NCBI GenBank assembly: GCA_965203355.1
Contig: OZ241889.1
Coordinates: forward strand, 896,001 to 960,000
Origin: Candidatus Latescibacterota bacterium
Lineage (GTDB): Bacteria > Latescibacterota > UBA2968 > UBA8231
Reading direction: 5' to 3'
Length of the DNA: 64,000 bases
The position numbers were made by a program, and so were the translations under genes. Position 1 is the stretch's first letter, and every line of letters starts with the position of its first letter. Below, in pieces: positions 1 through 64,000 of this stretch. A model generated the notes under the pieces. That model saw only the letters and a program-made list of their open reading frames with translations, was not told where the DNA came from and did not search any database.

Positions 1-2
1 AC

Positions 3-1235
3 TTCCCCTTGGAATCAGGATTGTTTGACCTCGTGATCGTCGATGAGGCCAGCCAGTGCAGCCTGGCGGCCGTATTGCCGTTAGCCTACCGCGCAAAACG
101 CTTGGCGGTCGTGGGCGATCCATACCAACTGAATCCAATCGTTTCCCTTAGCGATGGACGCTTACAGGAGATCGCCACGCAGACCGGGTTCGACAACGAC
201 GATCTACGCGACCGCGGCATCCACCACAAATACGGTTCGGCCTACTCCGCGTTCGAGTCTGTCGCACCCCAAACACCAGTTCTTCTCAACGAGCACTACC
301 GCTGTCACCCATACATCGCCCGTTGGTTCAACAAGACGTTCTACAAGGGTGAACTCACCGTATTGACGGACGTCTCCGATGTATCCCAGCGCGATCGTGC
401 CATCTGGTGGTGCGATGTTGACGGCGCGGCCGTACGGCCCGCTACTGGAAGCTGGCGAAATCAGGTAGAGGCAGAGGAAACAGTGAAACAACTTCATGGC
501 GTAATCGAATCCGGTTACAAGACCGTCGGCGTGGTAACTCCGTTTACCGCGCAGGCGCGGCTCATCGATCAGCTAGCCAAAACGCAATTCGGCCAGGATT
601 TCCTAGACGACATTGATTTTGTAAGTGGAACTGCACATCGCCTGCAGGGAGACGAGCGTGATGCGGTCATTATTTCTTCCGTGCTCTCGCCCGGCATGTC
701 TAAGAGCGGTGCCCGTTGGATAGAAAAAGAGAGAAACCTCCTCAACGTGGCTGTCAGCCGCGCCCGTCGAGCACTAATCGTTCTCGGGCACCCGCTCATG
801 GGAGATTTGGGGAGTCCTACCTTGGCCTCCCTGCGGGGCTATCTGCGCGATGAAGTCGCCCGGGGTGAGGGCACTGGTTCGCCGTCCGCCGAGTTCCGCA
901 CGGACAGCACGTCTGAGAAAATCCTGCTCGACGCCATGCAACTCCAAGATCTCTTACCCTATGGCAAGATTGAGATACAAGGGTACGAGCTGGACTTTGC
1001 GCTGCTAGAACAAGGAATTAAGCTGAACATCGAGGTTGACGGCGATCAGCACCTCGACGCCAGAAGCCAACAACGACGCCAGGATATTACACGAGACCGC
1101 GTCTTGGTCAATCTCGGTTGGACGATCCTGCGGATACCGGCGTGGCGATGCCACGAGGAAATTGACTCGGTGATTAAAGAAATCAGGAAAACACAGGCCC
1201 AATTGCTTGACAAAGCCTCTCGCCGGACGTTTTAG
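3..1235 (+). CDS. 5'-truncated superfamily-1 (UPF1/DNA2-like) helicase C-terminal region fused to a DUF559/Vsr-like PD-(D/E)xK nuclease
   Basis: DLVIVDEASQ (Walker B), VGDPYQL, HYRC, QGDERD and NVAVSRAR are SF1 motifs. The C-terminus has DFALL..IEVDGDQH..RD..L...GW.ILR. The frame is open from the window start. Confidence 0.85.
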   Translation, partial: FPLESGLFDLVIVDEASQCSLAAVLPLAYRAKRLAVVGDPYQLNPIVSLSDGRLQEIATQTGFDNDDLRDRGIHHKYGSAYSAFESVAPQTPVLLNEHYRCHPYIARWFNKTFYKGELTVLTDVSDVSQRDRAIWWCDVDGAAVRPATGSWRNQVEAEETVKQLHGVIESGYKTVGVVTPFTAQARLIDQLAKTQFGQDFLDDIDFVSGTAHRLQGDERDAVIISSVLSPGMSKSGARWIEKERNLLNVAVSRARRALIVLGHPLMGDLGSPTLASLRGYLRDEVARGEGTGSPSAEFRTDSTSEKILLDAMQLQDLLPYGKIEIQGYELDFALLEQGIKLNIEVDGDQHLDARSQQRRQDITRDRVLVNLGWTILRIPAWRCHEEIDSVIKEIRKTQAQLLDKASRRTF

Positions 1236-1359
1236 CACTTGCTAAGAGAGCCTACCAAGACGCCGACCAGCGACCTAACTTATTTAGAAATAAAAAATTA
1301 AGCGCGCTCCATTTCTACGGAGTTACTCGTGTATAGCATCGCGCCGGGGCGTCGCCTTT

Positions 1360-1605
1360 TTATTTAAGATTTTCCAAGAAATGTTCTATTTCCACATTAG
1401 CTTTTTTTAGATTGATCTTCAATGTACCTTTCGCCATCTCGTTGCCTTGAACAAGAATCATTGTATCTGTCTGACCAGTGTCGGGGTGTGTTCTGGTCAT
1501 CACTATATGACTTCCCCTTTGTCGCTTCAAAATAAACCCTAAGCGTTGAAGGGCGTTTTGGGCTTTCTGCGACGAGATACCAGAGGGAATTTTAGCATTA
1601 GGCAA
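1360..1605 (-). CDS. hicA: HicA-family toxin (dsRBD-fold mRNA interferase)
   Basis: 81 aa with LGF..KRQRGSH motif and GTLK..LK; overlaps the hicB stop. Confidence 0.8.
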   Translation of the reverse strand: MPNAKIPSGISSQKAQNALQRLGFILKRQRGSHIVMTRTHPDTGQTDTMILVQGNEMAKGTLKINLKKANVEIEHFLENLK

Positions 1606-1795
1606 GATGCAATTCTCTCTGATGGCTTTCTGTAACTTCTTCTAGATAGAGAGCTACGGCTTCTTTGAGATTTTTAAAAGCCTCTTCCTCATCCTTGCCT
1701 TGGCTGGCTATTCCGATCTGAGGACAATGGGATACGTACAGTCCTTTTTTTTCTTGATAGATTTCAGCCGTTAGGATTGTTCCTTGTTGTGGCAC
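1598..1795 (-). CDS. hicB: Short HicB-family antitoxin (no DNA-binding domain), hicB-hicA order
   Basis: YVSHCPQIGIASQGKDEEEAFKNLKEAVALYLE is the HicB RNase-H-like core. GTG start at 1795 follows AAGGAG. Confidence 0.8.
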   Translation of the reverse strand: MPQQGTILTAEIYQEKKGLYVSHCPQIGIASQGKDEEEAFKNLKEAVALYLEEVTESHQRELHLA

Positions 1796-2004
1796 AAGCA
1801 ACTCCTTTCTTTGGGGTGAGTATTACAGCAGACTTTGCCCAGCGATACCATAGGGTGGTTGGAGTCGGGCGAATCATTGGATTTTGTTTTTGGATAAGGA
1901 TCGCACGTGAAGTGGTTGATTGCCGCCAGTTGCACTATCCCAACTTCTGAAGAGTGCGTGGATCATGCTTGGCATCCGCTCCGGGGAGCGAGACAAGTTT
2001 ATAC

Positions 2005-2037
2005 ACGTCTCTCCAGAGAATCACCCCGGAGAGACGT
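2005..2037 (-). terminator. 14-bp stem hairpin just downstream of the tmRNA 3' end
   Basis: Minus strand ACGTCTCTCCGGGG-TGATT-CTCTGGAGAGACGT (two G.U pairs); weak U-tail. Confidence 0.55.
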
Positions 2038-2052
2038 TTGTGTCTGGAAGAA

Positions 2053-2412
2053 TGGTGGAGGCGGCGGGAATCGAACCCGCGTCCGAGACCGGTTCTACCG
2101 AAATATGCTACGTGCGTAGTCGGCCTTAATTATCTCGCCTGTTGCGCCGCTGGCCAACGAGCCTCGCAACGAGCCAGCCCGAAAAATCTCGCCCCATTCC
2201 CTCGGGCGAAGGTTTGGGACCAGCCTGCTAAAAGATGACATTGGGGCCGGCCGCGCAGGCTCAACAGACCCCAATGGGCTGCGCTAAGTTTAGGCAGCCA
2301 GAGCGTACGTGTTAGTTTCGTCGCTTAATTTTGTTCCCGATGATTTACGAGGTGTCGGGACCTCGGCACGCAATTTGGGCTTCTCCGACCCCGTCGAAGC
2401 CAAGTCGCCCCC
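2053..2412 (-). ncRNA. ssrA: tmRNA
   Basis: 5' GGGGGCGACTTGGCTTCGAC and 3' GGACGCGGGTTCGATTCCCGCCGCCTCCACCA form an Ala acceptor stem with G3.U plus a T-arm. The tag ORF at 2322-2290 reads (A)DETNTYALAA* after a TAAGC resume context. Confidence 0.97.
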
Positions 2413-2452
2413 TTGGAGCATAATAACCGAAAATCGCCCACAATGTCAACGC

Positions 2453-3409
2453 TCAGTTCACCACGTTGATCGGCGCGCCCGCCAGAAAGGCCCGCACGTT
2501 TGCTGCCGTCATTTGCATCAGTCGCTTGCGCGCCTCTAGCGTGGCCCAAGCCATGTGTGGCGTGATGAGCAGATTCGGTGCCTGCAAGAGCGGGTTGCCG
2601 CTGGCAATCGGCTCGACGGAAGCCACATCCGTTGCCGCCGCCCGAGGCTTGCCGGCGCGCAGTGCTTGCAAAAGGGCCTGTTCGTCGACGAGTGCTCCGC
2701 GCGCCGTGTTGATCAACAGCGACCCTTCCTTCATGGTCGCCAACAATTCGGCGTTGACGAAGCCAGTGTTGGCGGGCGTCTGCGGGCAGTGCAAGCTGAC
2801 CACGTCGGCCCCGGCGAAAATCTCGGCCGTGCTCTTGAGGTCAAACGGCGCGTACCCCGGCCGGTCCTTGGGCGACGGCGCATACGCCCAGACTTCCATG
2901 CCAAAAGCGTGGGCCAACTCGCCGACGCGCTGGCCGATACGCCCAAAGCCTACCAGGCCGATAACTTTCCCGGCTAGCTCGGTAAGCGGCGTCTCCCAGA
3001 AACACCAATAGCCCGATTCCGCCCAGTCGCCGCGATGGACCGCTGCATCGTGGCGACCGACGTGGTGGCACAGCTCCAGCAGCAGGGCCATGGTGTACTG
3101 GGCGACCGAGTCGGTGCCGTACACTGGAATGTTTGACACCGGGATGGCGCGTGCGCGTGCCGCTTCCACATCGACGACGTTGTAGCCAGTGGCCGTAACC
3201 GACACAAAGCGCAAATTGGGCAGCTGGACAAACGTCTCGGCTGTCAGTGGTACCTTGTTGGTCAAAATCACGTCGGCGTCCACAGCCCGTTCCAAGATCA
3301 GGTCGTCGGACGTTTTGTCGTACACCGCAAACTCGCCCAGTGCCGCGACCGGATCCCAAGGATTATCCCCGGGGTTTAAGGTGTGTCCGTCTAGTACTGT
3401 GATTTTCAT
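2453..3409 (-). CDS. D-2-hydroxyacid dehydrogenase (glycerate dehydrogenase/hydroxypyruvate reductase-like)
   Basis: GLVGFGRIG Rossmann motif, SLHCP, INTARG, TPHMAW. Confidence 0.9.
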   Translation of the reverse strand: MKITVLDGHTLNPGDNPWDPVAALGEFAVYDKTSDDLILERAVDADVILTNKVPLTAETFVQLPNLRFVSVTATGYNVVDVEAARARAIPVSNIPVYGTDSVAQYTMALLLELCHHVGRHDAAVHRGDWAESGYWCFWETPLTELAGKVIGLVGFGRIGQRVGELAHAFGMEVWAYAPSPKDRPGYAPFDLKSTAEIFAGADVVSLHCPQTPANTGFVNAELLATMKEGSLLINTARGALVDEQALLQALRAGKPRAAATDVASVEPIASGNPLLQAPNLLITPHMAWATLEARKRLMQMTAANVRAFLAGAPINVVN

Positions 3410-3430
3410 AAGGTTCCTTTTGTTGGCGTC

Positions 3431-5272
3431 CTATTTCCGTAGCTGACCCACGTCCCGCACGGCCCCGTATGCCGCGCTCGTCGTTAGTGCGGCATACGCT
3501 TGGAGCGATTGAGGGACGTGGCGCTGGCGGTTGCTGGGCCGATAGGCGTCTATTTTTTGCCGCCGCGCAGACAGCTCGGCGTCCGCGATTAGCACGTCGA
3601 TTTTGCGATTGGGAATGTCGATGCGAATCCGGTCGCCGGTTTCCACTAAGGCCAGTGCCCCGCCCTCGGCTGCTTCCGGCGAGACGTGGCCAATCGACAG
3701 CCCGGAGGTGCCGCCGGAAAAGCGGCCATCGGTCAACAGCGCACAGGTCTTGTCCAGCCCCATGGACTTGATGTACGACGTTGGATAGAGCATCTCTTGC
3801 ATCCCCGGCCCGCCCTTGGGGCCCTCGTAGCGGATCACTACCACGTCGCCAGCGCGGACCGTACCGCCGAGGATGCCCTCGCAGGCCTCGTCCTGCGACT
3901 CGAAGATCCGGGCCGTGCCCTCAAACACCCATATTGACTCATCAACGCCCGCCGTCTTCACGATGCAGCCCTCCTCGGCGATATTGCCGAAAAGCACGGC
4001 TAGCCCGCCATCCTGCGAATAGGCGTGCGCGACCGAGCGGATGCAGCCCGTTTGATCTTCCACGTCCGGCCCGATGTAAAAGTTGTTCTGGGAGAAGGCG
4101 GTTTTCGTCCGCTCGTTGCCCGGGGCCGCCACCGACCGGTCCAAGGCCATCGGGTCCACCGGACCGGGTCCGCGGATGTCGTTGGCGGCGATGAGCTCGC
4201 CCAGCGACAGCCCGGCAACGGTCGGCGGCTCGGGGTGAATCTTACCAGCGCGCAACAACTCGCCGAGAATGCTCATAATGCCGCCAGCGCGGGAGACGTC
4301 CTCCATGTGAAACTTCTGCGTGGCCGGCGCCACTTTGCAGATACAGGGGACTTGCCGCGAGAGCCGGTCGATGTCGGCCATGGTGAAATTGACTTCGGCC
4401 TCGCGCGCCATGGCCAACAGGTGCAAGACCGTGTTGGTGGAGCCGCCCATGGCAATGTCTAAGGTCATGGCGTTTTCAAAGGCCGCGAAATTCGCAATGC
4501 TGCGCGGCAGCACCGACGTGTCGCCTTCTAAGTAAAATGCCTTAGCCATTTCGACGATTCGCTTGCCGGCCGCGGCAAAAAGCTCCCAGCGCAGTGCGTG
4601 CGTGGCGAGGACGGTGCCGTTGCCCGGCAGGGCGAGGCCGATGGCTTCGTTTAGGCAGTTCATGGAGTTGGCGGTGAACATGCCCGAGCACGAGCCGCAA
4701 GTCGGGCAGGCTTGTTCCTCTATCTTGGCCAAGTCCTCGTCGCTCAAGTCGGGGTTGGCTGCGGCGACCATAGAGTCGATCAGATCGATCTTGGAGCGGC
4801 CCGTTGACAGTTCGGTTTTGCCGGCTTCCATCGGCCCACCCGAAACAAAGATCGCCGGGATGTTGAGCCTGAGTGCAGCCAGCAACATGCCCGGCGTGAT
4901 CTTGTCGCAATTGGAAATGCAGACGAGGGCATCGGCCTTGTGGGCCTGCACCATGTACTCGACGCTGTCGGCGATGAGCTCGCGGCTCGGCAGCGAGTAG
5001 AGCATGCCGTCGTGGCCCATGGCAATGCCGTCGTCCACGGCAATGGTGTTGAACTCCACGCCATAGCCACCGTGCTGGTCAATGACTTCCTTGACCTGCT
5101 GGCCGATGGGGTGTAGATGCACGTGCCCGGGCACGAACTGCGTAAAGGAGTTGGCAATGGCGACGATGGGCTTTTGGAAGTCCTCGGTCTTCATGCCGGT
5201 GGCGCGCCACAGAGCACGGGCGCCGGCCATGCGCCTTCCCTGCGTGGTGGTACTGCTGCGAAATGCTTGCAT
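3431..5272 (-). CDS. ilvD: Dihydroxy-acid dehydratase
   Basis: [64 protein letters not shown]. Confidence 0.97.
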
Positions 5273-5284
5273 AATAGCTCTTTC

Positions 5285-5305
5285 AAAAAGCTGCCGTCTA
5301 GCAGC
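5285..5305 (-). terminator. Terminator-like hairpin immediately upstream of ilvD
   Basis: Minus strand GCTGCT-AGAC-GGCAGC-TTTTT, about 13 nt before the ilvD ATG. Confidence 0.45.
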
Positions 5306-5463
5306 GGGTTTTAGGTAGCGAGGTCAATTGCGTTGGCGGTTGGCTTGGCTTGCTCGGCACGAATAGCGCAGATAGAGCGGCTTTCGCTCTCACGCGCTTC
5401 GAGGCAAGCACCTGCAAGCGCAATCCGCTCGTTGGCGTTGGCGTGCTGTATGATTGCGACCCT

Positions 5464-7569
5464 TTAGAAAGCCTGACCAATAGAAAAATAAAAGTGCCGC
5501 CGCTGATACAACCGCCGCCACCCCTGTTTCGCGTCAGATTGGTTGTCGAGGGAGCCATCGCTGAAGGCTATGTCGAGCCGAAGGGGAAAGCCCAAAGCGT
5601 AGCGCAGCCCCACTCCATAGCCATCGACCATACTTCGCAAGGTCGCTTGGTTTGGCTTGCGCCAGACCTGCGCCCGATCCCAAAAGCCTACAAAGCCGAA
5701 GTTGTTGCGCTGATAGCGCAATTCCCCGCGCATATTCAGGCCGAGGCGTCCGCCACCCGGTGCGTTTATGGCGTCTTGCTCAACGCCGCGCAGGGAACCC
5801 TCGCCCCCGTATGCCCACCAGTATTTCTGCGGCAACCGCCGTCCCTCGCGCAGTGAGGCCGCTCCTCCTCCTTGCAGGGCCAGGGCTAACACCAGCCGGC
5901 GCGAGACCGGTTGGTAATACATGAATGCGGCGTCGCCATCGATCACATAGGTCTGACGCTGCCCTAAAATGAACGAATAGGCGTAGCGTCCGGTCAACCG
6001 CAAGAGTGCGCCGCGCATGGGGGCAAAGGGGTCGTTGCGCGAGTCGCGCAAAAACTCGGTCTTCAAGTTGACTGAGCGCTCGCGTTCGGTCAGAATTCGC
6101 AACCAGTCCGCGGTCGCTGGAATTTTGCCGTCGCTGTAGTCTATGCCGTGGTCTTGGGTGAAGAAGTTGCCTTTGCCAGAGAAATCGAACTCGGAGTCGT
6201 CAAACGGATCGTCTGCGTCGATAGGATCGTCGCTGTCTTCTATGTCAGGTGAATAGGCAATCGGCTCGCTCGAGTCGGGCCGGGTGCGCGAGTCTTCCGC
6301 GCTAAGGGAGACTTGGGCTTGGTATATCTCGCGCCAGCCCTTGGTGAGCGTTGCTTCGGCTTTCCACAAGTGCTCGACCGAGAGGTATTCGAAGGTGGCT
6401 GTCCGTATGTACTCCCGTGTGATTGCTTCCCCGCCAAAGGGAAAGGACAAAAAGCCCTGAAGGACCGAATCGTTGGCCGTCAGGAGCGCGACTTGTCGCG
6501 GGTCGTGCGGGTTGCCTTGTTGCTTGGTTTGCCGCCATTCGTCCGTGACGCCGGCCGACAGGACCAAGTCGGCACCCGTGCCCAGCAAGTTGCGCTCGGT
6601 GAAGGACGCGGTGACGCCCTGTTCCGGCTGTCCCCAACTGGCGTCGAGGCTGAGCCGAGCCCCTCGGCCCAGCCAGTTGTTGTGCTGTACGACCCCTTTC
6701 ACACGCGGCTCGATGTTGCTCAAGAAAACTTCGCTGCTTAGAGCGATGCGCTTTTTTTCTTGCAAGCGAACCACAACGGGTTGCAAGCTGTCGCCGGTCT
6801 CAGGGGTGAGCAAAAAGACCGAGCGGAACAGGCCGGTCCTCGCCAGTTGCTCGCGGCTTTTGGCTAGCTGTTCGGGGTTGTACAAATCCCCCTGTGCAAA
6901 GTGTAGATAGCGCTCGATTACCTCCTTGCGCGTGTATAGGCGGTCGAGGTTTTCGACCTCGACGGCACCGAAGTACATCTTGCGCCCGGGATCGATGTGG
7001 AAGACAACCTCAGTACTGCGGTTGGCGCGGTCGTCCCCCACCCACTCGTTGCGGACCGCGGCGTGGGGATAGCCGCGCTGATTGAGGAAGACCTGTAGTT
7101 GGCGCTCGCCTTCGAGCACCTTGCCGTAGTTGAGCGGTGCGCCGGCGCGCAAGCCGACCTGAGCGCGCAGGGCGTCGGCTGAGAAGGGGGCACCTCCAAC
7201 GAGCGTTAGCGCGCGCACGGTCCACAGTGAGCCACTGTCGATTTCAATGTGAATGTGGACTCGGTTTTTGGCGTCCAAGCGCAGGAGTTTGCGGACGATT
7301 TCGGCGTCGCGATAGCCTTTGCCGTAATAGAGATTGACCAGTCCGCTAAGGTCGTTTTTGAAGAATCGGCGTTGGAAGCGCTTGCCCTCTTGGGTCAGCA
7401 TGGCCGAGCGCAAGGTCTCGCCTTTAATGCGCTTTGCGCCTTGGTGTACGAAGCGTATCTGAGCCACCTTGTGCCCGTCGGCTTCGCGGGCCGATATTTC
7501 GCGCAGCTCGGCTTGGGCCAAGGCGGTTGCGGCGAGCGATAGACAGAGCACGGCCGCGAGCGCACTCAC
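5464..7569 (-). CDS. Omp85 (TamA/BamA-like) outer-membrane protein with POTRA domains
   Basis: Signal peptide, POTRA repeats (LY..KGY, L..RGY, LARTGLF), GG..SLRG loop motif, C-terminal FYFSIGQAF; coupled to tamB. Confidence 0.9.
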   Translation of the reverse strand: MSALAAVLCLSLAATALAQAELREISAREADGHKVAQIRFVHQGAKRIKGETLRSAMLTQEGKRFQRRFFKNDLSGLVNLYYGKGYRDAEIVRKLLRLDAKNRVHIHIEIDSGSLWTVRALTLVGGAPFSADALRAQVGLRAGAPLNYGKVLEGERQLQVFLNQRGYPHAAVRNEWVGDDRANRSTEVVFHIDPGRKMYFGAVEVENLDRLYTRKEVIERYLHFAQGDLYNPEQLAKSREQLARTGLFRSVFLLTPETGDSLQPVVVRLQEKKRIALSSEVFLSNIEPRVKGVVQHNNWLGRGARLSLDASWGQPEQGVTASFTERNLLGTGADLVLSAGVTDEWRQTKQQGNPHDPRQVALLTANDSVLQGFLSFPFGGEAITREYIRTATFEYLSVEHLWKAEATLTKGWREIYQAQVSLSAEDSRTRPDSSEPIAYSPDIEDSDDPIDADDPFDDSEFDFSGKGNFFTQDHGIDYSDGKIPATADWLRILTERERSVNLKTEFLRDSRNDPFAPMRGALLRLTGRYAYSFILGQRQTYVIDGDAAFMYYQPVSRRLVLALALQGGGAASLREGRRLPQKYWWAYGGEGSLRGVEQDAINAPGGGRLGLNMRGELRYQRNNFGFVGFWDRAQVWRKPNQATLRSMVDGYGVGLRYALGFPLRLDIAFSDGSLDNQSDAKQGWRRLYQRRHFYFSIGQAF

Positions 7570-10500
7570 CGGAATTCTCGCTTCAGGCCAATGCCCAGCC
7601 CATAGCTATCGTACTTGCTTTGCGCCGAGCCGACGATGGTCAGAAAGGACTTGATTTTGTGCTCAATCCGCACCTCGCCCGCGGCCATCTCTTTTAGCAG
7701 GGCCTCGTAGCGCACCCAGAGGGGTAGGGGCAACCCGCCGAGGTACTTGCCCGCCCGCAAGGCGGGATCCCCAGGATCGGCCCCGGCGATTGCACTCGAC
7801 GGCAGGACCATGAACTCATTGAGCCCCACCTTTTCGACCTGTTTGCTCAAGAGTTGGCCGGCGGCCGTAAAGGCCGCAGCGTAGTCAAGATCGGCCACAT
7901 CGGGATTAGCCATGTTAAAGACCAGCAGGTTGATGATACTCAAATCTTCTAGTAGCTGTGGCGCGTCCGGGTCTTCCGCTTCCGCCTTAAAATCCGGCGC
8001 AATCTTCTGAGCCGACCCTTTCAGCGTCAGGGTCACGTCGTACTTGTAGCCACTCTTAATGTCTGTGATTTCCGCGACTTTGGCCTGCAAATCGAGCGTG
8101 GGATTCAGTTCAAAGGGGTCGTACATCACGTCGAGAATGGAGCCAGTCGGTGCTAAGCGGTTTAAGACGACGCGCCCTTGGGTGATGTTGAACTCCTGAT
8201 TGAGTACGAAGACCTGCCCTTGGTCTAGGGTGATGTCGCCTTGGAAGAGCGGCTTGTAGAAGGTGCCATCGATCTCGACCGCGCCCGATGCTTCGACCTC
8301 GGCTAGCTCGCTGTCGAGGGCGAGTCCGCGGAGCTCAACCTCGACCGCGAGGGCCATGTTCTCCAAAAATTCGTCGCGCAGTGCCGGCGGTGGCGGGGGT
8401 ACGGGCAGCGCGAGGACCACGAGGCTCGTCTCGGTCGTTGGTCGGTCGAGGCGGACGCGCCCGGCTAACTTGGACGCGCTGAGCGAGCCGGCGAAAGACA
8501 GATCCATGTCGATGTCGTCCGCCTTAAAGGACTGCCCAACGTCCTCGTAGTAGGAGGTCAGCCGCTCGGCTTGGAGCCGCAAGTCAAAGCTAGGGTCGTC
8601 GAGCCGCGACAGGTCGATTTGCCCGGCGAGCGACGCGCTGCGAAACCCTCGCTTGGGTTCTTTCTCGACCGAGAAACCCACCAGCTCGACCTGCCGATCC
8701 TTGAATTGCAACTGTCCGTCGGGCAGCGCGTAGATCGGCTCTAAGCCGAGGAGGGCAAATTCGAGACCTGCGACTCCTATTTGGCCTTGCAATGAGAGCG
8801 TTGAGTCCAACCCCGCGACCCGGAGATCGGCGCTGATCCGTCCGTCGAGATGGTCCAGTTCGGCTATTAGGTCGCCGAGGAAGAGGAGGCCGATGCCGTT
8901 GGAATGCACTTTGAGCCAGCCCTCGTCTAAGGAGAGTTCGCCGGCTTGCAAGTCCCAAGGTACGCGGCCGGTCGCGGTGAGGCTGTCGTCGGGCGAGGTC
9001 GTCCAGTTCAAATGCCAATCGCCGCCATCCCGGTCGCCGACGAGCCGGCCGCGGAGTGCTCCCAAATCTGTGGTTTGCACGGCCAGATCAGTGGCAACGC
9101 GCGGATCGGCTGCTGTGCCGCTGACGGCGGCGTCGAGTTGGACCAGCCCTTCGGGGCCGCCGAGGAAAACCAAGTCCACGTCTTTGAAGGCCAATTCCAT
9201 TTTCGAGGGCTTGGCGCCTGCTAGTTGGCCAGCTAACCGCAAGCTGCCCGCCGGTTGGTAGGCGAGGTGATCGCGGTCGTAGCGCCGTAGGCCTATCGCT
9301 ACCGAGTCGAGGACCACGCGGCCTTCGCCGAGCGCGAATCGCCCGCCGGACAGGAGGTCCAGCCGCAGCGAGTCGGCTGACGCTTGGCTCTCGATGGCCA
9401 AGCCGTGTACGTCGATATGGCCAGACAAGTCCCGCCAGCTCGGCATGGAATCCCCTAAGGCCGCTGCTAAGTGCCCGTCGAGATCGAGCCACCCGTGTAG
9501 CGGGCGTCCTAAAGCATGACTGAGCAGAGGCCCCAAGTTTGCGGCTTTCGCTTTGATCGCGAGTTGGGCGGGAGCGGCCCCCGGCCCGAAGAGCGGCGCG
9601 GCGGGGCAGGTGAGCGCGAGGCTCATACCGGCATCGGCGGTAAACTCGGCCACGAGCGAATCCGCCAGCGCGAGGTGCAGCCGCGCATGGCCGAGGGCGA
9701 GGGTATCGAGGCGCATCTCGGTTAGCGTTATCGCGCCCTGTGCTTCCGGCCTCGCTAGCGTCCCGCCGATCCGCAGATGCCCGCCGCCCGTTGCGCTGAG
9801 ATCGGACGCGAGGTTGGATAGCTCAAGGGCGGATAAATCCGCTGCAACGGAGAGCGAATCCCGCTCGACCCAACCGGCAAGGCCCACTCGGCCGACGGGC
9901 GTTTGCAGGTGTAGCGCGGTGAGAACGATGCGCCCGTCGCCATAGTCGGCTTGGAGGGAACCTTGGTTTTGCAGCGTCCATTTCCCTTGCCGCAACAGGA
10001 GCGAGTCGAGGGAGAGGCTCGCTTGAACGGCGTCTAGGTCCGCTAACGGCCCGTCCCAGCGCAGAGCACCGCCCAATGCGGCCACAGCACCATCTACGCC
10101 CCGCAGCAGGGTATCGGCAAAATCCGCTTGAGCCGTTAAGTGCCTGTCCGCGTCTAGTTTCGCCAGTACGCTCACGCCCGTCCCCCCGCCGGACACCCGC
10201 GCTGCACCTTGGTCCCAGTTCGCGTTCAGGGCGAGTTCTCCGGTCTGCCACCCCGCGTACGCTAGCGGCGTGGTCGCCACGCTTCCGTCGAGTCGCAGCG
10301 CGTCGAGTGCCAGTCCGCCTCCCCCGCGCAAACTCGCGTTGAGCCGCCCGCTCAACCCGGGCGCGAGCCGCCCTACGGCCAGTCCGTCCACATTCGCCAC
10401 CAGCGTATCGACCTCGCTGTGCTCTAAGTCAATGTCTGCCCGCGCTATTAGGAGATCGCGCTCTAAGCGCAAATCCGCCGCGAGGTAGCGGTTGGCGGCG

Positions 10501-11840
10501 AGGTGTAGATCCGCGGCGAGCGGCCCGAACTCCTCGCCCATTGGACCGGGGAGATGGCGGGTCGTTAGCTGCAACGCCAGCGCATCGGGCTTGGCCTGCC
10601 CGGCGATAGCTATGGGCGCGGCACCGCGCAAAAAAGAGGCCGCCTGCAACGAGCCTTCTAGCGCGAGGTCGTACCTTCCCTCCAAGTCGGAAAAGCCGGT
10701 AGCTACCAACGCCAGCGGGGACGATTGCAGGTCGAGACGCGTCGCCCCATCGGGCCGGTGCCAAGCCGTTATCTCGGCGTCGAATCGCCGATCGGGAATT
10801 AGGTCTAAATCGCGCAGGCGGACGGCCAAGTCCGCCGCATAGTGCCGATGCTGCAAGTGCATTCCAGCCGCTAGATCGAACTCCGCCCGTCCCGCAAAAG
10901 GGGCCGCGTGTGCGAGGTTAAATCCCTCGCCCCGCAGTTGGGTTTGCAAACTGTCGCGGGCAAAGAAATAAGTCGCTTCGCCCGTCAGGGTGCCGTCGAA
11001 CAAAGAGACGAGCAGCGAATCCAGCACTAAGCGCGTGTCATTGACTCGCATGTTCCCGCGCAGATCCACAGCCGAGACCGCGGGCGCGTTCCCTTGGCCC
11101 CTGAGCGTCCCGCGCAGTTGCAGCGGCGTCAGTGCCCCGTCTATCTCCGCTGCTAAGGACCCCCGGGCGGAACTGGCCTCCACCGTTGCCGTGGCCTCCA
11201 CCTGCAAAGGCCGCGGCAATCTCAGCCCCAAGGAAAACGAGGCGTGCAGGTCGGTTTTTAGACTGTCGCCAGCACCCACAGCCCGGACCGCGCCGCGGTC
11301 AATGCGGTGCGGACTGAGCGCGAGATCCAGCGTTAGCGAGCGCAGCGGCACGCCCTGCAAGCCGGACAAGGCCAGTGCTAAGTGTCCCGAGGTATCGGCC
11401 AGTGCTCGATATGCACCGCGCCAGTCCTGTGCCACGATCCGCGTTTCGCCCAACTGCCAATCGAGGGCACCGGCTTTCGCGTTGAGGTTGGGGAGGAAGG
11501 CGAGGGGTAGTTCGATGTCTGCGGCTGCGGTAGTTGAATCGGCCTCGGTGCTTGGCTCGATCCGCACCTTGGGTGCCTGTATGTCGACTTCCCAAGACCA
11601 CGGCCACAAGGCGACGTGCTCGGCCTGGACGCTCACCCCGAGTGCGGGGTTTTTGCAGCGCACGTCGGAAAAGGAAAACGCGTAGAGCAAGCCGCCCCGG
11701 CGGCTGCCGATGGAAACCTGCCATCCCCCAACTCCGCGCTCCAACAGGTGCGCGAGGACGGCCGGCCCTATGGGCGTGACCGCGACGAGGACCAGGACGG
11801 CAACCAAAACGACCGCCGCCCCAAGCAGTTTCCTCTTCAT
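7566..11840 (-). CDS. tamB: TamB/AsmA-like translocation and assembly module protein
   Basis: 1424 aa with N-terminal anchor and beta-taco repeats, DUF490-like C-terminus, next to the Omp85 gene. Confidence 0.8.
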   Translation of the reverse strand: MKRKLLGAAVVLVAVLVLVAVTPIGPAVLAHLLERGVGGWQVSIGSRRGGLLYAFSFSDVRCKNPALGVSVQAEHVALWPWSWEVDIQAPKVRIEPSTEADSTTAAADIELPLAFLPNLNAKAGALDWQLGETRIVAQDWRGAYRALADTSGHLALALSGLQGVPLRSLTLDLALSPHRIDRGAVRAVGAGDSLKTDLHASFSLGLRLPRPLQVEATATVEASSARGSLAAEIDGALTPLQLRGTLRGQGNAPAVSAVDLRGNMRVNDTRLVLDSLLVSLFDGTLTGEATYFFARDSLQTQLRGEGFNLAHAAPFAGRAEFDLAAGMHLQHRHYAADLAVRLRDLDLIPDRRFDAEITAWHRPDGATRLDLQSSPLALVATGFSDLEGRYDLALEGSLQAASFLRGAAPIAIAGQAKPDALALQLTTRHLPGPMGEEFGPLAADLHLAANRYLAADLRLERDLLIARADIDLEHSEVDTLVANVDGLAVGRLAPGLSGRLNASLRGGGGLALDALRLDGSVATTPLAYAGWQTGELALNANWDQGAARVSGGGTGVSVLAKLDADRHLTAQADFADTLLRGVDGAVAALGGALRWDGPLADLDAVQASLSLDSLLLRQGKWTLQNQGSLQADYGDGRIVLTALHLQTPVGRVGLAGWVERDSLSVAADLSALELSNLASDLSATGGGHLRIGGTLARPEAQGAITLTEMRLDTLALGHARLHLALADSLVAEFTADAGMSLALTCPAAPLFGPGAAPAQLAIKAKAANLGPLLSHALGRPLHGWLDLDGHLAAALGDSMPSWRDLSGHIDVHGLAIESQASADSLRLDLLSGGRFALGEGRVVLDSVAIGLRRYDRDHLAYQPAGSLRLAGQLAGAKPSKMELAFKDVDLVFLGGPEGLVQLDAAVSGTAADPRVATDLAVQTTDLGALRGRLVGDRDGGDWHLNWTTSPDDSLTATGRVPWDLQAGELSLDEGWLKVHSNGIGLLFLGDLIAELDHLDGRISADLRVAGLDSTLSLQGQIGVAGLEFALLGLEPIYALPDGQLQFKDRQVELVGFSVEKEPKRGFRSASLAGQIDLSRLDDPSFDLRLQAERLTSYYEDVGQSFKADDIDMDLSFAGSLSASKLAGRVRLDRPTTETSLVVLALPVPPPPPALRDEFLENMALAVEVELRGLALDSELAEVEASGAVEIDGTFYKPLFQGDITLDQGQVFVLNQEFNITQGRVVLNRLAPTGSILDVMYDPFELNPTLDLQAKVAEITDIKSGYKYDVTLTLKGSAQKIAPDFKAEAEDPDAPQLLEDLSIINLLVFNMANPDVADLDYAAAFTAAGQLLSKQVEKVGLNEFMVLPSSAIAGADPGDPALRAGKYLGGLPLPLWVRYEALLKEMAAGEVRIEHKIKSFLTIVGSAQSKYDSYGLGIGLKREFR

Positions 11841-12658
11841 TCGGACTTAAGGCGGGTCAGGGCCTTGGACACGTGGAAGAGCGAGTCGGGCAGCGGCGCG
11901 TACGTCATGGTCTTGATCTCGCGGTCTAAGCGGAACACTTGGCTTGGCTTCTCTTTTTGGGGCAGTTTGACTGAAGCCGTCAAGGTCGAGCGCAGCGCAA
12001 AGCCCTTGAGTTCCTCGGTGCTTTCTAACTCGTCGCGCAGGGCTTCGTGGTCTTCTAGCGCTTCTAGCCCACCGCCGATTACCGATGGATAGGACGTGCT
12101 GGCCTTCTGCAAGCTCACAAACGCTGCGATCTCCTGAAAGCCGGGGAAATCCTTGGCAATGCAGGCATCGTACGTGTAGCGGTTTTCGCGGCGGAGCTTT
12201 TGGGTTTTGGGGTCGAGGTAGCGGGCACGCATTTGCGCGATGACCCGCTGGCAGGGGATGCCAGCGATACGCGCCGTGTCTCCTGGCACCTTGACCCTAA
12301 GGGCCATCTGCGCCCCCGCTGGCGGCTTGGCCACGGCCTTGCGCGCCGGAGGAGCCTTCTGCGCGACGAAGGTCTGGGCCGTCAGGTCGATTTCGTACAC
12401 CTGCGCTTGGTCTAGTCGCAAGATGGTGCTGGTATTGAGCGACTGGCCCTGTTGCCGGAGGGCCTTGGCCATTTTCGCGTCGGTCTCAATCTGCTGTTCG
12501 ACCCGCTGGCTTTTGCCCTTGATGTAAATCTTGTGGGTCGTTTTGCGCGCTCCGGTTTTGTCTTTGCCAAAGCCCCGATTGACGACCTCTTCCTCGAAGT
12601 ACACATCGGCACCAGTGCCCGCGGCACTGACGAGCAATGTACACAAGAGTAAGATCAT
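11837..12658 (-). CDS. Exported hypothetical protein (DUF4412-like)
   Basis: ATG at 12658 after AGGAGG; signal peptide; G.T..IAGIPC motif; 4-bp overlap with tamB. Confidence 0.6.
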   Translation of the reverse strand: MILLLCTLLVSAAGTGADVYFEEEVVNRGFGKDKTGARKTTHKIYIKGKSQRVEQQIETDAKMAKALRQQGQSLNTSTILRLDQAQVYEIDLTAQTFVAQKAPPARKAVAKPPAGAQMALRVKVPGDTARIAGIPCQRVIAQMRARYLDPKTQKLRRENRYTYDACIAKDFPGFQEIAAFVSLQKASTSYPSVIGGGLEALEDHEALRDELESTEELKGFALRSTLTASVKLPQKEKPSQVFRLDREIKTMTYAPLPDSLFHVSKALTRLKSE

Positions 12659-12721
12659 GCTCGCACCCTCCTGTATTTTGAAATGATAATATAGCGAAAC
12701 GCAGGAATTCGCCCACAAAAC

Positions 12722-12812
12722 AAAAGACTCCTGCCCGCAAGGGCGAGGGGCAGAAGCTTGATGGCATCGAGGGGATTCAATAAAAAGACCCCTGCCCGCA
12801 AGGGCGAGGGGC
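12722..12812 (-). terminator. Two near-identical tandem intrinsic terminators (30-bp direct repeat)
   Basis: AAAAGAC(T/C)CCTGCCCGCAAGGGCGAGGGGC at 12722-12751 and 12783-12812 (29/30). On the minus strand each is a GC hairpin followed by a T run, downstream of the peptidase gene. Confidence 0.75.
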
Positions 12813-12838
12813 CTTGGAACGGCTTGCTGAGCCTGCTG

Positions 12839-13513
12839 TTATTCGTCTGAGCCGCGCATGAGCAATAGGCCGACTAAATTTAGCACGGCGGTCGCGGCGG
12901 CGGCTACGTAGGTCATGGCGGCCGCGTTGAGCACCCGCCGCGCCGAGCGCACCTCGTCGTTGGCTAGGTAGCCTTGCGAGAGGATGGCCATGGCACGCGA
13001 ACTGGCGTTGAACTCCACCGGCAGGGTGACGATTTGGAACAGGACCGCGCCGGCGAAGAACATGATGCCGATATTCATCAGGCCAGTGGCCCCGAAGAAC
13101 ATCCCCGCTAGAATCAGGGGAAAGCCCAGCGACGAGCCCAAGTTGGCGATGGGCAGGATCGCGTGCCGCAAGTTGAGCGGCGCGTAGCCGTGGGCGTGTT
13201 GGATTGCGTGGCCGACCTCGTGCGCCGCCACGGCCAAGCCGGCTAGATGGTGCCCATGGAAGTTATCCGAAGAGAGGCGCACGACTTTGGCGCGGGGATC
13301 GTAGTGATCGGAAAGCATCCCGCGCGTCTCCTCGACCGACACGTCGTAAATGCGTTGCTGTTGCAGGATGCGCCGTGCGGTCTCAGCCCCCGAAAGCTGC
13401 GCGGCCGAAGCCACTTGGCTGTACTTGCTAAAGGCACTGCGGACCCGCATTTGGGCCCAAGCGACCAAAATCATCGGCAGAATGAAAAACGGGTTGAAAA
13501 GAAACGAAAACAT
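12839..13513 (-). CDS. Membrane neutral zinc metallopeptidase (YugP-like)
   Basis: LSDHYDP, AAHEVGHA (HExxH), TLPVEFNAS.RA, AAAMTYVAA. Confidence 0.92.
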   Translation of the reverse strand: MFSFLFNPFFILPMILVAWAQMRVRSAFSKYSQVASAAQLSGAETARRILQQQRIYDVSVEETRGMLSDHYDPRAKVVRLSSDNFHGHHLAGLAVAAHEVGHAIQHAHGYAPLNLRHAILPIANLGSSLGFPLILAGMFFGATGLMNIGIMFFAGAVLFQIVTLPVEFNASSRAMAILSQGYLANDEVRSARRVLNAAAMTYVAAAATAVLNLVGLLLMRGSDE

Positions 13514-13620
13514 CTCCTCATCTCCTCAAATATGCGAAGGACTTCTATTGGGACGCTAAAGGAACGCGCAAGGTTTCTAGCAGGATAACGAAAGCACCTG
13601 AAAATTGCAAGATCGGGGAA

Positions 13621-14286
13621 TTAGACCTTCTCTTCATCTTCAACCGGAAAGGAAAGAGCCGGGGGTACAAAGACGCCGGCCGAGACGATCATCTTTAGGG
13701 CCTCTTCGACGCCGAGGTCGGTGGGACGCAACTGTTCGGGCGGCACGATGAGCATAAAGCCGGTGGTGGGATTCGGGGCCGTGGGCACGAAGATGCTGTG
13801 TGCTGGTGCTACTTCGTCCTCGCGGGGTACGTTGCCGGCCAAAAAGCCCAAAGTCCACAGCCCGGTGCGCGGATATTCGACGAGCACGACTTTCTCGAAG
13901 CCGGCCTTGCCCGGAGAGGTCAGCGACTCCACGAGCTGCTGTATGGGTGCGTAAATCGTGCGCACCAACGGCAGGCCCTCCAGCGTTTCGCGGGCGAATT
14001 GCCACAGGCTGCGGCCAACCACGTTGGTGGCGAGTGCGCCGACGATCCACAGAATGACAAAGGTCAGCACAAAGCCCAAGCCGGGGATGTGGAAGGCGGG
14101 ATCGTCGACGAACGGCTTGGCCATTTGGCGAATCAATGGCGCGGAGAAGGCATCGGCCCAGTTGAACAGCGTCTTGAGCACCCAGCCAGTAACCCACAAG
14201 GGTGCGATAATGGTCAGGCCAGCCATTATCGTGCGCCGCAACCGCTGTAGCCAAGTCGGGCTTTTGCGGGGGGGCGTATCACTCAT
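13621..14286 (-). CDS. DUF502 membrane protein
   Basis: Two N-terminal TM helices, LVEYPR.G, FVPTAPNPTTGF; start placed at MSDTPP (uncertain). Confidence 0.85.
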   Translation of the reverse strand: MSDTPPRKSPTWLQRLRRTIMAGLTIIAPLWVTGWVLKTLFNWADAFSAPLIRQMAKPFVDDPAFHIPGLGFVLTFVILWIVGALATNVVGRSLWQFARETLEGLPLVRTIYAPIQQLVESLTSPGKAGFEKVVLVEYPRTGLWTLGFLAGNVPREDEVAPAHSIFVPTAPNPTTGFMLIVPPEQLRPTDLGVEEALKMIVSAGVFVPPALSFPVEDEEKV

Positions 14287-14397
14287 GGCGTACATTGTAT
14301 TTATATATACACATTGGCGTTTTTTGAATATCCAATCGGCTAAAAATACTGTCAATACAGAGCACAGGCTTACGCTTTTTGCACGGGTGCCTATTTT

Positions 14398-15072
14398 ATG
14401 TTTATGACGGCCATTTTACTCAGCGGCGGCATGGACTCGACCACCTTGCTCTGGTGGCTAAAAGCGCGGCAACAAGGCCCCATCCACGCCATTAGCATTG
14501 ACTACGGCCAGCGTCATCGCGTCGAACTGGAATGCGCCGCCCGCCTCGCTTGCCGCGCTGAAGTCGCCGCCCACGAGACGCTGGCCTTGGATTTGGTGGC
14601 CCTAGCGGGCAATCCCCTGACCGACCCCACGCTGGCCGTGCCCGCGGCTGAGTCCAAACGCCAACGCGACACCGTCGTTCCCTTCCGCAACATGCTCTTT
14701 GCGACGCTAGCAGCGGCGTATTGCACGACAAAGGGCCTTGTCGATCTGTATATGGCTCCGGTCAAAGACGACTACGCAGCCTACCGCGATTGCCGTCGTC
14801 CCTTTTACGACAGCCTCGCACAAAGTCTGCGCTTGGGGGCTGCTCACGACGCGCCGTGGGCGATTCACACGCCCTTTGTCAAGCTGTGGAAGCGGGATGT
14901 TGTGGCTCTTGGGCTCAAGCTCGGCGTTCCTTACGCAGAGACCCATACCTGCTATGAGGGCTGGCGGCCGGCCTGCGGCTTGTGCGACGCTTGTTGCGAG
15001 CGGTTGGCGGCCTTTGCGGCGAATCGGGCTGGCGATCCGCTGGCGTATGTCGCTGGTGAGCAGACGCTGTGA
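14398..15072 (+). CDS. queC: 7-cyano-7-deazaguanine synthase
   Basis: LSGGMDS PP-loop, DYGQRH, VPFRN, Y.DCR, C-terminal CY...CGLCDAC zinc site. Confidence 0.95.
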   Translation: MFMTAILLSGGMDSTTLLWWLKARQQGPIHAISIDYGQRHRVELECAARLACRAEVAAHETLALDLVALAGNPLTDPTLAVPAAESKRQRDTVVPFRNMLFATLAAAYCTTKGLVDLYMAPVKDDYAAYRDCRRPFYDSLAQSLRLGAAHDAPWAIHTPFVKLWKRDVVALGLKLGVPYAETHTCYEGWRPACGLCDACCERLAAFAANRAGDPLAYVAGEQTL

Positions 15073-15719
15073 CCGCCCGCGCGACAACGCTGCAAATGCC
15101 AGCCGAAGCGCGCGCCGGTCGCCTACCGGTGTGGAGCGACTCGGGGCGCGTCCTGCAGATCAACGAGATATTCTACTCGATTGAGGGCGAGGGCCTGCGC
15201 GTCGGCGAGCCTACCACTTTTGTGCGTTTGGCGCGTTGCAATTTGCGCTGCCCGTTTTGCGACACCGAGTTCGACCGCTTCACGCCCATGGATGTCGAAG
15301 ACATTGCCGCCGAGGTGGCGCGTCACCCAGCCGAATGGGTGTGCTTGACCGGCGGCGAGCCGTTGGGACAAAATCTCGCGGCGCTGGCTGGCCGGCTCAA
15401 GGAAGCGGGCTACAAGCTCCACATCGAGACCAACGGCACGATCGCGCCCGATGCGGTGCTATTCGATTTGATCGACCATTGGACCGTGTCGCCGAAGTGC
15501 TACCCGGTCGTCGCCGGTTTTGCGCGCATTACCGAGCTCAAATACGTCGTCGGCAGGGCGTTTCGCGAGGAGCGCGTTGAGGAGCATCGCGCCGACTTCG
15601 TCTATTTGCAGCCGGAATCCTCCGAGCCGCGCTACATACAGAAGGCCCTTGAGATCCTCAAGCGCCATCCGCGTTGGCGCCTTTCCACCCGCATCCACAA
15701 GACGCTCGACCTGCCTTGA
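15069..15719 (+). CDS. queE: 7-carboxy-7-deazaguanine synthase (radical SAM)
   Basis: EIFYSIEGEG, CNLRCPFCDT, TGGEP, IETNG, TVSPK, YLQP; overlaps the queC stop. Confidence 0.93.
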   Translation: MTARATTLQMPAEARAGRLPVWSDSGRVLQINEIFYSIEGEGLRVGEPTTFVRLARCNLRCPFCDTEFDRFTPMDVEDIAAEVARHPAEWVCLTGGEPLGQNLAALAGRLKEAGYKLHIETNGTIAPDAVLFDLIDHWTVSPKCYPVVAGFARITELKYVVGRAFREERVEEHRADFVYLQPESSEPRYIQKALEILKRHPRWRLSTRIHKTLDLP

Positions 15720-15742
15720 GCAAACATATCAAAGGATATCCC

Positions 15743-16606
15743 ATGCCTGACGTAGCTGAAATTTACAAGTTCGACGAGCTTACTTGGCCCGAAGTCAACC
15801 AAGCTGTAGCCATGGGCAAAATTCCCATCATACCCACTGGCTCGGTTGAACAACACGGCCATCACCTCCCGCTCAAGGTGGATCACCTGTGCGCCAACGC
15901 AGTGGCGACCGAAGCTGCGCGCCTAAAGCCCGAGCTCGCGCTCGTCCTGCCGCCTGTGAGCTACGGCTATGTTCATCACGTGATGGACTTCCCGGGTTCG
16001 CTCAACATTCACTACGAGCACTTCATACAATACGTCCTCGACATCACTAAGAGCTTGGCCTACCACGGCTTTAAGAAGATGATCCTCGTCAATGGCCATG
16101 GCTCCAACCACAACCTCGTGGACATGGTTGCGCGGCGCACCATAGTCGAGACGGATGCGAGTTGCACGTTTTGCTCGTGGTGGCACTTGCTCCGAGTCCG
16201 TCCCGACTTTGACAAAAAGTGGCGCGAGAGTGCGTTCCCGGGCGGCTGCTCGCACGCGTGCGAGTTGGAAACTTCGATGTTGCTGTATCTCGCGCCGGAG
16301 AGCGTGCGCAAGGACAAGATCAAGAGCGAGATCGCCAAGACGAACAAGCGCGGCTCAAAGTTCGTGTACACGGATCTATTTTCACACGGGCCGATGGGCT
16401 TGATCGAGTGGACGAGTCAGTATTCGGACAGCGGGGTGATGGGCGAGGCGGAGAAGGCCACGGCCGAGAAGGGCAAGATCGTCTTTGAGGAAGCGAGCCG
16501 AAACTTAGCTGAATTTGTCGAGGAATACCACGCGATGAAAATTGAATCGCGCACCCGGCGACAGGAACAGGAGCCGACGTTTCCGCTGTCTTTTCCGACG
16601 GATTAG
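15743..16606 (+). CDS. Creatininase/creatinine amidohydrolase family protein
   Basis: GSVEQHGHHLP..VD, FPGS, NGHGSN, HACELETS; ATG at 15743 after AAGGA. Confidence 0.9.
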   Translation: MPDVAEIYKFDELTWPEVNQAVAMGKIPIIPTGSVEQHGHHLPLKVDHLCANAVATEAARLKPELALVLPPVSYGYVHHVMDFPGSLNIHYEHFIQYVLDITKSLAYHGFKKMILVNGHGSNHNLVDMVARRTIVETDASCTFCSWWHLLRVRPDFDKKWRESAFPGGCSHACELETSMLLYLAPESVRKDKIKSEIAKTNKRGSKFVYTDLFSHGPMGLIEWTSQYSDSGVMGEAEKATAEKGKIVFEEASRNLAEFVEEYHAMKIESRTRRQEQEPTFPLSFPTD

Positions 16607-16624
16607 GCATGGAGGTACCACGCG

Positions 16625-16783
16625 ATGAAGAGAACATTGACCATTGACTACGGAGATGAGGTCCTACTGGCCTTGGGATATTCACCCAAGCAATTCAGCG
16701 AAGAGGCCAAGTTCCTCGTCGCCGTCAAGCTCTACGAGTTGGGGCGGTTGTCCTCGGGGGCGGCAGCTAAGTTAGCTGATTAA
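16625..16783 (+). pseudogene. Truncated UPF0175-family (antitoxin-like) gene, 52 aa
   Basis: MKRTLTIDYGDEVLLALGYSPKQFSEEAKFLVAVKLYELGRLSSGAAAKLAD*. It stops in the middle of the family's HTH-like region; GGAGG RBS; absent from the ORF track. Confidence 0.7.
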
Positions 16784-18003
16784 TGAAACAGGAATATGAT
16801 TTTTCTCAGGCTGTGAGAGGGAAGTTCTTCCGCGAGGGGGCCGAGCTGCAGCTACCAATTTGCTCTGATAGGGGGCCTAATGCTCATCAACGACCTAACC
16901 TCTTCGATTATGCGACCTCCGAACTCTCGCAGGACGCCGTCATCTGCTGGCTCGTCGCCTGTGCTGCCGAAGCCACGGGAGACCTCCAAAAGTGCGGATT
17001 AGAGTTCGTGCGTACCCTATTTCGAGCGGGCAAGTCGGATGGAATTGAGGGTGTTCCGGTGCTAGAAGCTAATGGCGAATCGACGCCTCCCTACGATGGG
17101 CCGTGCGACGTGAGCCGCGTAAACAAACCTACCCGTCAGTATTGCCGGATCGATGTATATTTCCAAGCCGAAGTGGACGGGAAGACGGTCTCTTTTGTCA
17201 TTGAAGACAAGAAAGACTCACGGGATCACAGTAATCAATTGGCTCGGCATCTGAAGGAAGTCATTAATGATAAAAACAATGAAGATCTAATCAAACCCAT
17301 TTATTTCAAAACTGGGTACATGTTCAGTGATGAGAAAGAGAGTGTCAAAAAGAACAACTACTCCTTGTTTAAGGCGGAAGACATGGCGAGTTTCCTCAGA
17401 AGTCAGGACGTAACTCAGGAAAACGAAATTCTGCACCAGTACGCGGAGTACCTGGCCTGTCAGATGAAAATGCGAGCCGATGCCCAAGCGAATTGGGACC
17501 TCAACCAGGACCATGTGCAGTGGGAATTCATGTGGAAGCTCCGTGATGTAATGGAAGATGCGGCTAGCGAATGGCAGCCCTTTGTCCCCAACGAATTGTC
17601 CGGTTTCCCGGACTGGACTTGGGGCGGCTTGGGCAGGGGCACAAGTAAAGGCACGCCGTGGACGCAGTACTGGTTCGCAAAGCATCTATTTTGGCGGCTT
17701 GATTCGGGGAGGAAGTTTTGTGTGGAGAATCCGCTGCGACTGATGATTGACCGCGGAAACGCTGGGAAGAGCGTGAAGGAGAGTGCTGGCATGATACTTG
17801 AATACCGAAATTGTTTCGACAGTGCTCTCCGAAAAGAGCAACTATGTGCCGGGGGCAATCGCAGGAGAGCAGGCAATCAGTGTACTATCGGCTCCATTAA
17901 AACTGCCAATTTTCAGGGAATGACGCTGAGTGAATTTCTGGATCGGGTGAAGCGGGTGCATATCAAATTCCTTGAGTCAGTCTCGGCAAGCATATACTCA
18001 TAG
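16783..18003 (+). CDS. PD-(D/E)xK nuclease-family protein with an N-terminal antitoxin-like fragment
   Basis: RPNLFDYATSELSQDAVICWL, RQY..ID.....VIEDK.....HSNQL..H, IYFKTG. The first ~26 aa (MKQEYDFSQAVRGKFF) resemble the start of CopG/BrnA-type antitoxins. AT-richer than the flanks. Confidence 0.7.
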   Translation: MKQEYDFSQAVRGKFFREGAELQLPICSDRGPNAHQRPNLFDYATSELSQDAVICWLVACAAEATGDLQKCGLEFVRTLFRAGKSDGIEGVPVLEANGESTPPYDGPCDVSRVNKPTRQYCRIDVYFQAEVDGKTVSFVIEDKKDSRDHSNQLARHLKEVINDKNNEDLIKPIYFKTGYMFSDEKESVKKNNYSLFKAEDMASFLRSQDVTQENEILHQYAEYLACQMKMRADAQANWDLNQDHVQWEFMWKLRDVMEDAASEWQPFVPNELSGFPDWTWGGLGRGTSKGTPWTQYWFAKHLFWRLDSGRKFCVENPLRLMIDRGNAGKSVKESAGMILEYRNCFDSALRKEQLCAGGNRRRAGNQCTIGSIKTANFQGMTLSEFLDRVKRVHIKFLESVSASIYS

Positions 18004-18048
18004 GCGACACTCGGAAATCGTTTTGTCGTTTCCGGCGGACTGAACACC

Positions 18049-18615
18049 TCATTCCACTGGTCGCAGCCGCCCCGCTTCCTCCTCGTAATCCGCGCCGCAC
18101 TCCGCACAGACTAGATCCTCGACCAGTGTGACGCCGCAGCGGCAGGCCCAGCCTGTCTGCCGCCCCGGTACGCCGGTTATCAGCGCGTAGGCTGGCACGT
18201 CTCGGGTTACGACGGCCCCAGCACCAACGAGAGCGTACGCACCGATTTCGACGCCGCAGACGATGGTCGAGTTGGCCCCCAGCGAAGCTCCCTTGCGCAC
18301 CCGCGTCTCTTGGAACTGGCGGCGGCGGTCGACAAAAGCGCGGGGATTGACGACGTTGGTGAATACCATTGACGGGCCGCAGAAGACCTCGGCTTCGAGC
18401 GTGACTCCCTTGTAGATCGAGACGTTGTTCTGTATTTTGCAGCCGTCGCCGATCACCACGCCGCGATCGACATAGACGTTCTGGCCGAGATTGCAGTGTT
18501 GGCCGATTTGTGCGTGGGGCATCAGGTGGCAGAAATGCCAGATGTGAGTTCCCGCGCCAATGGAGACCGGCTCATCGACGCAAGTGCTGGGATGGATGAA
18601 GTAGTCTTTTGCCAT
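18049..18615 (-). CDS. Hexapeptide-repeat N-acetyltransferase (WbpD/WlbB-like)
   Basis: IWHFCH, LGQNV, KIQNNVSIY.GV, FCGPSMVFTNV.NPR, C-terminal CxC...CxxC. Confidence 0.9.
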   Translation of the reverse strand: MAKDYFIHPSTCVDEPVSIGAGTHIWHFCHLMPHAQIGQHCNLGQNVYVDRGVVIGDGCKIQNNVSIYKGVTLEAEVFCGPSMVFTNVVNPRAFVDRRRQFQETRVRKGASLGANSTIVCGVEIGAYALVGAGAVVTRDVPAYALITGVPGRQTGWACRCGVTLVEDLVCAECGADYEEEAGRLRPVE

Positions 18616-18702
18616 GCCGACCGAATATAAATTGTCCCTATCTATTTACCAATGCACCGACCATTCGGTCGGCGCAGACACCCTTTGCATACGGAGGAAA
18701 TC

Positions 18703-19662
18703 GTGAAACTAGCCACGTACTCTGCGGCTGGCGAACAGCGCGTGGGCGCCGTCGTTGGCGACGACAATATCGTCGTGGAGCTCGCTGCGGCCGACCGCGC
18801 ACTGGCCCGCAAGGAAAAGCGCAAAGCGCATCCCTTTTTCACCGACATGCTGACCCTGCTCTCGGCCGGTGCCAAGGGCCTGAGCGCCGCCAAAAAAGCC
18901 GCCGCGAGCGCCGCAGATAAAGAACCCAACGGCAAAACGATCCACGCCCTCAGCAAGGTCCGCCTCCGCGCCCCCATGCCCAACCCGCGCAAGGTCTTCT
19001 GCCTGGCCGGCAACTACCAAGACCACATCGAAGAGGGCGGCGGCAAAATGGATGCCCAAGACAAGGAAACCCCGCGCGTCTTTATGAAGCCGCCGACGAC
19101 CACCGTCATTGGCCCCGGCGACCGCATCCTCATTCCCCCGATCGCCAATAGCATCGACTGGGAAGGGGAGTTGGCCGTAGTCATCGGCCGCAAGACCAAG
19201 GGCGTCAAAGCCAAGGACGCGCTCCGATACGTGGCTGGGTACACCGTTATGAACGACGTCTCCGAGCGCGAGTTGCTCATCAAGAAGCGCACCGATAGCC
19301 GACCGCGCGACGAGTGGTTCGACTGGCTCAACGGCAAATGGCTCGACACCTTTGCCCCGCAGGGGCCGTGGATTGTCACGGCGGACGAGATCAAGGACCC
19401 CCAAGCCCTCGACATCAGCACGTACATCAACGGGAAGCGCAAACAACACAACAACACCGGCCAGATGCTCTACCCGGTCGACAAGATCATCGAGTACATC
19501 TCGGCGATTATCACCCTAGAACCGGGCGACCTGATTAGCACCGGTACCATCTCTGGCGTCGGCGCGACCACCGGTACTTTTATGAAAAAGGGCGACAAGG
19601 TCGAAATCGAAATCTCTGGGATCGGCGTACTCAAAAACTCGGTTGCTGCCAGCAAGAAATAA
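18703..19662 (+). CDS. Fumarylacetoacetate hydrolase family protein
   Basis: KVFCLAGNY.DH, DWEGELAVVIG, NDVSER, GKW.DTF.P.GP, PGDLISTGT; GTG start after GGAGG. Confidence 0.92.
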   Translation: MKLATYSAAGEQRVGAVVGDDNIVVELAAADRALARKEKRKAHPFFTDMLTLLSAGAKGLSAAKKAAASAADKEPNGKTIHALSKVRLRAPMPNPRKVFCLAGNYQDHIEEGGGKMDAQDKETPRVFMKPPTTTVIGPGDRILIPPIANSIDWEGELAVVIGRKTKGVKAKDALRYVAGYTVMNDVSERELLIKKRTDSRPRDEWFDWLNGKWLDTFAPQGPWIVTADEIKDPQALDISTYINGKRKQHNNTGQMLYPVDKIIEYISAIITLEPGDLISTGTISGVGATTGTFMKKGDKVEIEISGIGVLKNSVAASKK

Positions 19663-19665
19663 CCC

Positions 19666-20883
19666 TTGGACCCAGCATCCGCGACCACGGGCCAGGACGG
19701 CGGGCTGCTCAGCCGCGCCTTCTTGGCCCTTTGTTTGATTTACTTCTTCGAGAGCTTTCTCGTCGCTCCCTTCCAAGCGCTGTTCCCCGTTTATATTGAA
19801 GCCGACTTGGCGCGGCCGCCGTGGTTTACCGGCTATCTGCGCGGGGTCATGCTGCTTCTCGGTGGCCTATTTGCCGTGGTCGCTGGCCGCCTTTGCGACC
19901 GCTTTGGCCGCAAGACGACCCTGATGATCGGCCTCGTCGGCAGTGCGCTCACCGGCCTGGTTTTTCGCACCGCCGACCCGTGGGGGCTCTCGTGCTTGCT
20001 CTTGGCGATGGGCGCGGCCAGCGGCCCTTGGTCCACCGCCGGGCAGAGCATCCTCATCACCGCTGTCACGCCCGCTCGACTCGGTTTGGGCGGTGCCCTC
20101 TACTTTCTCAGCAACACGCTCGGCAACGCACTCGGCAGCTTTTGTACCGGCTTGGTCAAAGCCGCCTATTCCTTCGCCCAGATCGGCGCTGCCATGAGCA
20201 TCGGCATGGTCGGGGTAATCGCTCTAGCACTGATGCTGTTGCCCGGCGACGCGCCCGCCCCGGCCGCGGCGCAGACCGGGCGCGTCAATACGTGGGCGGC
20301 CTACCGCCCGCTTTTAGGTCGCGGCGATGTGCATCTCCTGCTCAGCCTGCGCCTGACCATCACCACCTTCTGGGGCATGGCGACGCTGGTTTTGCCCCTG
20401 TTGATCTACCGAGTCGGCGAAAGCGAAGCCCTGCCCGCTTACTTTGTCTCCCTCTCGCTAGTGGTGGCGGCCTGCTGTCAGCTCGGCGTCGGCTATCTCA
20501 ACGACCGCCTCGGCCGCACCGCACCGCTCATCGGCTCGGCGCTGGGCATTTTCCTCAGTGCCTTGGGCCTGGCCCTTTGGCACGGTTCGCTGGTCGGCTT
20601 GTTTGTCTGCGGCACCGCCCTCACGGGTACGGCTTGGGCCGTCTCGACGCTGATTCCCCGGCTCATCAACGACGTTGCTGCTTCTGCAGAAAAAAATCGC
20701 CTCGTCGGCTTGGGCCATCTCGCTTGGAGCGGCTCAATGGTGATCGGCAGCCTGCTCGGCGGCTACCTGATCGAGATAAATGCCGCCCTGCCCTTCTACC
20801 TTGGCACCGCCCTCAGTGCGCTTGGTGCGCTTGGTGCTTGGGGCCTCTGCCGCCGTCTGGACGCCGCCGGAGTTACGGCTTAG
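19666..20883 (+). CDS. MFS transporter
   Basis: About 12 hydrophobic segments; GRLCDRFGRK motif A, repeated as GYLNDRLGRT. Confidence 0.88.
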   Translation: MDPASATTGQDGGLLSRAFLALCLIYFFESFLVAPFQALFPVYIEADLARPPWFTGYLRGVMLLLGGLFAVVAGRLCDRFGRKTTLMIGLVGSALTGLVFRTADPWGLSCLLLAMGAASGPWSTAGQSILITAVTPARLGLGGALYFLSNTLGNALGSFCTGLVKAAYSFAQIGAAMSIGMVGVIALALMLLPGDAPAPAAAQTGRVNTWAAYRPLLGRGDVHLLLSLRLTITTFWGMATLVLPLLIYRVGESEALPAYFVSLSLVVAACCQLGVGYLNDRLGRTAPLIGSALGIFLSALGLALWHGSLVGLFVCGTALTGTAWAVSTLIPRLINDVAASAEKNRLVGLGHLAWSGSMVIGSLLGGYLIEINAALPFYLGTALSALGALGAWGLCRRLDAAGVTA

Positions 20884-20892
20884 ACTAGGCGA

Positions 20893-22047
20893 ATGCAAAA
20901 ACTCCGCTTGTTCGTCATCACGGTCTCGCACTTTTGCGTCGATAGCTACGCCACGATGTTGGCCCCGCTCCTGCCGTTGGTCAAGGTGAACTTGGGGCTG
21001 AGCTTGGCGCAAGTGGGGTTTCTGGGTTCCATCGTCTCTATATGCAATATCAGCCAGCCCCTCATGGGCTTGTGGGCCGACCGCATGGCTTGGCGCTGGC
21101 TGATCATTGGTGGCTTGGCGCTGGCGACCATTTTCTCTCCGCTCATGGGGTTGGCTCACAACTACCTGACGCTCGTCGGCATCCTGACGCTGGGGGGGCT
21201 CGGGGTCGCCGCCTTTCACCCCCAAGTCTTTTCGCTGGCTGGCGAACTCAGCGGGCCGCGCCGTTCCTTTGGCTTGGCGCTCTTTATCTTTGGCGGGACG
21301 CTGGGGCTGGGCCTGACGCCGCTGTGGGCGCCGGCGTTTACTAATTCCTTCGGGCTGGAATCGCTGCCGTACCTGTCCATTCCCGGCTTGTTGTTCCTCT
21401 TGCTCGTGTATCGCACGGTGCCGCTGAGCAACCCCAACTTTTCCTCCGGCAGAAGCGCGGCCCAGTGGCGCAGCCTCGGCGACCAAGCCGGGGCCCTCGT
21501 GCTGATCACCGCGATCGTCGTTTTGCGCTCCATATCGGGGCTGGGTTTTGGCACGTTTTTAACGCTCATGGCCCAAGAGCGCGGCCTCGGTCTGGTCGCG
21601 GGCGGCATTCCCTTGGGAATCTACAATATCGCTGGCGTGGTCGGCGCGCTCATCGTCGGCTATCTAGCCGACCGCGTCGATCCTAAACCGCTAGTCTGGG
21701 GATCGCTGCTGTGCGCGGTGCCGCCGCTCTACGCCTTCATCTATGTCGAGGGAATGCTGGCCAGCTACAGCCTGCTTTTTGTGGGCGGCGGCTTGTTGCT
21801 GGCTTCCAACTCAATTATGGTCGCCTTGGCCCAGGATTTTTCGCCGGAAAATTCGGGTTTGGTCTCCAGCTTGCCGCTGGGCTTTAGCTGGGGGATGGCC
21901 AGCCTCGCGCTGCCGCTAATCGGCCATTTTGGCGACCAGATCGGCGTGGCTGAGACCTTGAAATACCTAGCCCTGCTGCCGATATTGCCCGCTGGGCTGG
22001 CCTTCTTCCTGCCCAACCGCTCAACCGCAAAGGACGCCGCCCCATGA
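20893..22047 (+). CDS. MFS transporter (Fsr/fosmidomycin-resistance-like)
   Basis: SHFCVD.Y, QP.MG.WADR, AAFHP, GYLADR; about 12 TM segments. Confidence 0.88.
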   Translation: MQKLRLFVITVSHFCVDSYATMLAPLLPLVKVNLGLSLAQVGFLGSIVSICNISQPLMGLWADRMAWRWLIIGGLALATIFSPLMGLAHNYLTLVGILTLGGLGVAAFHPQVFSLAGELSGPRRSFGLALFIFGGTLGLGLTPLWAPAFTNSFGLESLPYLSIPGLLFLLLVYRTVPLSNPNFSSGRSAAQWRSLGDQAGALVLITAIVVLRSISGLGFGTFLTLMAQERGLGLVAGGIPLGIYNIAGVVGALIVGYLADRVDPKPLVWGSLLCAVPPLYAFIYVEGMLASYSLLFVGGGLLLASNSIMVALAQDFSPENSGLVSSLPLGFSWGMASLALPLIGHFGDQIGVAETLKYLALLPILPAGLAFFLPNRSTAKDAAP

Positions 22048-22379
22048 GCTTGCTCATTTTAGACCCCGAGCAGAAGCAGTTTTTCGACGACAATGGCTAT
22101 CTGCTACTCAAGGGCTTTTATGGCCCGGCCGAGATGGAGCAGATGCACGGCGAGTTTCATCGCTTGGTGACCGAGATCGAAAACCGGCCAAAGAACGTCA
22201 AATACTCTTTTATGGACGCGCCGGAAGGCTACGCGCCCGACCCCTTCAACCCGCGCAATGTCGTCGGCCTGAACAAAACCGCGGCCACCATCGACCAATG
22301 GGGCAACGCTTGCGCCTTTGCTGGCTTGCCGCTGGCTCGCAACGGCCAGCTTCTGATGCCGCGCGTTTATCAGGGATGA
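22044..22379 (+). pseudogene. Phytanoyl-CoA dioxygenase-family fragment (probable internal deletion)
   Basis: Typical PhyH N-terminus (EQKQFFDDNGYLLL.G) but only 111 aa and no HxD...H catalytic core. Confidence 0.6.
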
Positions 22380-22440
22380 GTGCGCCTCGCCTTGCTATTG
22401 TTGCAAACTCCTGCTACTTAAATGTGGATCGCTTGTTTAG

Positions 22441-24360
<1,920 letters not shown>

Positions 24361-24397
24361 GCACCGGCGACTTTTCAACCCAATAGAAAGAGAAGGA

Positions 24398-25390
24398 ATG
24401 GACAAAATTCGCGTGGGATTTATCGGCTGTGGTGGAAATGCCAGCGGGCATATAGGTCGGGTACTCGACATCCCCGAAGCGGAAGTGGTGGCTTTGTGCG
24501 ATGTAGATCCGGCCAGTTTGCAACGCGCCAAAGATCGCAACGCGCGGGCGGCCGAGTTGCCGGAGTTTACCCACTACCAAAAGATGCTGGAGCAAGTCGA
24601 ACTAGACGCGGTAGAAATTTCCACGCCGCACACATTGCACTTTGAGCAGATCGTGGCTGCGCTGGACAAAGGACTACACGTGCTGACCGAAAAGCCGATG
24701 GTTTGCACTGTCGATCACGCGCGTCAAGTTATCGCCAAAGCAAAGGAGGCCGGCAAGATTTTGATGATCTCCTATCAGCGGCACTTGCAGGCGCAGTACC
24801 GCTATGTGCGCAATCAGATCGCGGCCGGGGAACTGGGGGATATCCAGTTTATATCGGCGCTCCAAGACCAGAAGTGGTATCAGGGGACGCTTGGGCTGTG
24901 GCGGCAGCAAATGGCGCTGTCGGGCGGCGGACAGCTCAACGACTCGGGCAGCCACCTGCTGGACATCGCGCTGTGGATGACCGGGCTGGAGGTGGCCGAA
25001 GTGCAGGCCTACATGGAGTATTTCGACTCCGAGGTGGACATTAACTCGGCACTGTCGCTGCGCTTTCGCAACGGCGCACTGGGGACGATTGCGGTGGTGG
25101 GCAACTCGCCGACCAGCGGGATATGGGAGGACATTACCATCTGGGGGACCAAGGCCGTGGTCTATATTCGCCAGGGAGCGGTTTTCTACAAGACGCAGCA
25201 CAGCAACGCGGTGTACGAAGTAAACAACTTGCCCGGCTCGACGACGCCCGACCAGAACTTCATCGACGCGATTCTCGGCCGCGACCAAGTGCAGGTGCCC
25301 CCCGAATGCGGCCTGCGAGTCATTGAATTAACCGAAGCGGCGTGGGCCGCGGCCGCTGGTGGGCAGCCGGTCAAAGTAAAAAGCATTTGA
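24398..25390 (+). CDS. Gfo/Idh/MocA-family oxidoreductase
   Basis: GFIGCG, ISTPH..H, HVLTEKP, GGG.L.D.GSH..D. Confidence 0.92.
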   Translation: MDKIRVGFIGCGGNASGHIGRVLDIPEAEVVALCDVDPASLQRAKDRNARAAELPEFTHYQKMLEQVELDAVEISTPHTLHFEQIVAALDKGLHVLTEKPMVCTVDHARQVIAKAKEAGKILMISYQRHLQAQYRYVRNQIAAGELGDIQFISALQDQKWYQGTLGLWRQQMALSGGGQLNDSGSHLLDIALWMTGLEVAEVQAYMEYFDSEVDINSALSLRFRNGALGTIAVVGNSPTSGIWEDITIWGTKAVVYIRQGAVFYKTQHSNAVYEVNNLPGSTTPDQNFIDAILGRDQVQVPPECGLRVIELTEAAWAAAAGGQPVKVKSI

Positions 25391-25416
25391 CATGATTCTA
25401 CGGACTTTGTCATATT
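25387..25416 (+). promoter_or_regulatory. Sigma70-type promoter for the downstream non-coding unit
   Basis: Perfect TTGACA (25387-92), 18-nt spacer, TGn-CATATT extended -10. Confidence 0.55.
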
Positions 25417-25423
25417 AAAATTT

Positions 25424-25723
25424 AAGACGGGTTCGGGGGTCTAAAGCCTCTGTTGCCGCCCCGCCGAGGCCCGAGGCTACGCGAGCGGGCCAGCCCGGCT
25501 TTGTAATTGGCCGCAACGACGCGCAGAGTTGGAGTATGGATATGAGGCGCGCACAAGCGAAAGGAGGTGGTCCATTGAGTAGTAATTGTACCGCAGGGAG
25601 GTTGATCACTTGATCAACTCCAGGTGATTAACTACCTGGTCAGGAGCATTGTCGCTTCGGCGATATAGCTTCTGAGAGTACAGCCGGGCGCGCCCCACCT
25701 TAGAGGGTGCGCCCGGTTTTTTT
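25424..25723 (+). ncRNA. Candidate structured small RNA / mini-ORF RNA carrying an extended Shine-Dalgarno
   Basis: Promoter upstream, terminator downstream, no long sense ORF. Several hairpins, including C-UUCG-G, and GAAAGGAGGTGGTCCA at 25559-25574. Confidence 0.6.
25682..25723 (+). terminator. Rho-independent terminator
   Basis: AGCCGGGCGCGCCC ... GGGTGCGCCCGGTT stem ending in a T7 run. Confidence 0.85.
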
Positions 25724-25789
25724 GTCTGCGCTGTCCTAAGTTGGTTTCCACGCGGCATTTTTGCCATATTGTCCACGAGGAGGCCGTCT

Positions 25790-26761
25790 ATGAAACGCAT
25801 CGCCAAGCCCGCCGGGGCCTACAACATTTTGGTGGAAGAGGTCGAGGTTCCGGCGATTGCTCCGACCGAGATTTTGATTCGCGCTCAGTGTTCGTTGATA
25901 AGCCGTGGTTCGGAGATTTGGCGGCGCTACGTGCGCGAAGAGGCGATTGATCACCGCATGATGGGCTATTCGCTGGTGGGTCGGGTCGCAGAGGTCGGTG
26001 CGGAGGTCGCGGAGTTCAAAACCGGCGATCTGGTCGCGGCTCTCGCACCGCACGCTGAGTACGCAGCGGTCGAAGTCGTAGCCAGCCAGCACAAGCCGGC
26101 GGTCGTGCGCCTGCCAGCGGGTATGTCGCCCGAAGCGGGTACCTTCTGGCCGCTGGCAACCAGCTCGGTCCTGTGGATGTGGGAGACCGAGGCCGGGCCG
26201 GACGATGTCATGGTCGTCCAAGGGCAGGGTTTAGTCGGTAGCGGCTGTATGCAGGCGGCCAAAGCACAGGGGGCCGGGCGCGTCATTGGGATCGATGCTG
26301 TGCCTTTGCGATGCGACTTGGCGCACGAGTTGGGAGCCGACGCGGTGATAGATGCCAGCAGTGGTGACCCTGTTGCCCAAGTTTTGGAACGGACGGAAGG
26401 CGCAGGTGCCGACATAGTGGTCGAAGCGGTGGGTGGGCGGGCCGGGGCGCGGGCTTTTGCCGAGGCGCAGGACATGCTCAAGCGCGGTGGCCTCTTACAA
26501 GTGCTGGGCCTGTACGAAGACGAGCCCCTGCCGCTCTACTCGGGCAAAATCATGGGCAAGCGCCTCATCGGTAGCTATCTCGACGCCAGTCGGCGGCCCG
26601 AAGGGTCGGCACGTGCGTTAGAACTGCTGGCTGCGGATCAAATCCAATTTGCCAAGATGATTACCCACCGCTTTCCCTACGCCGAGGCTGCCGCCGCTTT
26701 CGACTTGCTCTACCATCGGTTGGGCGAGGCCATGGCGGTGTTGTTAAGGTGGGACAACTAA
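25790..26761 (+). CDS. MDR-family (zinc-binding alcohol dehydrogenase-like) oxidoreductase
   Basis: SLISRGSE, GYSLVG.V, GQGLVG, GADIVVEAVG, ITHRFP; ATG after GAGGAGG. Confidence 0.88.
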   Translation: MKRIAKPAGAYNILVEEVEVPAIAPTEILIRAQCSLISRGSEIWRRYVREEAIDHRMMGYSLVGRVAEVGAEVAEFKTGDLVAALAPHAEYAAVEVVASQHKPAVVRLPAGMSPEAGTFWPLATSSVLWMWETEAGPDDVMVVQGQGLVGSGCMQAAKAQGAGRVIGIDAVPLRCDLAHELGADAVIDASSGDPVAQVLERTEGAGADIVVEAVGGRAGARAFAEAQDMLKRGGLLQVLGLYEDEPLPLYSGKIMGKRLIGSYLDASRRPEGSARALELLAADQIQFAKMITHRFPYAEAAAAFDLLYHRLGEAMAVLLRWDN

Positions 26762-26775
26762 CTCGGGAGACGACG

Positions 26776-27477
26776 ATGAGTAGAACCATAGAAAAGCTCT
26801 TTCGCGCCCCCTATGGGGTGCCCAATGCGCTGCAAGTAGTAGAAGAAGGGCTGTGGATTACCGACCAAATTACCGACCGGGTGGCTCTGATCGAAATCGC
26901 CGAGCCGTCTGAATACGGCGTAACCCGCCTGATCCGCGATATTCCCAGCGAGTCGTCCAACACCAGTGGCATGGCTTGGGGCGGGGGTTCGCTATGGCTG
27001 GCGGCCAATGGGGCGAGTACGCTCTGGCGACCCTCGCGGCCCACGGACGCCGCGCAAGGGGCCGGCGAAATTTTCGAGGTTGATCCGGCCACTGGCGCGA
27101 CCCGCAATCGCTATCCAGTGCCCGGCGGAGGTGGGGTACATGGGATGGAGTACGATCCGTTTGAAGAGGGCTGCGTGTGGATCACCACTCTCAAGAGCCA
27201 GACGCTGAGCAAAGTCAAGATCGCTGGCTGGTCGGTCGAGCACGTGCTGGGCTTGCCCTACGGGCGGGCGCACGGCGTGGTGCGGGTCGCCGATGGCATC
27301 TGGGTGGTGCATACGTCCGACCGCGCGATCGTCAAACTCGACGTGGAGAGCGGAGCCGAGTTGGATCGAGTCGTGGTGCCCGACAGCGACCCCCAGCCGC
27401 ACGGCCTGTCGATTTTTGGCGAGGATTTGCTCTATTGCGACGCGGCCTCTGGCTGGGTCGTCAAGATCGGTTTGTGA
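26776..27477 (+). CDS. Beta-propeller protein (Vgb/SMP-30-like fold), function unknown
   Basis: Repeated blades: PNAL..LWI.D, SGMAW..SLW, HGMEY..VW, HGVV..IWV, PHGL..LLYCD. Confidence 0.6.
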   Translation: MSRTIEKLFRAPYGVPNALQVVEEGLWITDQITDRVALIEIAEPSEYGVTRLIRDIPSESSNTSGMAWGGGSLWLAANGASTLWRPSRPTDAAQGAGEIFEVDPATGATRNRYPVPGGGGVHGMEYDPFEEGCVWITTLKSQTLSKVKIAGWSVEHVLGLPYGRAHGVVRVADGIWVVHTSDRAIVKLDVESGAELDRVVVPDSDPQPHGLSIFGEDLLYCDAASGWVVKIGL

Positions 27478-27494
27478 GGTGAGGGGTGAGCGGC

Positions 27495-27974
27495 ATGGCA
27501 AGAAAGTACTGGCTCGTCAAGTGCGAATTCGACGAGTGTTCCTTTGACGAGTTAAAGCAGCGGCCGCAAAGCACGGGTTACTGGCGAGGGGTGCGCAACT
27601 ACCAAGCGCGCAATCTCATCCGCGACAGCATGGCAAAGGGGGAGCTGGCGTTCTTTTATCAATCCAGTTGCGCCGAGCCGGGGATCGCCGGAATCGCGAC
27701 GATTACAAGAGCAGGGTACCCCGATCCCAGTCAATTCGACGACCAGCACCGCTACTACGACGAAAAATCCACGGTCGCCGACCCGCGTTGGTTTTCCTTT
27801 GACGTGAAGTGGAAACGCAAATTCAAACGGTTTGTCCACCTCGCCGATCTCAAGGTCAACGACAAGCTCGCCGACATGAAAGTGGTGCAGCGGGGTCAGC
27901 GGCTCTCGATCCAGCCGGTTGCCGAGCAGGAGTGGAGGGAAGTCTGCAAGATGGGCGGCGTTAGCCCGACGTGA
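27495..27974 (+). CDS. EVE domain protein
   Basis: YWLVKCE, W.GVRNYQARN, FFY.S, YPDPSQFD, RLSIQPV. Confidence 0.92.
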   Translation: MARKYWLVKCEFDECSFDELKQRPQSTGYWRGVRNYQARNLIRDSMAKGELAFFYQSSCAEPGIAGIATITRAGYPDPSQFDDQHRYYDEKSTVADPRWFSFDVKWKRKFKRFVHLADLKVNDKLADMKVVQRGQRLSIQPVAEQEWREVCKMGGVSPT

Positions 27975-28091
27975 ATGATTCGCCTGGGTTATCCAGTTCG
28001 CAGGCCGAGCCGAGGCCTGGACACCCGAAGAAAACGGCGGAGCGTGGGCTGCAACGCGATCAACGTGGTATTCAACTGAAAGGACTGAAGC

Positions 28092-28931
28092 ATGGAGTTG
28101 CTGCCGACGACTAATGCCGACGGGCGCGACGTCATCCCGATGAGCGAGGCCCAGCGGTACCGCTTCGATCTCAAGGGATTTATCCTCTTGCCCGCGCTGT
28201 TGAGCGAAGAAGAGCTAGTGTCGATCCGCGCTCACCAAATGAAATTTCTCTACGAGCGCGAGTCCCTGCCGCCGGATGAGCGCGACAATCACGGCGGCCC
28301 GTCGCAGATTTTGCTCGACCACCCAGCGGTAGTGGGCGTGCTCAACGAAGTGCTCTCGCATCAGGCACTGGCCAGCGAAGACTGCTACGGATTCCGCTAC
28401 GATCACACCTATACCAGCCATCGCCAAGCCGGACACGACAACTTCCGTCCGCACGGCGGCGGCGGGTACTTCAACTTTCGCGGCAGCTCGCACATCTACC
28501 AGATGCAGCCGGGCAAGGTGCATGCTGGATTGACGCGAGTTGTGTGGGAGCTCAACGAAGTCGGCGCGGGTGACGGGGGTACGCTTTTTCTGGCGGGCAG
28601 CCACAAGGCCGCTTTCCCTCGACCCGAAGAATTGAGCCAGCGCGACAGCTCGCTGTGGGAGAGCTACACCTGTCCAGCCGGTTCGGCGGTGATTTTCACC
28701 GAGGCCCTGTGCCATTCGGGTACGCGTTGGATCAACGAGCAGCGCGACCGGCTGAGCTTGTTCACTTGCTACGACACCGTCAATTCCAAGTGGGGCAAAG
28801 GGTGCCCGTCCGCCGAAGTGATCGCCTCGTTTCCCGCGAAGCGCCGCACGCTCTTCCGGGGCGTGTGGCACGGGATGAGCGACGTGCCCGGCATCAACAA
28901 ATACTACGAAGCAGCCAACCAAGCCGTTTGA
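28092..28931 (+). CDS. Phytanoyl-CoA dioxygenase-family Fe(II)/2OG enzyme with an HxG motif
   Basis: QRYRFDLKGF, PHGG, GGT.FLAGSHK, AGS.VIF.EAL.H.G, R.SL...Y. Confidence 0.85.
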   Translation: MELLPTTNADGRDVIPMSEAQRYRFDLKGFILLPALLSEEELVSIRAHQMKFLYERESLPPDERDNHGGPSQILLDHPAVVGVLNEVLSHQALASEDCYGFRYDHTYTSHRQAGHDNFRPHGGGGYFNFRGSSHIYQMQPGKVHAGLTRVVWELNEVGAGDGGTLFLAGSHKAAFPRPEELSQRDSSLWESYTCPAGSAVIFTEALCHSGTRWINEQRDRLSLFTCYDTVNSKWGKGCPSAEVIASFPAKRRTLFRGVWHGMSDVPGINKYYEAANQAV

Positions 28932-28950
28932 CGCGACGAAAGAATTCTGC

Positions 28951-31677
28951 ATGAGCCAAACAGTTCTCTTCCTGCTCGATGGGATGGCCCTCGTCTATCG
29001 GGGTCACTTCGCGATGATCCGCAATCCGCGTATGACCTCAAAGGGCGTGAACACGTCGGCCGTTTTTGCTTTTGCCAACACCTTGCTCTCCATCGTCGAA
29101 AAGGGCGAGCCGACGCACATCGCCGTTGTCTTCGACACGCCTGAGCCGACGCACCGGCACCGCAAGTACGAAGAGTACAAAGCCCAGCGCGAGGCGATGC
29201 CCGAGGACCTGAGCCAAGCCCTGCCGTACGTATTCCGGCTCTGCGAGGCGTTTAACATCCCGGTTTTGCGCGAGCCGGGATGGGAGGCCGACGACGTGAT
29301 CGGCACGTTGGCCAAAAAGGCCGAGGCCGAGGGGTTTGCCACGTACATGGTCACGCCCGACAAGGACTACGGCCAGCTCGTTTCCGAGCGGAGCTTTATG
29401 TACAAGCCGGGCCGCGGCGGCGATGAGGCCGAGGTTTTGGGGGTGCCGGAGATTCTCGCCCAATGGCAGGTCGAGCGGATCGACCAAGTGATCGACGTGC
29501 TGGGGCTGATGGGCGACTCCTCGGATAATGTGCCCGGCGTCCCCGGGATCGGCCCCAAGACAGCGCGAAAGCTCATCGCCGAGTACGGCAGCATTGAAGC
29601 GTTGCTGGCGCACACCGATCAGCTCAAAGGCAAGCAGAAACAGAACGTAGAGGAATACCGGGAACAGGCTCTGCTCTCCAAGGAGCTAGTTACCATTGAG
29701 TGCGATGTGCCATTGGACGTGGGGCTGGCGGATTTGGCGAAAAAGGAATGGGATCGCCAGAAATTGGCGGCTCTCTTCTCCGAACTCGAGTTCAATACGC
29801 TGGGGCGGCGGCTCCTCGGCGACGAGTTTAGCGTTGAAAAGGATCCGGTCCACGGCCCGCTCAAAGGGGTGGCGGATGTGGAGCACGCCTATCAGCTCGC
29901 TGATACGCCCGACAAGCGGCAAGCGTTAATCGAGGCGCTGCTGGAGCAGCCGGCGTTTTGCTTGGACTGCGAGACTAACGGCCTCGACGTCCGGCAATGC
30001 GACTTGATTGGCTTGGCGTTTTCGTGGGCACCGGGCACGGGCCACTACGTGCCGCTGCCTAGGGAGCGGGCCGAGGTGCTGACCGTTTTAGAGGAATTCC
30101 GCCCGGTATTTGAAGGGGAAGTGTGCGAAAAAATCGGCCACAACCTCAAGTACGATCTCAGCGTCCTCCGCTGGCACGGTATGCGGGTGGAGGGACCTTT
30201 CTTCGACACGATGCTGGCGGCGACCTTGGCCGAACCAGAGCTAAGACGCAGTATGGACGAACTGGCCAAGAGCCTGCTCTCCTACTCGCCCAAACCCATA
30301 TCTGAGCTGATCGGCGAACGCGGTGGTGAGCAGCTGACGCTCTTGCAGGTGCCACTGGAGCAAGTGGCCGAGTACGCCTGCGAGGACGCGGACATTACCT
30401 TTCAGCTCGCCGCGGTGCTGCGGCCGAAAATAGAAGCCATGGATCAGCAGCGCGTTTTTTACGAGATCGAAGCTCCGCTGCTGCCGGTGCTGGTAGATAT
30501 GGAATACGAAGGCATCCGCATGGAAGGCTCGGCCTTGGCCGCGCTCTCGCGGCAGTTTGAGGAGGCCATTGAGCGGGCCAGCGAGCGCGTCTTTGCGCTC
30601 GCCGACGAGCGTTTTAACCTCAATTCGGGCAACCAGCTAGGCACCATTCTCTTTGAAAAGCTCGGGCTGGATCCCAATGCGCGGCGGACGCAAAAGACCG
30701 GCCAGTACCAAACCAGCGAACAGATCCTGCGCCGGCTGGCCAATCGCCACGAAATCGCGCAGCAGGTACTCAACTACCGATTGCACACCAAGCTCAAGTC
30801 AACGTACGTCGATCAGCTACCCAGCGCGGTCTTTAAGGCTACGGGGCGCATCCATACCAACTACGAGCAGCTAATGACTGCCACCGGGCGCATGAAATCC
30901 GACCGCCCGAACCTACAGAACATTCCCATCCGCAGCGAGCAGGGGCGGGAAATCCGCCGTGCCTTTGTGCCGCGCAGCAGTGACTATCTGCTCTTCTCGG
31001 CTGACTATTCGCAGATCGAGTTGCGGATCGCGGCGGCGCTCAGCCGCGACGAGGGGATGTTGGACACCTTCAACAGCGGCGGCGACATCCACTTGGCTAC
31101 GGCCGCAAAGATCTACCAAGTCGCAGAAGATCAAGCGACGCCCGAGATGCGGCGTCAGGCCAAGACGGTCAACTTCGGCATCATCTATGGGATCTCGCCC
31201 TTTGGACTGGCCGAGCGGCTCGATATTTCACGCGGGCAGGCCGCCGAGTTAATCAAGCAGTACTTCGCCCAGTATCCAGGGGTGCGGCACTATCTCGACG
31301 AGACCGTGGAGTTCGCCCGCGACAAGGGCTACGTCGAGACGGTGACCGGGCGGCGGCGCTATCTGCGCGACATCAACTCGCGCAATGCTACCACACGCAA
31401 AGGAGCCGAGCGCAACGCAATCAATACCCGCATTCAGGGCACGGCCGCGGATATGATTAAGCTGGCGATGAGCCGCATTCACCGGCTGATTCGCGAGCAG
31501 GGGTTCCGCTCGGCGATGCTGTTACAGGTCCACGACGAGTTGGTTTTCGACCTGCACCGAGACGAAATGGAGACCCTGCCGCCGCTAGTGGCGCGTGCGA
31601 TGCGCGAGGCCCTGCCCTTGGAGGTGCCGATAGAAATCGAGATGGGCACCGGCGAGAATTGGCTGGAGGCGCATTGA
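28951..31677 (+). CDS. polA: DNA polymerase I
   Basis: 5'-3' exonuclease (EADDVIGT, GDSSDNVPG), 3'-5' exonuclease (DCET, HNLKYD), polymerase motifs ADYSQIELR, KTVNFGIIYG, QVHDELVF. Confidence 0.98.
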   Translation: MSQTVLFLLDGMALVYRGHFAMIRNPRMTSKGVNTSAVFAFANTLLSIVEKGEPTHIAVVFDTPEPTHRHRKYEEYKAQREAMPEDLSQALPYVFRLCEAFNIPVLREPGWEADDVIGTLAKKAEAEGFATYMVTPDKDYGQLVSERSFMYKPGRGGDEAEVLGVPEILAQWQVERIDQVIDVLGLMGDSSDNVPGVPGIGPKTARKLIAEYGSIEALLAHTDQLKGKQKQNVEEYREQALLSKELVTIECDVPLDVGLADLAKKEWDRQKLAALFSELEFNTLGRRLLGDEFSVEKDPVHGPLKGVADVEHAYQLADTPDKRQALIEALLEQPAFCLDCETNGLDVRQCDLIGLAFSWAPGTGHYVPLPRERAEVLTVLEEFRPVFEGEVCEKIGHNLKYDLSVLRWHGMRVEGPFFDTMLAATLAEPELRRSMDELAKSLLSYSPKPISELIGERGGEQLTLLQVPLEQVAEYACEDADITFQLAAVLRPKIEAMDQQRVFYEIEAPLLPVLVDMEYEGIRMEGSALAALSRQFEEAIERASERVFALADERFNLNSGNQLGTILFEKLGLDPNARRTQKTGQYQTSEQILRRLANRHEIAQQVLNYRLHTKLKSTYVDQLPSAVFKATGRIHTNYEQLMTATGRMKSDRPNLQNIPIRSEQGREIRRAFVPRSSDYLLFSADYSQIELRIAAALSRDEGMLDTFNSGGDIHLATAAKIYQVAEDQATPEMRRQAKTVNFGIIYGISPFGLAERLDISRGQAAELIKQYFAQYPGVRHYLDETVEFARDKGYVETVTGRRRYLRDINSRNATTRKGAERNAINTRIQGTAADMIKLAMSRIHRLIREQGFRSAMLLQVHDELVFDLHRDEMETLPPLVARAMREALPLEVPIEIEMGTGENWLEAH

Positions 31678-31687
31678 GGGGTACAAG

Positions 31688-31888
31688 ATGACCGAATACT
31701 CATCGGCTAAAAAAATCAAGCTATCGTCCGATGTTGTGAGCGACGCGTACCAGTTGACGCTGGACGAACTGACGCGCCCGCGGCAAACGGAACACAGTCT
31801 CAGTATAGATCGCGCCTTTCCCGAGGAATTTGTCAACGATCTTTCCCGTCAGGAGGTGTTCAACAAACATCTCTTTCGTCCAAAATAG
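31688..31888 (+). pseudogene. 5' fragment of a larger gene, possibly a DUF1156-type adenine DNA methyltransferase
   Basis: SIDRAFPEEFVNDLSRQEVFNKHLFRP resembles N-termini of such methylases. The ORF stops exactly where a polA 3'-end copy begins. Confidence 0.45.
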
Positions 31889-31931
31889 AAATGGGTACCG
31901 ACGAGAATTGGTTGGCCGAGTACTGAGGGGT
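31885..31931 (+). repeat. Degenerate copy of the polA 3' end (31636-31682)
   Basis: Ungapped 37/47 nt; IEMGTDENWLAEY* vs IEMGTGENWLEAH*, both followed by GGGGT. Confidence 0.85.
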
Positions 31932-32000
31932 GCAGGCTGAAGTAGTTGTACACTTAACATGCACTGCATACGTTTTGTCTCAATAGTAAGGAGGGTATAT

Positions 32001-32660
32001 CTGGCAAAGTGGATTCAAGTTAAACCGGCGTATGTCAACAGTAAAACCGACGGCCCAATCGTAACACTTGTTAATCAATCTATACGCTTTAACCAAGAGG
32101 CGGCTCGCAAGGTCGGCGGTGATCGATTCACGCGAGTTGGCATATATATTGATGACGAGGATCGTCGAATCGGATTTAAATTCTTTGACAGGGATGAGCA
32201 GAATACCTACAAACTGATGAAGGGCAAAGGTGGGAGCTTTTCTGTACGTATTAAGAAGCTAACTAAACAGTATTTTTGGATTGGTATAGCTATGGAAGGA
32301 TCCCTTGAGGAGAGACGATTCGAACTTAATACTGATGATAGTATCTACTTCATCAAGCTAATGCCATCCTTTGAGGAAAGCGCATACAGTGTAGAGTCTA
32401 TACCGAACAACACGAGAGGCGTGTATCGCCTCCGAGACCACTCTGAAACAATCGTGTATATCGGACAGGGACATATTGCCGAGCGCGTCAGGGAGCACAT
32501 CAGTAAGGACTGGGGAAAGTCGATAAGTAAGATAGAATACTTCGAGACCGACAATGAGAAAGACAGAATTCAGTGGGAAAAATACTTTCTCGATAGGTTT
32601 AAAGAAAAGCAAGGGGAGTTTCCTAGACACAACGCTATCGGCGGTATCCACAGGCATTGA
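32001..32660 (+). CDS. Two-domain protein with a C-terminal GIY-YIG nuclease domain
   Basis: GVYRL......VYIGQG.I..R..EH...E.....P.HN. AT-rich. AGGAGGG precedes CTG at 32001 (alternative ATG at 31959). Confidence 0.7.
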   Translation: MAKWIQVKPAYVNSKTDGPIVTLVNQSIRFNQEAARKVGGDRFTRVGIYIDDEDRRIGFKFFDRDEQNTYKLMKGKGGSFSVRIKKLTKQYFWIGIAMEGSLEERRFELNTDDSIYFIKLMPSFEESAYSVESIPNNTRGVYRLRDHSETIVYIGQGHIAERVREHISKDWGKSISKIEYFETDNEKDRIQWEKYFLDRFKEKQGEFPRHNAIGGIHRH

Positions 32661-32695
32661 GCAATATAGTTTCTTAAAAGAAAGACACTAGAACA

Positions 32696-33739
32696 ATGGA
32701 CGAGCGCATTCGCGGCTTTGGCAGCGACAATCACGCTGGAGTCCACCCCGAGGTCATGGTGGCCCTACAGCGAGTCAACGTGGGGCACGTGCATTCCTAC
32801 GGGGACGACCCCCACACCGCCGAAGCTGTCGCGCTTTTTCGCGAAGTGTTGGGATCAGCGGTGGAGGTTTTCTTTGCATTCAACGGCACTGGGGCTAATG
32901 TTACGGCCCTTTCCGCGCTCACGCGATTTTACGACGCGGTGATTTGCTCGGACACCGCGCATCTCCACATCGACGAATGCGGTGCCCCCGAGCAGGTGGC
33001 CGGCGTCAAGCTCCTGACCGCGCCCGCGCCCGACGGCAAAATCACTCCTGAGGGAGTCGCCGCCCACGTTGCTGGTCGCGGCGACGAGCATCAAGTGCGC
33101 CCTCGCGTGGTGTCGATTACTCAGGCTACGGAACTGGGCACTGTTTACGCGCCGAGTGAGATTCGCGCCATCGCCGATTGCGCCCACGAGCACGGGATGT
33201 ATTTGCACGTTGATGGAGCGCGGATTGCCAACGCAGCGGTGGGCTTGGATTTGGAACTGCGGGAGATTACTGGGGATTGCGGGGTTGATGTGCTGTCGTT
33301 TGGCGGCACCAAAAACGGCCTGATGTTGGGGGAAGCGGTGGTCTTTTTCAAGCCCGAGCTGGCCGAAGACTATCGCCGGGCGCGCAAGCAGGGGATGCAA
33401 CTGGCCTCTAAGATGCGCTTTGTCGCCGCGCAGTTTACGGCCCTGCTGACCGGCGACTTGTGGCGCCGCAGCGCCCAGCACGCCAACGCCATGGCGCAGG
33501 TGCTGGCCGAGCGCGTCCGGCCCATTCGAGGAGTGGAGATAATCTATCCCGTGCAGGCCAACGCCGTTTTCGTGCGGTTGCCGGTGGAAGTGATTCCCGT
33601 TTTGCAGCAGGAATTTTTCTTTTATCCTTGGAATCAAGGCGAGGTGCGCTGGATGACCTCGTTCGACACGGAAACCGAGGACATAGAGGCGTTTGCGACG
33701 CTTATTGAAACTACTATGGAGGAAAGGAGCATATCGTGA
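32696..33739 (+). CDS. ltaE: Low-specificity L-threonine aldolase
   Basis: FGSDN, YG.D, NGTGAN, H..DECGAPE, HVDGAR..NA, GGTKNG, SKMRF. Confidence 0.92.
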   Translation: MDERIRGFGSDNHAGVHPEVMVALQRVNVGHVHSYGDDPHTAEAVALFREVLGSAVEVFFAFNGTGANVTALSALTRFYDAVICSDTAHLHIDECGAPEQVAGVKLLTAPAPDGKITPEGVAAHVAGRGDEHQVRPRVVSITQATELGTVYAPSEIRAIADCAHEHGMYLHVDGARIANAAVGLDLELREITGDCGVDVLSFGGTKNGLMLGEAVVFFKPELAEDYRRARKQGMQLASKMRFVAAQFTALLTGDLWRRSAQHANAMAQVLAERVRPIRGVEIIYPVQANAVFVRLPVEVIPVLQQEFFFYPWNQGEVRWMTSFDTETEDIEAFATLIETTMEERSIS

Positions 33740-34569
33740 TCATCGACACCCATACCCACTTCTACGATCCCACGCGGCCCGCCGGGGTGCCTTGGCCGCC
33801 GGCTGACAACGAACGGCTCTACCGCACGGTACTGCCCGAACACCACCGCGCGCTCGCCGCGCCCGAAGGCGTGACCGGGACGGTGGTGGTGGAGGCCAGT
33901 GCGTGGCTGGCGGACAATCAGTGGATCTTGGATTTGGCCGCTGATGACCCTTGGATCGTCGGGCTGGTGGGCCACGTCGATCCCAACCGGGCGGGCTTCA
34001 AAAGCGATATTGACCGCTTGGCGGGAAACGCGCTCTTTCGCGGCATTCGTTGCGGCAGCGGGTACTTTGCCGACTTGGAGGCCGGGTCTTTTCTCGCTGA
34101 CATGGAGCACCTCGTCGCGCGGGGCTTGCAGCTCGACGCGCTGGTGGGGCCGGAGCACTTGGGTCAAGTGGTAGAACTGGCCCGGCGGCTACCGGAATTG
34201 CGCCTCGTCATCAATCACTGCGGTGGGGTCGGGACCGACGGTGGCGATCCCAATCCGGCGTGGGTGGACGCCATAGCCCAAGCGGCCGCGCAGCCGCAGG
34301 TCTTTATGAAGGTCTCGGCGATCATGGAGCAAAGCAGGGTGGAGCCGGTGCCGGAAGAACTGGATTTTTATCGCCCGATCCTCGACGCCATGTGGGACGC
34401 CTTTGGCGCAGACCGGGTGATCTACGGGAGTAATTGGCCGGTCTGCGACCGAGCGGGGAGTTTCAAGGCCGCCCTCTCCATCGTCAAAGCGTACTTTGGT
34501 GAAAAGGGCGCGACCGAGCAGTACTTCTGGCAAAACAGCCAGACCGCCTACAAGTGGCCAGACCGCTAA
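33736..34569 (+). CDS. Amidohydrolase_2-family protein (sugar lactonase-like)
   Basis: IIDTHTHF, VINH, MKVS, FGADR..YGSNWPV. Confidence 0.88.
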   Translation: MIIDTHTHFYDPTRPAGVPWPPADNERLYRTVLPEHHRALAAPEGVTGTVVVEASAWLADNQWILDLAADDPWIVGLVGHVDPNRAGFKSDIDRLAGNALFRGIRCGSGYFADLEAGSFLADMEHLVARGLQLDALVGPEHLGQVVELARRLPELRLVINHCGGVGTDGGDPNPAWVDAIAQAAAQPQVFMKVSAIMEQSRVEPVPEELDFYRPILDAMWDAFGADRVIYGSNWPVCDRAGSFKAALSIVKAYFGEKGATEQYFWQNSQTAYKWPDR

Positions 34570-34579
34570 GGAGACGCCC

Positions 34580-35902
34580 GTGAAGTTCTGGATTTTCACC
34601 CACAGCGACCAGCCGCTCGAACACTGGCTCGAAGGCTACCGGCAGCGCTTTGATGCTTGGGAAGAAGGTGGCGTCGAGGGGATTATCGTCGGTCGCATGC
34701 AGTTTAAGCAGGACGATGGTTCGGTGATCGCCAGCTATCCGGTCAATAGTAAGCTCTACGCCGAGCACGGTGTCGAGCCGCCGGAGGAGACGCCCCGCGA
34801 TCTAGAAAAAGAAAAAAAGCTCCAGGCTATGATGGACGACGCAGCGGCGCGTGGCTGGCAGATTATGACCTTTGGCATGGGGCGCGGTGGGCTGGTCGGG
34901 CTGGAGGATTTGATCGCGTTCTACCCGCAGGTTCACGGCGTCATTATCGACGGCCCCGGCGAAAATCACTACGAGCTAGCGTTCCACCACGGCGGGGAAC
35001 TGCTGGAACTCCGGCCCGGCGAAGCTCGGCTTTTTGCCTCTATGGGAGCCGATGTTGGGCGGATGCAGCGCGGCATTGACCATCTGCGGCAGGCCCTGTG
35101 TCGGCTGACGCCCCAACGGGTGCGCTACCTCGCCCAAGGCGGCCTTTTTTCGGTATTGAACTTAATTGACCTCGATGAGGACGGGTTGTATTGGTTGCGG
35201 ATGCGGCAGGAGAAGTCTCGCCGCTCTTGGGCAGACGCGCGCGCAATAGTCGATCAGGCTTCGCGCAAAATCGAGTTGGGCGGCATTCCGCGCACGGCTG
35301 TCTTTTCTGGGTTGACCGGACAGGACTACGAGCGGATGGCCGGCTACTTCGATTATATATTCCCCAAGCACTACTACTGGCATCGCGGATTTGATGGCCT
35401 TTACGGCACGGTGGCGCGTTGGGTGCAGACGTTGGGGGCGTGGAATCCGGGGCTAACGGAAGAAGACGCTTTTGCCGTGGTCGAGGCGCTTTTTGGCATC
35501 AAGCTGCCTCAGGTGCAGACGCTTTTTGATTTGGAAGCTGGCTTTCCCGCTGAGTTTTTCAGCGAGGTCGTGTACGGCGAAACGCGCCGCGCCTTGGCGG
35601 CGGCTGGTGCCGACAAGGTGATTTGCTGGGTCTCGACTGGCCGCACACCGCATGCTGGTGACCCCATGCCCGCGCGCGATCTGCTCGGCATTTTGCGGGC
35701 GTCCCAAGCGGCTGGGCTCAAGCGTTTCGTCTTTCATCCAGAGGTCATGGGCGCGTCCGAGTGGCGGGTTTTGACGGAAGTGTGCGGGACGCTGTGGCGC
35801 GAGGATCCGAGCGGGTACTGGCCTTCGGGCACGGAGAAGCCAGATGCGTTTAATGGGGGACGCAAGAAAGAGAATTTTCACGCTGCCGAGGTTGAGAACT
35901 GA
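34580..35902 (+). CDS. Conserved-looking hypothetical protein (440 aa)
   Basis: GTG after AAGGAG; host-like codon usage; contains PKHYYWHRGFDGLYGT and PHAGDPM; no family recognised. Confidence 0.7.
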   Translation: MKFWIFTHSDQPLEHWLEGYRQRFDAWEEGGVEGIIVGRMQFKQDDGSVIASYPVNSKLYAEHGVEPPEETPRDLEKEKKLQAMMDDAAARGWQIMTFGMGRGGLVGLEDLIAFYPQVHGVIIDGPGENHYELAFHHGGELLELRPGEARLFASMGADVGRMQRGIDHLRQALCRLTPQRVRYLAQGGLFSVLNLIDLDEDGLYWLRMRQEKSRRSWADARAIVDQASRKIELGGIPRTAVFSGLTGQDYERMAGYFDYIFPKHYYWHRGFDGLYGTVARWVQTLGAWNPGLTEEDAFAVVEALFGIKLPQVQTLFDLEAGFPAEFFSEVVYGETRRALAAAGADKVICWVSTGRTPHAGDPMPARDLLGILRASQAAGLKRFVFHPEVMGASEWRVLTEVCGTLWREDPSGYWPSGTEKPDAFNGGRKKENFHAAEVEN

Positions 35903-35952
35903 TGGTCTCTGCCCTGTGGAGACCATGGCGCTGGTCGTACTTATCTTTAGAC

Positions 35953-36058
35953 AGGAAATTTTCTGTTCCTCATTGCGAAATTTGAAGAGGGGCTGGCAGG
36001 CCGGGCAGCCTGGGGCTTATAAGGAAATTTTCTGTTCCTCATTGCGAAATTTGAAGAG
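35953..36058 (+). repeat. Perfect 37-bp direct repeat with a 32-bp spacer
   Basis: AGGAAATTTTCTGTTCCTCATTGCGAAATTTGAAGAG at 35953-35989 and 36022-36058. Confidence 0.9.
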
Positions 36059-36067
36059 AGGCTATTG

Positions 36068-36256
36068 ATGCCCCGTTGGAATATCGTCGTTTCGGAGGAT
36101 ACAGACCGCACTGTTCGGAGCTATTTGGCCCGAACGGGCGGGAAAAGAGGAGACCTATCGCGTTTCGTCGCCCGTGCGGTCCGCCAAGCGATTTTTTGGG
36201 AGACCGTTGACTCCATCTGGGAACGCAACAAGCACCTGAAGGATCTAGGAGATTAA
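36068..36256 (+). CDS. Ribbon-helix-helix protein (antitoxin-like), probably C-terminally truncated
   Basis: MPRWNIVVSEDTDRTVRSYLARTGGKRGDLSRFVARAV has a beta-alpha-alpha pattern; the tail runs into the RBS of the next gene. Confidence 0.6.
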   Translation: MPRWNIVVSEDTDRTVRSYLARTGGKRGDLSRFVARAVRQAIFWETVDSIWERNKHLKDLGD

Positions 36257-36258
36257 AA

Positions 36259-36897
36259 ATGTACGACGAATGGAAACTCATCTACTCGGCTTTAGTTACC
36301 GACATCATGGACCAACTCGGCTACCGCGATCAAGCCATGACTCCCGACATCCGTCCCAGCCGCCCCGACGCTTTTATTGCTGGTCCGGCTCTCACCATTG
36401 ACGCGCACGCCGATACCAGCCCCACTCCCGATCCCTACGGCCAAATTTTTGCCGCGTACGATCAAGCTAGTGCCGGCGATGTCTTCGTCATCGCGACCAA
36501 CGGCGAAGAGCGCTCCGGCCTGTGGGGCGAGCTCCTCTCCACGGCGGCCCAAGCGCGCGGCGTCGAATCCGTGCTGACCGACGGCTTGGTGCGCGATGTG
36601 CGCCAGATGAACGCCATGGGCTACCACTGCTTCTGCAAAGGCTACTCGCCGCTCGATTCGGCGGGCCGCATCCTCGCCAGAACGATCAACCAACCCATCA
36701 CTTGCGGCGGCGTGCAGGTTCATCCCGGGGATTTTATGCTAGCGGACTACGATGGCGTGGCGGTGATTCCGGCGGCGATCAAAAGCGAAGTCTACAAAAA
36801 GGCGATGGAAAAACTCGCGGGGGAAAATGTCGTGCGCGATGAATTGGCTGCGGGGCGGTCGCCGCGGGAGGTTTTTGATCGCTACGGGATATTGTGA
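36259..36897 (+). CDS. RraA/HMG aldolase-family protein
   Basis: SALVTDIMD, WGELLSTAA..RG, DGLVRD, GDF..AD.DGV.VIP. Confidence 0.9.
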   Translation: MYDEWKLIYSALVTDIMDQLGYRDQAMTPDIRPSRPDAFIAGPALTIDAHADTSPTPDPYGQIFAAYDQASAGDVFVIATNGEERSGLWGELLSTAAQARGVESVLTDGLVRDVRQMNAMGYHCFCKGYSPLDSAGRILARTINQPITCGGVQVHPGDFMLADYDGVAVIPAAIKSEVYKKAMEKLAGENVVRDELAAGRSPREVFDRYGIL

Positions 36898-37083
36898 TTG
36901 TTGGACGCTTATAGACGACTCCGATAAGCGGGATTGAGCATCGGCTAGTTTGAAGGCACCCTTTTGACGGCCTCTCCATGAAGCAAGTCGATGGCCTTTG
37001 ACCTTAGCGTCCCAGGCGTTAAGAGCTTTCTTTCCCCTCTAAGCTGTGGTATATTCTACTATCCAATGATAGGAGGTACAAAG

Positions 37084-37614
37084 ATGCCTAGCCAGGAAAC
37101 GGAACGCCTCAGCAATCAAATTACTTGGCTTTATAACGAATATCGAACTGCTCTTTATAACGTCGCTTACTATGGAAAGCGACTAAAAAAAACTAAGCGG
37201 CTCAACTTTACTATCGAAGCCATTTTAGCTCTTGCTGCTCCCGGATTTATCGGAACATGGCTTTTTTTAGACGATCTTTTTATACCAAAGATTTTGGGAC
37301 TTGTTGCCTCAATCGTTGCTGTGATTAAACCGCTTTCTTCTATCAGCAATAATCTTCAGCGATATACACGTCTCTATACTACGTATAAAGAGATCTCAGC
37401 CGAATTGGAACAACTAGTAGAAAAAGTACGCGTTGAACAAGACTTTTCCCCAGAAACTAGCATCCGGTTTGGGATTCAAGTTAAACGAATGGGGAGTTTG
37501 GCTGCATTCGATGATCCGGAGATGAATCCCGAAGAGGAAGAAGTATGCTACAGGAAAGTCAACGAGCAGATACCTGCTGATACTCTATGGGTTCCAGCTA
37601 CTGCGGAGATGTAA
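37084..37614 (+). CDS. Two-TM membrane protein, SLATT-like effector candidate
   Basis: ATG after AGGAGG; N-terminal helix, two adjacent TM segments, then a helical cytoplasmic tail; AT-rich. Confidence 0.55.
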   Translation: MPSQETERLSNQITWLYNEYRTALYNVAYYGKRLKKTKRLNFTIEAILALAAPGFIGTWLFLDDLFIPKILGLVASIVAVIKPLSSISNNLQRYTRLYTTYKEISAELEQLVEKVRVEQDFSPETSIRFGIQVKRMGSLAAFDDPEMNPEEEEVCYRKVNEQIPADTLWVPATAEM

Positions 37615-37766
37615 TGAGCAAAAGACGATCTGGTCCACCTTCAGGAGCAAAACCACCGCGCCCTTGGCCACAGCCGACTCCAAAACCACGGTCCACTCCA
37701 CCAGTCAGCCCACAACCTACTCAGCCGGCCGGTCCGCCAGACAAGCCACTACCTAGAAAAAAGTAG
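37614..37766 (+). CDS. 50-aa proline-rich basic small protein
   Basis: TAATG coupling to the upstream gene; MSKRRSGPPSGAKPPRPWPQPTPKPRSTPPVSPQPTQPAGPPDKPLPRKK (18 Pro). Confidence 0.55.
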   Translation: MSKRRSGPPSGAKPPRPWPQPTPKPRSTPPVSPQPTQPAGPPDKPLPRKK

Positions 37767-37831
37767 CGGCTAATTGCGTCAACCACCGCTAGCCACCCCC
37801 AATAAGGCCGAGATCCAAAGTCCACCGCGGC

Positions 37832-38001
37832 GATTTCATGCTAGCGGACTACGATGGCGTGGCGGTGATTCCGGCGGCGATCAAAGGCGAAGTCCACAAA
37901 AAGGCGATGGAAAAACTCGCGGGGGAAAATGTCGTGCGCGATGAATTGGCTGCGGGGCGGTCGCCGCGGGAGGTTTTTGATCGCTACGGGATATTGTGAT
38001 T
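37832..38001 (+). repeat. Direct-repeat copy of the RraA-family gene 3' end (36730-36899)
   Basis: 170 bp with 3 substitutions; includes the stop codon; offset 1102 bp. Confidence 0.97.
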
Positions 38002-38228
38002 TATACCTCAGTCAGCTCAGGAACGTGTTCTTCCTCATATTTCTCAATCAGCACACTTATGACCTCCATTAGTGAGGCTAGGGGATGATTTTCTTCCTCG
38101 CCTACTACATCAATCAAATCGTCTAATACAGTTACAAGCCGTTGATATTCGCTTTCTGCATGGGGGACGAATACAACGGGGGTCAGCATGGGCCATACGT
38201 CTTGAGCGGTTTGTATTTTTGCTTCCAT
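38001..38228 (-). CDS. HigA-type antitoxin, N-terminal domain only (no HTH)
   Basis: EY..L..LDDLID.VGE.ENHPLASLME....LIEKYE; directly downstream of a higB remnant. Confidence 0.7.
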   Translation of the reverse strand: MEAKIQTAQDVWPMLTPVVFVPHAESEYQRLVTVLDDLIDVVGEEENHPLASLMEVISVLIEKYEEEHVPELTEV

Positions 38229-38231
38229 AAT

Positions 38232-38346
38232 TTACTCTTTCCATTTTCCCTTATTATACTCATTGTGCGTTAGTATTGCACGAATATAGATTTTCCGTCG
38301 GTTATAATGTACCGCTGCGATAAGACGCGCCTTGTTACCACCAATT
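38232..38346 (-). pseudogene. 3' half of a HigB toxin gene
   Basis: IGGNKARLIAAVHYNRRKIYIRAILTHNEYNKGKWKE*. The upstream frame is unrelated, has no ATG and hits a stop. Confidence 0.8.
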
Positions 38347-38418
38347 GGAGAATTATCTCCACGTAATCGGCGTATAAAAGGACCTTTGTTTTTGTCTGTT
38401 TCGCAATACCTTCCTTTA

Positions 38419-38525
38419 CTCGTCGCTCGTTGCCCCCAAATAGGTATGGTTAGCCAAGTAAAGACTGAGGAGGAAGCATTGAAAAAACCTCAAAGAGACT
38501 ACCGAGCTGTACTGGGAAGAAGTCG
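38419..38525 (+). pseudogene. Frameshifted HicB remnant
   Basis: LVARCPQIGMVSQVKTEEEAL / KNLKETTELYWEEV, joined across one extra A in an A6 run; aligns with hicB at 1598-1795. Confidence 0.7.
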
Positions 38526-38568
38526 CAACCCCCGAAAGTTCAGGAGATTCGGGCAAGTCCGCCCGCCC

Positions 38569-40233
38569 CTAGCTCTTGCGCGTCTCCAAGTGCGACGGCA
38601 GCCAGCCGACAACGGCCTGTTCGGAGTCTTCGTTCCAAAAGAAATACAGCCGAAAACAACGGCGCACATCGCGTGTGCTCCCCTTCTTCAAGTGTCGGTT
38701 GAGCAGATGCCGCTGACCAGCGTAGCGCACGAAATACATGTCGCCGTGTTGTCCGTGCCCATCTCCGGCAAAAGTTTGGGTCTCCTCGATGTTCAAGTTC
38801 AAACAAGCCTGCTTGAAAGCGCCGACTTTAGAAGACCCGAAGCGCCGCATGGGAACGTAGTAGTCTCGGAGCAGAAGTAGAGCTTTGTACAGGAAAGTAA
38901 GGTCTTCGTATTTGCTTTTTTTGGCGGCGTGTTTAGCGCGTGGCAGCACTTCGACAACCCCCGCAAGATTTTTGTCGCACCACTCATCAAAGCCGTTCAG
39001 GTCGCTGGGAATCTCCGGCTCTTTTGGGCTTGGCCTGTCGGCTGATGCCCTTTCGAGCATTTCTACGCGGGCGCGTAAGTTCCGCGCACGTTGAGTCGCA
39101 GTCGCTGCCTTGGCTAAGGCTATATCGCGCTCTTGCTCTACGGACTTCAGAACGCCTTCAAAAGTCTCTTCCATCTCTTCGCGCTCGTCTTGGAGCTCGA
39201 AGAGATGGGCCTCGGCCAGTTCGAGCCTTTCTTCCATGCTTGCATTCGCCGCCTTGGCTTGCTCTCGGCGACGCTCGGTTGCCAGCCGCCGAATTTTGGC
39301 AAAGGACGGGAAGTCGCTGTCGGAATCTGAACGCTCGACCGTGTCTTTTAATACGCGGTCCGCCAAAAACTCCGCGTACGCCGCACGGCCTCCGTCCCAA
39401 TTCTGAATGCGCCGGGCCGTTGCCCAAGGGTGTTGATGCGGTTCATCCTCGGGACTAAAACTCGGGCGATAGTTTCTGACGGCTCCATTGAATACAGAAA
39501 ATTCTCGCCCAAGCTCGTGGGTCAAGCGAAAGGTGGCCGGCGCGGTGATGACCGCTACGTGGGCGGTGCCAAAAGTCCTACGGCATAGATCGTCAATCGG
39601 GAATGCTGCGTCTTTGGCATCGGTGGAGCCTGTAGGTAGCGCCGCGACAATAACAGCGGCCCGGCGCGTTGCGTCGCGAATTAAGGCGCACAGCAATGGA
39701 ACTTCGTCGCTAGCAACGAGCCACGGAGCTGGACGCAATACCCGACGATCCAGCAAGCCGGTGCCGATGTTTGCGAGCTGCCGGACGAGATCGGGAATGT
39801 AGCGCTTGATGGGGATATGGGTTCCGCGCTTGGTACACACGAGGCGGGTGCTGACGGCGATTTCTCGCTCGGCTAACCGCTTTAGCCCGACCTCTGTAAC
39901 CCACGTGAGTTGTGGAACGGACTTGTCGGCGTCGTCGAGCCGCGCTACCCAAGTCGCTGGATTGTCCAACGACACGGCCGCGGCGTACTGGGCTCCAATT
40001 TTCTCGGTCTCAAAGGGCTGCCCTTTCCAAGCCTGCGAGGGCAGCGGTTGGCCAACGCGCTCGGCTATCCATCGCAAGACCGCTTTCTGGGCCATTGCGA
40101 AAGGAGCGTTGCCGTTGTGTACGCGGACCTTGATGGAAATTTGGCTGACCGGCAACACAGACGAGTACTGCTCCTGCATACTCGCTTGTACGGGCCGCAA
40201 CTGGTCTGCCAACGATGTGTTGTAAGGACTCAT
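38569..40233 (-). CDS. Uncharacterised defence-like protein: N-terminal domains, coiled coil and RelE-like C-terminal domain
   Basis: Coiled coil around residues 320-400; C-terminal HLKKG.TRD.RRCFRLYFFW...VVGWLPSHL. The start at 40233 is inferred. Confidence 0.55.
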   Translation of the reverse strand: MSPYNTSLADQLRPVQASMQEQYSSVLPVSQISIKVRVHNGNAPFAMAQKAVLRWIAERVGQPLPSQAWKGQPFETEKIGAQYAAAVSLDNPATWVARLDDADKSVPQLTWVTEVGLKRLAEREIAVSTRLVCTKRGTHIPIKRYIPDLVRQLANIGTGLLDRRVLRPAPWLVASDEVPLLCALIRDATRRAAVIVAALPTGSTDAKDAAFPIDDLCRRTFGTAHVAVITAPATFRLTHELGREFSVFNGAVRNYRPSFSPEDEPHQHPWATARRIQNWDGGRAAYAEFLADRVLKDTVERSDSDSDFPSFAKIRRLATERRREQAKAANASMEERLELAEAHLFELQDEREEMEETFEGVLKSVEQERDIALAKAATATQRARNLRARVEMLERASADRPSPKEPEIPSDLNGFDEWCDKNLAGVVEVLPRAKHAAKKSKYEDLTFLYKALLLLRDYYVPMRRFGSSKVGAFKQACLNLNIEETQTFAGDGHGQHGDMYFVRYAGQRHLLNRHLKKGSTRDVRRCFRLYFFWNEDSEQAVVGWLPSHLETRKS

Positions 40234-40270
40234 CGAACCTACTTCTGCCGAATCAAATAACAGAGTGGAA

Positions 40271-41407
40271 CTATGCAGCCAGTGCCTGCGCAAAGTCCGC
40301 ACACAAATCCGCGGCGGCCTCAATGCCGCATGACACGCGGACCAAGCCGTCGGCGATGCCCATAGCCGTCCGCTCCGCTCGACTCAAGCCGCTGTGCGAC
40401 GTGGTGACTGGCCGAGTAATGAGCGTTTCTACCCCGCCGAGACTGGGGGCTGACGCCGGCAGAACCAGCTTGGACAGCAAGCGCTCGGCCGCCTCCACGC
40501 CCCCGCACAACTCAAAGCTCAACACGCCACCCGCCCCGGCAAATAGCCGCTGCGCCCGCTCGTATTGCGGATGGCTTTTCAGCCTTGGGTAATTAACCTG
40601 CGTCACCTGCGCCTGCTCGGCTAAAAAGCGCGCCAACCGCAACCCATTTTCGTCGTGCTGCCGCATCCTCAGCGACAGCGTCTTCAAGCCCCGTTGCAGC
40701 AAAAAGCAGGCGTGGACATCCAGCGAGCCGCCCAAGTGATTCAGCTTGTGTCGAATGGCTTTGACGTGCTCAGCCGAGCCGACGACCACGCCCGCGACGA
40801 GGTCTGAATGGCCGTTGAGATACTTGGTCGCGCTGTGTAGTTCTAGGTCAAATCCGATTTCCAGCGGGCGGAAGTTGCACGGCAAGGCAAAGGTATTGTC
40901 GATCAGCGACACGAGCCCGTGGGCGCGGGCAAATTCCACGACCGCCTCTAGATCGGCGACTTCGAGCAGCGGATTGGTCATGGTCTCCACGTAAATCGCC
41001 CGGGTCTCGGGTCGCAGCTTGGCGGCCCACGTCTCAGGCGCATTGCCCGCGATAAAGTCGTAGCTCAGCCCCAAGCCCGGCGCGTCCTGCGTCACAAAGC
41101 TGTGTGTGCCGCCGTAGAGGCAGTCTTGGATTAGCAGGTGATCGCCGCTGTTGAGCATGGCTATCAATGCGGTGGTGATCGCCGCCATCCCGGAGCTGGC
41201 GACCAAGGCGTCCTCGCCGCCGCAGATGGCGGCCAGTTTGGCGTGCAATGCGCGGTGGTTGGGCGTGTTGTTGAGGCGGAGATAGCGGACGGCGTCGTAG
41301 CCCTGCTCGTCTTGCGAGACAAAAGTCGAGCTCTGGAAGATCGGCGTCACCACGGCCCCGTTGATGCGCTCCTCGCCAGCGTGGACGAGGCGGGTCTGAA
41401 TGTCCAT
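40271..41407 (-). CDS. Cys/Met metabolism PLP enzyme (cystathionine gamma-lyase/synthase family)
   Basis: PIFQSSTF, SSGMAAI, YGGT, DNTFA, HSATKYLNGHSD, SLGGVETL. Confidence 0.93.
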   Translation of the reverse strand: MDIQTRLVHAGEERINGAVVTPIFQSSTFVSQDEQGYDAVRYLRLNNTPNHRALHAKLAAICGGEDALVASSGMAAITTALIAMLNSGDHLLIQDCLYGGTHSFVTQDAPGLGLSYDFIAGNAPETWAAKLRPETRAIYVETMTNPLLEVADLEAVVEFARAHGLVSLIDNTFALPCNFRPLEIGFDLELHSATKYLNGHSDLVAGVVVGSAEHVKAIRHKLNHLGGSLDVHACFLLQRGLKTLSLRMRQHDENGLRLARFLAEQAQVTQVNYPRLKSHPQYERAQRLFAGAGGVLSFELCGGVEAAERLLSKLVLPASAPSLGGVETLITRPVTTSHSGLSRAERTAMGIADGLVRVSCGIEAAADLCADFAQALAA

Positions 41408-41426
41408 TGAGATTTCCTTAGCTGGT

Positions 41427-43502
41427 TTACCGGGCAAATTGGGTGAGCAATCGCTCGTATAGCCGAGTGAAATCCCGGCGGCCATTGTCGCGGTTGTAAG
41501 CGTAGCACATGGGGTTGGGGTTGATTTCTATAATGGAGAAACCGTCCGCGCCGTGAATGAGGTCAATGGCGTAAAAACCGAGCCAGTATATGCCGGCCAC
41601 TTGCGCGGTTAGCTGCTGCATGTGCGCTAGCAGGGCCGCGTCCTCCACGCGCACGGCCCGCCCGGTGGCCTGATGCAGCGGATTGAGATCTCCATCGGCA
41701 CCTACGGCCTCGCTCTCCTTGCGGTAGGCCAGCAACAGTTCGGCGCGGCTGGCGACGACCCGATACTCCGGCCCGGCCACGTATTGCTGGGCCAGCGCGA
41801 TATTGTCCAAAAAGCCGCTGTTGGCAAAGAGGCATTCGAGCCGCTGGCCGAGGTCTGTTGCGTTGCGTTCCAAGAACACGCCCTGCGCCAGCGAGCTACG
41901 ACACTTTTTGACCAACAAGGGGAACTCGAACCGCGCTACTATCTCCTCGACGATCTCCGCGATTGAAGTGTGCGTCTTGTAGCGGTCGAAGCGCGCGTCG
42001 GCCAGCGGATTGAAGAGCTTGAGCGTATCCGGGACTGGCAAGCCGGCGGCGGCGAAATCCTCGTATTGGTACGCCTTGTCTTCGGCGAGCCGGGCTTCGA
42101 CGTAGTCGTTGAAGGGATGCTTGTTGCGCCAGAAGCGGAGGGGCCGCCGTCCGCCCGACAGCTTGAGCCGTGTGCGGTCGTCTGAGATCCACGCGCAGAT
42201 GAGTCCCTGTCGCCGGGCCGCCTCGGCGACACATTCCAGATTCTCCAGTGCCATGTCTTCGGTGATGCCGTCGCGCGCGCCGGGCAGGTTGAAAAATTCC
42301 CGCGCCCGCGCTACCAAGTGCAGCGACCCGGCCACGCAGACTCGGCCTTTGCGCCCGGCTAACGTCAAAGCGCGCTGGAATGCTTGGCCGTTTGCTGGCA
42401 CCTGCTCGATGGCTAGCCCGTCCGGCGCTAGGCTTGCTAGCCCGGCTGGGTCTTGCGCCTGTGGATGGTCCGACGAAGTCAGCAAGACCCGCTGTGCCAC
42501 CGGCGCTAGGGCGCGCAAAATCCCGGCGGCATCGTGCCCTGTTCCCACGCCGACGACTAGGACCCATGCGTCGCCAGTCAGCCGCTGTAACTCCCCAGCC
42601 AACGCCGCGGCCGCCGCTGGATTGTGTGCGCCATCGAGCAAGACCAAGGGCTTCTCGCGCGCCACTTCAAAACGGCCCGGCCAGCGATGGGCCGCGGCGA
42701 CTTGGTGCGCTATGGCGTCGTCTAGGCCCCGGACGAGTTCCTGCGCCGCAGCAAGAGCCAGCCGCGCATTTTCCGCGTAGGTCGCCGGACGGCCCGTTAG
42801 GCACTCCGCTCCGGCGATTTGCAACTTCACGGCTCGTTTTGTGACGGTCTGTCGGATTAGGTCCATCACCTCGGGGGGCTGCGCCGCCGTAGTAATGAGC
42901 GGGCGACCCGCCCGGGCGATGTGCAGCTTGTCAGCGGCGATTGCCGCCAAAGTATGGCCCAGCAGATCCACGTGGTCTAGGCCGATGGCCGTCAGAATGG
43001 CCATCTCCGAGTCCCAAGCGTTGGTCGCGTCGTAGCGCCCCCCAAGCCCGACCTCAAAAACCCCGAACTCCACGCCCTGCTGAGCGAAGAGATGGGCCGC
43101 AAGGCCGGTCAGGGCCTCGAACTTGCTAAACGAACCCAAGGCCTCCCGGCCAAAATCGCGGGTGCAATCGTCGAGACGCGCCACCGCGTCGGCCCATTGT
43201 TCCTTGCTGAGAATCTCGCCGTCAATGCGGATCCGCTCGCGCTGGGTGTGCAGGTGCGGCGAAGTGTACAGCCCGGCCTGGTGGCCGTGTGCCTTTAGGA
43301 TGGCGGCGAGCAAGCTGGCGACCGTCCCTTTGCCGTTGGTGCCGCCGACAATGACTGAGCGGAAGCGCGTCTGCGGGTCGCCGAGGCGCGCTAGTAGGGC
43401 GCGCATCCTCGGCAGGTACGCCTCGATTGGCCCGAGTGCTGGACGGCCGACCTCCCAGTCGGGCAAGGTGTCCAAATAGCGTTTGGCGCGAAAGTAATCC
43501 AT
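41427..43502 (-). CDS. folC: Folylpolyglutamate synthase/dihydrofolate synthase fused to a C-terminal ATP-grasp domain
   Basis: GTNGKGT, YTSPHL....ERI, EVGLGGRYDATN, LDH, WPGRFE, LDGAHNP; then EDKAY, FPLLVK..SS.AQGV, QQYV.G.EYRV, AIDLI, IEINPNP. Confidence 0.85.
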   Translation of the reverse strand: MDYFRAKRYLDTLPDWEVGRPALGPIEAYLPRMRALLARLGDPQTRFRSVIVGGTNGKGTVASLLAAILKAHGHQAGLYTSPHLHTQRERIRIDGEILSKEQWADAVARLDDCTRDFGREALGSFSKFEALTGLAAHLFAQQGVEFGVFEVGLGGRYDATNAWDSEMAILTAIGLDHVDLLGHTLAAIAADKLHIARAGRPLITTAAQPPEVMDLIRQTVTKRAVKLQIAGAECLTGRPATYAENARLALAAAQELVRGLDDAIAHQVAAAHRWPGRFEVAREKPLVLLDGAHNPAAAAALAGELQRLTGDAWVLVVGVGTGHDAAGILRALAPVAQRVLLTSSDHPQAQDPAGLASLAPDGLAIEQVPANGQAFQRALTLAGRKGRVCVAGSLHLVARAREFFNLPGARDGITEDMALENLECVAEAARRQGLICAWISDDRTRLKLSGGRRPLRFWRNKHPFNDYVEARLAEDKAYQYEDFAAAGLPVPDTLKLFNPLADARFDRYKTHTSIAEIVEEIVARFEFPLLVKKCRSSLAQGVFLERNATDLGQRLECLFANSGFLDNIALAQQYVAGPEYRVVASRAELLLAYRKESEAVGADGDLNPLHQATGRAVRVEDAALLAHMQQLTAQVAGIYWLGFYAIDLIHGADGFSIIEINPNPMCYAYNRDNGRRDFTRLYERLLTQFAR

Positions 43503-43520
43503 GGGGTGGGAAGATGCGGA

Positions 43521-44579
43521 TCAACCACCGCGGGTGTGCATCTCGCGGTGCGGGTCGGCTTGCAATTCTGCGACTTGATAGAGCACGCCGCGGTGCGGGT
43601 CGTCGTGCCGCTCTTCGGCGCTGCGGTCCGTCCGCCCCGCCCACCCCACGCGAAGGTGCCGCACCAGCCGATCGCGGTCTGCTCCGTTGCGCAGCAAAGG
43701 CTTCAGGTCTGTGCCCTGCTGAGCATAGAGGCACAAGTACCACAGGCCGTCGGCCGTCAGGCGGCTGCGGTCGCAGGCCCCGCAAAACGGCTCGGTGACC
43801 GACGCGACAATGCCAAAGCGCGTGCCATCGCGCAGGCGAAAGCACGCTGCGGGCGCAGAGCCGCGCCCGGCCTCGCGCTCGATAGGCCCGTAGTGCGCTT
43901 CCAGCCTCGCTAGCATCTCCTGCTGCGACACCACCGCTCCGAGTGACCAATGCGTGGCCCCGCCGACATCCATGTATTCGATGAAGCGGACCTCCGCGCC
44001 GATCTCCCGTCCAAATTCGAGCAGATCCACTAGCTCGTCGTCGTTGAAGCCGCGCATTACGACCGAATTGATCTTGATCGCGTCAAAGCCAGTTGCCGCG
44101 GCAGCGCGGATTCCCGCTAGCACCTTGGCGTGCGCGACCCGCCGCGTCAGCGTCTCAAAGCGCGCCGGTTGCAGCGAATCTAGGCTGACGGTGATCCGCT
44201 GGAGTCCGGCTTCCCGCAGCGGCTCAGCCCGCCGGGCCAACTGCCTTGCATTCGTCGTCAGCGCGAGGTCCTCGACCAGTGGAAGCCGGGCGAGCCGGGC
44301 GACGAGTTCGATCAGATCGGCGCGCAACAGCGGCTCGCCGCCGGTCAGGCGTACGCTGCGGACGCCCACTTGGCAAAAGGCATCGACCACGCGCTCGAGC
44401 TCGGAGACGTTGAGCATGTCTTCGCTCGGCAGCCAAGTGTAGTGCTCTTCGGGCATGCAGTACTGGCAGCGCAGATCGCAGCGGTCGATCACCGACACGC
44501 GCAAAGAGGCCAACGGGCGGCCCAAAAGATCGCGCACTAACTCGGTTTTGGCGGGCGTTTCAAGGGTCATAAAAGGCAT
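43521..44579 (-). CDS. moaA: GTP 3',8-cyclase
   Basis: LRVSVIDRCDLRCQYCMP, LTGGEP, RFIEYM, FC.ACDR.RLTADG...CL, C-terminal GG. Confidence 0.96.
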   Translation of the reverse strand: MPFMTLETPAKTELVRDLLGRPLASLRVSVIDRCDLRCQYCMPEEHYTWLPSEDMLNVSELERVVDAFCQVGVRSVRLTGGEPLLRADLIELVARLARLPLVEDLALTTNARQLARRAEPLREAGLQRITVSLDSLQPARFETLTRRVAHAKVLAGIRAAAATGFDAIKINSVVMRGFNDDELVDLLEFGREIGAEVRFIEYMDVGGATHWSLGAVVSQQEMLARLEAHYGPIEREAGRGSAPAACFRLRDGTRFGIVASVTEPFCGACDRSRLTADGLWYLCLYAQQGTDLKPLLRNGADRDRLVRHLRVGWAGRTDRSAEERHDDPHRGVLYQVAELQADPHREMHTRGG

Positions 44580-44758
44580 CCACAGATGGCGTTAAATCGC
44601 GACTTGGAAATATAGAGATTCTATAATAGTGGGCAATGTTGGGCGCCGTCGGCGCGTTCTTGCTGTACGGCAGTCGGCGCGTGATATTAGATACCTTGGT
44701 ACCGCCCGTCGTTGCGGGCGGAGCGTAGGACCTTGCACCGCGCAACGAGAGGGATTTG

Positions 44759-45655
44759 ATGAGTGCTACTGCTGCGATCCAAGCGATGCTCGCCGAGCAC
44801 GGGTATGTCGCCGATCGCCAAGTCGTTATGTCCGTGTACCTCGCGCAGACCTTGGAGCGTCCCTTGCTCATTGAGGGGCCGGCTGGCGTCGGCAAAACCG
44901 AGGTCGCCAAGGTGGTAGCCCGCGCCCTCGACACCGAGCTGATCCGCTTGCAGTGCTACGAGGGGCTAGATGTCCACGCCGCGCTGTACGAGTGGAACTA
45001 CCAACGCCAACTCTTGCACATCAAGCTCGACGAGAAGAGCCAACGCCCGCTCGCCGAGCGCGAGGCCGCCCTGTTCTCCGAGGGCTTCCTGCTCAAGCGT
45101 CCCTTGCTGCAAGCCATCACCCAGCCCGTCCCGCCGGTGCTGCTGATCGACGAACTCGACCGGGCCGACGAGGAGTTTGAGAGTTTCCTGCTCGAAGTGC
45201 TGTCCGACTGGCAGATTACCATCCCGGAAATCGGCACCATCCACGCGGCCGCCCGGCCGCACGTGATCCTGACCAGCAACCGCACCCGCGAGCTTTCCGA
45301 CGCGGTGCGCCGACGCTGCTTCTACCTGTGGATTGACTACCCGGAATTTGCCAAGGAAGTGGAGATCGTGCGCCGCAAGGTCGCGGGGATCGACAGCCAA
45401 CTCGCCGAGCAGATCTGCCGCTTTATGGAAAAGATCCGCATGCAGCGCCTCGAAAAGGTTCCCGGCGTCTCCGAGACCCTCGACTGGGCCAAGGCACTCG
45501 TCGCCCTGCATCAGCACCATCTCGACCTCGAAGTCGTGGCGGATACCTTGGGCATTGTGTTCAAGGACCAACGCGACGTGGCGCAAGTAAAACAATCGCT
45601 GGCTGAGTTTTTGGCGGGATTGGGAGTCCGCGCCAAGCCAACTCCACAACGATGA
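44759..45655 (+). CDS. MoxR/CoxD-type AAA+ ATPase
   Basis: EGPAGVGKT, RLQCYEG, EWNY.RQ, LIDELDRADEEFE, TSNRTRELSDA.RRRC. Confidence 0.92.
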   Translation: MSATAAIQAMLAEHGYVADRQVVMSVYLAQTLERPLLIEGPAGVGKTEVAKVVARALDTELIRLQCYEGLDVHAALYEWNYQRQLLHIKLDEKSQRPLAEREAALFSEGFLLKRPLLQAITQPVPPVLLIDELDRADEEFESFLLEVLSDWQITIPEIGTIHAAARPHVILTSNRTRELSDAVRRRCFYLWIDYPEFAKEVEIVRRKVAGIDSQLAEQICRFMEKIRMQRLEKVPGVSETLDWAKALVALHQHHLDLEVVADTLGIVFKDQRDVAQVKQSLAEFLAGLGVRAKPTPQR

Positions 45656-46866
45656 ATCGCCCGATCGACGATATCGCCCTGCACGGCGCGTTGAGCGCGA
45701 ATGTGGTCGGCTTTTGCCGCCTGTTGCGTGCCCAGCGTTCTGGCGTGGCCTTGGACGAGGAGCAAGACGCGCTCCGCGCTCTCGCGGCCATTGACCTGTC
45801 AGACCCGGAGGACTTTCGGCGCAGCCTGCGGACGGTCTTGGCTAAGACGCCGTCCGAGCAGAAGCGCTTTGATGCGCTGTTTGATGTCTATTGGTCCGTA
45901 TGGGATCGCGCTGATGAACTGGGTCAGCCCGCGCCGGCTGCCTCTGAACAGGCCCGCGCTAGCCAACCCGGCAAAAATGGCCTGACCAGCATCCGCGATT
46001 GGCTCAAACAGGGCACGCCGATCGAAGAGGAGCGCGAGGCCGCCGGATACAGCCCCATCGAAGTCCGGACAAAGCGCGACTTTAAGGACTTTAACGCCGA
46101 AGAATTGGCGGAGATTGGGCGGCTGCTGCAAGCCATTGCTCGCGCACTCGCCGCGCGCTTCAGCCGCCGCTACCGGCCCACCCGCCCGCCGGGTCGCCTC
46201 GATTTGCGGCGCACCCTCCGCGCCAGTCTGCGCCGAGGCGGTGAATTGCTGAACCTGTCTTATTGCCGCCGCGCCCGCCAGAAGCCCAAGCTGGTCTTGT
46301 TGTGCGATGTCAGTAAGTCCATGGACCTGTACAGTCGCTTCTTGATCCAGTTTATGTACGCCTTCCAAAACGCCTATCGCCGCATGGAGACGTTTGTGTT
46401 TGCGACCTCGCTCCACCACGTCGCGCCCCTGTTGAGAGGCAACGACTTGAGCGCGGGCCTAGATGCGATTGCCGTGCAGGTGCCGGGCTGGTCGGGCGGT
46501 ACGCGCATTGGGGCCGCGCTGGAGACCTTCCTCGGCGAACACGCCGCTCTCGTCGATCGCCAGACCGCGCTGATCATCGTCAGCGATGGCTGGGACACCG
46601 GCGACATTGAGATGCTCAAAGCAAGTATGCGTGCGTTGCAGCGCCGCAGCCGCTGTCTCATCTGGCTCAACCCCCTGTTGGGCAGCCCGGACTACCGGCC
46701 CGCCACGCGCGGGATGCAGGCCGCCTTGCCGTACATCGACCTCTTTGCCTCGGCTCACAATATCGACAGCCTCAAGGCACTTGTCGGATACCTGATGACG
46801 CTGCGCGGTGAGACGGCCGCGCCGCCGAGGGCCGACTGGTACCGGCGCTTTGGAGTGCAGCCGTGA
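45652..46866 (+). CDS. CoxE-like VWA domain protein
   Basis: LDLRRTLR, CDVS.SM..YS, WSGGTRIG, SDGWD, WLNPL. Confidence 0.9.
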   Translation: MNRPIDDIALHGALSANVVGFCRLLRAQRSGVALDEEQDALRALAAIDLSDPEDFRRSLRTVLAKTPSEQKRFDALFDVYWSVWDRADELGQPAPAASEQARASQPGKNGLTSIRDWLKQGTPIEEEREAAGYSPIEVRTKRDFKDFNAEELAEIGRLLQAIARALAARFSRRYRPTRPPGRLDLRRTLRASLRRGGELLNLSYCRRARQKPKLVLLCDVSKSMDLYSRFLIQFMYAFQNAYRRMETFVFATSLHHVAPLLRGNDLSAGLDAIAVQVPGWSGGTRIGAALETFLGEHAALVDRQTALIIVSDGWDTGDIEMLKASMRALQRRSRCLIWLNPLLGSPDYRPATRGMQAALPYIDLFASAHNIDSLKALVGYLMTLRGETAAPPRADWYRRFGVQP

Positions 46867-48014
46867 AAGACTTGCAGACGATTCTCCGCCGCGCCCGGGC
46901 GCTCGACGAGGCGGGTGAATCCTATGTCTTGGCCACTGTCGTCCAGACTTCCGGCTCGGTTTATCGCGGCCCGGGCACCCGCATGCTCATCGAAGCCGAT
47001 CTTCAGAGCTTGGGCACCATCAGCGGCGGCTGTCTCGAAGGCGATGTGCGCGAAAACGCACGCACGGTCTTCGCCGACGGCCGGCCGCGCCTTCTCCACT
47101 ACGACGCCACGTCCGAAGACGACATCCTCTGGGGCACGGGGCTGGGCTGTAGTGGGACGGTAGATGTGTTCTTAGAGCGCCTGCCCGGTGGCCCCTTCCA
47201 CTATCCGACCTTCTTACACGGCTGCGCCTTGGAGAATCGGCACGGCGTCCTCGTCGCGGTCTTTGCTACCGAGGGCGAAACGAATGCCGCGCCGGGTCAA
47301 CATCTGATCCTCGATGAGCGGAAAAAGGCCCTCGACGACATCGCCGACTTGGAGCTGCGCGCGATCGCGCTCAACGCCGCTGACGAAATCCTCGCTACGC
47401 TCGACGACACTCAACTTCCCATCGCTCCGGGCTACACGCGCCATTGCGAGTTGACGCACGGCAAGGCCGCCTTGCTCATAGAGCCGCTGTTGCCGCCCAT
47501 TGCCTTGTACATTTTTGGCGCGGGCTACGACGCCGTGCCGCTTGCCCAGTTAGCTGGGGAACTCGGCTGGCGCGTCACCGTCGCCGATCACCGGCCCGCC
47601 TATGCCCGCGCCGAGCGCTTCCCTTGGGCTAGACAGGTCCTCCTCGCCCAGCCCGGTCATCTGCCCGATGATCTCCAGTTTGACAACCGCTCGTGCGCCG
47701 TCATTATGAGCCACAACTACTTACAGGATCAAGCGCTGTTGCGGGACTTGCTCGGCGCACCTCTCGCCTACTTGGGCGTCCTCGGCCCGCACCAGCGCAC
47801 TCAGCGCCTCCTCGCCGATTTGCAAAAAGAAGGCATTGCACCCAGCGATGAGCAGGCCGCACGTCTCTTCAGCCCGGTCGGCCTCGACATCGGTGCTGAA
47901 ACGGCCGAGGAAATCGCCCTGTCCATTCTCGGCGAGATCCAAGCCGCCCTCACGGGTCGCCAAGGCGGCCCGCTCCGCGACCACCCTGGGCCGATTCACG
48001 ATCGGCCGGCCTGA
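46863..48014 (+). CDS. XdhC/CoxI-family molybdoenzyme maturation factor
   Basis: ATVV..SGS.YR.PG, SGGCLE, GLGC.G, FGAG.DA, SHNY..D, SPVGLDIGAET.EEIA. Confidence 0.92.
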   Translation: MKDLQTILRRARALDEAGESYVLATVVQTSGSVYRGPGTRMLIEADLQSLGTISGGCLEGDVRENARTVFADGRPRLLHYDATSEDDILWGTGLGCSGTVDVFLERLPGGPFHYPTFLHGCALENRHGVLVAVFATEGETNAAPGQHLILDERKKALDDIADLELRAIALNAADEILATLDDTQLPIAPGYTRHCELTHGKAALLIEPLLPPIALYIFGAGYDAVPLAQLAGELGWRVTVADHRPAYARAERFPWARQVLLAQPGHLPDDLQFDNRSCAVIMSHNYLQDQALLRDLLGAPLAYLGVLGPHQRTQRLLADLQKEGIAPSDEQAARLFSPVGLDIGAETAEEIALSILGEIQAALTGRQGGPLRDHPGPIHDRPA

Positions 48015-48239
48015 CGCGGCCGTTTCTTGGCACTCATTTCCAGCCGCCAGGGTCAAGCTGGCGCAGGTCTTTTGGTGCCCGTGCAAACTCGGCCCGATCC
48101 GCCGCGCATGTCGCCTTTGATGGCCTTGTTCAAGCTCTTGCACTTTGGCTGCGGTCTTCTTCCTGAATAGTTAATACGTGCTGCGGCAACCGCATTTGCC
48201 TTGCAGAATATCTTGGACCAACAACGCAAGAGGAACACA

Positions 48240-50585
48240 ATGAACCTCCAAGCCGCCCTCCCCGACCTCGAAAGCCCCCAGTATTGCGAGGGCCTTGAAA
48301 AACCCGTCGCCATCCACCGCGACCCTTGGGGAATCCCCCACATTCAGGCTGAAGGCGAAGCCGATTTGTTCTTCGCTCAGGGCTTTGCCACGGCCCAAGA
48401 CCGCCTGTGGCAGATGGACTTCGATCGCCAGCAGGCTTTGGGCCGTTGGTCCGAATGGGCGGGTCCTGCCGGACTGGCGCGCGACCGCCTCTTACGCGCC
48501 GCCGGCATGGGCCGCACTGCCAAATTGGACTACGAAGCGTCTAGCCCCCAAGCCCGCGCCATGCTCGACGCGTACGCCGCTGGCGTCAATGCCTTTTTGG
48601 CGACGACAACGGCCCTACCCGTCGAATACCAACTCCTCGGCTGGTGCCCTGAGCCGTGGGAGAGCTGGCACTGCCTCGCCGTGTACAAGATGCGCAACAG
48701 CCTGCTCGGCACCTTTGAGGCCAAGTTGTGGCGCACCCGCTTCGCCCAAGTCGTAGGCCCTGAAAACCTCGCTCAGTTGATCAAAGGCTATCCCCAAGGC
48801 CACCTGCTCACCGTGCCGCCCGGTGCCGAGTACCAAGGAGCACCCCTCGCCGGCCTCGCCGGCCTCGCCGCCCTCAGCCGGGCAACCGACCCCGGCTCCA
48901 ATGCGTGGTCCATCTCAGGTGCGTACACGGATTCGGGTTTGCCGCTGGTGGCTGGCGACTCGCACCGCGCCCTCGACACCCCTTCTGTCTATTATCAAAT
49001 CCACCTCGCCGGCCCCGCTTTTGCTGTCAGCGGCTACTCAGTGCCCGGCTTCCCGGGCGCCCTGCACTTTTGCCACAACGAATACGTGGCTTGGGGCATG
49101 ACCCACGGCAGTGCCGATACGCAGGATTTGTTCGTCGAGCGCTTCCGCGAAACGGCCGATGGCTTGGAGTACGAATTCTGCGGCGCGTGGCGACCCGCGG
49201 AAATCCGGCGGGAAGAAATTCACGTCCGCGGCGCAGCATCCGTTACCTCCGAAGTCGTCATTACCCACCACGGGCCTATCGTCGCTGGCGATCCGCGCAC
49301 AGGTCAAGCCATCGCCATCAGCGACCCCGGCCTCGTCGAAGGGACTCCTTGGGCCGACGCGGCCCGCGATGCCATGTGCGCCCGTTCGGTTGAGGACTTG
49401 CACCAGGCCTTTGCCCGCTGGACCGACCGTGTCAACAACTACGCGGTCGCCGATGTCCACGGCTGCTTCGGCTACTTACACGCGGGCCGCATCCCGGTGC
49501 GCGAGGCTGCAAGCGGCTGGTGCGCTGTCCCGGGCTGGCGCGGCGAGCACGAGTGGCAGGGCTACATCCCCCACGCCGAGTTGCCCAAAGCCATAGATCC
49601 AGCCACAGGCTATGCCATCACTTGCAACCAGCGCGTGACGGGCGCGGATTACTCCTACTACGTCGGGCTTGTCTTTAGCCCGGACTACCGCGCTCGCCGC
49701 ATCCAGACCCGCATCCTCGCATTGGCAAGGGGCACGGCCACGCCCGAGGCTATGGGCCGCATCCACGCCGAGTGCGTCTCGCTGCCAGCTCAGGTTTTTA
49801 CGCGGGCCTTGCTCGCGCTGGAGCCGCCCGACGCCGATTGCGCCCAAGTGCTTGACCTGCTGCGCCAGTGGGACTGCCGGATGGACCGCGACCAAGTCCA
49901 GCCAGCGATCTACGCGCAAACCCGCGTCCTGCTTGGATTCCGCATCGCGCAACACCTGTTTGGCGACGACGCCCGGGTGCTGCTCGCCGAGGCTGGCGGC
50001 GACGCCCATTGGCGTCTCATCAACCTCGAAGCAACCCTCGCCATTGAGCGCGGCGATACGGCATTGTTGCCGCCCGGCCAAACGTGGTCCCAAGCCCTGG
50101 CCGAGGCTCTCACCAGTGCGCTCGCCGCGCTCAGGGAAGCCCTCGGCTCGGACATGGGCCAATGGCGTTGGGGCCGTTTGCATCGCACCCAGCCTCAGCA
50201 TCCGCTCACGGCGGTTTTCCCCGAGGCCGCTTCCTTGCTCAATCCCCCGGCACTTCCCGTCCACGGCGATGGCGATACGCCCCTAGCTGGCAGCCATGCC
50301 TTCGACGATTTTGCGGTTACGGGTCTTTCGGTCAATCGCTATATCTTCGATCCGTCCGACTGGACTCGCTCGCGCTGGATCGCGCCGCTGGGTGCTTCGG
50401 GCCATCCGGCTAGCCCGCACTACGCCGACCAAGCCCAGCTTTGGGCCGATGTGGAATTCATACCGCAGTTGTGGGATTGGCAGGAGATACGCGACCGGGC
50501 GGAGACCACGCAGTATCTAAGGCCGCGTGCCCAAGGCGGTGGTGCGGACCGAGGAAACCGCCCCGACGCGGTGCTGGCGGAATAA
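48240..50585 (+). CDS. Penicillin acylase-family Ntn hydrolase
   Basis: RDPWGIPHI, AQGF..AQDRLWQM, GSNAW (catalytic Ser), DSH, G.SG.P.SPHY.DQ. Confidence 0.92.
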   Translation: MNLQAALPDLESPQYCEGLEKPVAIHRDPWGIPHIQAEGEADLFFAQGFATAQDRLWQMDFDRQQALGRWSEWAGPAGLARDRLLRAAGMGRTAKLDYEASSPQARAMLDAYAAGVNAFLATTTALPVEYQLLGWCPEPWESWHCLAVYKMRNSLLGTFEAKLWRTRFAQVVGPENLAQLIKGYPQGHLLTVPPGAEYQGAPLAGLAGLAALSRATDPGSNAWSISGAYTDSGLPLVAGDSHRALDTPSVYYQIHLAGPAFAVSGYSVPGFPGALHFCHNEYVAWGMTHGSADTQDLFVERFRETADGLEYEFCGAWRPAEIRREEIHVRGAASVTSEVVITHHGPIVAGDPRTGQAIAISDPGLVEGTPWADAARDAMCARSVEDLHQAFARWTDRVNNYAVADVHGCFGYLHAGRIPVREAASGWCAVPGWRGEHEWQGYIPHAELPKAIDPATGYAITCNQRVTGADYSYYVGLVFSPDYRARRIQTRILALARGTATPEAMGRIHAECVSLPAQVFTRALLALEPPDADCAQVLDLLRQWDCRMDRDQVQPAIYAQTRVLLGFRIAQHLFGDDARVLLAEAGGDAHWRLINLEATLAIERGDTALLPPGQTWSQALAEALTSALAALREALGSDMGQWRWGRLHRTQPQHPLTAVFPEAASLLNPPALPVHGDGDTPLAGSHAFDDFAVTGLSVNRYIFDPSDWTRSRWIAPLGASGHPASPHYADQAQLWADVEFIPQLWDWQEIRDRAETTQYLRPRAQGGGADRGNRPDAVLAE

Positions 50586-50702
50586 TCGCAACTTCCCAAA
50601 GCCGCGAAATGGTGCAGATGGCGTCACGGATCGTTTTTCAATGGGACGTGTCCGCGTTCAGCGCGGCCTCACCGTTGCAACGCGATCGGATGAATTTCGT
50701 GG

Positions 50703-50732
50703 CAATAAGTTGCCCTTAGAGGTAAATTATTG
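50703..50732 (+). promoter_or_regulatory. Inverted repeat, probable AbiEi autoregulatory operator
   Basis: CAATAAGTTGCC-N6-GGTAAATTATTG (10/12), immediately before the ATG. Confidence 0.5.
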
Positions 50733-50734
50733 TT

Positions 50735-51373
50735 ATGAAATTCGATCACTTGCTCGCCATCGTCGCCGATGAGCCGGTGTTTGAAACCGGCCTACTCTTG
50801 TTCGGCTCTGTGAACCCAAGCGATGTGCGGCGACAGCTTGTGCGCTGGACCCAAGCCGGACGCCTGATCCAGCTGCGGCGCGGGCTATACGCGCTAGCAC
50901 CTCCCTATCGCAAAATCGCGCCCCATCCCTTCCTCGTTGCCAATCGACTGGTACACAGCTCGTATGTCAGCGGTCTGTCGGCGTTGGCATACGCCGGGGT
51001 GATTCCCGAGTACGTGCCGGAAGTGACCAGTGTGACCGGTGGGCGTCCGCAATGCCGCCGGACGCCGCTAGGCCGCTTTTCCTTTCGACACCTTAAAACC
51101 GATCTGCTCTACGGCTATCAACACGTGGAGTTGGCACGTGGCCAGTCGGCTTTTGTTGCCGCGCCGGAAAAGGCTCTGCTCGATCTGGTTTATTTACAGC
51201 CGCATGGCGATACTCCAGCCTATATCAACGAACTGCGCCTCGATTGGAGAAGCCTCGACCTAGCGGAATTGGACAGATTGGCTGCTATCGCCGACCGCCC
51301 CAAATTGCTGAGAGCCGTGCCGTGCATTCGCGCACTAGCCCAAGACGCGGCGTTGGGTTACGAACAGCTATGA
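50735..51373 (+). CDS. abiEi: Type IV TA antitoxin AbiEi-family transcriptional regulator
   Basis: QL.RW...G.LIQLRRGLY, SYVS..SAL.Y.G.IPE, A.PEKALLD. Confidence 0.85.
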   Translation: MKFDHLLAIVADEPVFETGLLLFGSVNPSDVRRQLVRWTQAGRLIQLRRGLYALAPPYRKIAPHPFLVANRLVHSSYVSGLSALAYAGVIPEYVPEVTSVTGGRPQCRRTPLGRFSFRHLKTDLLYGYQHVELARGQSAFVAAPEKALLDLVYLQPHGDTPAYINELRLDWRSLDLAELDRLAAIADRPKLLRAVPCIRALAQDAALGYEQL

Positions 51374-52173
51374 AAGATCACCTGTTTCAACTCGTGCAGG
51401 TTGCCGATCCCTTGCAGGGGCGCAACGTCCTGCGCGAATACTTGCAGGCCCGCATCTTGGATGTGTTACAGCGCGCGGGGGCGATGGTACCGCTGGCGTT
51501 TCAAGGGGGCACTAGCCTGCGCTTCCTCTTCGCGCTACCGCGCTACTCCGAAGACCTCGACTTTACTCTTGAAGGCGATCCGGCTTCTTGCGATTTGCGG
51601 GCTTATTTAACAGCCATTCGTGCGGAATTTACCCGCGAAGGGTACGAAATCGGGCTCGGCTTAAACGACCAGCGGACCGTCCACCGGGCGTTCGTGCGCT
51701 TCAGGGGTTTGCTGTACGAGGCCGGTCTCTCTCCGCATCAGAACGAAGTGCTCTCCGTGCGGATTGAGGTTGATACGAACCCGCCAGCCGGTGCCGTGCT
51801 GGAAACTCGTTTGGTGCGTCGGCACGTGACACTGCGGCTCCAGCATCACGACCGGGCTTCCCTGCTAGCTGGCAAACTACATGCGATTCTACAGCGCTCT
51901 TATACCAAAGGGCGGGATTTATACGATTTGATATGGTACTTGAGTGACCGGACATGGCCTGCGCCCAACCTGCCCCTACTCAACGCGGCGTTGCAACAGA
52001 CGCAGTGGCCTGGCGAGGCACTGACGGAGCGGACTTGGCGGGAAGTGCTCAGCAGTCGGCTACGGGCGTTGGCGTGGGATCAGGCGGCGGCTGATGTGCG
52101 TCCGTTTTTGGAACGGGAGGAAGACGCGGCGCTATTGAACATGGAAATCGCGTTGCAGGTACTGGTCGGCTAA
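51370..52173 (+). CDS. abiEii: Type IV TA toxin AbiEii nucleotidyltransferase
   Basis: REYLQ, FQGGTSLR, RYSEDLDF, GKLHA, KGRDLYD; ATGA overlap with abiEi. Confidence 0.9.
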   Translation: MKDHLFQLVQVADPLQGRNVLREYLQARILDVLQRAGAMVPLAFQGGTSLRFLFALPRYSEDLDFTLEGDPASCDLRAYLTAIRAEFTREGYEIGLGLNDQRTVHRAFVRFRGLLYEAGLSPHQNEVLSVRIEVDTNPPAGAVLETRLVRRHVTLRLQHHDRASLLAGKLHAILQRSYTKGRDLYDLIWYLSDRTWPAPNLPLLNAALQQTQWPGEALTERTWREVLSSRLRALAWDQAAADVRPFLEREEDAALLNMEIALQVLVG

Positions 52174-52276
52174 TTATGCTAATCCCAACGATTTCCGCCC
52201 GTGCTGCGACGATCTCGACGACCTAATTGTGTAGGCTTTGGACGCACCGACACGCTGCCCGCCGCTTGCAACCTAA

Positions 52277-52409
52277 GAAGCGTTTTTAAAATTGTTCTTA
52301 TTGTTTTTTGATCCCCTCAAAAAGCCTAGTAGCAATGGAGTCTCGCCCGCGGAAAACGCCCGATCCAGGAACCGCTCGAGTAGTCCGACGAGAATTTTAA
52401 AAAGGCTTC
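52277..52409. mobile_element. 133-bp MITE with 17-bp terminal inverted repeats and a TAA target duplication
   Basis: GAAGCGTTTTTAAAATT (52277-93) and AATTTTAAAAAGGCTTC (52393-409), 16/17; TAA at 52274-76 and 52410-12; no transposase. Confidence 0.75.
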
Positions 52410-53236
52410 TAACGGCCTTGATAAGCCCGTGCTGGCTTGGCGCGATCACCAGAGGTCGCCGCCTTAACGTGGCCCCAACTGGTCTGCTCTACGGCGGTCG
52501 TCCAATCCCTGGTGATAACTCGACCGCCGATGTGGGCTTCTTTGAGCAGACCAAAGTTCCAAAACTCAACTTCCGTTGTGAACTGAGTGATATAGATGGG
52601 GCCTACTCCCACTTCAAACACTTCATCCCATTCCATCGCATAGAACGTTGCGAAAAAGCGGAAAAATCGCTGTGTAGGTGCTACTTGAAGAACACCCCAA
52701 CAGCACTTCCAGTTCGGCTCTGGCGGCTCCCGAAAAGGAGTGGTATTAAATACCCACCATATAACTACAAATGGCGAAGAAGGATTTTCTGGGAGCGGTA
52801 AGTCCCAAACCGTCCCTTGGGGTGCCGCAAAGTCATACAGCAGCCAATCCGTCTGCTTGGGGTCTAAAGGGTGTGGGTCCGGGCGAAGCATGTGCTCACC
52901 CATGTCCTCTGCTAGGTCACCAAACGCCAGGGTATCCGGCTGCTCTAGGTAGCGAAAGACTTGCGCTCCTTCTTTTCTCAGGTAGAGCGTGTCGGGTAGA
53001 GTAGGATTCCAGTCCTTCCGCACGACAAAGTACGACTGTTCCTTCAACTGCACTTGGCCGATTACTTCCGTTGAAACGGTCTCGTCCAGGCGGAAGATGT
53101 CTGAGTATCTTTCGTCATACTTCTGAAAGACCCATCGGTTGCCTACTTCCAGCGGGAAGAAATCGCCTTCTTCGGCTTGAGCGGTACTCATGCCGCCTGC
53201 AACGAAGGCTGCTAATGCGATCCATCGAAGTGCCAT
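52409..53236 (-). CDS. Secreted protein with an N-terminal FFPLEVGNRW motif and a C-terminal TAVEQTSWGHVK motif
   Basis: ATG at 53236 after GGAGG; signal peptide ending AQA. Confidence 0.75.
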   Translation of the reverse strand: MALRWIALAAFVAGGMSTAQAEEGDFFPLEVGNRWVFQKYDERYSDIFRLDETVSTEVIGQVQLKEQSYFVVRKDWNPTLPDTLYLRKEGAQVFRYLEQPDTLAFGDLAEDMGEHMLRPDPHPLDPKQTDWLLYDFAAPQGTVWDLPLPENPSSPFVVIWWVFNTTPFREPPEPNWKCCWGVLQVAPTQRFFRFFATFYAMEWDEVFEVGVGPIYITQFTTEVEFWNFGLLKEAHIGGRVITRDWTTAVEQTSWGHVKAATSGDRAKPARAYQGR

Positions 53237-53419
53237 TTTGTGATTCCTCCATTGTGCTTGCTGGTGTCGAGCGATCTCAGGATTCTCATCTCCCGAAAAG
53301 TCCAATACCGACGCGACCTGCGGCCGCTTCAATACTGGAAGCCGGCGTGGAGCAGCGACCGATACGAGTGCCTATCACCTCCTTTCTGCCGCATCAGCCG
53401 CGCCTTCAACGAGAATAAT

Positions 53420-53436
53420 AGCATATTCCGTGCCAA
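53420..53436 (-). promoter_or_regulatory. Sigma54 (-24/-12) promoter
   Basis: Minus strand TTGGCACGGAATATGCT: GG-N10-GC with a TGGCACG consensus. Confidence 0.75.
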
Positions 53437-53554
53437 CAATTAGGCCGTATGCAAAAAAATCCTTTAGAACGAACCTAACGCCTTGAAAAACATGATACTT
53501 AAAATTATGGACGAGACTTTACAAAAGACGATGACGCACCGGCGGCGCAAGATT

Positions 53555-53617
53555 TTACACGAATTTTCTGTGGGATTACACGAATTTTCTGTGGGATTAC
53601 ACGATTTTTCCGTGGAA
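53555..53617. repeat. Three tandem 21-bp repeats
   Basis: TTACACGAATTTTCTGTGGGA x2 plus TTACACGATTTTTCCGTGGAA. Confidence 0.9.
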
Positions 53618-53758
53618 CAGCACAACCGGCGATGGCCGTTAGGCACCGGGCTTTTTCGGCGGCGTAACCCGTATTTCTGGTAGTATTAGCTGCTCGTCAG
53701 GACACAGATCACTTGCGAACCGACGCTGATACGAGCCGATTTTTAGGGAATAAAGACG

Positions 53759-56700
53759 TTAGGCTTTTTGTGAAGCGTTGGTATTCAGTCGGACGCGAGT
53801 GCGCCAGATCGCACACAGTGGCACTACTAGTATTAGCAAGATGGACGAGGACACTAGGCCGCCTGATGTCCCGAGTGCTAGGGTGTACCACAAGTTCGTT
53901 CTGTCGCCTTGAAGCAATAAAGGAAGGAAGCCGGCGATGGTCGTAAGGGTGGTGATGAAAATGGGGCGTAGGCGCTGGAAGGCCGCTTTGGCAACCGCCT
54001 CCTTGGGATCGGCTGGCCGCTGTTGCAAGGCGTTGGAGATGGTGTACACGAGCAGGATAGAATTGTTGACGGCAATGCCCATCAGCAGCAACAAGGCCGC
54101 ATAGCCGCCTTGGTTAAAAGGGGCGTCGAAAAGGAAGAGCGCGGCACCCATTCCTATGAGTGCGAGGGGCAGGGCAATGAGCACCAATAGCGGCTGAGTC
54201 CAAGACTCAAAGAGCGCGGCCGCGATCATCCAGACCAAGAGAACGGACAAGAGCACGATGCCCCCCAACTCCCATTGCTCCTTTTTGTCCATCTCGTATA
54301 TCATGGGATTGGAAAGGGTATAACCGTATGGCAGGGACGTGTGGTCGACAATGTCTTGGAGGATGCTGTTGGAATAATCGAAGCTGCCCAAAACCATGAA
54401 ACCAACGGTGCGGATGTAGCGTTGATCTTTGCGTGTTATGCTAGGTGGCACGGTTCGCTTTTCAATGTGGGTGACGTGCCCGATGCGCGCCGGGTGTGCG
54501 TCCAACTCCACTTGGCTTAAGCGGCGGGTGGTCATGCGGCTGGCACCGGTATCGGCGACGCTTACAGCGTATTGTTGCCCGTCCATATAGACTTGTGCGA
54601 AGGTACCGCCAGTGGCGAGCCGATCTTGAATATCGTGGACAATGTCGGCGTGATCGAGGCCGCGCGGTGCGGTTTTGGCATGGTCAAACTGGACCACTAC
54701 TTCGCCCTGGGGTGGACTGGTAGTAAAGTCGACGTGAATGTCCTTAATCCGCCGCGAACGACGCTGCTTTTGCTTTAGTCGATCGGCGATGTCTTCGGCA
54801 ATGTTGCCCACTTGCCCAAAGTTGAACCCGTGAATACTAAGCCGGTTGGAGACGCCGCGGCCCCCGTACAGAGGCTTGCCCGTGATACTTTCCAGTCCCT
54901 TGCCATATATCGACATTCCCACGCCGCCGAGGTTGCCCTCGTAGGCCCCTAGACGCTCGTAGAGGACGTAGGGTATATCCGAGGTGAGGTACTCTTCCTT
55001 GAGCAGCACCTGAATGAGCCCGAACCGGCCCGCAGTTTGGGTGATGACACCCTCGATATACGGCGCAAAGTTGAACAATTGTTTTTCGACATCCCGCAAA
55101 ACTTTGTCTATCTGGCTTATGTGGGAGTTGTGGGGTATTCGGAGATCGACAATCAGCGAAAAGCCTTCTGAGAGTTCTGGGAAAAAGTGTTGGGAAGGTC
55201 GCCGGTCGAGCCGATGCGATAGGTCGCGAAACAAGAGATACGTAGCCCCACCCAACACCTTAAAAAGTGCTGGCTTGATCGCGCTTACTGTGGGATTGCT
55301 CCACGCTTGATTGTAAAGGTCGGCCCCGCTAGCGTAGAGCCGCTCCCGGATCGGGCGATCTGCGCGCGATCGTTTGGACGCGGATGTCGCGTTGCTTGAT
55401 AAACTGGGCGAAGAGGTTGTATCTCGCGTTGCGAGATATGCCTTGTACTGTTGTCGCGTGGTGATTTTGTCGGTGGCTTGCACAACCTGCTCGTCGCCTA
55501 GTTTGTCCGGTAATAGCCACAGCGGTACGCCTACTGCCCACACGACCAAACCGAGGAACATTTTTTTGCGACGGACGCAAAAAAAGAGGACCGCGCGATA
55601 CAAGCGATAGAAGCGGTCTGTGGATGCAGCCGAGGTGGGAACCGACCGTGCGATCGTCCGGTAGAAGAAGGTCGGGATCAGGACGAGAGCGACTAGGAGG
55701 GCAATGGTGAGGGTTAGGCTGAGGGCAACCACAAATGGCTCTAAATAGCCTTGTAATTTCCGAGAGAGGAAAAAGACCGGTAAAAAGGCCCCCAAGGTGG
55801 TCAGATTAGACACGACGATGGGATGCACGCCTTCGCGCAATCCCGCCGCCACGGCCGCCCGCAAATCCCCGCCGGGTCCGCAGGATTGGACTCGGCGGTG
55901 GAGATAGTCGTAGATGACAATGGCGTTATCCACGATCAGACCAAAACCGATGGTGAAACCAGCGAGGGTCGCGAGGTTTAGGTGAATGCCGAGGGCGAAG
56001 AACAACACGACGGCCCCTAGGACGGACAACCAAATGGAACTCAAGATGAGCAAGACCGTTTGAAATCGCTTGAAAACGCCGACCAGCACTAACGCAATAA
56101 ACGCGATGGAAAACGCCGACCAGCGCAGCAGAAAACGGAAGTCTCGCTCTATCTCGGCTCCTTTGTCGTGCAGCGCGACGATCTCAAAGCCCTCGGGCAG
56201 ATGTTGGGAAAGTTCGCCCACCTTCTCCCGAATTTGCTGGGAAGTGTGGATCATATCGCTACCGGGCGTCTTTTCAAATAGGATGGCAATAGCGTTGCGC
56301 CCATTGATCCGATAAAGAGATGTCGGCGGGCCAGGTCGGTAGCGCACGGTCGCTACGTCCTTTAGGTAAATGAAGCGGCCGCTCGCCAGTCGCTTCAGCG
56401 GCACGTCCTCAAGGGTCTCCAAGTCGGCGAGGTTTCCGTAAAGCTGGATGCTGCTGAGTGCACCTTGGCTTTGTGCGGCGCCGAGAAAACGGGTCTGTAT
56501 GCCTTGAGCGGCTATCGCTTGGCTCAGTACGCCTTGGTCGATTTGCCAACGCTGTGCCAAGAGGTGGTTCATTTCGAGGAAGATGTGCTGTTGGGCACCG
56601 CCGAGCACGGTCACTTGCTCGACGCCCGGCACGGATTGCAAGGGCAGGTGTAATCGGTCGTCTACATATTGGCGCAGCACTACGGGGTCTTCGTGCGCAA

Positions 56701-57130
56701 GCAGCATTAAACGGACGAAATTCGCGCTGTTTAGCTGATCGGGATCGGTGTGCTGAACGCGGGGCGGCGAAGCACCGGGCGGCATTTGGCGGCGGAACAA
56801 ATATATCTTTTCGGCTAGCGCTAGCTCGGCTAGTTGTACATTCGCGTCGGGGGCGAGTTCAGCGGTGATCGACGCATGTCCCTTGGCGCTGGTAGAGCTC
56901 AGCCGAACCACGCCCCGCAGACTTTGCACGAGCGACTCCAAGGGAGCCGTGATCTGCGATTCAATGGTGAGGGCCGAAACGCCGGGCCACCCAACGCGCA
57001 CAGTAAGCCGTGGCGCGTCTAATTGGCCGCCGATGTCAATGGGGACCAGCCGAAAACAAACCAAGCCCAATACCAACACCGACACCCCGGCTACGCCCAC
57101 GGCTACGGGTTTGTCCAACAGCTTGTCCAT
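53759..57130 (-). CDS. RND efflux permease (AcrB family), second subunit
   Basis: IE..IT.PLE, GLIVDNAIVI, GIAVNNSILL, RLRPI.ITT.TTI.G.LP. Confidence 0.9.
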   Translation of the reverse strand: MDKLLDKPVAVGVAGVSVLVLGLVCFRLVPIDIGGQLDAPRLTVRVGWPGVSALTIESQITAPLESLVQSLRGVVRLSSTSAKGHASITAELAPDANVQLAELALAEKIYLFRRQMPPGASPPRVQHTDPDQLNSANFVRLMLLAHEDPVVLRQYVDDRLHLPLQSVPGVEQVTVLGGAQQHIFLEMNHLLAQRWQIDQGVLSQAIAAQGIQTRFLGAAQSQGALSSIQLYGNLADLETLEDVPLKRLASGRFIYLKDVATVRYRPGPPTSLYRINGRNAIAILFEKTPGSDMIHTSQQIREKVGELSQHLPEGFEIVALHDKGAEIERDFRFLLRWSAFSIAFIALVLVGVFKRFQTVLLILSSIWLSVLGAVVLFFALGIHLNLATLAGFTIGFGLIVDNAIVIYDYLHRRVQSCGPGGDLRAAVAAGLREGVHPIVVSNLTTLGAFLPVFFLSRKLQGYLEPFVVALSLTLTIALLVALVLIPTFFYRTIARSVPTSAASTDRFYRLYRAVLFFCVRRKKMFLGLVVWAVGVPLWLLPDKLGDEQVVQATDKITTRQQYKAYLATRDTTSSPSLSSNATSASKRSRADRPIRERLYASGADLYNQAWSNPTVSAIKPALFKVLGGATYLLFRDLSHRLDRRPSQHFFPELSEGFSLIVDLRIPHNSHISQIDKVLRDVEKQLFNFAPYIEGVITQTAGRFGLIQVLLKEEYLTSDIPYVLYERLGAYEGNLGGVGMSIYGKGLESITGKPLYGGRGVSNRLSIHGFNFGQVGNIAEDIADRLKQKQRRSRRIKDIHVDFTTSPPQGEVVVQFDHAKTAPRGLDHADIVHDIQDRLATGGTFAQVYMDGQQYAVSVADTGASRMTTRRLSQVELDAHPARIGHVTHIEKRTVPPSITRKDQRYIRTVGFMVLGSFDYSNSILQDIVDHTSLPYGYTLSNPMIYEMDKKEQWELGGIVLLSVLLVWMIAAALFESWTQPLLVLIALPLALIGMGAALFLFDAPFNQGGYAALLLLMGIAVNNSILLVYTISNALQQRPADPKEAVAKAAFQRLRPIFITTLTTIAGFLPLLLQGDRTNLWYTLALGTSGGLVSSSILLILVVPLCAIWRTRVRLNTNASQKA

Positions 57131-57131
57131 G

Positions 57132-60100
57132 TCATTCTTTTGCCCGCGCAACAACCGAGTAGAGGATGGGTACGGCGATCAGAATCAACAGGGTTGATAG
57201 AGAGATGCCGCCAACAACCGCCCAAGCCAAGGGACGGCGCAACTCGGCACCGCTGCCGCTAGATAAGGCCATGGGCAACAGGCCGCAGACCGTGGTCAGG
57301 GTCGTCATACATATCGGGCGGAATCGCTTTTGTCCGGCTTCCACGATGGCTTGACCGAGGTCGCCGCTGGCTTGGTAGTGCCGATGGATGAAGTCGGTTT
57401 TAACTATGGAATCGTTCACCACAATCCCCACGAGGACGATACATCCCAAAAGGGACATGATGTTTAGCGTGTTGCCCGTTAGCCACAGGGTGCAGATGAC
57501 GCCTATAGACGCGAAGGGCACGGCCGTGACGATTACAAAAGGAACGGCGAGGGACTCAAACTGGGCGGCGAGAATGAAATAGACCAATACAATGGAGATG
57601 AAGAGAATGAGATACAGGTTTTGATAGTGTCCTTGCAGCTCGGCGTATTGGGTGCCGACCTCGATCCAATACCCGTCGGGGATGGTTAGCTGAGGTAGGA
57701 ATTCGTCTAGCCGGGCCTTGGCTTGGTCAAAGTCGAGCCCCTGTAAAGCGGCCGTGACGGCGACGGTACGCACTTGGTTTTCGCGGTGGATCGCTTCGTA
57801 GCCCACACTCGGTTTGAGGCGGATTAACTCGGAGAGTGGGATGGCGACGAGACGGCCTTGCGTTTTGACGGGGTACTGCATGTTGAGGACGCGCCACAAG
57901 TCGAGTTCATCGCGGTGTTCGGCTAACACTTTGATGTCTATACGGTCGGCAAAATCGACGAACTGGGTGGGCGTACTGCCTTGTAGCTGGCGGTTGATAA
58001 AGTCGGCGAGTTCGGCGAGGCGGATGCCGTACTGTAGGGCCGCTTCTCGCTGGACCTCGATGTTGAACACCTGTTTGCTGGCCTGCAAGTTGACGCGGGT
58101 GTTGGCAAAGCCCGCGTCCTGCTGCATAAAACCTGTGATCTGCCGACTCAAGTCAGCGAGAACGGTTAGTTGCGGCCCGATAACTTTCAGGTCGAATTGG
58201 GTCTGGTGCTGCTGAAAAAGCTGTTCAAAGGCCGATTCCGGGGGCGACAGGGAGAGGGTCAGGCGGTTGAATTCTCCAAAGGCCGCTTTGATCCGCTCGG
58301 CGATGTCCGCGCTTTCGCTGCCCTCGGCGACTTCAATGTCTAGCACCGCTTTATTCAATCCGGGCCGGTACTGCCGGTCGAGTATCTCGCGGGTGATGCC
58401 GATGGACGAGAGCACGGATGCGACGCCGTCCTCGCGCAGCAGGCGGCGTTCTAGCTTGGTTATTTCCACCGCCGTGGTCGGCAGATTGGTTCCCGGCGGC
58501 AGTTCGGCGCGGAGGACCAAATGCTTTCTATCGACGGTGGGTATGAGCTCGCGCTCTAAGTCGGTGGCTAGATAGGTACTCAGCGCCAGCAGGACGAACA
58601 GGGCCCCGGCGACCTTCCAGCGGTGGCGCAGGGCGCGGACGAGGACGTACTCGTACAGCAAGAAAAACTTGTTGAAGAGGTGTTGAAAGAGGTCGATGGT
58701 GAGGAGGAAAGGGGTGGCTGCTAGGCGCCCGATGCGGTAGAGCCGCCCCGATTCGTTGGGTGCGTTCCAAGACCGGGCAGAGAGCATGGGAAGTAGCACG
58801 ATGGACACGATCAAAGAGGCTGCCAGAGCGAGGGAAATCGTGACCGCCTGCTCGTAAAAGAGGGCCCCGGCGATCCCCTCGACATATACTAAGGGCATGA
58901 AAACCGACATGGTGGTAAGGGTCGAGGCCGTGATGGCCAAGCCCACCTCGCGCGTGCCGCGGACCGCTGCTTCGCCCGGCTCGTGCGACATTTCGCGGTA
59001 GCGATAAATGTTTTCCAGCACGACGATTGAGTTATCAACTAAGATGCCGATGCCCAAAGCAAGGCCCCCCAACGACACAATGTTAAAGTGGATGTCGAGG
59101 AAGTACATGCAGATAAAGGTGGTGATAATGGAAATAGGTATGGACAGCCCCACGATGAGCGGATTCTTGAGATCGCGGAGGAAGTAAATGAGGATGACAA
59201 AGGCAAAGAGGCCGCCCAAGTACAGGGACTGCAGGACGTTGTGTATAGATTCGCTGATGAACTCGGCTTGATCGAAGACCGGCACGACGGCGAAGTTCGC
59301 GTATTCTTGCGAAAAGCGGTAGAGGCTGTCGTACACTTTTTCGGAGGCTTCCACGGTATTGGCGCCGGCCTCCTTGAAAACATACAGAGTGATGACCTCG
59401 TGTCCGTTCAAGCGGGTGTAGCCGGTGCGTTCTGCGTAGCCTTCTTTGATGCGGGCCACGTCCTGTAAGCGGATTAGTTTGGGCGTTAGTTGTACGGGGA
59501 TTTGGCGGATTTGTTGTATGTCGGTGAACTCGGCTTGGATGCGCAGGGGTAACTGGGAAAAACCGTCGCGGATCGAGCCACCGGAGTGGGTTATGTTGAA
59601 CTGCTTGAGGCTGGTTTCCACCTCGGCAAAGCCGATGTTGTAGCGCAGGCTTTTCTCGGCGTCGAGATGGATCTGGATTTCGCGGTCTAGTCCGCCCGCG
59701 ACCTGCACGTAGGCGACACCGTCGATCTGCTCCAGTCGGCGTTTAACGATAGCCTGCGCCATTTCCTTCAGTTCCATGAGGGCTGCTTGGTGATCCCGGG
59801 TGGAGCGGGGCTGTTCGACCCGATCGCCGGTGATCACGAGCGTCATAATGGGGGCGGCCGAAGGATCGAAGCGCAAAATGGTCGGCCGGTCGGCCGTTTG
59901 CGGCAGGTGCCCTTGGTCGAGGCTGCTGCGCGCCTTGATGAAGTTGAGGTCCATGTCGCTGCCCCAGTTGAACTCGACCTCTACAAAAGAGATGCCGTCT
60001 TGCGAGATGGACTTGAGCCGCTGGACGCCGCTTAGGGCACTGAGCGAGGCTTCAATGGGGCGGGTGACATGTTCTTCCACATCGCGGGCATTTAGGCTAG

Positions 60101-60254
60101 GTGCGTCCGTGCGGACAACGAGCCGAGGAATGTCGATATCGGGAAGAAAATCTACGCTTAGCCGGAAAAGGGAGTACAAACCCAAGAGGAGTGCGGCGAG
60201 AAAGCAAACGGTAGTGGCGACGGGCCGATAGACGGCAAAGCGTACGACATTCAC
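57132..60254 (-). CDS. RND efflux permease (AcrB family)
   Basis: RPVAT, GILVDNSIVVLENI, ASTLTT..VF.P, GIVVNDSIV, RFRPI.MTT.TT. Confidence 0.93.
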   Translation of the reverse strand: MNVVRFAVYRPVATTVCFLAALLLGLYSLFRLSVDFLPDIDIPRLVVRTDAPSLNARDVEEHVTRPIEASLSALSGVQRLKSISQDGISFVEVEFNWGSDMDLNFIKARSSLDQGHLPQTADRPTILRFDPSAAPIMTLVITGDRVEQPRSTRDHQAALMELKEMAQAIVKRRLEQIDGVAYVQVAGGLDREIQIHLDAEKSLRYNIGFAEVETSLKQFNITHSGGSIRDGFSQLPLRIQAEFTDIQQIRQIPVQLTPKLIRLQDVARIKEGYAERTGYTRLNGHEVITLYVFKEAGANTVEASEKVYDSLYRFSQEYANFAVVPVFDQAEFISESIHNVLQSLYLGGLFAFVILIYFLRDLKNPLIVGLSIPISIITTFICMYFLDIHFNIVSLGGLALGIGILVDNSIVVLENIYRYREMSHEPGEAAVRGTREVGLAITASTLTTMSVFMPLVYVEGIAGALFYEQAVTISLALAASLIVSIVLLPMLSARSWNAPNESGRLYRIGRLAATPFLLTIDLFQHLFNKFFLLYEYVLVRALRHRWKVAGALFVLLALSTYLATDLERELIPTVDRKHLVLRAELPPGTNLPTTAVEITKLERRLLREDGVASVLSSIGITREILDRQYRPGLNKAVLDIEVAEGSESADIAERIKAAFGEFNRLTLSLSPPESAFEQLFQQHQTQFDLKVIGPQLTVLADLSRQITGFMQQDAGFANTRVNLQASKQVFNIEVQREAALQYGIRLAELADFINRQLQGSTPTQFVDFADRIDIKVLAEHRDELDLWRVLNMQYPVKTQGRLVAIPLSELIRLKPSVGYEAIHRENQVRTVAVTAALQGLDFDQAKARLDEFLPQLTIPDGYWIEVGTQYAELQGHYQNLYLILFISIVLVYFILAAQFESLAVPFVIVTAVPFASIGVICTLWLTGNTLNIMSLLGCIVLVGIVVNDSIVKTDFIHRHYQASGDLGQAIVEAGQKRFRPICMTTLTTVCGLLPMALSSGSGAELRRPLAWAVVGGISLSTLLILIAVPILYSVVARAKE

Positions 60255-60266
60255 GGGCCGATCCTC

Positions 60267-61433
60267 TCAGCGTTGGACGACCACGACTTTCGCATCGTGG
60301 GCTAGGTTGTAATGCCCGGATACGATGAGGTCTTCGCCGGCTTCTATTCCTTGGGTGATCTCGATAAAGTCGTCGTTTTCGAGGCCGGTCTTCACGTAGC
60401 GCCATTGGGCTAGCCCGCCTTGGTGAACGAATACTAGCTTGCGGTCGTCGCGGATGAGGAGTGCATCGCGCGGAATGAGCAGCCGCTGCTGAAAGGCTTC
60501 AATGCCTATTTCGAGCCGGGCGAACATGCCGGGTTTGATGCGCTGGCCGGGGTTGTCCATTTGGATCAAGATGCGGCAAGTCCCGCTCTCGCTATCTACC
60601 ACCGGACTGATGGCTTTGACCGCGCCCGCAAACGGGTCGTCGGGGTATGCGTGAAGCGCGATAGCGGCTTGAGCACCGACTTGCAATAAGCGCAACTCGC
60701 TTTCGAGGATGCTGACTTCGAGCAGCAGTGGGTCGAGTGCCAAAAGCTGCATCAGGGTCTGTCCTTGGGTGACCCAAGTACCAGCGGTTACTTCCACTTC
60801 GGTTACGACGCCGGCAAAAGGTGCTGTAATAACGGCGTCTTTGAGGTTGAGCTCGGCTTGCGCTAGGGTGAGTCGAGCGCGGGTTAAGCCCGTAGTGCTG
60901 GCGATCCATTCTTTGGGGGTGCCGCTTGCAAATAGCGCTAGGGCTTCTACATCGTTGATGTTGGTGCTATCCGCTTTGGTCTCGATGAGGTCGCGTGCTT
61001 GATGCCCGCGATCCAGTTGGTTGCTCAGCAGGGCGATGGAGGCGTACTCTCGCAGTGCCTGCGTCATTTGATCTTTTGCCTGTAGATAAGCGATGTTATA
61101 ACGTTTTACGTCCAATTCCAAGATGGTGTCGCCTTTGCTGACAAAGCGACTTTCCTCGACGTTGAGGCGGCGCACTTGGCCCGCTACTTGGGGGACGATG
61201 GCGGTTTCCTTCTTGGCCTTAAAAACTCCTGTTGAGGTAATTTTCTGCACGAGGGTGCGGGGCTGAATCGTTTCTATGGCGACCGGAGTGTTGGGTGGTT
61301 CAAGTTCGGGGAGGGTTTCGAGGGATTCGCCGCGGGGATTTTGCGATGGCGCGGAATCGCTGAAAATCGCAAACAATAGGACGAGTAGTCCAAGCGCGAT
61401 AGCGATGTATAGTAGCTTTTTTAATGTCTTCAT
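60267..61433 (-). CDS. RND periplasmic adaptor (membrane fusion protein)
   Basis: N-terminal TM, lipoyl halves (G.V...V..G; ITAPFAGVV), ISPVVD, KPGMFAR, VKTGL. Confidence 0.92.
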   Translation of the reverse strand: MKTLKKLLYIAIALGLLVLLFAIFSDSAPSQNPRGESLETLPELEPPNTPVAIETIQPRTLVQKITSTGVFKAKKETAIVPQVAGQVRRLNVEESRFVSKGDTILELDVKRYNIAYLQAKDQMTQALREYASIALLSNQLDRGHQARDLIETKADSTNINDVEALALFASGTPKEWIASTTGLTRARLTLAQAELNLKDAVITAPFAGVVTEVEVTAGTWVTQGQTLMQLLALDPLLLEVSILESELRLLQVGAQAAIALHAYPDDPFAGAVKAISPVVDSESGTCRILIQMDNPGQRIKPGMFARLEIGIEAFQQRLLIPRDALLIRDDRKLVFVHQGGLAQWRYVKTGLENDDFIEITQGIEAGEDLIVSGHYNLAHDAKVVVVQR

Positions 61434-61484
61434 TTTGCAAGCTCGCGATCTTTACTTTACCATGGACAGGATCAACGTTCCAGT

Positions 61485-62495
61485 TTACGATCTGCTCAAG
61501 GTTTGAGAGTGGGTGGCTAGGGCTTCTAGGGCATTCCGTTCTTGAACGGCGATAGCTTGAATTCGCGCCTGGATGCGCGGTATCAGCCTTGGTGTATACT
61601 TGGTTGCGCCTTTGAAGCACAGGTTTTTGGCGACAAACCAACTCTGAGAAATCGACTCGAATTCTCGGCCGAGAGTGCTTAGGCCGTCGAGGCCGCAGAG
61701 CCGACTGGCATAGTTGAGGAAAGTGCCATGTCCCTCTCTGTTTAGGGCGACATCGAGGAACAATTCAGTGCATTGGTTCAGGCGCGTTTTGATAGCTTGC
61801 CTTTCGCATTCCGCCCATGTTCCTACATCCTCGGCGAGTTGCTCAATCCCGACTACGCCTTGGACGCGCTCGGCTTGTGAATTGGTTGCAGACATACTCG
61901 CGAAATTGCGTTGCAAAATGGCGGCCACATGGCGCGAATGTACGCTAGGCGGCTCGTCCGGCATGTCTAGCAAACACCAGTTAAAATAGGGCCTGTTCCC
62001 GCCAGAAACAGCCCGCGTATCCCAACAGGCAAGGAAGAGGTCAAGTGGGATATCTCGCGCCGAAGGCGTCCATGGCGAAGGATCGATCAAGTGGACGGTG
62101 CTCGCCTTATCGTCGTACCTGGCGACGATAATCTGGTGTATTGAGTGTCGCTGGCGCGGAAAGAGTCCGGCTCCAGCTAGATGGAAGACATCTATATTGA
62201 TAGCTACGGGCGTACCTGCATCCAATCGTTTTTTGACTTCGTTTAACGCCGACCTGCCATCATCAGAAGTATAGCTCAATGCCTCAATGCCGAACGGCTG
62301 GAGCATGGCAAAGAGGGAAGCCGGACGACTCTTGATGCTGAACGATTCGCCTCTAGTGTAAAAAAAGTCCCAGTTGTAAAAAACGGGCAGCGACGGTTCC
62401 CATTGGTAGTAGCGCAGCAAGCTGTCTAATACGACATGGAGGCAGTTGTAGTGCCGATTGGTGCAGAAGGGAATACCACTAATGCGCTTTTTCAT
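61485..62495 (-). CDS. BtrH-like papain-fold peptidase/acyltransferase
   Basis: N-terminal NC (catalytic Cys), IDVFHL....HSIH.I.V..YD......LIDP, helical C-terminal domain; ATGA overlap. Confidence 0.75.
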   Translation of the reverse strand: MKKRISGIPFCTNRHYNCLHVVLDSLLRYYQWEPSLPVFYNWDFFYTRGESFSIKSRPASLFAMLQPFGIEALSYTSDDGRSALNEVKKRLDAGTPVAINIDVFHLAGAGLFPRQRHSIHQIIVARYDDKASTVHLIDPSPWTPSARDIPLDLFLACWDTRAVSGGNRPYFNWCLLDMPDEPPSVHSRHVAAILQRNFASMSATNSQAERVQGVVGIEQLAEDVGTWAECERQAIKTRLNQCTELFLDVALNREGHGTFLNYASRLCGLDGLSTLGREFESISQSWFVAKNLCFKGATKYTPRLIPRIQARIQAIAVQERNALEALATHSQTLSRS

Positions 62496-63136
62496 GACGA
62501 TCCTTCCGCCCGGCACAAGGTCAACGCGAAGATGTGCATGGATGGATTATCCGGCGTCACGAGATGCGACAGCAGCAGGGTTTCTTCTAATTCAATCACC
62601 TGATGCCAGAGACCCGCTTCAATATGCGTTTCATACATTTGGCGGCCTTTGCCCGGTGGGGCTATGCCAAAGAGGAATACGTGGGGAATGAGACCATCAG
62701 GAGTAATCAGTTGGCCCGTAAATGCCTCGATCTCTCCGTATTGAAGCCCATTGTAGTGCGAGGCGTCGCTGAGTGCGAGGGTCGCTTGGGCGCAGGAACC
62801 GTCCGGTGAGTGCAACCACACCGATTCGGCATTCGCACGCCAATCGCATATTCCAAGCACATGGAGTGCGCGGTAGCATCCCACTGGCAGCGGAATGTCT
62901 TGAGCCTCGCAGGCGATGTTATCGGGCACACCGTCTCTTTTATCTGGGAACGCAAACCTTGTGCCGCTGCAATCGACGGTCGCCCCCGACGGTGGAAGAC
63001 CCCCTGACCGAAAGATCGTCCCCATCCCATCGAGTCCGTCGGCGGCAGGGTCGCAGGAAGATGCGATGCCCGCGTTGTTGAAATAGGGGGCTAGGTCAAC
63101 AGTTATTTGGCCATTGGCTTGCATATCTGTTCCCAC
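62492..63136 (-). CDS. Hypothetical beta-sandwich protein
   Basis: VDL.PYFNN.GI, F.FP.....DNI.C..Q.I, PDNP.MHIFALTL; in an operon between ACP and the BtrH-like gene. Confidence 0.65.
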   Translation of the reverse strand: MGTDMQANGQITVDLAPYFNNAGIASSCDPAADGLDGMGTIFRSGGLPPSGATVDCSGTRFAFPDKRDGVPDNIACEAQDIPLPVGCYRALHVLGICDWRANAESVWLHSPDGSCAQATLALSDASHYNGLQYGEIEAFTGQLITPDGLIPHVFLFGIAPPGKGRQMYETHIEAGLWHQVIELEETLLLSHLVTPDNPSMHIFALTLCRAEGSS

Positions 63137-63145
63137 CTGTGTTAC

Positions 63146-63418
63146 TCAGTGCATAGGCGATTGAAGTGCCAATCGCTTTTCTATATATGAGGTCAAGGAA
63201 CGCACTGAATCGAATAGGTCAATCCGCAGGTCTTCGTCTTCTACTTCAAATCCGAACTCTTCTTCAAGGGCAAAGACGATTTCTAACGCGGCAATGGAAT
63301 CGGCACCAAGGCCCTCGCCAAAGAGGGACTCGTCATCGGCGATGTCTTCGGGATTGATCTTGAGTTGGAGTCCTTGGACAAGGGCTTTTTTTACTCGTTG
63401 AGCTATGTCGTCGCGCAT
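63146..63418 (-). CDS. Acyl carrier protein
   Basis: 90 aa, acidic; GLGADSI phosphopantetheine site, LEEEFGFEV.D. Confidence 0.9.
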   Translation of the reverse strand: MRDDIAQRVKKALVQGLQLKINPEDIADDESLFGEGLGADSIAALEIVFALEEEFGFEVEDEDLRIDLFDSVRSLTSYIEKRLALQSPMH

Positions 63419-63999
63419 GGCCTCTCCTCTTCTTCTTCGGCAAAGTGATCGATGACCACCTCGACAGCCCGATGGACATCCACTTCGTCTGCAATAGATA
63501 CCGCCGGAAGACTGAACGTCTGTTCCAAGCGATTCAGTTTGTCGCGCACTTCGGCCGCGGTCATGGGCTGCGGTTTAATAGAGATTCGGCCATAGGCTGT
63601 GCGAATGTGTTTCGCCTGATCGCTCATGGCCAACAAGAGCGTAGGTGCTTGGCACAAGGCGCGAATGCCATCGATGGTGTCTTGAATGTAGTCGTTGGGA
63701 TCTACACTGTTGACTACTAATAGGCAGGCTTGGGGCTTGACCCCCATTAGGAACGCAAGGGTAGGTAGCGTCTGGGTCTGCTGTTCTTCCACGTTGTAAG
63801 GCACTGTGCCGGATTGGGTGCCGACTAAAATTAGGTCTGGCCGTTTGCGGTGGTTGATTTCTCGCATCTTGGCGTCGAGGTAGGGAGCGTAGTAGTCCAG
63901 CGGCATCTCAATTGACGCCGCGTAACCCATGGGGAACGCGCAGTCCATGCCGAAGAGGGCCGAGTGGTGTTCGGTGCCGACTTGTCCCACTCGGTAGCC
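63403..63999 (-). CDS. 5'-truncated DUF1611/TIGR04066-like P-loop protein (C-terminal part)
   Basis: GYRVGQVGTE..SALFGMD..FPMGY, PDLILVGTQSG.VPYN, FL.G..P....L.VN. The frame runs off the window edge. Confidence 0.6.
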   Translation of the reverse strand, partial: GYRVGQVGTEHHSALFGMDCAFPMGYAASIEMPLDYYAPYLDAKMREINHRKRPDLILVGTQSGTVPYNVEEQQTQTLPTLAFLMGVKPQACLLVVNSVDPNDYIQDTIDGIRALCQAPTLLLAMSDQAKHIRTAYGRISIKPQPMTAAEVRDKLNRLEQTFSLPAVSIADEVDVHRAVEVVIDHFAEEEEERPCATT

Positions 64000-64000
64000 T

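Follow-up and report, generated by a model that had tools for sequence, protein, structure and literature searches.

The STAB-SD sequence of Bacillus cry3A is highly complementary to the 3' end of 16S rRNA. 6S RNA is an abundant small RNA that mimics the template of RNA polymerase and is escaped via a very short product. Bacteroidetes, with which a comparison is drawn below, are in the same superphylum as Latescibacterota. In B. subtilis, ribosomes initiating at the strong Shine-Dalgarno (SD) sequence of the hbs mRNA block RNase J1, according to excerpts of PMC5737220. In Bacteroidetes, the anti-SD is sequestered and the SD is missing from most genes, and the 'perfect' SD of rpsU/rpsR singles out the RNA for ribosomes with a free anti-SD (excerpts of PMC7797042). 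The small RNA CC2171 (Rfam RF01867) is visible on Northern blots of Methylorubrum, and the condition that affects it is not identified in the excerpts of bioRxiv 10.1101/2022.01.24.477521. CC2171 is not mentioned in PMC5521070. Passages of PMC4117421 hold nothing bearing on it; it may be listed as translated in the supplements of that paper or of the original report on CC2171.

Here we describe a Latescibacterota RNA encoded in a window of 64,000 nucleotides (contig OZ241889.1), the whole stretch of DNA that was analysed. The interval 25387-25723 is composed of a promoter, a structured RNA of ~300 nt, and a terminator. All of the features named in the original prediction were located, each at its predicted position. 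The elements discussed below are as follows:

25387-25416, + strand: sigma-70-type promoter (TTGACA at 25387-25392, an 18-nt spacer, and TG-n-CATATT ending at 25416)
25423-25558, + strand: 5' domain, several hairpins and an A/C-rich linker ahead of SD1
25559-25574, + strand: SD1, the extended SD, GAAAGGAGGTGGTCCA, a 16-nt complement of the 16S rRNA 3' end
25575-25613, + strand: mini-ORF of 12 codons, TTG to TGA, encoding MSSNCTAGRLIT and a stop
25587-25591, + strand: 5' strand of the closing helix, UGUAC, within codons 5-6, pairing with 25678-25682
25596-25601, + strand: SD2, a GGGAGG within the mini-ORF and at the foot of the long hairpin
25597-25639, + strand: alternative fold, GGAGGUUGAUC (25597-25607) with GAUCAACUCC (25612-25621) and CCAGGU (25620-25625) with ACCUGG (25634-25639)
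25600-25633, + strand: long hairpin S2, GGUUGAUCACUUG (25600-25612) pairing with CAGGUGAUUAACU (25621-25633)
25640-25675, + strand: hairpin D, UCAGGAGC...GCUUCUGA, with the inner stem capped by UUCG
25678-25682, + strand: 3' strand of the closing helix, GUACA, abutting the terminator stem
25683-25723, + strand: intrinsic terminator; the minimum-free-energy fold has a G+C-rich stem of ~13 bp here and U7 after it

The promoter agrees with the consensus at 10 of 12 positions, with a TG preceding the -10 element, and is the sole promoter-like site within 24800-26300 (shuffled sequence gave a mean of 0.4). From its position, transcription should start near 25423. A TTGnnn-N15-19-TATATT-like box was found upstream of 21 of the 28 representative homologues by regular expression. 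A/T-rich tracts 5' of the -35 element were seen by eye in several lineages. At the other end, a script found the terminator in 54 of 57 distinct homologues, and inspection of the alignments by eye indicates that it persists through changes in both arms. A simple terminator scanner called nothing at the locus because the loop and bulge fall outside its rules. The minimum-free-energy fold contains the hairpins named in the original prediction and the 13-bp terminator with its U7. The + strand folds at -132.6 kcal/mol (z = -3.63; 0/100 shuffles as stable), and the z-score of the - strand is -2.08. This better score, together with G.U pairs in the predicted long hairpin, points to the + strand as the RNA strand.

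The RNA is widespread in the phylum. A covariance model found the core in 61 of 150 Latescibacterota genomes, with one strong match in each and 60 of them at E <= 2e-5. BLAST detected the element in 54/167 Latescibacterota genomes (E <= 0.01), and nhmmer in 21 of 67 syntenic loci, so the expectation that relatives would conserve it is borne out strongly. Both the flanking genes and the homologues derive from Latescibacterota metagenome-assembled genomes. The phylum-wide searches covered Latescibacterota and Pseudomonadota; model R1 had no match in single genomes of five other phyla (0/5; Armatimonadota, Poribacteria, Chloroflexota, Leptospirales and Desulfobacterales loci), too few to bear on range. 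An Rfam scan of the window copy returned no family at the gathering score, in agreement with the proposal of a stand-alone, structured and undescribed RNA. Literature searches on Latescibacteria small RNA found nothing relevant, searches on an extended SD with a small ORF and on Caulobacter ribosome profiling found nothing on this RNA, and the term 'ribosome sponge' was not met in the literature searched.

The transcript that had been predicted is present in RNA libraries. Contigs from four metatranscriptome runs, belonging to four studies, fall on 25427-25703; they are 60-225 nt long and 90-99% alike, and one run has word depths in the thousands. These are assembled contigs, which carry no strand, ends or level and could include DNA. 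The flanking intervals 25300-25425 and 25720-25900 have no contig cover, which is not counted as evidence. One contig has 30 unaligned 5' bases, and two loose contig ends lie at 25472 and 25675. The element is not there by chance. With a strong promoter and a terminator of its own, a single copy per genome and changing neighbours, the locus is the gene for a stand-alone small RNA of ~300 nt that belongs to a Latescibacterota-wide family.

The SD1 sequence, GAAAGGAGGTGGTCCA, is the only match to GAAAGGAGGTGRTCCA with two or fewer mismatches in the 64-kb window, where 0.08 matches are expected by chance and 8 of 100 shuffles had at least one. The window itself has no 16S gene, and the 16S tail was taken from three complete related chromosomes, whose 16S genes terminate in ...GCGGCTGGATCACCTCCTTTCTAAGG; all 16 nt of SD1 can therefore pair, with one G.U. 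The conserved core of SD1 is its first 13 nt, GAAAGGAGGUGGU (25559-25571), which is found in 56 of the 57 distinct homologues, the remaining one having GGAAGGAGGUGGU. The base that makes the G.U pair is G in 57/57. This 13-nt core can pair with the entire free 3' tail of 16S rRNA. Predicted exposure differs among lineages: the mean unpaired probability of AAAGGAGG ranges from 0.26 to 0.94 across the 28 representatives.

Such complementarity is rare in these genomes. The 12-mer AAAGGAGGTGRT occurs only 3, 4 and 9 times in the three complete relatives, counts that include the 16S gene and this RNA, and the 10 further sites are a mixture of small ORFs and coding sequence, none like this RNA. A 4-mer SD-like word lies upstream of only 12 of the 44 long ORFs in the window, a crude count from longest-ORF starts; a claim of low SD usage for the phylum rests on these 44 crudely defined starts in one window. 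In 5/5 Latescibacterota genomes, rpsU is preceded by AGGAG, GAGGAG or AAGGAG.

The extended SD and the 12-codon ORF were confirmed as the conserved heart of the RNA by the 57 distinct homologues. As had been proposed, TTG at 25575 opens MSSNCTAGRLIT and its stop, which ends at 25613. The start is in frame with the stop in 57/57 homologues. The start codon is TTG in 41, GTG in 10, and ATG in 6, and the stop codon is TGA in 52, TAA in 3, and TAG in 2. GGAGG is followed by the start at a spacing of 6 or 7 nt, or of 11 nt in one clade. The start-to-stop distance is 27, 30, 33, 36 or 39 nt, five length classes that are all multiples of 3, and the ORF is 9-13 codons long. The stop is also fixed structurally, always at the top of the 5' arm of the covarying 13-bp hairpin. 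One clade has lost 1 nt before the internal GGAGG and gained 1 nt after it, which restores the frame. The pattern of conservation indicates that the mini-ORF is very probably translated.

The product does not follow the frame. The 57 sequences encode 36 distinct peptides, no third-position excess was found (entropy by codon position 0.77, 0.63 and 0.54), and the codons that are conserved coincide with paired or SD bases. The endings vary by lineage (TGRLIT, LRRSTT, AGGATT, RRWVV) because the conserved GGAGG is read in different frames. The peptide sequence itself is not under selection. A small mRNA for a functional peptide of 9-13 residues, the micropeptide of the original prediction, would explain why frame, start and stop are kept in 57/57, and would suit the mostly M-S-S N-terminus and the frequent C-terminal T; set against 36 peptides whose endings follow the reading frame of GGAGG, and against conserved codons that are paired or SD bases with no third-position excess, it is an improbable account, and the micropeptide claim fails on the non-conservation of the peptide. 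Two further ORFs had been pointed out, and neither gains support from the homologues. The upstream ATG that would give a 25-residue version exists in the window, and an in-frame upstream ATG is absent in 15 of 50 rows. The overlapping 5-codon ORF opening with TTG at 25610 likewise exists in the window and recurs in only 18 of the 43 sequences of the 12-codon class; its patchiness arises because it needs a codon 12 ending in T.

SD2 lies close to the end of the mini-ORF. Its 3' end is 6 nt ahead of the last sense codon in the window, and 6-7 nt ahead of it across the homologues; of the 57 sequences, 47 have the stop 9 nt past the end of SD2, and 10 have it 10 nt past. In most lineages the element is read as xGG-AGG, and in 10 sequences as GGA-GGU. 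The differing frames mean that it is conserved as an RNA element, not as codons.

The 5' arm of the long hairpin S2, GGUUGAUCACUUG, covers the final four codons and the stop as far as its second base. In a structure-blind MAFFT alignment of 39 sequences, 97.6% of cells are paired and 3 of 13 pairs have two-sided changes, a covariation score equalled by 0/500 shuffles. A model-fitted alignment of 59 sequences gave 96.4% paired, with two-sided changes in 7 of 13 pairs and 44 cells (0/500 shuffles; slid controls 21-53% paired), counts that are biased towards the model's own structure. By our own reading of the folds, S2 is in the minimum-energy structure of 25 of 28 representatives. An alternative register for its lower part is 83.8% paired, weaker than the chosen register. 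The alternative fold at 25597-25639 is the minimum-energy structure in 3 of the 28 representatives. Its CCAGGU:ACCUGG hairpin is 99.3% paired with zero changes on both sides, so the comparison speaks neither for nor against it and is compatible with it.

The remaining structure is more variable. The closing helix, in which early codons are predicted to pair with the stretch before the terminator, was scored by script in 17 of 28 minimum-energy folds, and other lineages offer AGUAC:GUACU, AGUAGUC:GAUUGCU, AUACC:GGUAU, and UUGG:CCAA in its place. Hairpin D is variable and is missing in some lineages, such as homologues L108 and L109. In the 5' domain, a predicted hairpin at ~25518-25553 sits immediately 5' of SD1, and in the predicted window fold 25476-25492 pairs with the 3' part of SD1, the start codon, and codons 2-3. 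Across the predicted folds of different lineages, such contacts between the 5' domain and the start region are inconsistent, and the predicted accessibility of the start codon ranges from 0.01 to 0.92. A block, ACGACGCGCAG...GGTTG...GCGCG, is common to two further groups besides the window's clade; the remaining lineages have a different or an expanded domain. The domain is 75-190 nt long, which places SD1 that far from the 5' end of the RNA.

The 5' domain bears on whether the RNA is a dual-function or stabilised regulatory small RNA, whose effector would be a base-pairing or protein-binding part such as this domain and whose SD and mini-ORF would mainly retain a ribosome on the transcript and so protect it from RNases, in the manner of STAB-SD or hbs elements. 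The domain is large, structured, and in part conserved across groups, the RNA is seemingly abundant given the metatranscriptome contigs, and strong-SD ribosomes are described in excerpts of PMC5737220 as blocking RNase J1 on the hbs mRNA. Every one of the best-conserved parts, however, relates to the ribosome (SD1 and SD2, the start, and the hairpin-borne stop), the loops and the 5' domain differ between lineages, and SD1 is far from the 5' end. We regard this explanation as unlikely. The 5' domain, partly conserved, has no role in the ribosome-loading account given below, and it may carry the real effector function.

Genomic context bears on a different explanation, that of a cis-acting leader. 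In the window and its nearer relatives, an alcohol-dehydrogenase-like gene (start 25790) lies 67 nt downstream in the same orientation, and a ribosome-dependent attenuator or riboswitch for that gene could make use of the leader ORF, alternative hairpins, and terminator that are all present here. Neighbours differ among lineages, however. At least five lineages have a convergent gene downstream, and the convergent neighbours include URO-D-like genes, sigma-54 regulators, a GFO-family gene, and a Na+/H+ antiporter; unrelated downstream genes are found elsewhere (DAP epimerase, NAD epimerase, and GH95). Moreover, the stop (25611-25613) is 70 nt ahead of the terminator stem at 25683, with hairpin D between them, which is too far for a terminating ribosome to influence the terminator. 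A cis-acting leader is therefore a very improbable reading. By eye, the stop-to-terminator spacing looks alike in most homologues.

The GGA motifs had suggested a CsrA sponge. As an untranslated protein sponge or SD-mimic small RNA, the transcript would bind CsrA or C-rich RNAs through GGA/GGAGG. The window copy does have five GGA motifs by our own count, as had been noted, and the RNA contains repeated SD-like and anti-SD-like segments. Such a role would leave the conservation of start, stop and frame unexplained. Only two SD-type GGA motifs are conserved, the second of them in a stem, and the CsrA family PF02599 was found in 0/5 Latescibacterota genomes and detected in 3 control genomes known to have it. 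The CsrA proposal is not supported by these results, and a sponge of either kind is hardly credible.

The frame stays open though the peptide is not conserved, so the RNA probably works by engaging ribosomes. Our best reading joins the stand-alone family, the kept frame and the unkept peptide: the RNA more probably than otherwise acts by loading ribosomes, and the original label of a ribosome-binding or ribosome-sequestering RNA is compatible with the anatomy. In the proposed mechanism, a 30S subunit would be caught by the long SD1. The ribosome would then translate the mini-ORF, unzipping the closing helix and S2. Termination would leave the anti-SD free to re-pair with SD2. Ribosome occupancy and the resulting refolding would matter, and the product would not.

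What ribosome loading would achieve can be stated with less assurance. The likeliest role, though no more than possible, is that the RNA holds or titrates ribosomes with a free anti-SD in a phylum whose genes are seemingly SD-poor. It is somewhat doubtful that translation instead stabilises or switches an RNA whose effector part lies elsewhere. More speculative and unlikely, by analogy, is the idea that the RNA does for ribosomes what 6S RNA does for RNA polymerase, as an abundant decoy message buffering or sensing SD-competent ribosomes, with CC2171 as the same kind of device. As a decoy, the 13-bp SD helix at the start and SD2 at the stop would capture 30S or 70S particles with a free anti-SD, and these would be released only once the 9-13-codon frame had been translated and terminated. 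The host organisms are uncultured, so phenotype gives no reading of function.

The family is previously undescribed and widespread in a candidate phylum known from metagenomes only, and its RNA is one of the few in the phylum at high depth in RNA libraries. Comparison of its members gives uncommonly clear evidence of selection on the act of translating and not on the product. The maximal-length SD, the tiny open frame, and an SD2 placed for a terminating ribosome suggest that the partner of this RNA is the ribosome itself, an arrangement for which we know of no established bacterial example.

Several known systems share parts of this design. As with STAB-SD and hbs elements, a 16S-complementary sequence would hold the ribosome, and the bound ribosome, not a product, would act (excerpts of PMC5737220). 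The cry3A and hbs elements differ in that they lie at the 5' end of long mRNAs and shield the downstream coding sequence, whereas the Latescibacterota transcript contains no downstream gene and its SD drives a conserved mini-ORF. The Bacteroidetes case is similar in that the window too has few SD-like words (12/44), and differs in being a protein-coding mRNA that controls its own product, unlike the mini-ORF RNA. The erm and trp leader attenuators likewise have a short ORF with an SD, a second SD in a hairpin, and mutually exclusive hairpins toggled by the ribosome. In the Latescibacterota RNA, however, no cistron follows, SD2 precedes a sense codon and stop and not a start, and the context varies. 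6S RNA binds RNA polymerase and not ribosomes, and its architecture differs, so the likeness is one of analogy only. The 6S model RF00013 matched neither the window nor any of three related complete genomes (0/3), and it detected 6S in only 5 of 14 control genomes and is therefore insensitive.

The closest likeness is to CC2171. It is the only Rfam family with any resemblance to the window copy, at 25.1 bits against a gathering score of 75; this sub-threshold likeness had been overlooked in the original prediction. On 10 divergent homologues, the CC2171 model scored 37.4, 27.4 and 26.2 bits on three and nothing on the other seven. Conversely, the Latescibacterota covariance model scores 10-18 bits on 18/18 of the CC2171 loci it was given. 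The CC2171 consensus start, GAAAGGAGGUGAUCC then GUG/AUG, is matched by GAAAGGAGGUGGUCCA-UUG in the window, which aligned to CC2171 model positions 9-27 with high posterior. A closing helix analogous to that of CC2171 is predicted in the window, where the cmscan alignment has several non-canonical pairs.

CC2171 had 19 matches in 151 Pseudomonadota genomes, and 17 of the 19 have the same design as the Latescibacterota RNA: an A/C-rich leader followed by GAAAGGAGGUGAUCC (one with GAAAGGAGGUGCCC), a start codon 6-7 nt past the SD, a short ORF beginning M-S with variable stops, a putative helix between the early codons and the pre-terminator stretch (by eye), and a terminator. Six CC2171 peptides of 23-25 residues matched 0 families in each of the NCBIfam and Pfam scans. 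The two RNAs also differ. CC2171 is found in Alphaproteobacteria and the window RNA in Latescibacterota, the ORF is 14-25 codons in the former and 9-13 in the latter, and the Latescibacterota SD has an invariant G.U where CC2171 has a perfect A-U. SD2 before the stop, the long hairpin that holds the stop, and the large 5' domain are features of the Latescibacterota RNA's own; only some CC2171 members have an SD-like word ahead of the stop. The likeness may reflect either common descent or convergence, which the comparison does not distinguish. In sharing the super-SD and short-ORF design, the Latescibacterota family provides a first handle on the orphan small RNA CC2171, which is present in the culturable and genetically tractable Caulobacter and Methylorubrum, and the hypothesis is therefore testable at the bench.

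The element at 25387-25723 on the forward strand is an independent conserved RNA gene that is present in RNA libraries. The promoter, structured RNA and terminator of the original prediction are all found as described, judging by the sequence, a promoter scan and the fold. The gene is composed of the following parts, all on the forward strand:

From 25387 (+): promoter, TTGACA, 18 nt, TG-n-CATATT; near-consensus, 10 of 12 positions
25559-25574 (+): extended Shine-Dalgarno sequence (SD), the 16S-tail complement GAAAGGAGGTGGTCCA; sequence match
25575-25613 (+): mini-ORF of 12 codons, TTG directly after the SD; sequence
25587-25591 with 25678-25682 (+): predicted closing helix, codons 5-6 with the bases just 5' of the terminator; fold
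25596-25601 (+): internal SD, at the base of the long hairpin
25600-25612 with 25621-25633 (+): long hairpin of 13 bp; fold and covariation
3' end of the fold, up to 25723 (+): terminator, a 13-bp G+C-rich stem then U7; predicted fold

The promoter scan of 24800-26300 returned a single promoter-like site, the one at 25387. A regular expression finds a TTGnnn-N15-19-TATATT-like box 5' of the element in 21 of 28 representatives, and A/T-rich tracts are seen by eye 5' of the -35 box in several lineages. The forward strand of approximately 25423-25723 folds with z = -3.63, better than 100 of 100 shuffles; its reverse strand gives z = -2.08. Parts of the stretch are present in six metatranscriptome runs. 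Assembled contigs were compared from four of these runs, each of a different study (by label sponge, coral and two coded organisms), and word depth reaches several thousand in one of the four. These contigs are 60-225 nt long, 90-99% alike and located within 25427-25703. They are relatives' copies present in RNA libraries, and strand, ends and level are not readable from them.

The element is flanked by a GFO/IDH/MocA oxidoreductase gene (24398-25390) whose relatives, 90-95% identical, come from MAGs labelled Latescibacterota and, in some cases, Gemmatimonadota. It lies beside this gene in 21 of the 67 loci retrieved, and the syntenic copies are nearly identical across promoter, SD, ORF, hairpins and terminator. 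BLAST against 167 Latescibacterota genomes gave matches in 54 (E <= 0.01), the distant ones retaining the SD-ORF-hairpin core alone. A covariance model built on this 98-nt core matched 61 of 150 genomes, giving a single strong match in each, and in 60 of these genomes the match reaches E <= 2e-5. This conservation rules out a chance origin. The upstream neighbor is metG or the oxidoreductase in several lineages, and elsewhere a PhyH-HEAT protein, an S-layer-like protein, ParA, an amine oxidase or an amidase. On the other side, the window's clade has a Zn-dehydrogenase-like gene downstream; other neighbors are DAP epimerase, NAD epimerase and GH95, and several lineages have a convergent gene (URO-D-like, sigma-54 regulator, GFO-family or Na+/H+ antiporter). 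A role as attenuator or riboswitch for the gene downstream was rejected because the genomic context is not conserved and, in the window, the stop codon lies ~70 nt before the terminator stem.

Several other features are found in the neighborhood. The methionyl-tRNA synthetase gene (22462-24360) is two genes upstream of the RNA, and metG is directly upstream in one distant lineage (L105). A gene for an EVE-domain protein is located downstream (27486-27974). The box TTGCCATATTGTCC at 25760-25789 lies past the terminator, ahead of the ATG at 25790, is followed by GAGGAGG in the window, and recurs as TTGCAATATTGTGCGCG 3' of the terminator in more distant homologues (L099-L104). It may be a promoter or operator of the dehydrogenase-like gene.

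The 16S 3' ends of three complete close-relative chromosomes read ...GGCTGGATCACCTCCTTTCT, and therefore all 16 nt of the extended SD can pair, with one G.U, as predicted. GAAAGGAGGTGGTCCA is the sole match to the 16-mer in the window with up to 2 mismatches allowed (0.08 expected). Its 13 nt GAAAGGAGGUGGU are found in 56 of 57 distinct homologues, and in none of the 57 is the G of the G.U pair replaced by the A of the perfect complement. The invariance of this G suggests that it also serves intramolecular pairing. The 5' half of the SD is mostly unpaired by prediction.

SD sequences were also noted elsewhere in these genomes. Twelve-nt 16S-tail complements precede small ORFs by 7 nt at three loci (L191, L192 and L197) of the relatives G002 and G003, the products being a 24-residue hydrophobic peptide, a 50-residue Gly/Ser/Lys/Asn-rich protein and a protein of at least 62 residues beginning MGKQHRPGQK. 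The rpsU gene (bS21; L200-L204) has AGGAG, AAGGAG or GAGGAG 6-9 nt before its ATG in 5/5 Latescibacterota genomes. Many ATG starts in the window follow A-rich, SD-free sequence, recalling Bacteroidetes.

The TTG-opened mini-ORF ending at 25613 is present as predicted, with start, stop and frame kept in 57/57 homologues. For this comparison, the earliest NTG located 5 nt or more beyond the GGAGG of the SD was taken as the start, and the triplet occupying fixed columns in the alignment of the hairpin as the stop. The distance between them is always 27, 30, 33, 36 or 39 nt, length classes that derive from separate whole-codon indels. The start is TTG in 41, GTG in 10 and ATG in 6; the stop is TGA in 52, TAA in 3 and TAG in 2; and GGAGG and start are separated by 7 nt in 37, by 6 nt in 16 and by 11 nt in 4. 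One large clade has lost a base before the internal GGAGG and gained one after it, which restores the frame. Among the 57 homologues are 36 different peptides. The conserved peptide letters track conserved RNA: most lineages read the internal GGAGG as G-R or R-R, and ten sequences read it as G-G. Across the 43 sequences of the 12-codon class, entropy averages 0.77, 0.63 and 0.54 at the first, second and third codon positions, the reverse of the pattern under protein selection, which argues against selection on the peptide. The alignments thus show start, stop and frame as the selected features, not the peptide, and the proposed micropeptide gene was rejected. Neither variant ORF is conserved: the in-frame ATG of the 25-aa version is missing in 15 of 50 rows, and only 18 of the 43 sequences of the 12-codon class allow the TTG of the ORF at 25610.

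The 5' arm of the long hairpin is composed of the final four mini-ORF codons and the stop. When 39 sequences are aligned without regard to structure, 97.6% of its cells are paired and 3 pairs are changed on both sides, a covariation score reached by 0/500 shuffles; slid controls are 16-54% paired. In 59 sequences aligned to the covariance model, and so biased towards its structure, 96.4% are paired and 7 of 13 pairs (44 cells) are changed on both sides (0/500 shuffles). For 3 of 28 representatives, the minimum-energy fold has two smaller hairpins over the same bases. One of these is 99.3% paired yet never covaries, so a switch between the long hairpin and the smaller ones may at most be proposed. 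In the 57 homologues, 9 or 10 nt separate the 3' end of the internal SD from the stop and 6-7 nt separate it from the final sense codon, the spacing between an SD and the P-site codon. The complementary pairs of the predicted closing helix differ between lineages.

The SD is maximal, the hairpin covaries, and the internal SD stands at a fixed distance from the stop. In the proposed mechanism, a 30S subunit would be captured through up to 13-14 bp with its free 16S tail. By translating the mini-ORF, the ribosome would melt both the long hairpin and the closing helix. Once it reached the stop codon, its anti-SD could base-pair to the internal SD in the manner of an initiation complex, which should slow departure of the ribosome and hold the hairpin open. 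The output would therefore be ribosome occupancy, RNA refolding, or both. Tentatively, the role of the RNA may be tied to the pool of SD-competent ribosomes. This is attractive because an SD-like 4-mer precedes only 12 of 44 long ORFs in the window (a crude count from crude starts) and, according to a Bacteroidetes study (PMC7797042), a perfect SD there marks the one mRNA intended for ribosomes with freed anti-SD. That the RNA is stabilized or switched by translation, with the effector elsewhere in the RNA, we consider only slightly less likely.

At gathering thresholds, Rfam gave no family on the element, and the window's only hit was the tmRNA that lies elsewhere in it. With the limit relaxed to E <= 10, the element matched best to CC2171 (RF01867), an alphaproteobacterial sRNA family first named from Caulobacter, which scored 25.1 bits where 75 is the gathering score. 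The predicted lack of an Rfam family therefore holds, and a known housekeeping RNA was rejected for want of a match. A CsrA sponge, also raised originally, was discarded, as CsrA was found in 0/5 genomes and only two GGA motifs are conserved. On the terms searched, the literature gave no description of this RNA family. Of the other RNAs, tmRNA is a full-length gene at 2053-2412 on the reverse strand (RF00023, 198.9 bits, model positions 1-374). The 6S RNA model, an insensitive one that detected 5 of 14 controls, gave no match in 3/3 complete related chromosomes (G001-G003).

The family is new to Rfam, and in design it is a variation on the orphan CC2171. The one paper found on CC2171 (bioRxiv 10.1101/2022.01.24.477521) gives Northern signals and covariation and states the role as unknown. 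A search of 151 Pseudomonadota genomes with RF01867 gave 19 matches in 18 genomes, one above the cut-off. In 17 of the 19, CAACAAnC-GAAAGGAGGUGAUCC (one with GCCC) is followed by GTG, ATG or TTG 6-7 nt after GGAGG, by an ORF of 14-25 codons that starts M-S and ends in any of the three stops, and by hairpins and then a terminator. The early codons are complementary to pre-terminator bases, such as CATTGCC with GGCAATG. Six of the ORF peptides, 23-25 residues long, matched no Pfam or NCBIfam family. One subgroup (L174, L179, L181 and L183) encodes similar 18-residue peptides, MSR..LE..VGTAWEV..., and 3 of these 4 loci have GGGAGG or AAGGAG 3-5 nt before the final sense codon, which echoes the Latescibacterota internal SD. 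The 98-nt-core model scored 10-18 bits on each of the 18 CC2171 loci submitted to it, and RF01867 scored 26-37 bits in 3 of 10 divergent Latescibacterota copies. CC2171 and the Latescibacterota RNA therefore have a common design, but the cross-scores are too low for one family. The analysis suggests that CC2171 represents a class of super-SD mini-ORF RNAs.

Follow-up and report, generated by a model that had tools for sequence, protein, structure and literature searches.

Duplicated core-gene ends at two insertion hotspots in a Candidatus Latescibacterota genome

Why does a chromosome carry, behind two of its core genes, a second copy of each gene's own 3' end, with other genes following each copy? 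We addressed this question in a 64,000-nt stretch of DNA (the window; GCA_965203355.1 OZ241889.1:896001-960000) from an uncultivated Candidatus Latescibacterota bacterium, and compared it with 28 related Latescibacterota loci (given L numbers below). The original prediction was that gene ends are duplicated at polA, at an RraA-like gene and, weakly, at a creatininase gene. For each gene, the last 200 nt plus 20 nt were scored against the next 3 kb in ungapped alignments (+1/-1), and 393 random controls gave a mean of 12.7 (sd 1.9, maximum 28). The polA end scores 32 and the RraA end 168, which confirms duplicated gene ends at these two window loci, far above chance. At the creatininase gene (15674-16606) the sole shared stretch is 14-15 nt long (about 16524-16541 and 16615-16632), and its first copy lies 65-80 nt ahead of the stop codon, which it does not include. 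Its score of about 15 by direct count (12 in the scan, in which the second copy is cut) is within the control range, and duplication at this gene, being at chance level, is not confirmed.

The first locus extends from polA to the next core gene and contains the following features.

28951..31677, + strand: polA (908 aa), the core gene anchoring hotspot 1, with Pfam DNA_pol_A and both exonuclease domains
31634..31691, + strand: polA end copy 1, the last 44 nt including the stop plus 14 nt downstream (repeat search)
31688..31888, + strand: relic of a DNA methyltransferase (MTase) gene, codons 1-65 (tblastn, Pfam, DNA alignment)
31883..31940, + strand: polA end copy 2, a relic that reads IEMGTDENWLAEY and then a stop in register
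31959..32660, + strand: AT-rich gene for a GIY-YIG-type protein, with a candidate C-terminal GIY-YIG nuclease domain and an uncharacterised N-terminal domain
32696..33739, + strand: beta-eliminating lyase/threonine-aldolase-like core gene, the right border of hotspot 1 (Pfam; syntenic in 20 relatives)

The polA repeat is 58 nt long at 78% identity (45/58), with its second copy 249 nt downstream start-to-start, and the duplication takes in the 14 nt past the stop codon. The usual polA C-terminus, GE(N/T)WLEAH before the stop, is kept in 28/28 relatives, and that of copy 2 occurs in none of the 28. Between the copies lies the start of an N6/N4 MTase of ~600-740 aa (Pfam N6_N4_Mtase) that is sited after polA in nine relatives (L001, L002, L003, L004, L005, L008, L010, L021 and L025; 79-92% by tblastn). 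The open reading frame (ORF) is full-length in relatives, and in the DNA alignment the match in the window ends at 31882/31883. This segment is a gene relic and not a working defence cassette. Where an AT-rich foreign cassette was expected between the polA copies there is a 65-codon remnant, and the AT-rich gene of this locus (31959-32660, GC 0.44) sits beyond copy 2.

Several lines of evidence weakly support a GIY-YIG fold for the product of that gene. All of its profile matches are below cut-offs (UvrC N-terminus, E 7e-4; DUF7508, E 3e-4), as is the Pfam GIY-YIG match of its homologue in L002 (E 3.5e-3). Foldseek pairs this domain of the predicted structure (pLDDT 84-91) with the GIY-YIG domain of UvrC, at a TM score of 0.61-0.67, an rmsd of 2.0-2.4 and E 5e-3. 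Only four homologous clusters were found, and in the alignment the start of all four homologues coincides with codon 15 of the window gene, a CTG.

The second locus lies between the RraA-like gene and a convergent core gene.

36259..36897, + strand: RraA-like/aldolase family gene, the core gene anchoring hotspot 2 (Pfam RraA-like E 1e-35)
36718..36899, + strand: RraA end copy 1, which belongs to the intact gene
36898..36923, + strand: native RraA downstream sequence, behind copy 1 only and absent after copy 2
36924..37819, + strand: foreign low-GC cassette with a SLATT-like ORF and an overlapping ORF
37820..38001, + strand: RraA end copy 2, a relic that includes the stop codon and is joined straight to the next unit
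38001..38228, - strand: 75-aa ORF, a possible antitoxin partner, which also adjoins the RraA end in L016, L019 and L027
38232..38420, - strand: truncated HigB-type toxin gene, of which the C-terminal part remains (Pfam HigB_toxin E 1.3e-12, covering positions 42-73 of the 74 in the profile)
38413..38528, + strand: HicB-like antitoxin gene relic with a frameshift, a 115-nt module found in L002, L013, L016, L019 and L027
38569..40323, - strand: 584-aa candidate defence protein (PADLOC HEC-07 E 1.7e-171), present in only some relatives (L003, L021, L027)
40271..41485, - strand: Cys/Met-metabolism PLP enzyme (CysMet), the convergent core gene and right border of hotspot 2 (Pfam E 3e-121; syntenic in L018, L019, L020 and L021)

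Here the repeat is 182 nt long at 96% identity (175/182) and 1102 nt apart start-to-start; blastn reports 170 nt at 98.2%, which is the 167/170 originally given. The RraA-like protein is 92-96% identical in 15 relatives. The two copies are more alike (96%) than either is to any of 13 relatives (<=93%), and five of the seven mismatches fall within the first 21 nt of copy 2; this mutual closeness would fit an in-situ duplication or later gene conversion just as well as the arrival of a second allele. The native sequence behind copy 1 recurs as the same 15-26 nt after the RraA stop in L001, L008, L013, L020, L021 and L027 and after copy 2 in L019. An AT-rich foreign cassette between gene-end copies, proposed for both loci, holds for this one, with a GC content of 0.35-0.48 across 37120-37480. 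The cassette has no DNA match elsewhere in the window or in any of 58 loci. It holds a SLATT-like two-transmembrane ORF (36991-37614, likely start 37084), which is overlapped by a proline-rich 59-aa ORF (37587-37766). The SLATT-like protein has two hydrophobic helices in its sequence and four homologous clusters; it reaches 17.7 bits against NCBIfam SLATT_1, under the cut-off of 41, and all five family members match that profile weakly (best E 4e-4, all under the cut-off). Foldseek gave no informative match for it. Beyond copy 2, the 75-aa ORF is 89-92% identical to relatives by tblastn and has no significant family in profile searches, and the HicB-like gene is intact in L019, next to a HicA partner (Pfam HicB-like and UPF0150, E<1e-3; HicA, E 3.9e-15).

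This Latescibacterota lineage has one insertion hotspot 3' of polA and another 3' of the RraA-like gene, and their contents, which are small restriction-modification (RM), toxin-antitoxin (TA) or defence-type genes, vary by strain. A comparison of empty and filled alleles among related genomes had been suggested, and both kinds exist. polA and the next core gene are both present in 20 of the 28 loci, and the gap between them is 88-155 nt in seven (empty), 281 nt in one (a short insert) and 1.4-3.2 kb in 12, which are filled differently from the window. The 12 fillings are an MTase with or without a NotI-like restriction endonuclease (REase), or a NotI-like REase with a Dam-like MTase; in L023 the site holds an unrelated aminotransferase-type gene. 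Gaps on either side of RraA vary in like manner. A dprA gene was seen in L014 only. Just one polA end is present in 27 of the 28 relatives, and just one RraA end in 12 of the 13 with a complete gene end.

The exceptions are independent duplications. In L002, a chromosome-level assembly, an intact 716-aa MTase gene without an REase lies between 37-nt polA-end repeats (97%) and is followed by the GIY-YIG homologue. The left joint of the second copy connects the MTase 3' end to polA about -45 in L002, and MTase codon 65 to polA -44 in the window. In L019 a TA cassette is flanked by a 232-nt RraA-end repeat (92%), so that the RraA joints are at -182 in the window and -232 in L019. Left of copy 2 in L019, the convergent CysMet gene is represented by its last 14 codons and stop, which are fused to RraA at -232. 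The whole hotspot, from core-gene end to core-gene end, is thus contained in the first unit, as expected of an allele that had been circularised or joined in tandem. Behind every gene-end copy is a distinct version of the same downstream hotspot, and most of these versions occur alone in relatives; among the 28, neither the SLATT-like cassette nor the GIY-YIG allele was found alone beside its gene end. A wider scan detected duplications at 6/419 Latescibacterota gene ends versus 0/283 in other phyla, a count taken from loci of one chromosomal region and not a genome-wide rate. The six positives include a 2.1-kb tandem gene duplication in L011 and a palindromic intergenic repeat in L003.

The absence of an integrase, transposase or att-like core, noted at the outset, stands up to a wider search. 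Pfam found no integrase, transposase or resolvase among the 59 ORFs of the 64-kb window, and no integrase or resolvase is among 111 proteins representing the 28 related loci, each covered to within 22 kb; this includes the Phage_integrase-type match expected of an IntI integrase. An Rfam scan of 31000-41000 gave no family at E<=1, and hence no match to the attC model that we take Rfam to include. The sites have no tRNA gene; a tmRNA gene 29 kb away is the only one of tRNA type. All insertions start about 2-26 nt past the stop codon, with no fixed att core, as repeat lengths (58 versus about 45 nt at polA; 182 versus 232 versus 41 nt at RraA) and left joints differ between events.

The explanation that we favour, at a probability of roughly 0.55, is that two alleles of each hotspot were joined in tandem by homology-anchored, recombinase-free integration, which we term allele stacking. 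At polA, the stack would consist of a polA end with the MTase relic, followed by a second polA end with the GIY-YIG gene; at RraA, of an RraA end with native downstream sequence and the SLATT-like cassette, followed by a second RraA end with TA relics and HEC-07. Incoming DNA would bring the same gene end from a related strain with other cargo attached, and the incoming and resident ends would pair through host homologous recombination. Integration could then proceed through a single crossover, had the fragment been circularised (Campbell type), or through homology-facilitated illegitimate recombination (HFIR), with one homologous end and an illegitimate joint upstream in the recipient. Either way the resident gene end would stay behind as a displaced relic, and no dedicated recombinase or fixed att site would take part. 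Both units at each locus open with the same gene end, and at RraA copy 1 is followed by native sequence and only then by foreign cargo. The RraA 'insert' thus starts with homologous-locus DNA and would therefore derive from the same locus of a relative. A different hotspot version behind each copy, together with the varying junctions, fits integration anchored in gene ends, as originally proposed; a single crossover or HFIR with related-strain DNA is the most likely route, and we infer both route and donor from the structure of the loci alone.

The near-identity of the RraA copies (96-98%, above the identity of either copy to any relative) would also be expected if the gene end had suffered a staggered or resected double-strand break that captured unrelated DNA, and fill-in had duplicated the target in situ, and the RM systems that fill the polA site in relatives are the class of cargo for which this idea was raised. 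We regard it as unlikely. The RraA insert opens with 26 nt of native downstream sequence that is absent behind copy 2, and the L019 joint bears the end of the opposite core gene; both point to DNA of the same locus rather than to unrelated DNA ligated into a break. The L019 joint is, in turn, exactly the joint of a tandem duplication, in which illegitimate recombination between sister chromosomes would have doubled the hotspot and one cargo would later have been lost or replaced through double-crossover exchange. A plain tandem duplication does lie nearby in L011, and the RraA copies diverge more towards the left edge of their repeat, a pattern that suggests gene conversion still under way between them. 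However, at least two steps are required at every locus, and no cargo is common to both units in the window, L002 or L019, so this history also appears improbable.

The remaining readings have still less in their favour. Gene-end duplication with insertion about 2-26 nt beyond the stop is the classic footprint of elements integrated by a tyrosine or serine recombinase at an att site overlapping a gene 3' end, and the enzyme could be encoded elsewhere. Integrative elements and prophages such as phage 21 and e14 at icd rebuild the gene 3' end on integration and displace the original end, now a partial pseudogene, to the far side of the insert, as seen here. Unlike such elements, the loci encode no integrase within the distances searched, their inserts are just 0.25-2.2 kb, and their repeat lengths and junctions vary between independent events with no common core so far, which makes site-specific integration very unlikely. 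We give equally little weight to an assembly artefact in which two strain variants of each hotspot were joined. The sequence does come from a metagenome-assembled genome, and the units resemble alternative alleles, but a bubble between variants would close at the downstream gene that they share and not at -182 within RraA, the RraA copies differ at seven positions, the contig is 4.17 Mb long, and the independent assemblies L002 and L019 show analogous structures with other joints. Slighter still is the chance that, at polA, the GIY-YIG protein acts as a free-standing homing endonuclease with its cleavage site in the polA 3' end and copy 2 as a resistant version of that target. Three methods weakly support the fold, and the gene stands directly behind a diverged polA end in the window and in L002; however, there are just four homologous clusters with no sign of homing or multiple sites, an apparently normal polA end accompanies the gene in both genomes, the window gene has a CTG start codon and the RraA locus is left unexplained.

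The original prediction also likened the loci to integron stacks, a likeness that survives as analogy only. As in integrons and in cassette arrays that lack an integrase, the small genes are promoter-poor and stacked behind a fixed chromosomal point, mostly in the orientation of the upstream gene. Unlike in integrons, there is neither IntI nor an attC-like structured site, the separators at both loci are relic gene ends, and the window stacks are two units deep.

The closest precedent shows that the phenomenon is not new. It corresponds to the 'insertion with long target duplication' described for RM systems without mobility genes (Furuta, Abe and Kobayashi 2010, PMC2853133, in the part of the text drawn on here, in which Nobusato et al. 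2000 is ref. 37), and the window loci match it with non-RM cargo and in a new phylum. In both, small inserts lie between long, variable-length direct repeats of the target that often overlap a gene 3' end and are single in related genomes, with no transposase or integrase. The repeats exceed the 30 bp used there (58 and 182 nt in the window, 37 nt in L002, 232 nt in L019), the target is single in insert-free relatives (the seven empty polA sites), and the inserts are below 20 kb and lack mobility genes (249 and 1102 nt start-to-start). RM genes are the typical cargo in that system, as at the polA of relatives, but R and M homologues do not occur together in the insert at RraA, at polA or in L002; the cargo here is instead a SLATT-like gene (the clearest case), TA genes (L019) and the MTase relic (polA). 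Two stacked alleles and incoming same-locus DNA of a relative, to which the flanks here point, are absent from that account as far as the same part of the text goes. For the proposed route, the relevant part of an E. coli study (PMC3240628) describes circular molecules with a shortened lacZ-end fragment, whose single crossover gave gene-end duplications of 109-950 bp in 56/60 clones. As in these Campbell-type and HFIR cases, one homology anchor, inserted heterologous DNA and a partly duplicated gene end occur without a dedicated recombinase; the cases described there are laboratory events with engineered plasmids, and ours are inferred from natural genomes.

Allele stacking may have a wider role, although we hold this extension only tentatively and consider it rather unlikely: relic gene ends could act as portable recombination anchors, and stacking could be a regular, recombinase-free way in which defence-gene arrays are built and reshuffled here. 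If so, a unit of gene end plus cargo could loop out through RecA recombination between the repeats, move from one strain to another as a circle or fragment, and enter again wherever the same core gene is present. Such a cycle would be the counterpart, by homologous recombination, of the one that integron cassettes undergo.

Two genes in the window carry a second copy of their own 3' end a short way downstream. The RraA-like gene (36259-36897) has its last 182 nt, including the stop codon, again at 37820-38001 (175/182 identical), with a 170-nt core at 98% identity. For polA (28951-31677), the last 44 nt with the stop codon and the 14 nt beyond recur at 31883-31940 (45/58 identical), with the stop codon in register. 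In a scan of each gene's final 200 nt (+20) against the 3 kb that follow, the score was 168 for RraA and 32 for polA, compared with a mean of 12.7 (sd 1.9) and a maximum of 28 in random controls (n = 393). This bears out the two duplicated gene ends named in the original prediction. The third, weaker case proposed at the creatininase gene is rejected, given that the match is just 14-15 nt long, does not include the stop codon and falls inside the control range. The elements behind the two genes are listed here, with copy 1 denoting the end of the intact gene and copy 2 the displaced relic.

Elements downstream of polA and of the RraA-like gene.
31688-31888: 66-codon ORF, first element after polA
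31883-31940: second copy of the polA end, between the 66-codon ORF and the 233-aa ORF
31959-32660: 233-aa ORF, C-terminal 80 residues resembling GIY-YIG nucleases
Directly after the RraA-like gene: native RraA downstream sequence, 26 nt
36924-37819: foreign stretch encoding a two-transmembrane (SLATT-like) protein
Overlapping the SLATT-like ORF: proline-rich ORF
37820-38001: second copy of the RraA end, after the foreign stretch
After RraA copy 2, other strand: 75-aa ORF
Other strand: HigB toxin fragment (E 1.3e-12)
After the HigB fragment: frameshifted HicB-like relic
38569-40323: 584-aa protein matching PADLOC HEC-07 (E 1.7e-171), a candidate defence family
Convergent: Cys/Met PLP enzyme (CysMet) gene, last of the RraA-side elements

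Host genes have a GC content of about 60-65% and the cargo 42-45%. The N-terminus of UvrC is matched by the 233-aa ORF at E 7e-4, its homologue in the related locus L002 matches Pfam GIY-YIG at E 3.5e-3, and its model aligns with the UvrC GIY-YIG domain at a Foldseek TM of 0.61-0.67. At 31959-32003 the window has CTG (codon 15), preceded by a good ribosome-binding site, where four GIY-YIG homologues have an ATG start; this copy may be poorly translated or decaying. SLATT_1 is matched weakly by the two-transmembrane protein and its four relatives alike (5/5; best E 4e-4, below the cut-off), and Foldseek of its model returned long-helix chance matches only. Both cassette proteins are rare, with four homologous clusters each in a large protein collection. 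PADLOC matched neither of them, and tblastn found no match for the SLATT-like protein in plasmids or for the GIY-YIG protein in phages.

A scan of species-representative genomes with polA yielded 58 loci, among which L001-L028 (each one genome's polA region) are close relatives with polA identities of 78-95%. Their labels are Candidatus Latescibacterota or Gemmatimonadota, and many of the assemblies reach chromosome level. The core order of EVE, PhyH, polA, lyase, amidohydrolase, 468-aa protein, RraA and CysMet is kept, and the intervening spaces vary widely. The original prediction had called for a comparison of empty and filled alleles, and both are found: in the 20 relatives with both genes, the polA-lyase gap is 88-155 nt in 7, 281 nt in 1 and 1.4-3.2 kb in 12. 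The gap is filled by an N6/N4 DNA methyltransferase of roughly 600-740 aa with or without a NotI-like endonuclease, by a NotI-like endonuclease plus a Dam-like methylase (with a DpnII-like protein added in two loci) or, in L023, by an unrelated aminotransferase-type gene. In other gaps the relatives encode YhcG-type nucleases, PIN and HicAB toxin-antitoxin pairs and a TIR-TPR protein. The HEC-07 protein occurs in just three of the relatives covering its region (L003, L021 and L027). The EVE-PhyH gap is a third hotspot of the same neighbourhood, measuring 117 nt in the window (27974-28092) and up to about 8.3 kb in L001-L027; in L008 it contains the TIR-TPR protein.

For ORFs of at least 150 aa, downstream copies were found at 6/419 Latescibacterota gene ends and at 0/283 in the loci of other phyla, figures that describe one and the same region and not a genome-wide rate. 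One of the six, in L011, is a different phenomenon, a 2.1-kb tandem duplication (17099-19196 and 19280-21368, 85%) of a gene with a secretion-signal domain. Another of the six, in L003, was discarded as a palindromic intergenic repeat overlapping the gene by just 11 nt. Further repeats are a 93-nt one in L014 (82%), starting 8 nt past polA and placed around 6.7 kb, and a 319-nt direct repeat in L015 (93%; 2416-2734 and 5932-6245) around 3.2 kb.

At the polA locus, the first 65 codons of the 66-codon ORF are the start of the N6/N4 methyltransferase gene (79-92% identity to nine relatives), and collinearity stops at 31882/31883, the very point at which polA copy 2 starts. L002 has an intact 716-aa methyltransferase gene, then a 37-nt copy (97%) of its own polA end and then a GIY-YIG homologue (75% identical). 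The arrangement is thus common to both, whereas its details differ: the methyltransferase is joined to the polA relic at codon 65 in the window and at the gene's 3' end in L002, the relic measures 58 nt versus about 45 nt, and the spacer from polA to the methyltransferase start 10 nt versus 75 nt. The window's relic encodes the C-terminus ...DENWLAEY*, while polA ends in ...GE(N/T)WLEAH* in 28/28 relatives; hence, the relic would either have decayed with age or stem from a more distant source. By our own count, about 10 changes separate the copies, of which 4 are synonymous, too few sites to tell drift from foreign origin. An apparent third, vestigial polA end 5' of the methyltransferase start in L001-type loci gave local alignment scores of 5-7 and was dismissed as chance.

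The two RraA copies are 96% alike, and either is at most 93% identical to any of 13 relatives. Five of the seven mismatches fall in the first 21 nt, a pattern that gene conversion would produce by homogenising the inner part. The native sequence following copy 1 is also present in L001, L008, L013, L020, L021 and L027, and after copy 2 of L019. It is absent after copy 2 of the window, which instead abuts the 75-aa ORF that adjoins RraA in L016, L019 and L027 too. The insert therefore begins with same-locus DNA. Beyond this, the stretch 36924-37819 has no match in the 58 loci, and when a source was sought for the SLATT-like cassette and the GC-richer part at 37615-37819, blastn (word 7) and tblastx searches of the window and these loci gave low-complexity proline matches only. 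The structure can be read as two hotspot alleles in head-to-tail arrangement, both with an RraA end of their own.

L019 has an RraA-end duplication of its own (232 nt, 92%). Its first unit holds the 75-aa ORF and an intact HicB/HicA pair; at its end, the final 14 codons of the convergent CysMet gene, with the stop, run straight into RraA at position -232. This joint links both hotspot borders, a configuration that a circularised allele or a tandem duplication would give. A nested 41-nt duplication (RraA stop region plus a hairpin) around a CysMet-derived 56-nt piece is common to L016 and L019. In L027, pieces of the 75-aa ORF are duplicated (88-95%; 19787-20007 and 22354-22542) and flank HEC-07 and the HicB relic, whose order is swapped relative to the window.

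Two smaller features belong to the RraA locus. The left edge of RraA copy 2 (37812-37833) shows 77% complementarity to 22 nt close to the gene end (36859-36880, 37961-37982), which may be chance or a trace of joint formation. A 63-aa ribbon-helix-helix (RHH) ORF (36065-36256, Pfam RHH_6) abuts the RraA start, with 42-nt direct repeats (98%; 35953-35994 and 36022-36063) just 5' of it. Given that the same RHH gene precedes a PIN toxin gene in L001, the window seems to retain an antitoxin relic, possibly with operator repeats.

The original prediction saw no integrase or transposase in the window, and indeed none of its 59 ORFs matches such families. Integrases and resolvases are likewise absent from 111 representative proteins scanned from the relatives' loci; a few IS transposases are present in other gaps. 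An Rfam E-value scan of 31-41 kb found nothing. Lacking both IntI and attC, the structure does not qualify as an integron, and 'integron-like' is an analogy at most. Nor does it behave like an integrase-borne island, given that there is no constant core.

Accessory islets also occur elsewhere in the window. Its sole tRNA-type gene, a tmRNA (2053-2412, minus strand), has a low-GC HicA / HicB-like pair (1360-1801) beyond its 3' end, a classic island position; no copy of the tmRNA 3' end is found in 1-2039. The region downstream of the creatininase gene (16625-18003) is another small islet, without gene-end duplication, which encodes a UPF0175 antitoxin-like ORF (16625-16783, E 7e-13) along with a protein of 406 aa (GC 0.51) that matches PD-(D/E)XK weakly. 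A lower-GC islet at 50527-53700 contains an AbiEii-type nucleotidyltransferase toxin gene (51244-52173). The end of the penicillin-amidase gene (50572-50609) resembles a segment inside an AcrB-type gene (54364-54401; 38 nt, 79%), probably by chance, and a GC-rich hairpin-like element is present in two intergenic 30-nt copies (12722-12751 and 12783-12812, 97%).

Integration anchored by homology, with no dedicated recombinase, fits best, and we assign it a probability of roughly 0.55. DNA from a related strain, with the gene end and different cargo, would recombine with the resident gene end, through either one crossover of a circular form or one homologous end and an illegitimate joint, and the resident end would be displaced together with its cargo. 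We favour this because the joints and repeat lengths differ, the left flank of the insert is of same-locus origin, L019 has the joint between both hotspot borders, and no recombinase gene appears in the window or among the relatives' proteins scanned. In laboratory work with E. coli (PMC3240628), single crossovers gave just such gene-end duplications (109-950 bp) in 56/60 clones.

Capture of DNA at a break with fill-in, and tandem duplication followed by cargo turnover, differ from homology-anchored integration mainly in the source of the DNA; we consider the former unlikely and the latter marginally more so. A recombinase acting in trans we regard as very improbable, and an assembly error just as improbable. 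For polA only, where the cargo includes the GIY-YIG gene, homing by that nuclease is the least credible explanation.

The footprint matches 'insertion with long target duplication', which PMC2853133 describes for all restriction-modification (RM) types and several phyla, with long, variable repeats and no mobility genes. Most of the cases there are in naturally competent species, and its authors tentatively link them to double-strand breaks. As in that description, the repeat here exceeds 30 bp, the insert stays below 20 kb and has no mobility genes, and a related genome has a single copy; an insert with both R and M genes, which that text also specifies, is not what we find. New relative to the known footprint would be the non-RM cargo, the phylum and the comparative evidence for an incoming alternative allele of the same hotspot.

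Chromosomal hotspots without mobile-element genes house many defence and toxin-antitoxin genes, whose route of arrival is poorly understood. In the present case the displaced gene ends serve as molecular fossils from which the order in which cargo arrived can be read, and comparison of their flanks points to incoming DNA from the same locus of a relative. The mechanism thereby becomes open to tests, both through deletion and circle junctions in read data and through experiments in transformable model bacteria. The findings also widen a footprint described for restriction-modification systems, which now takes in other small defence-type genes and an uncultivated phylum.
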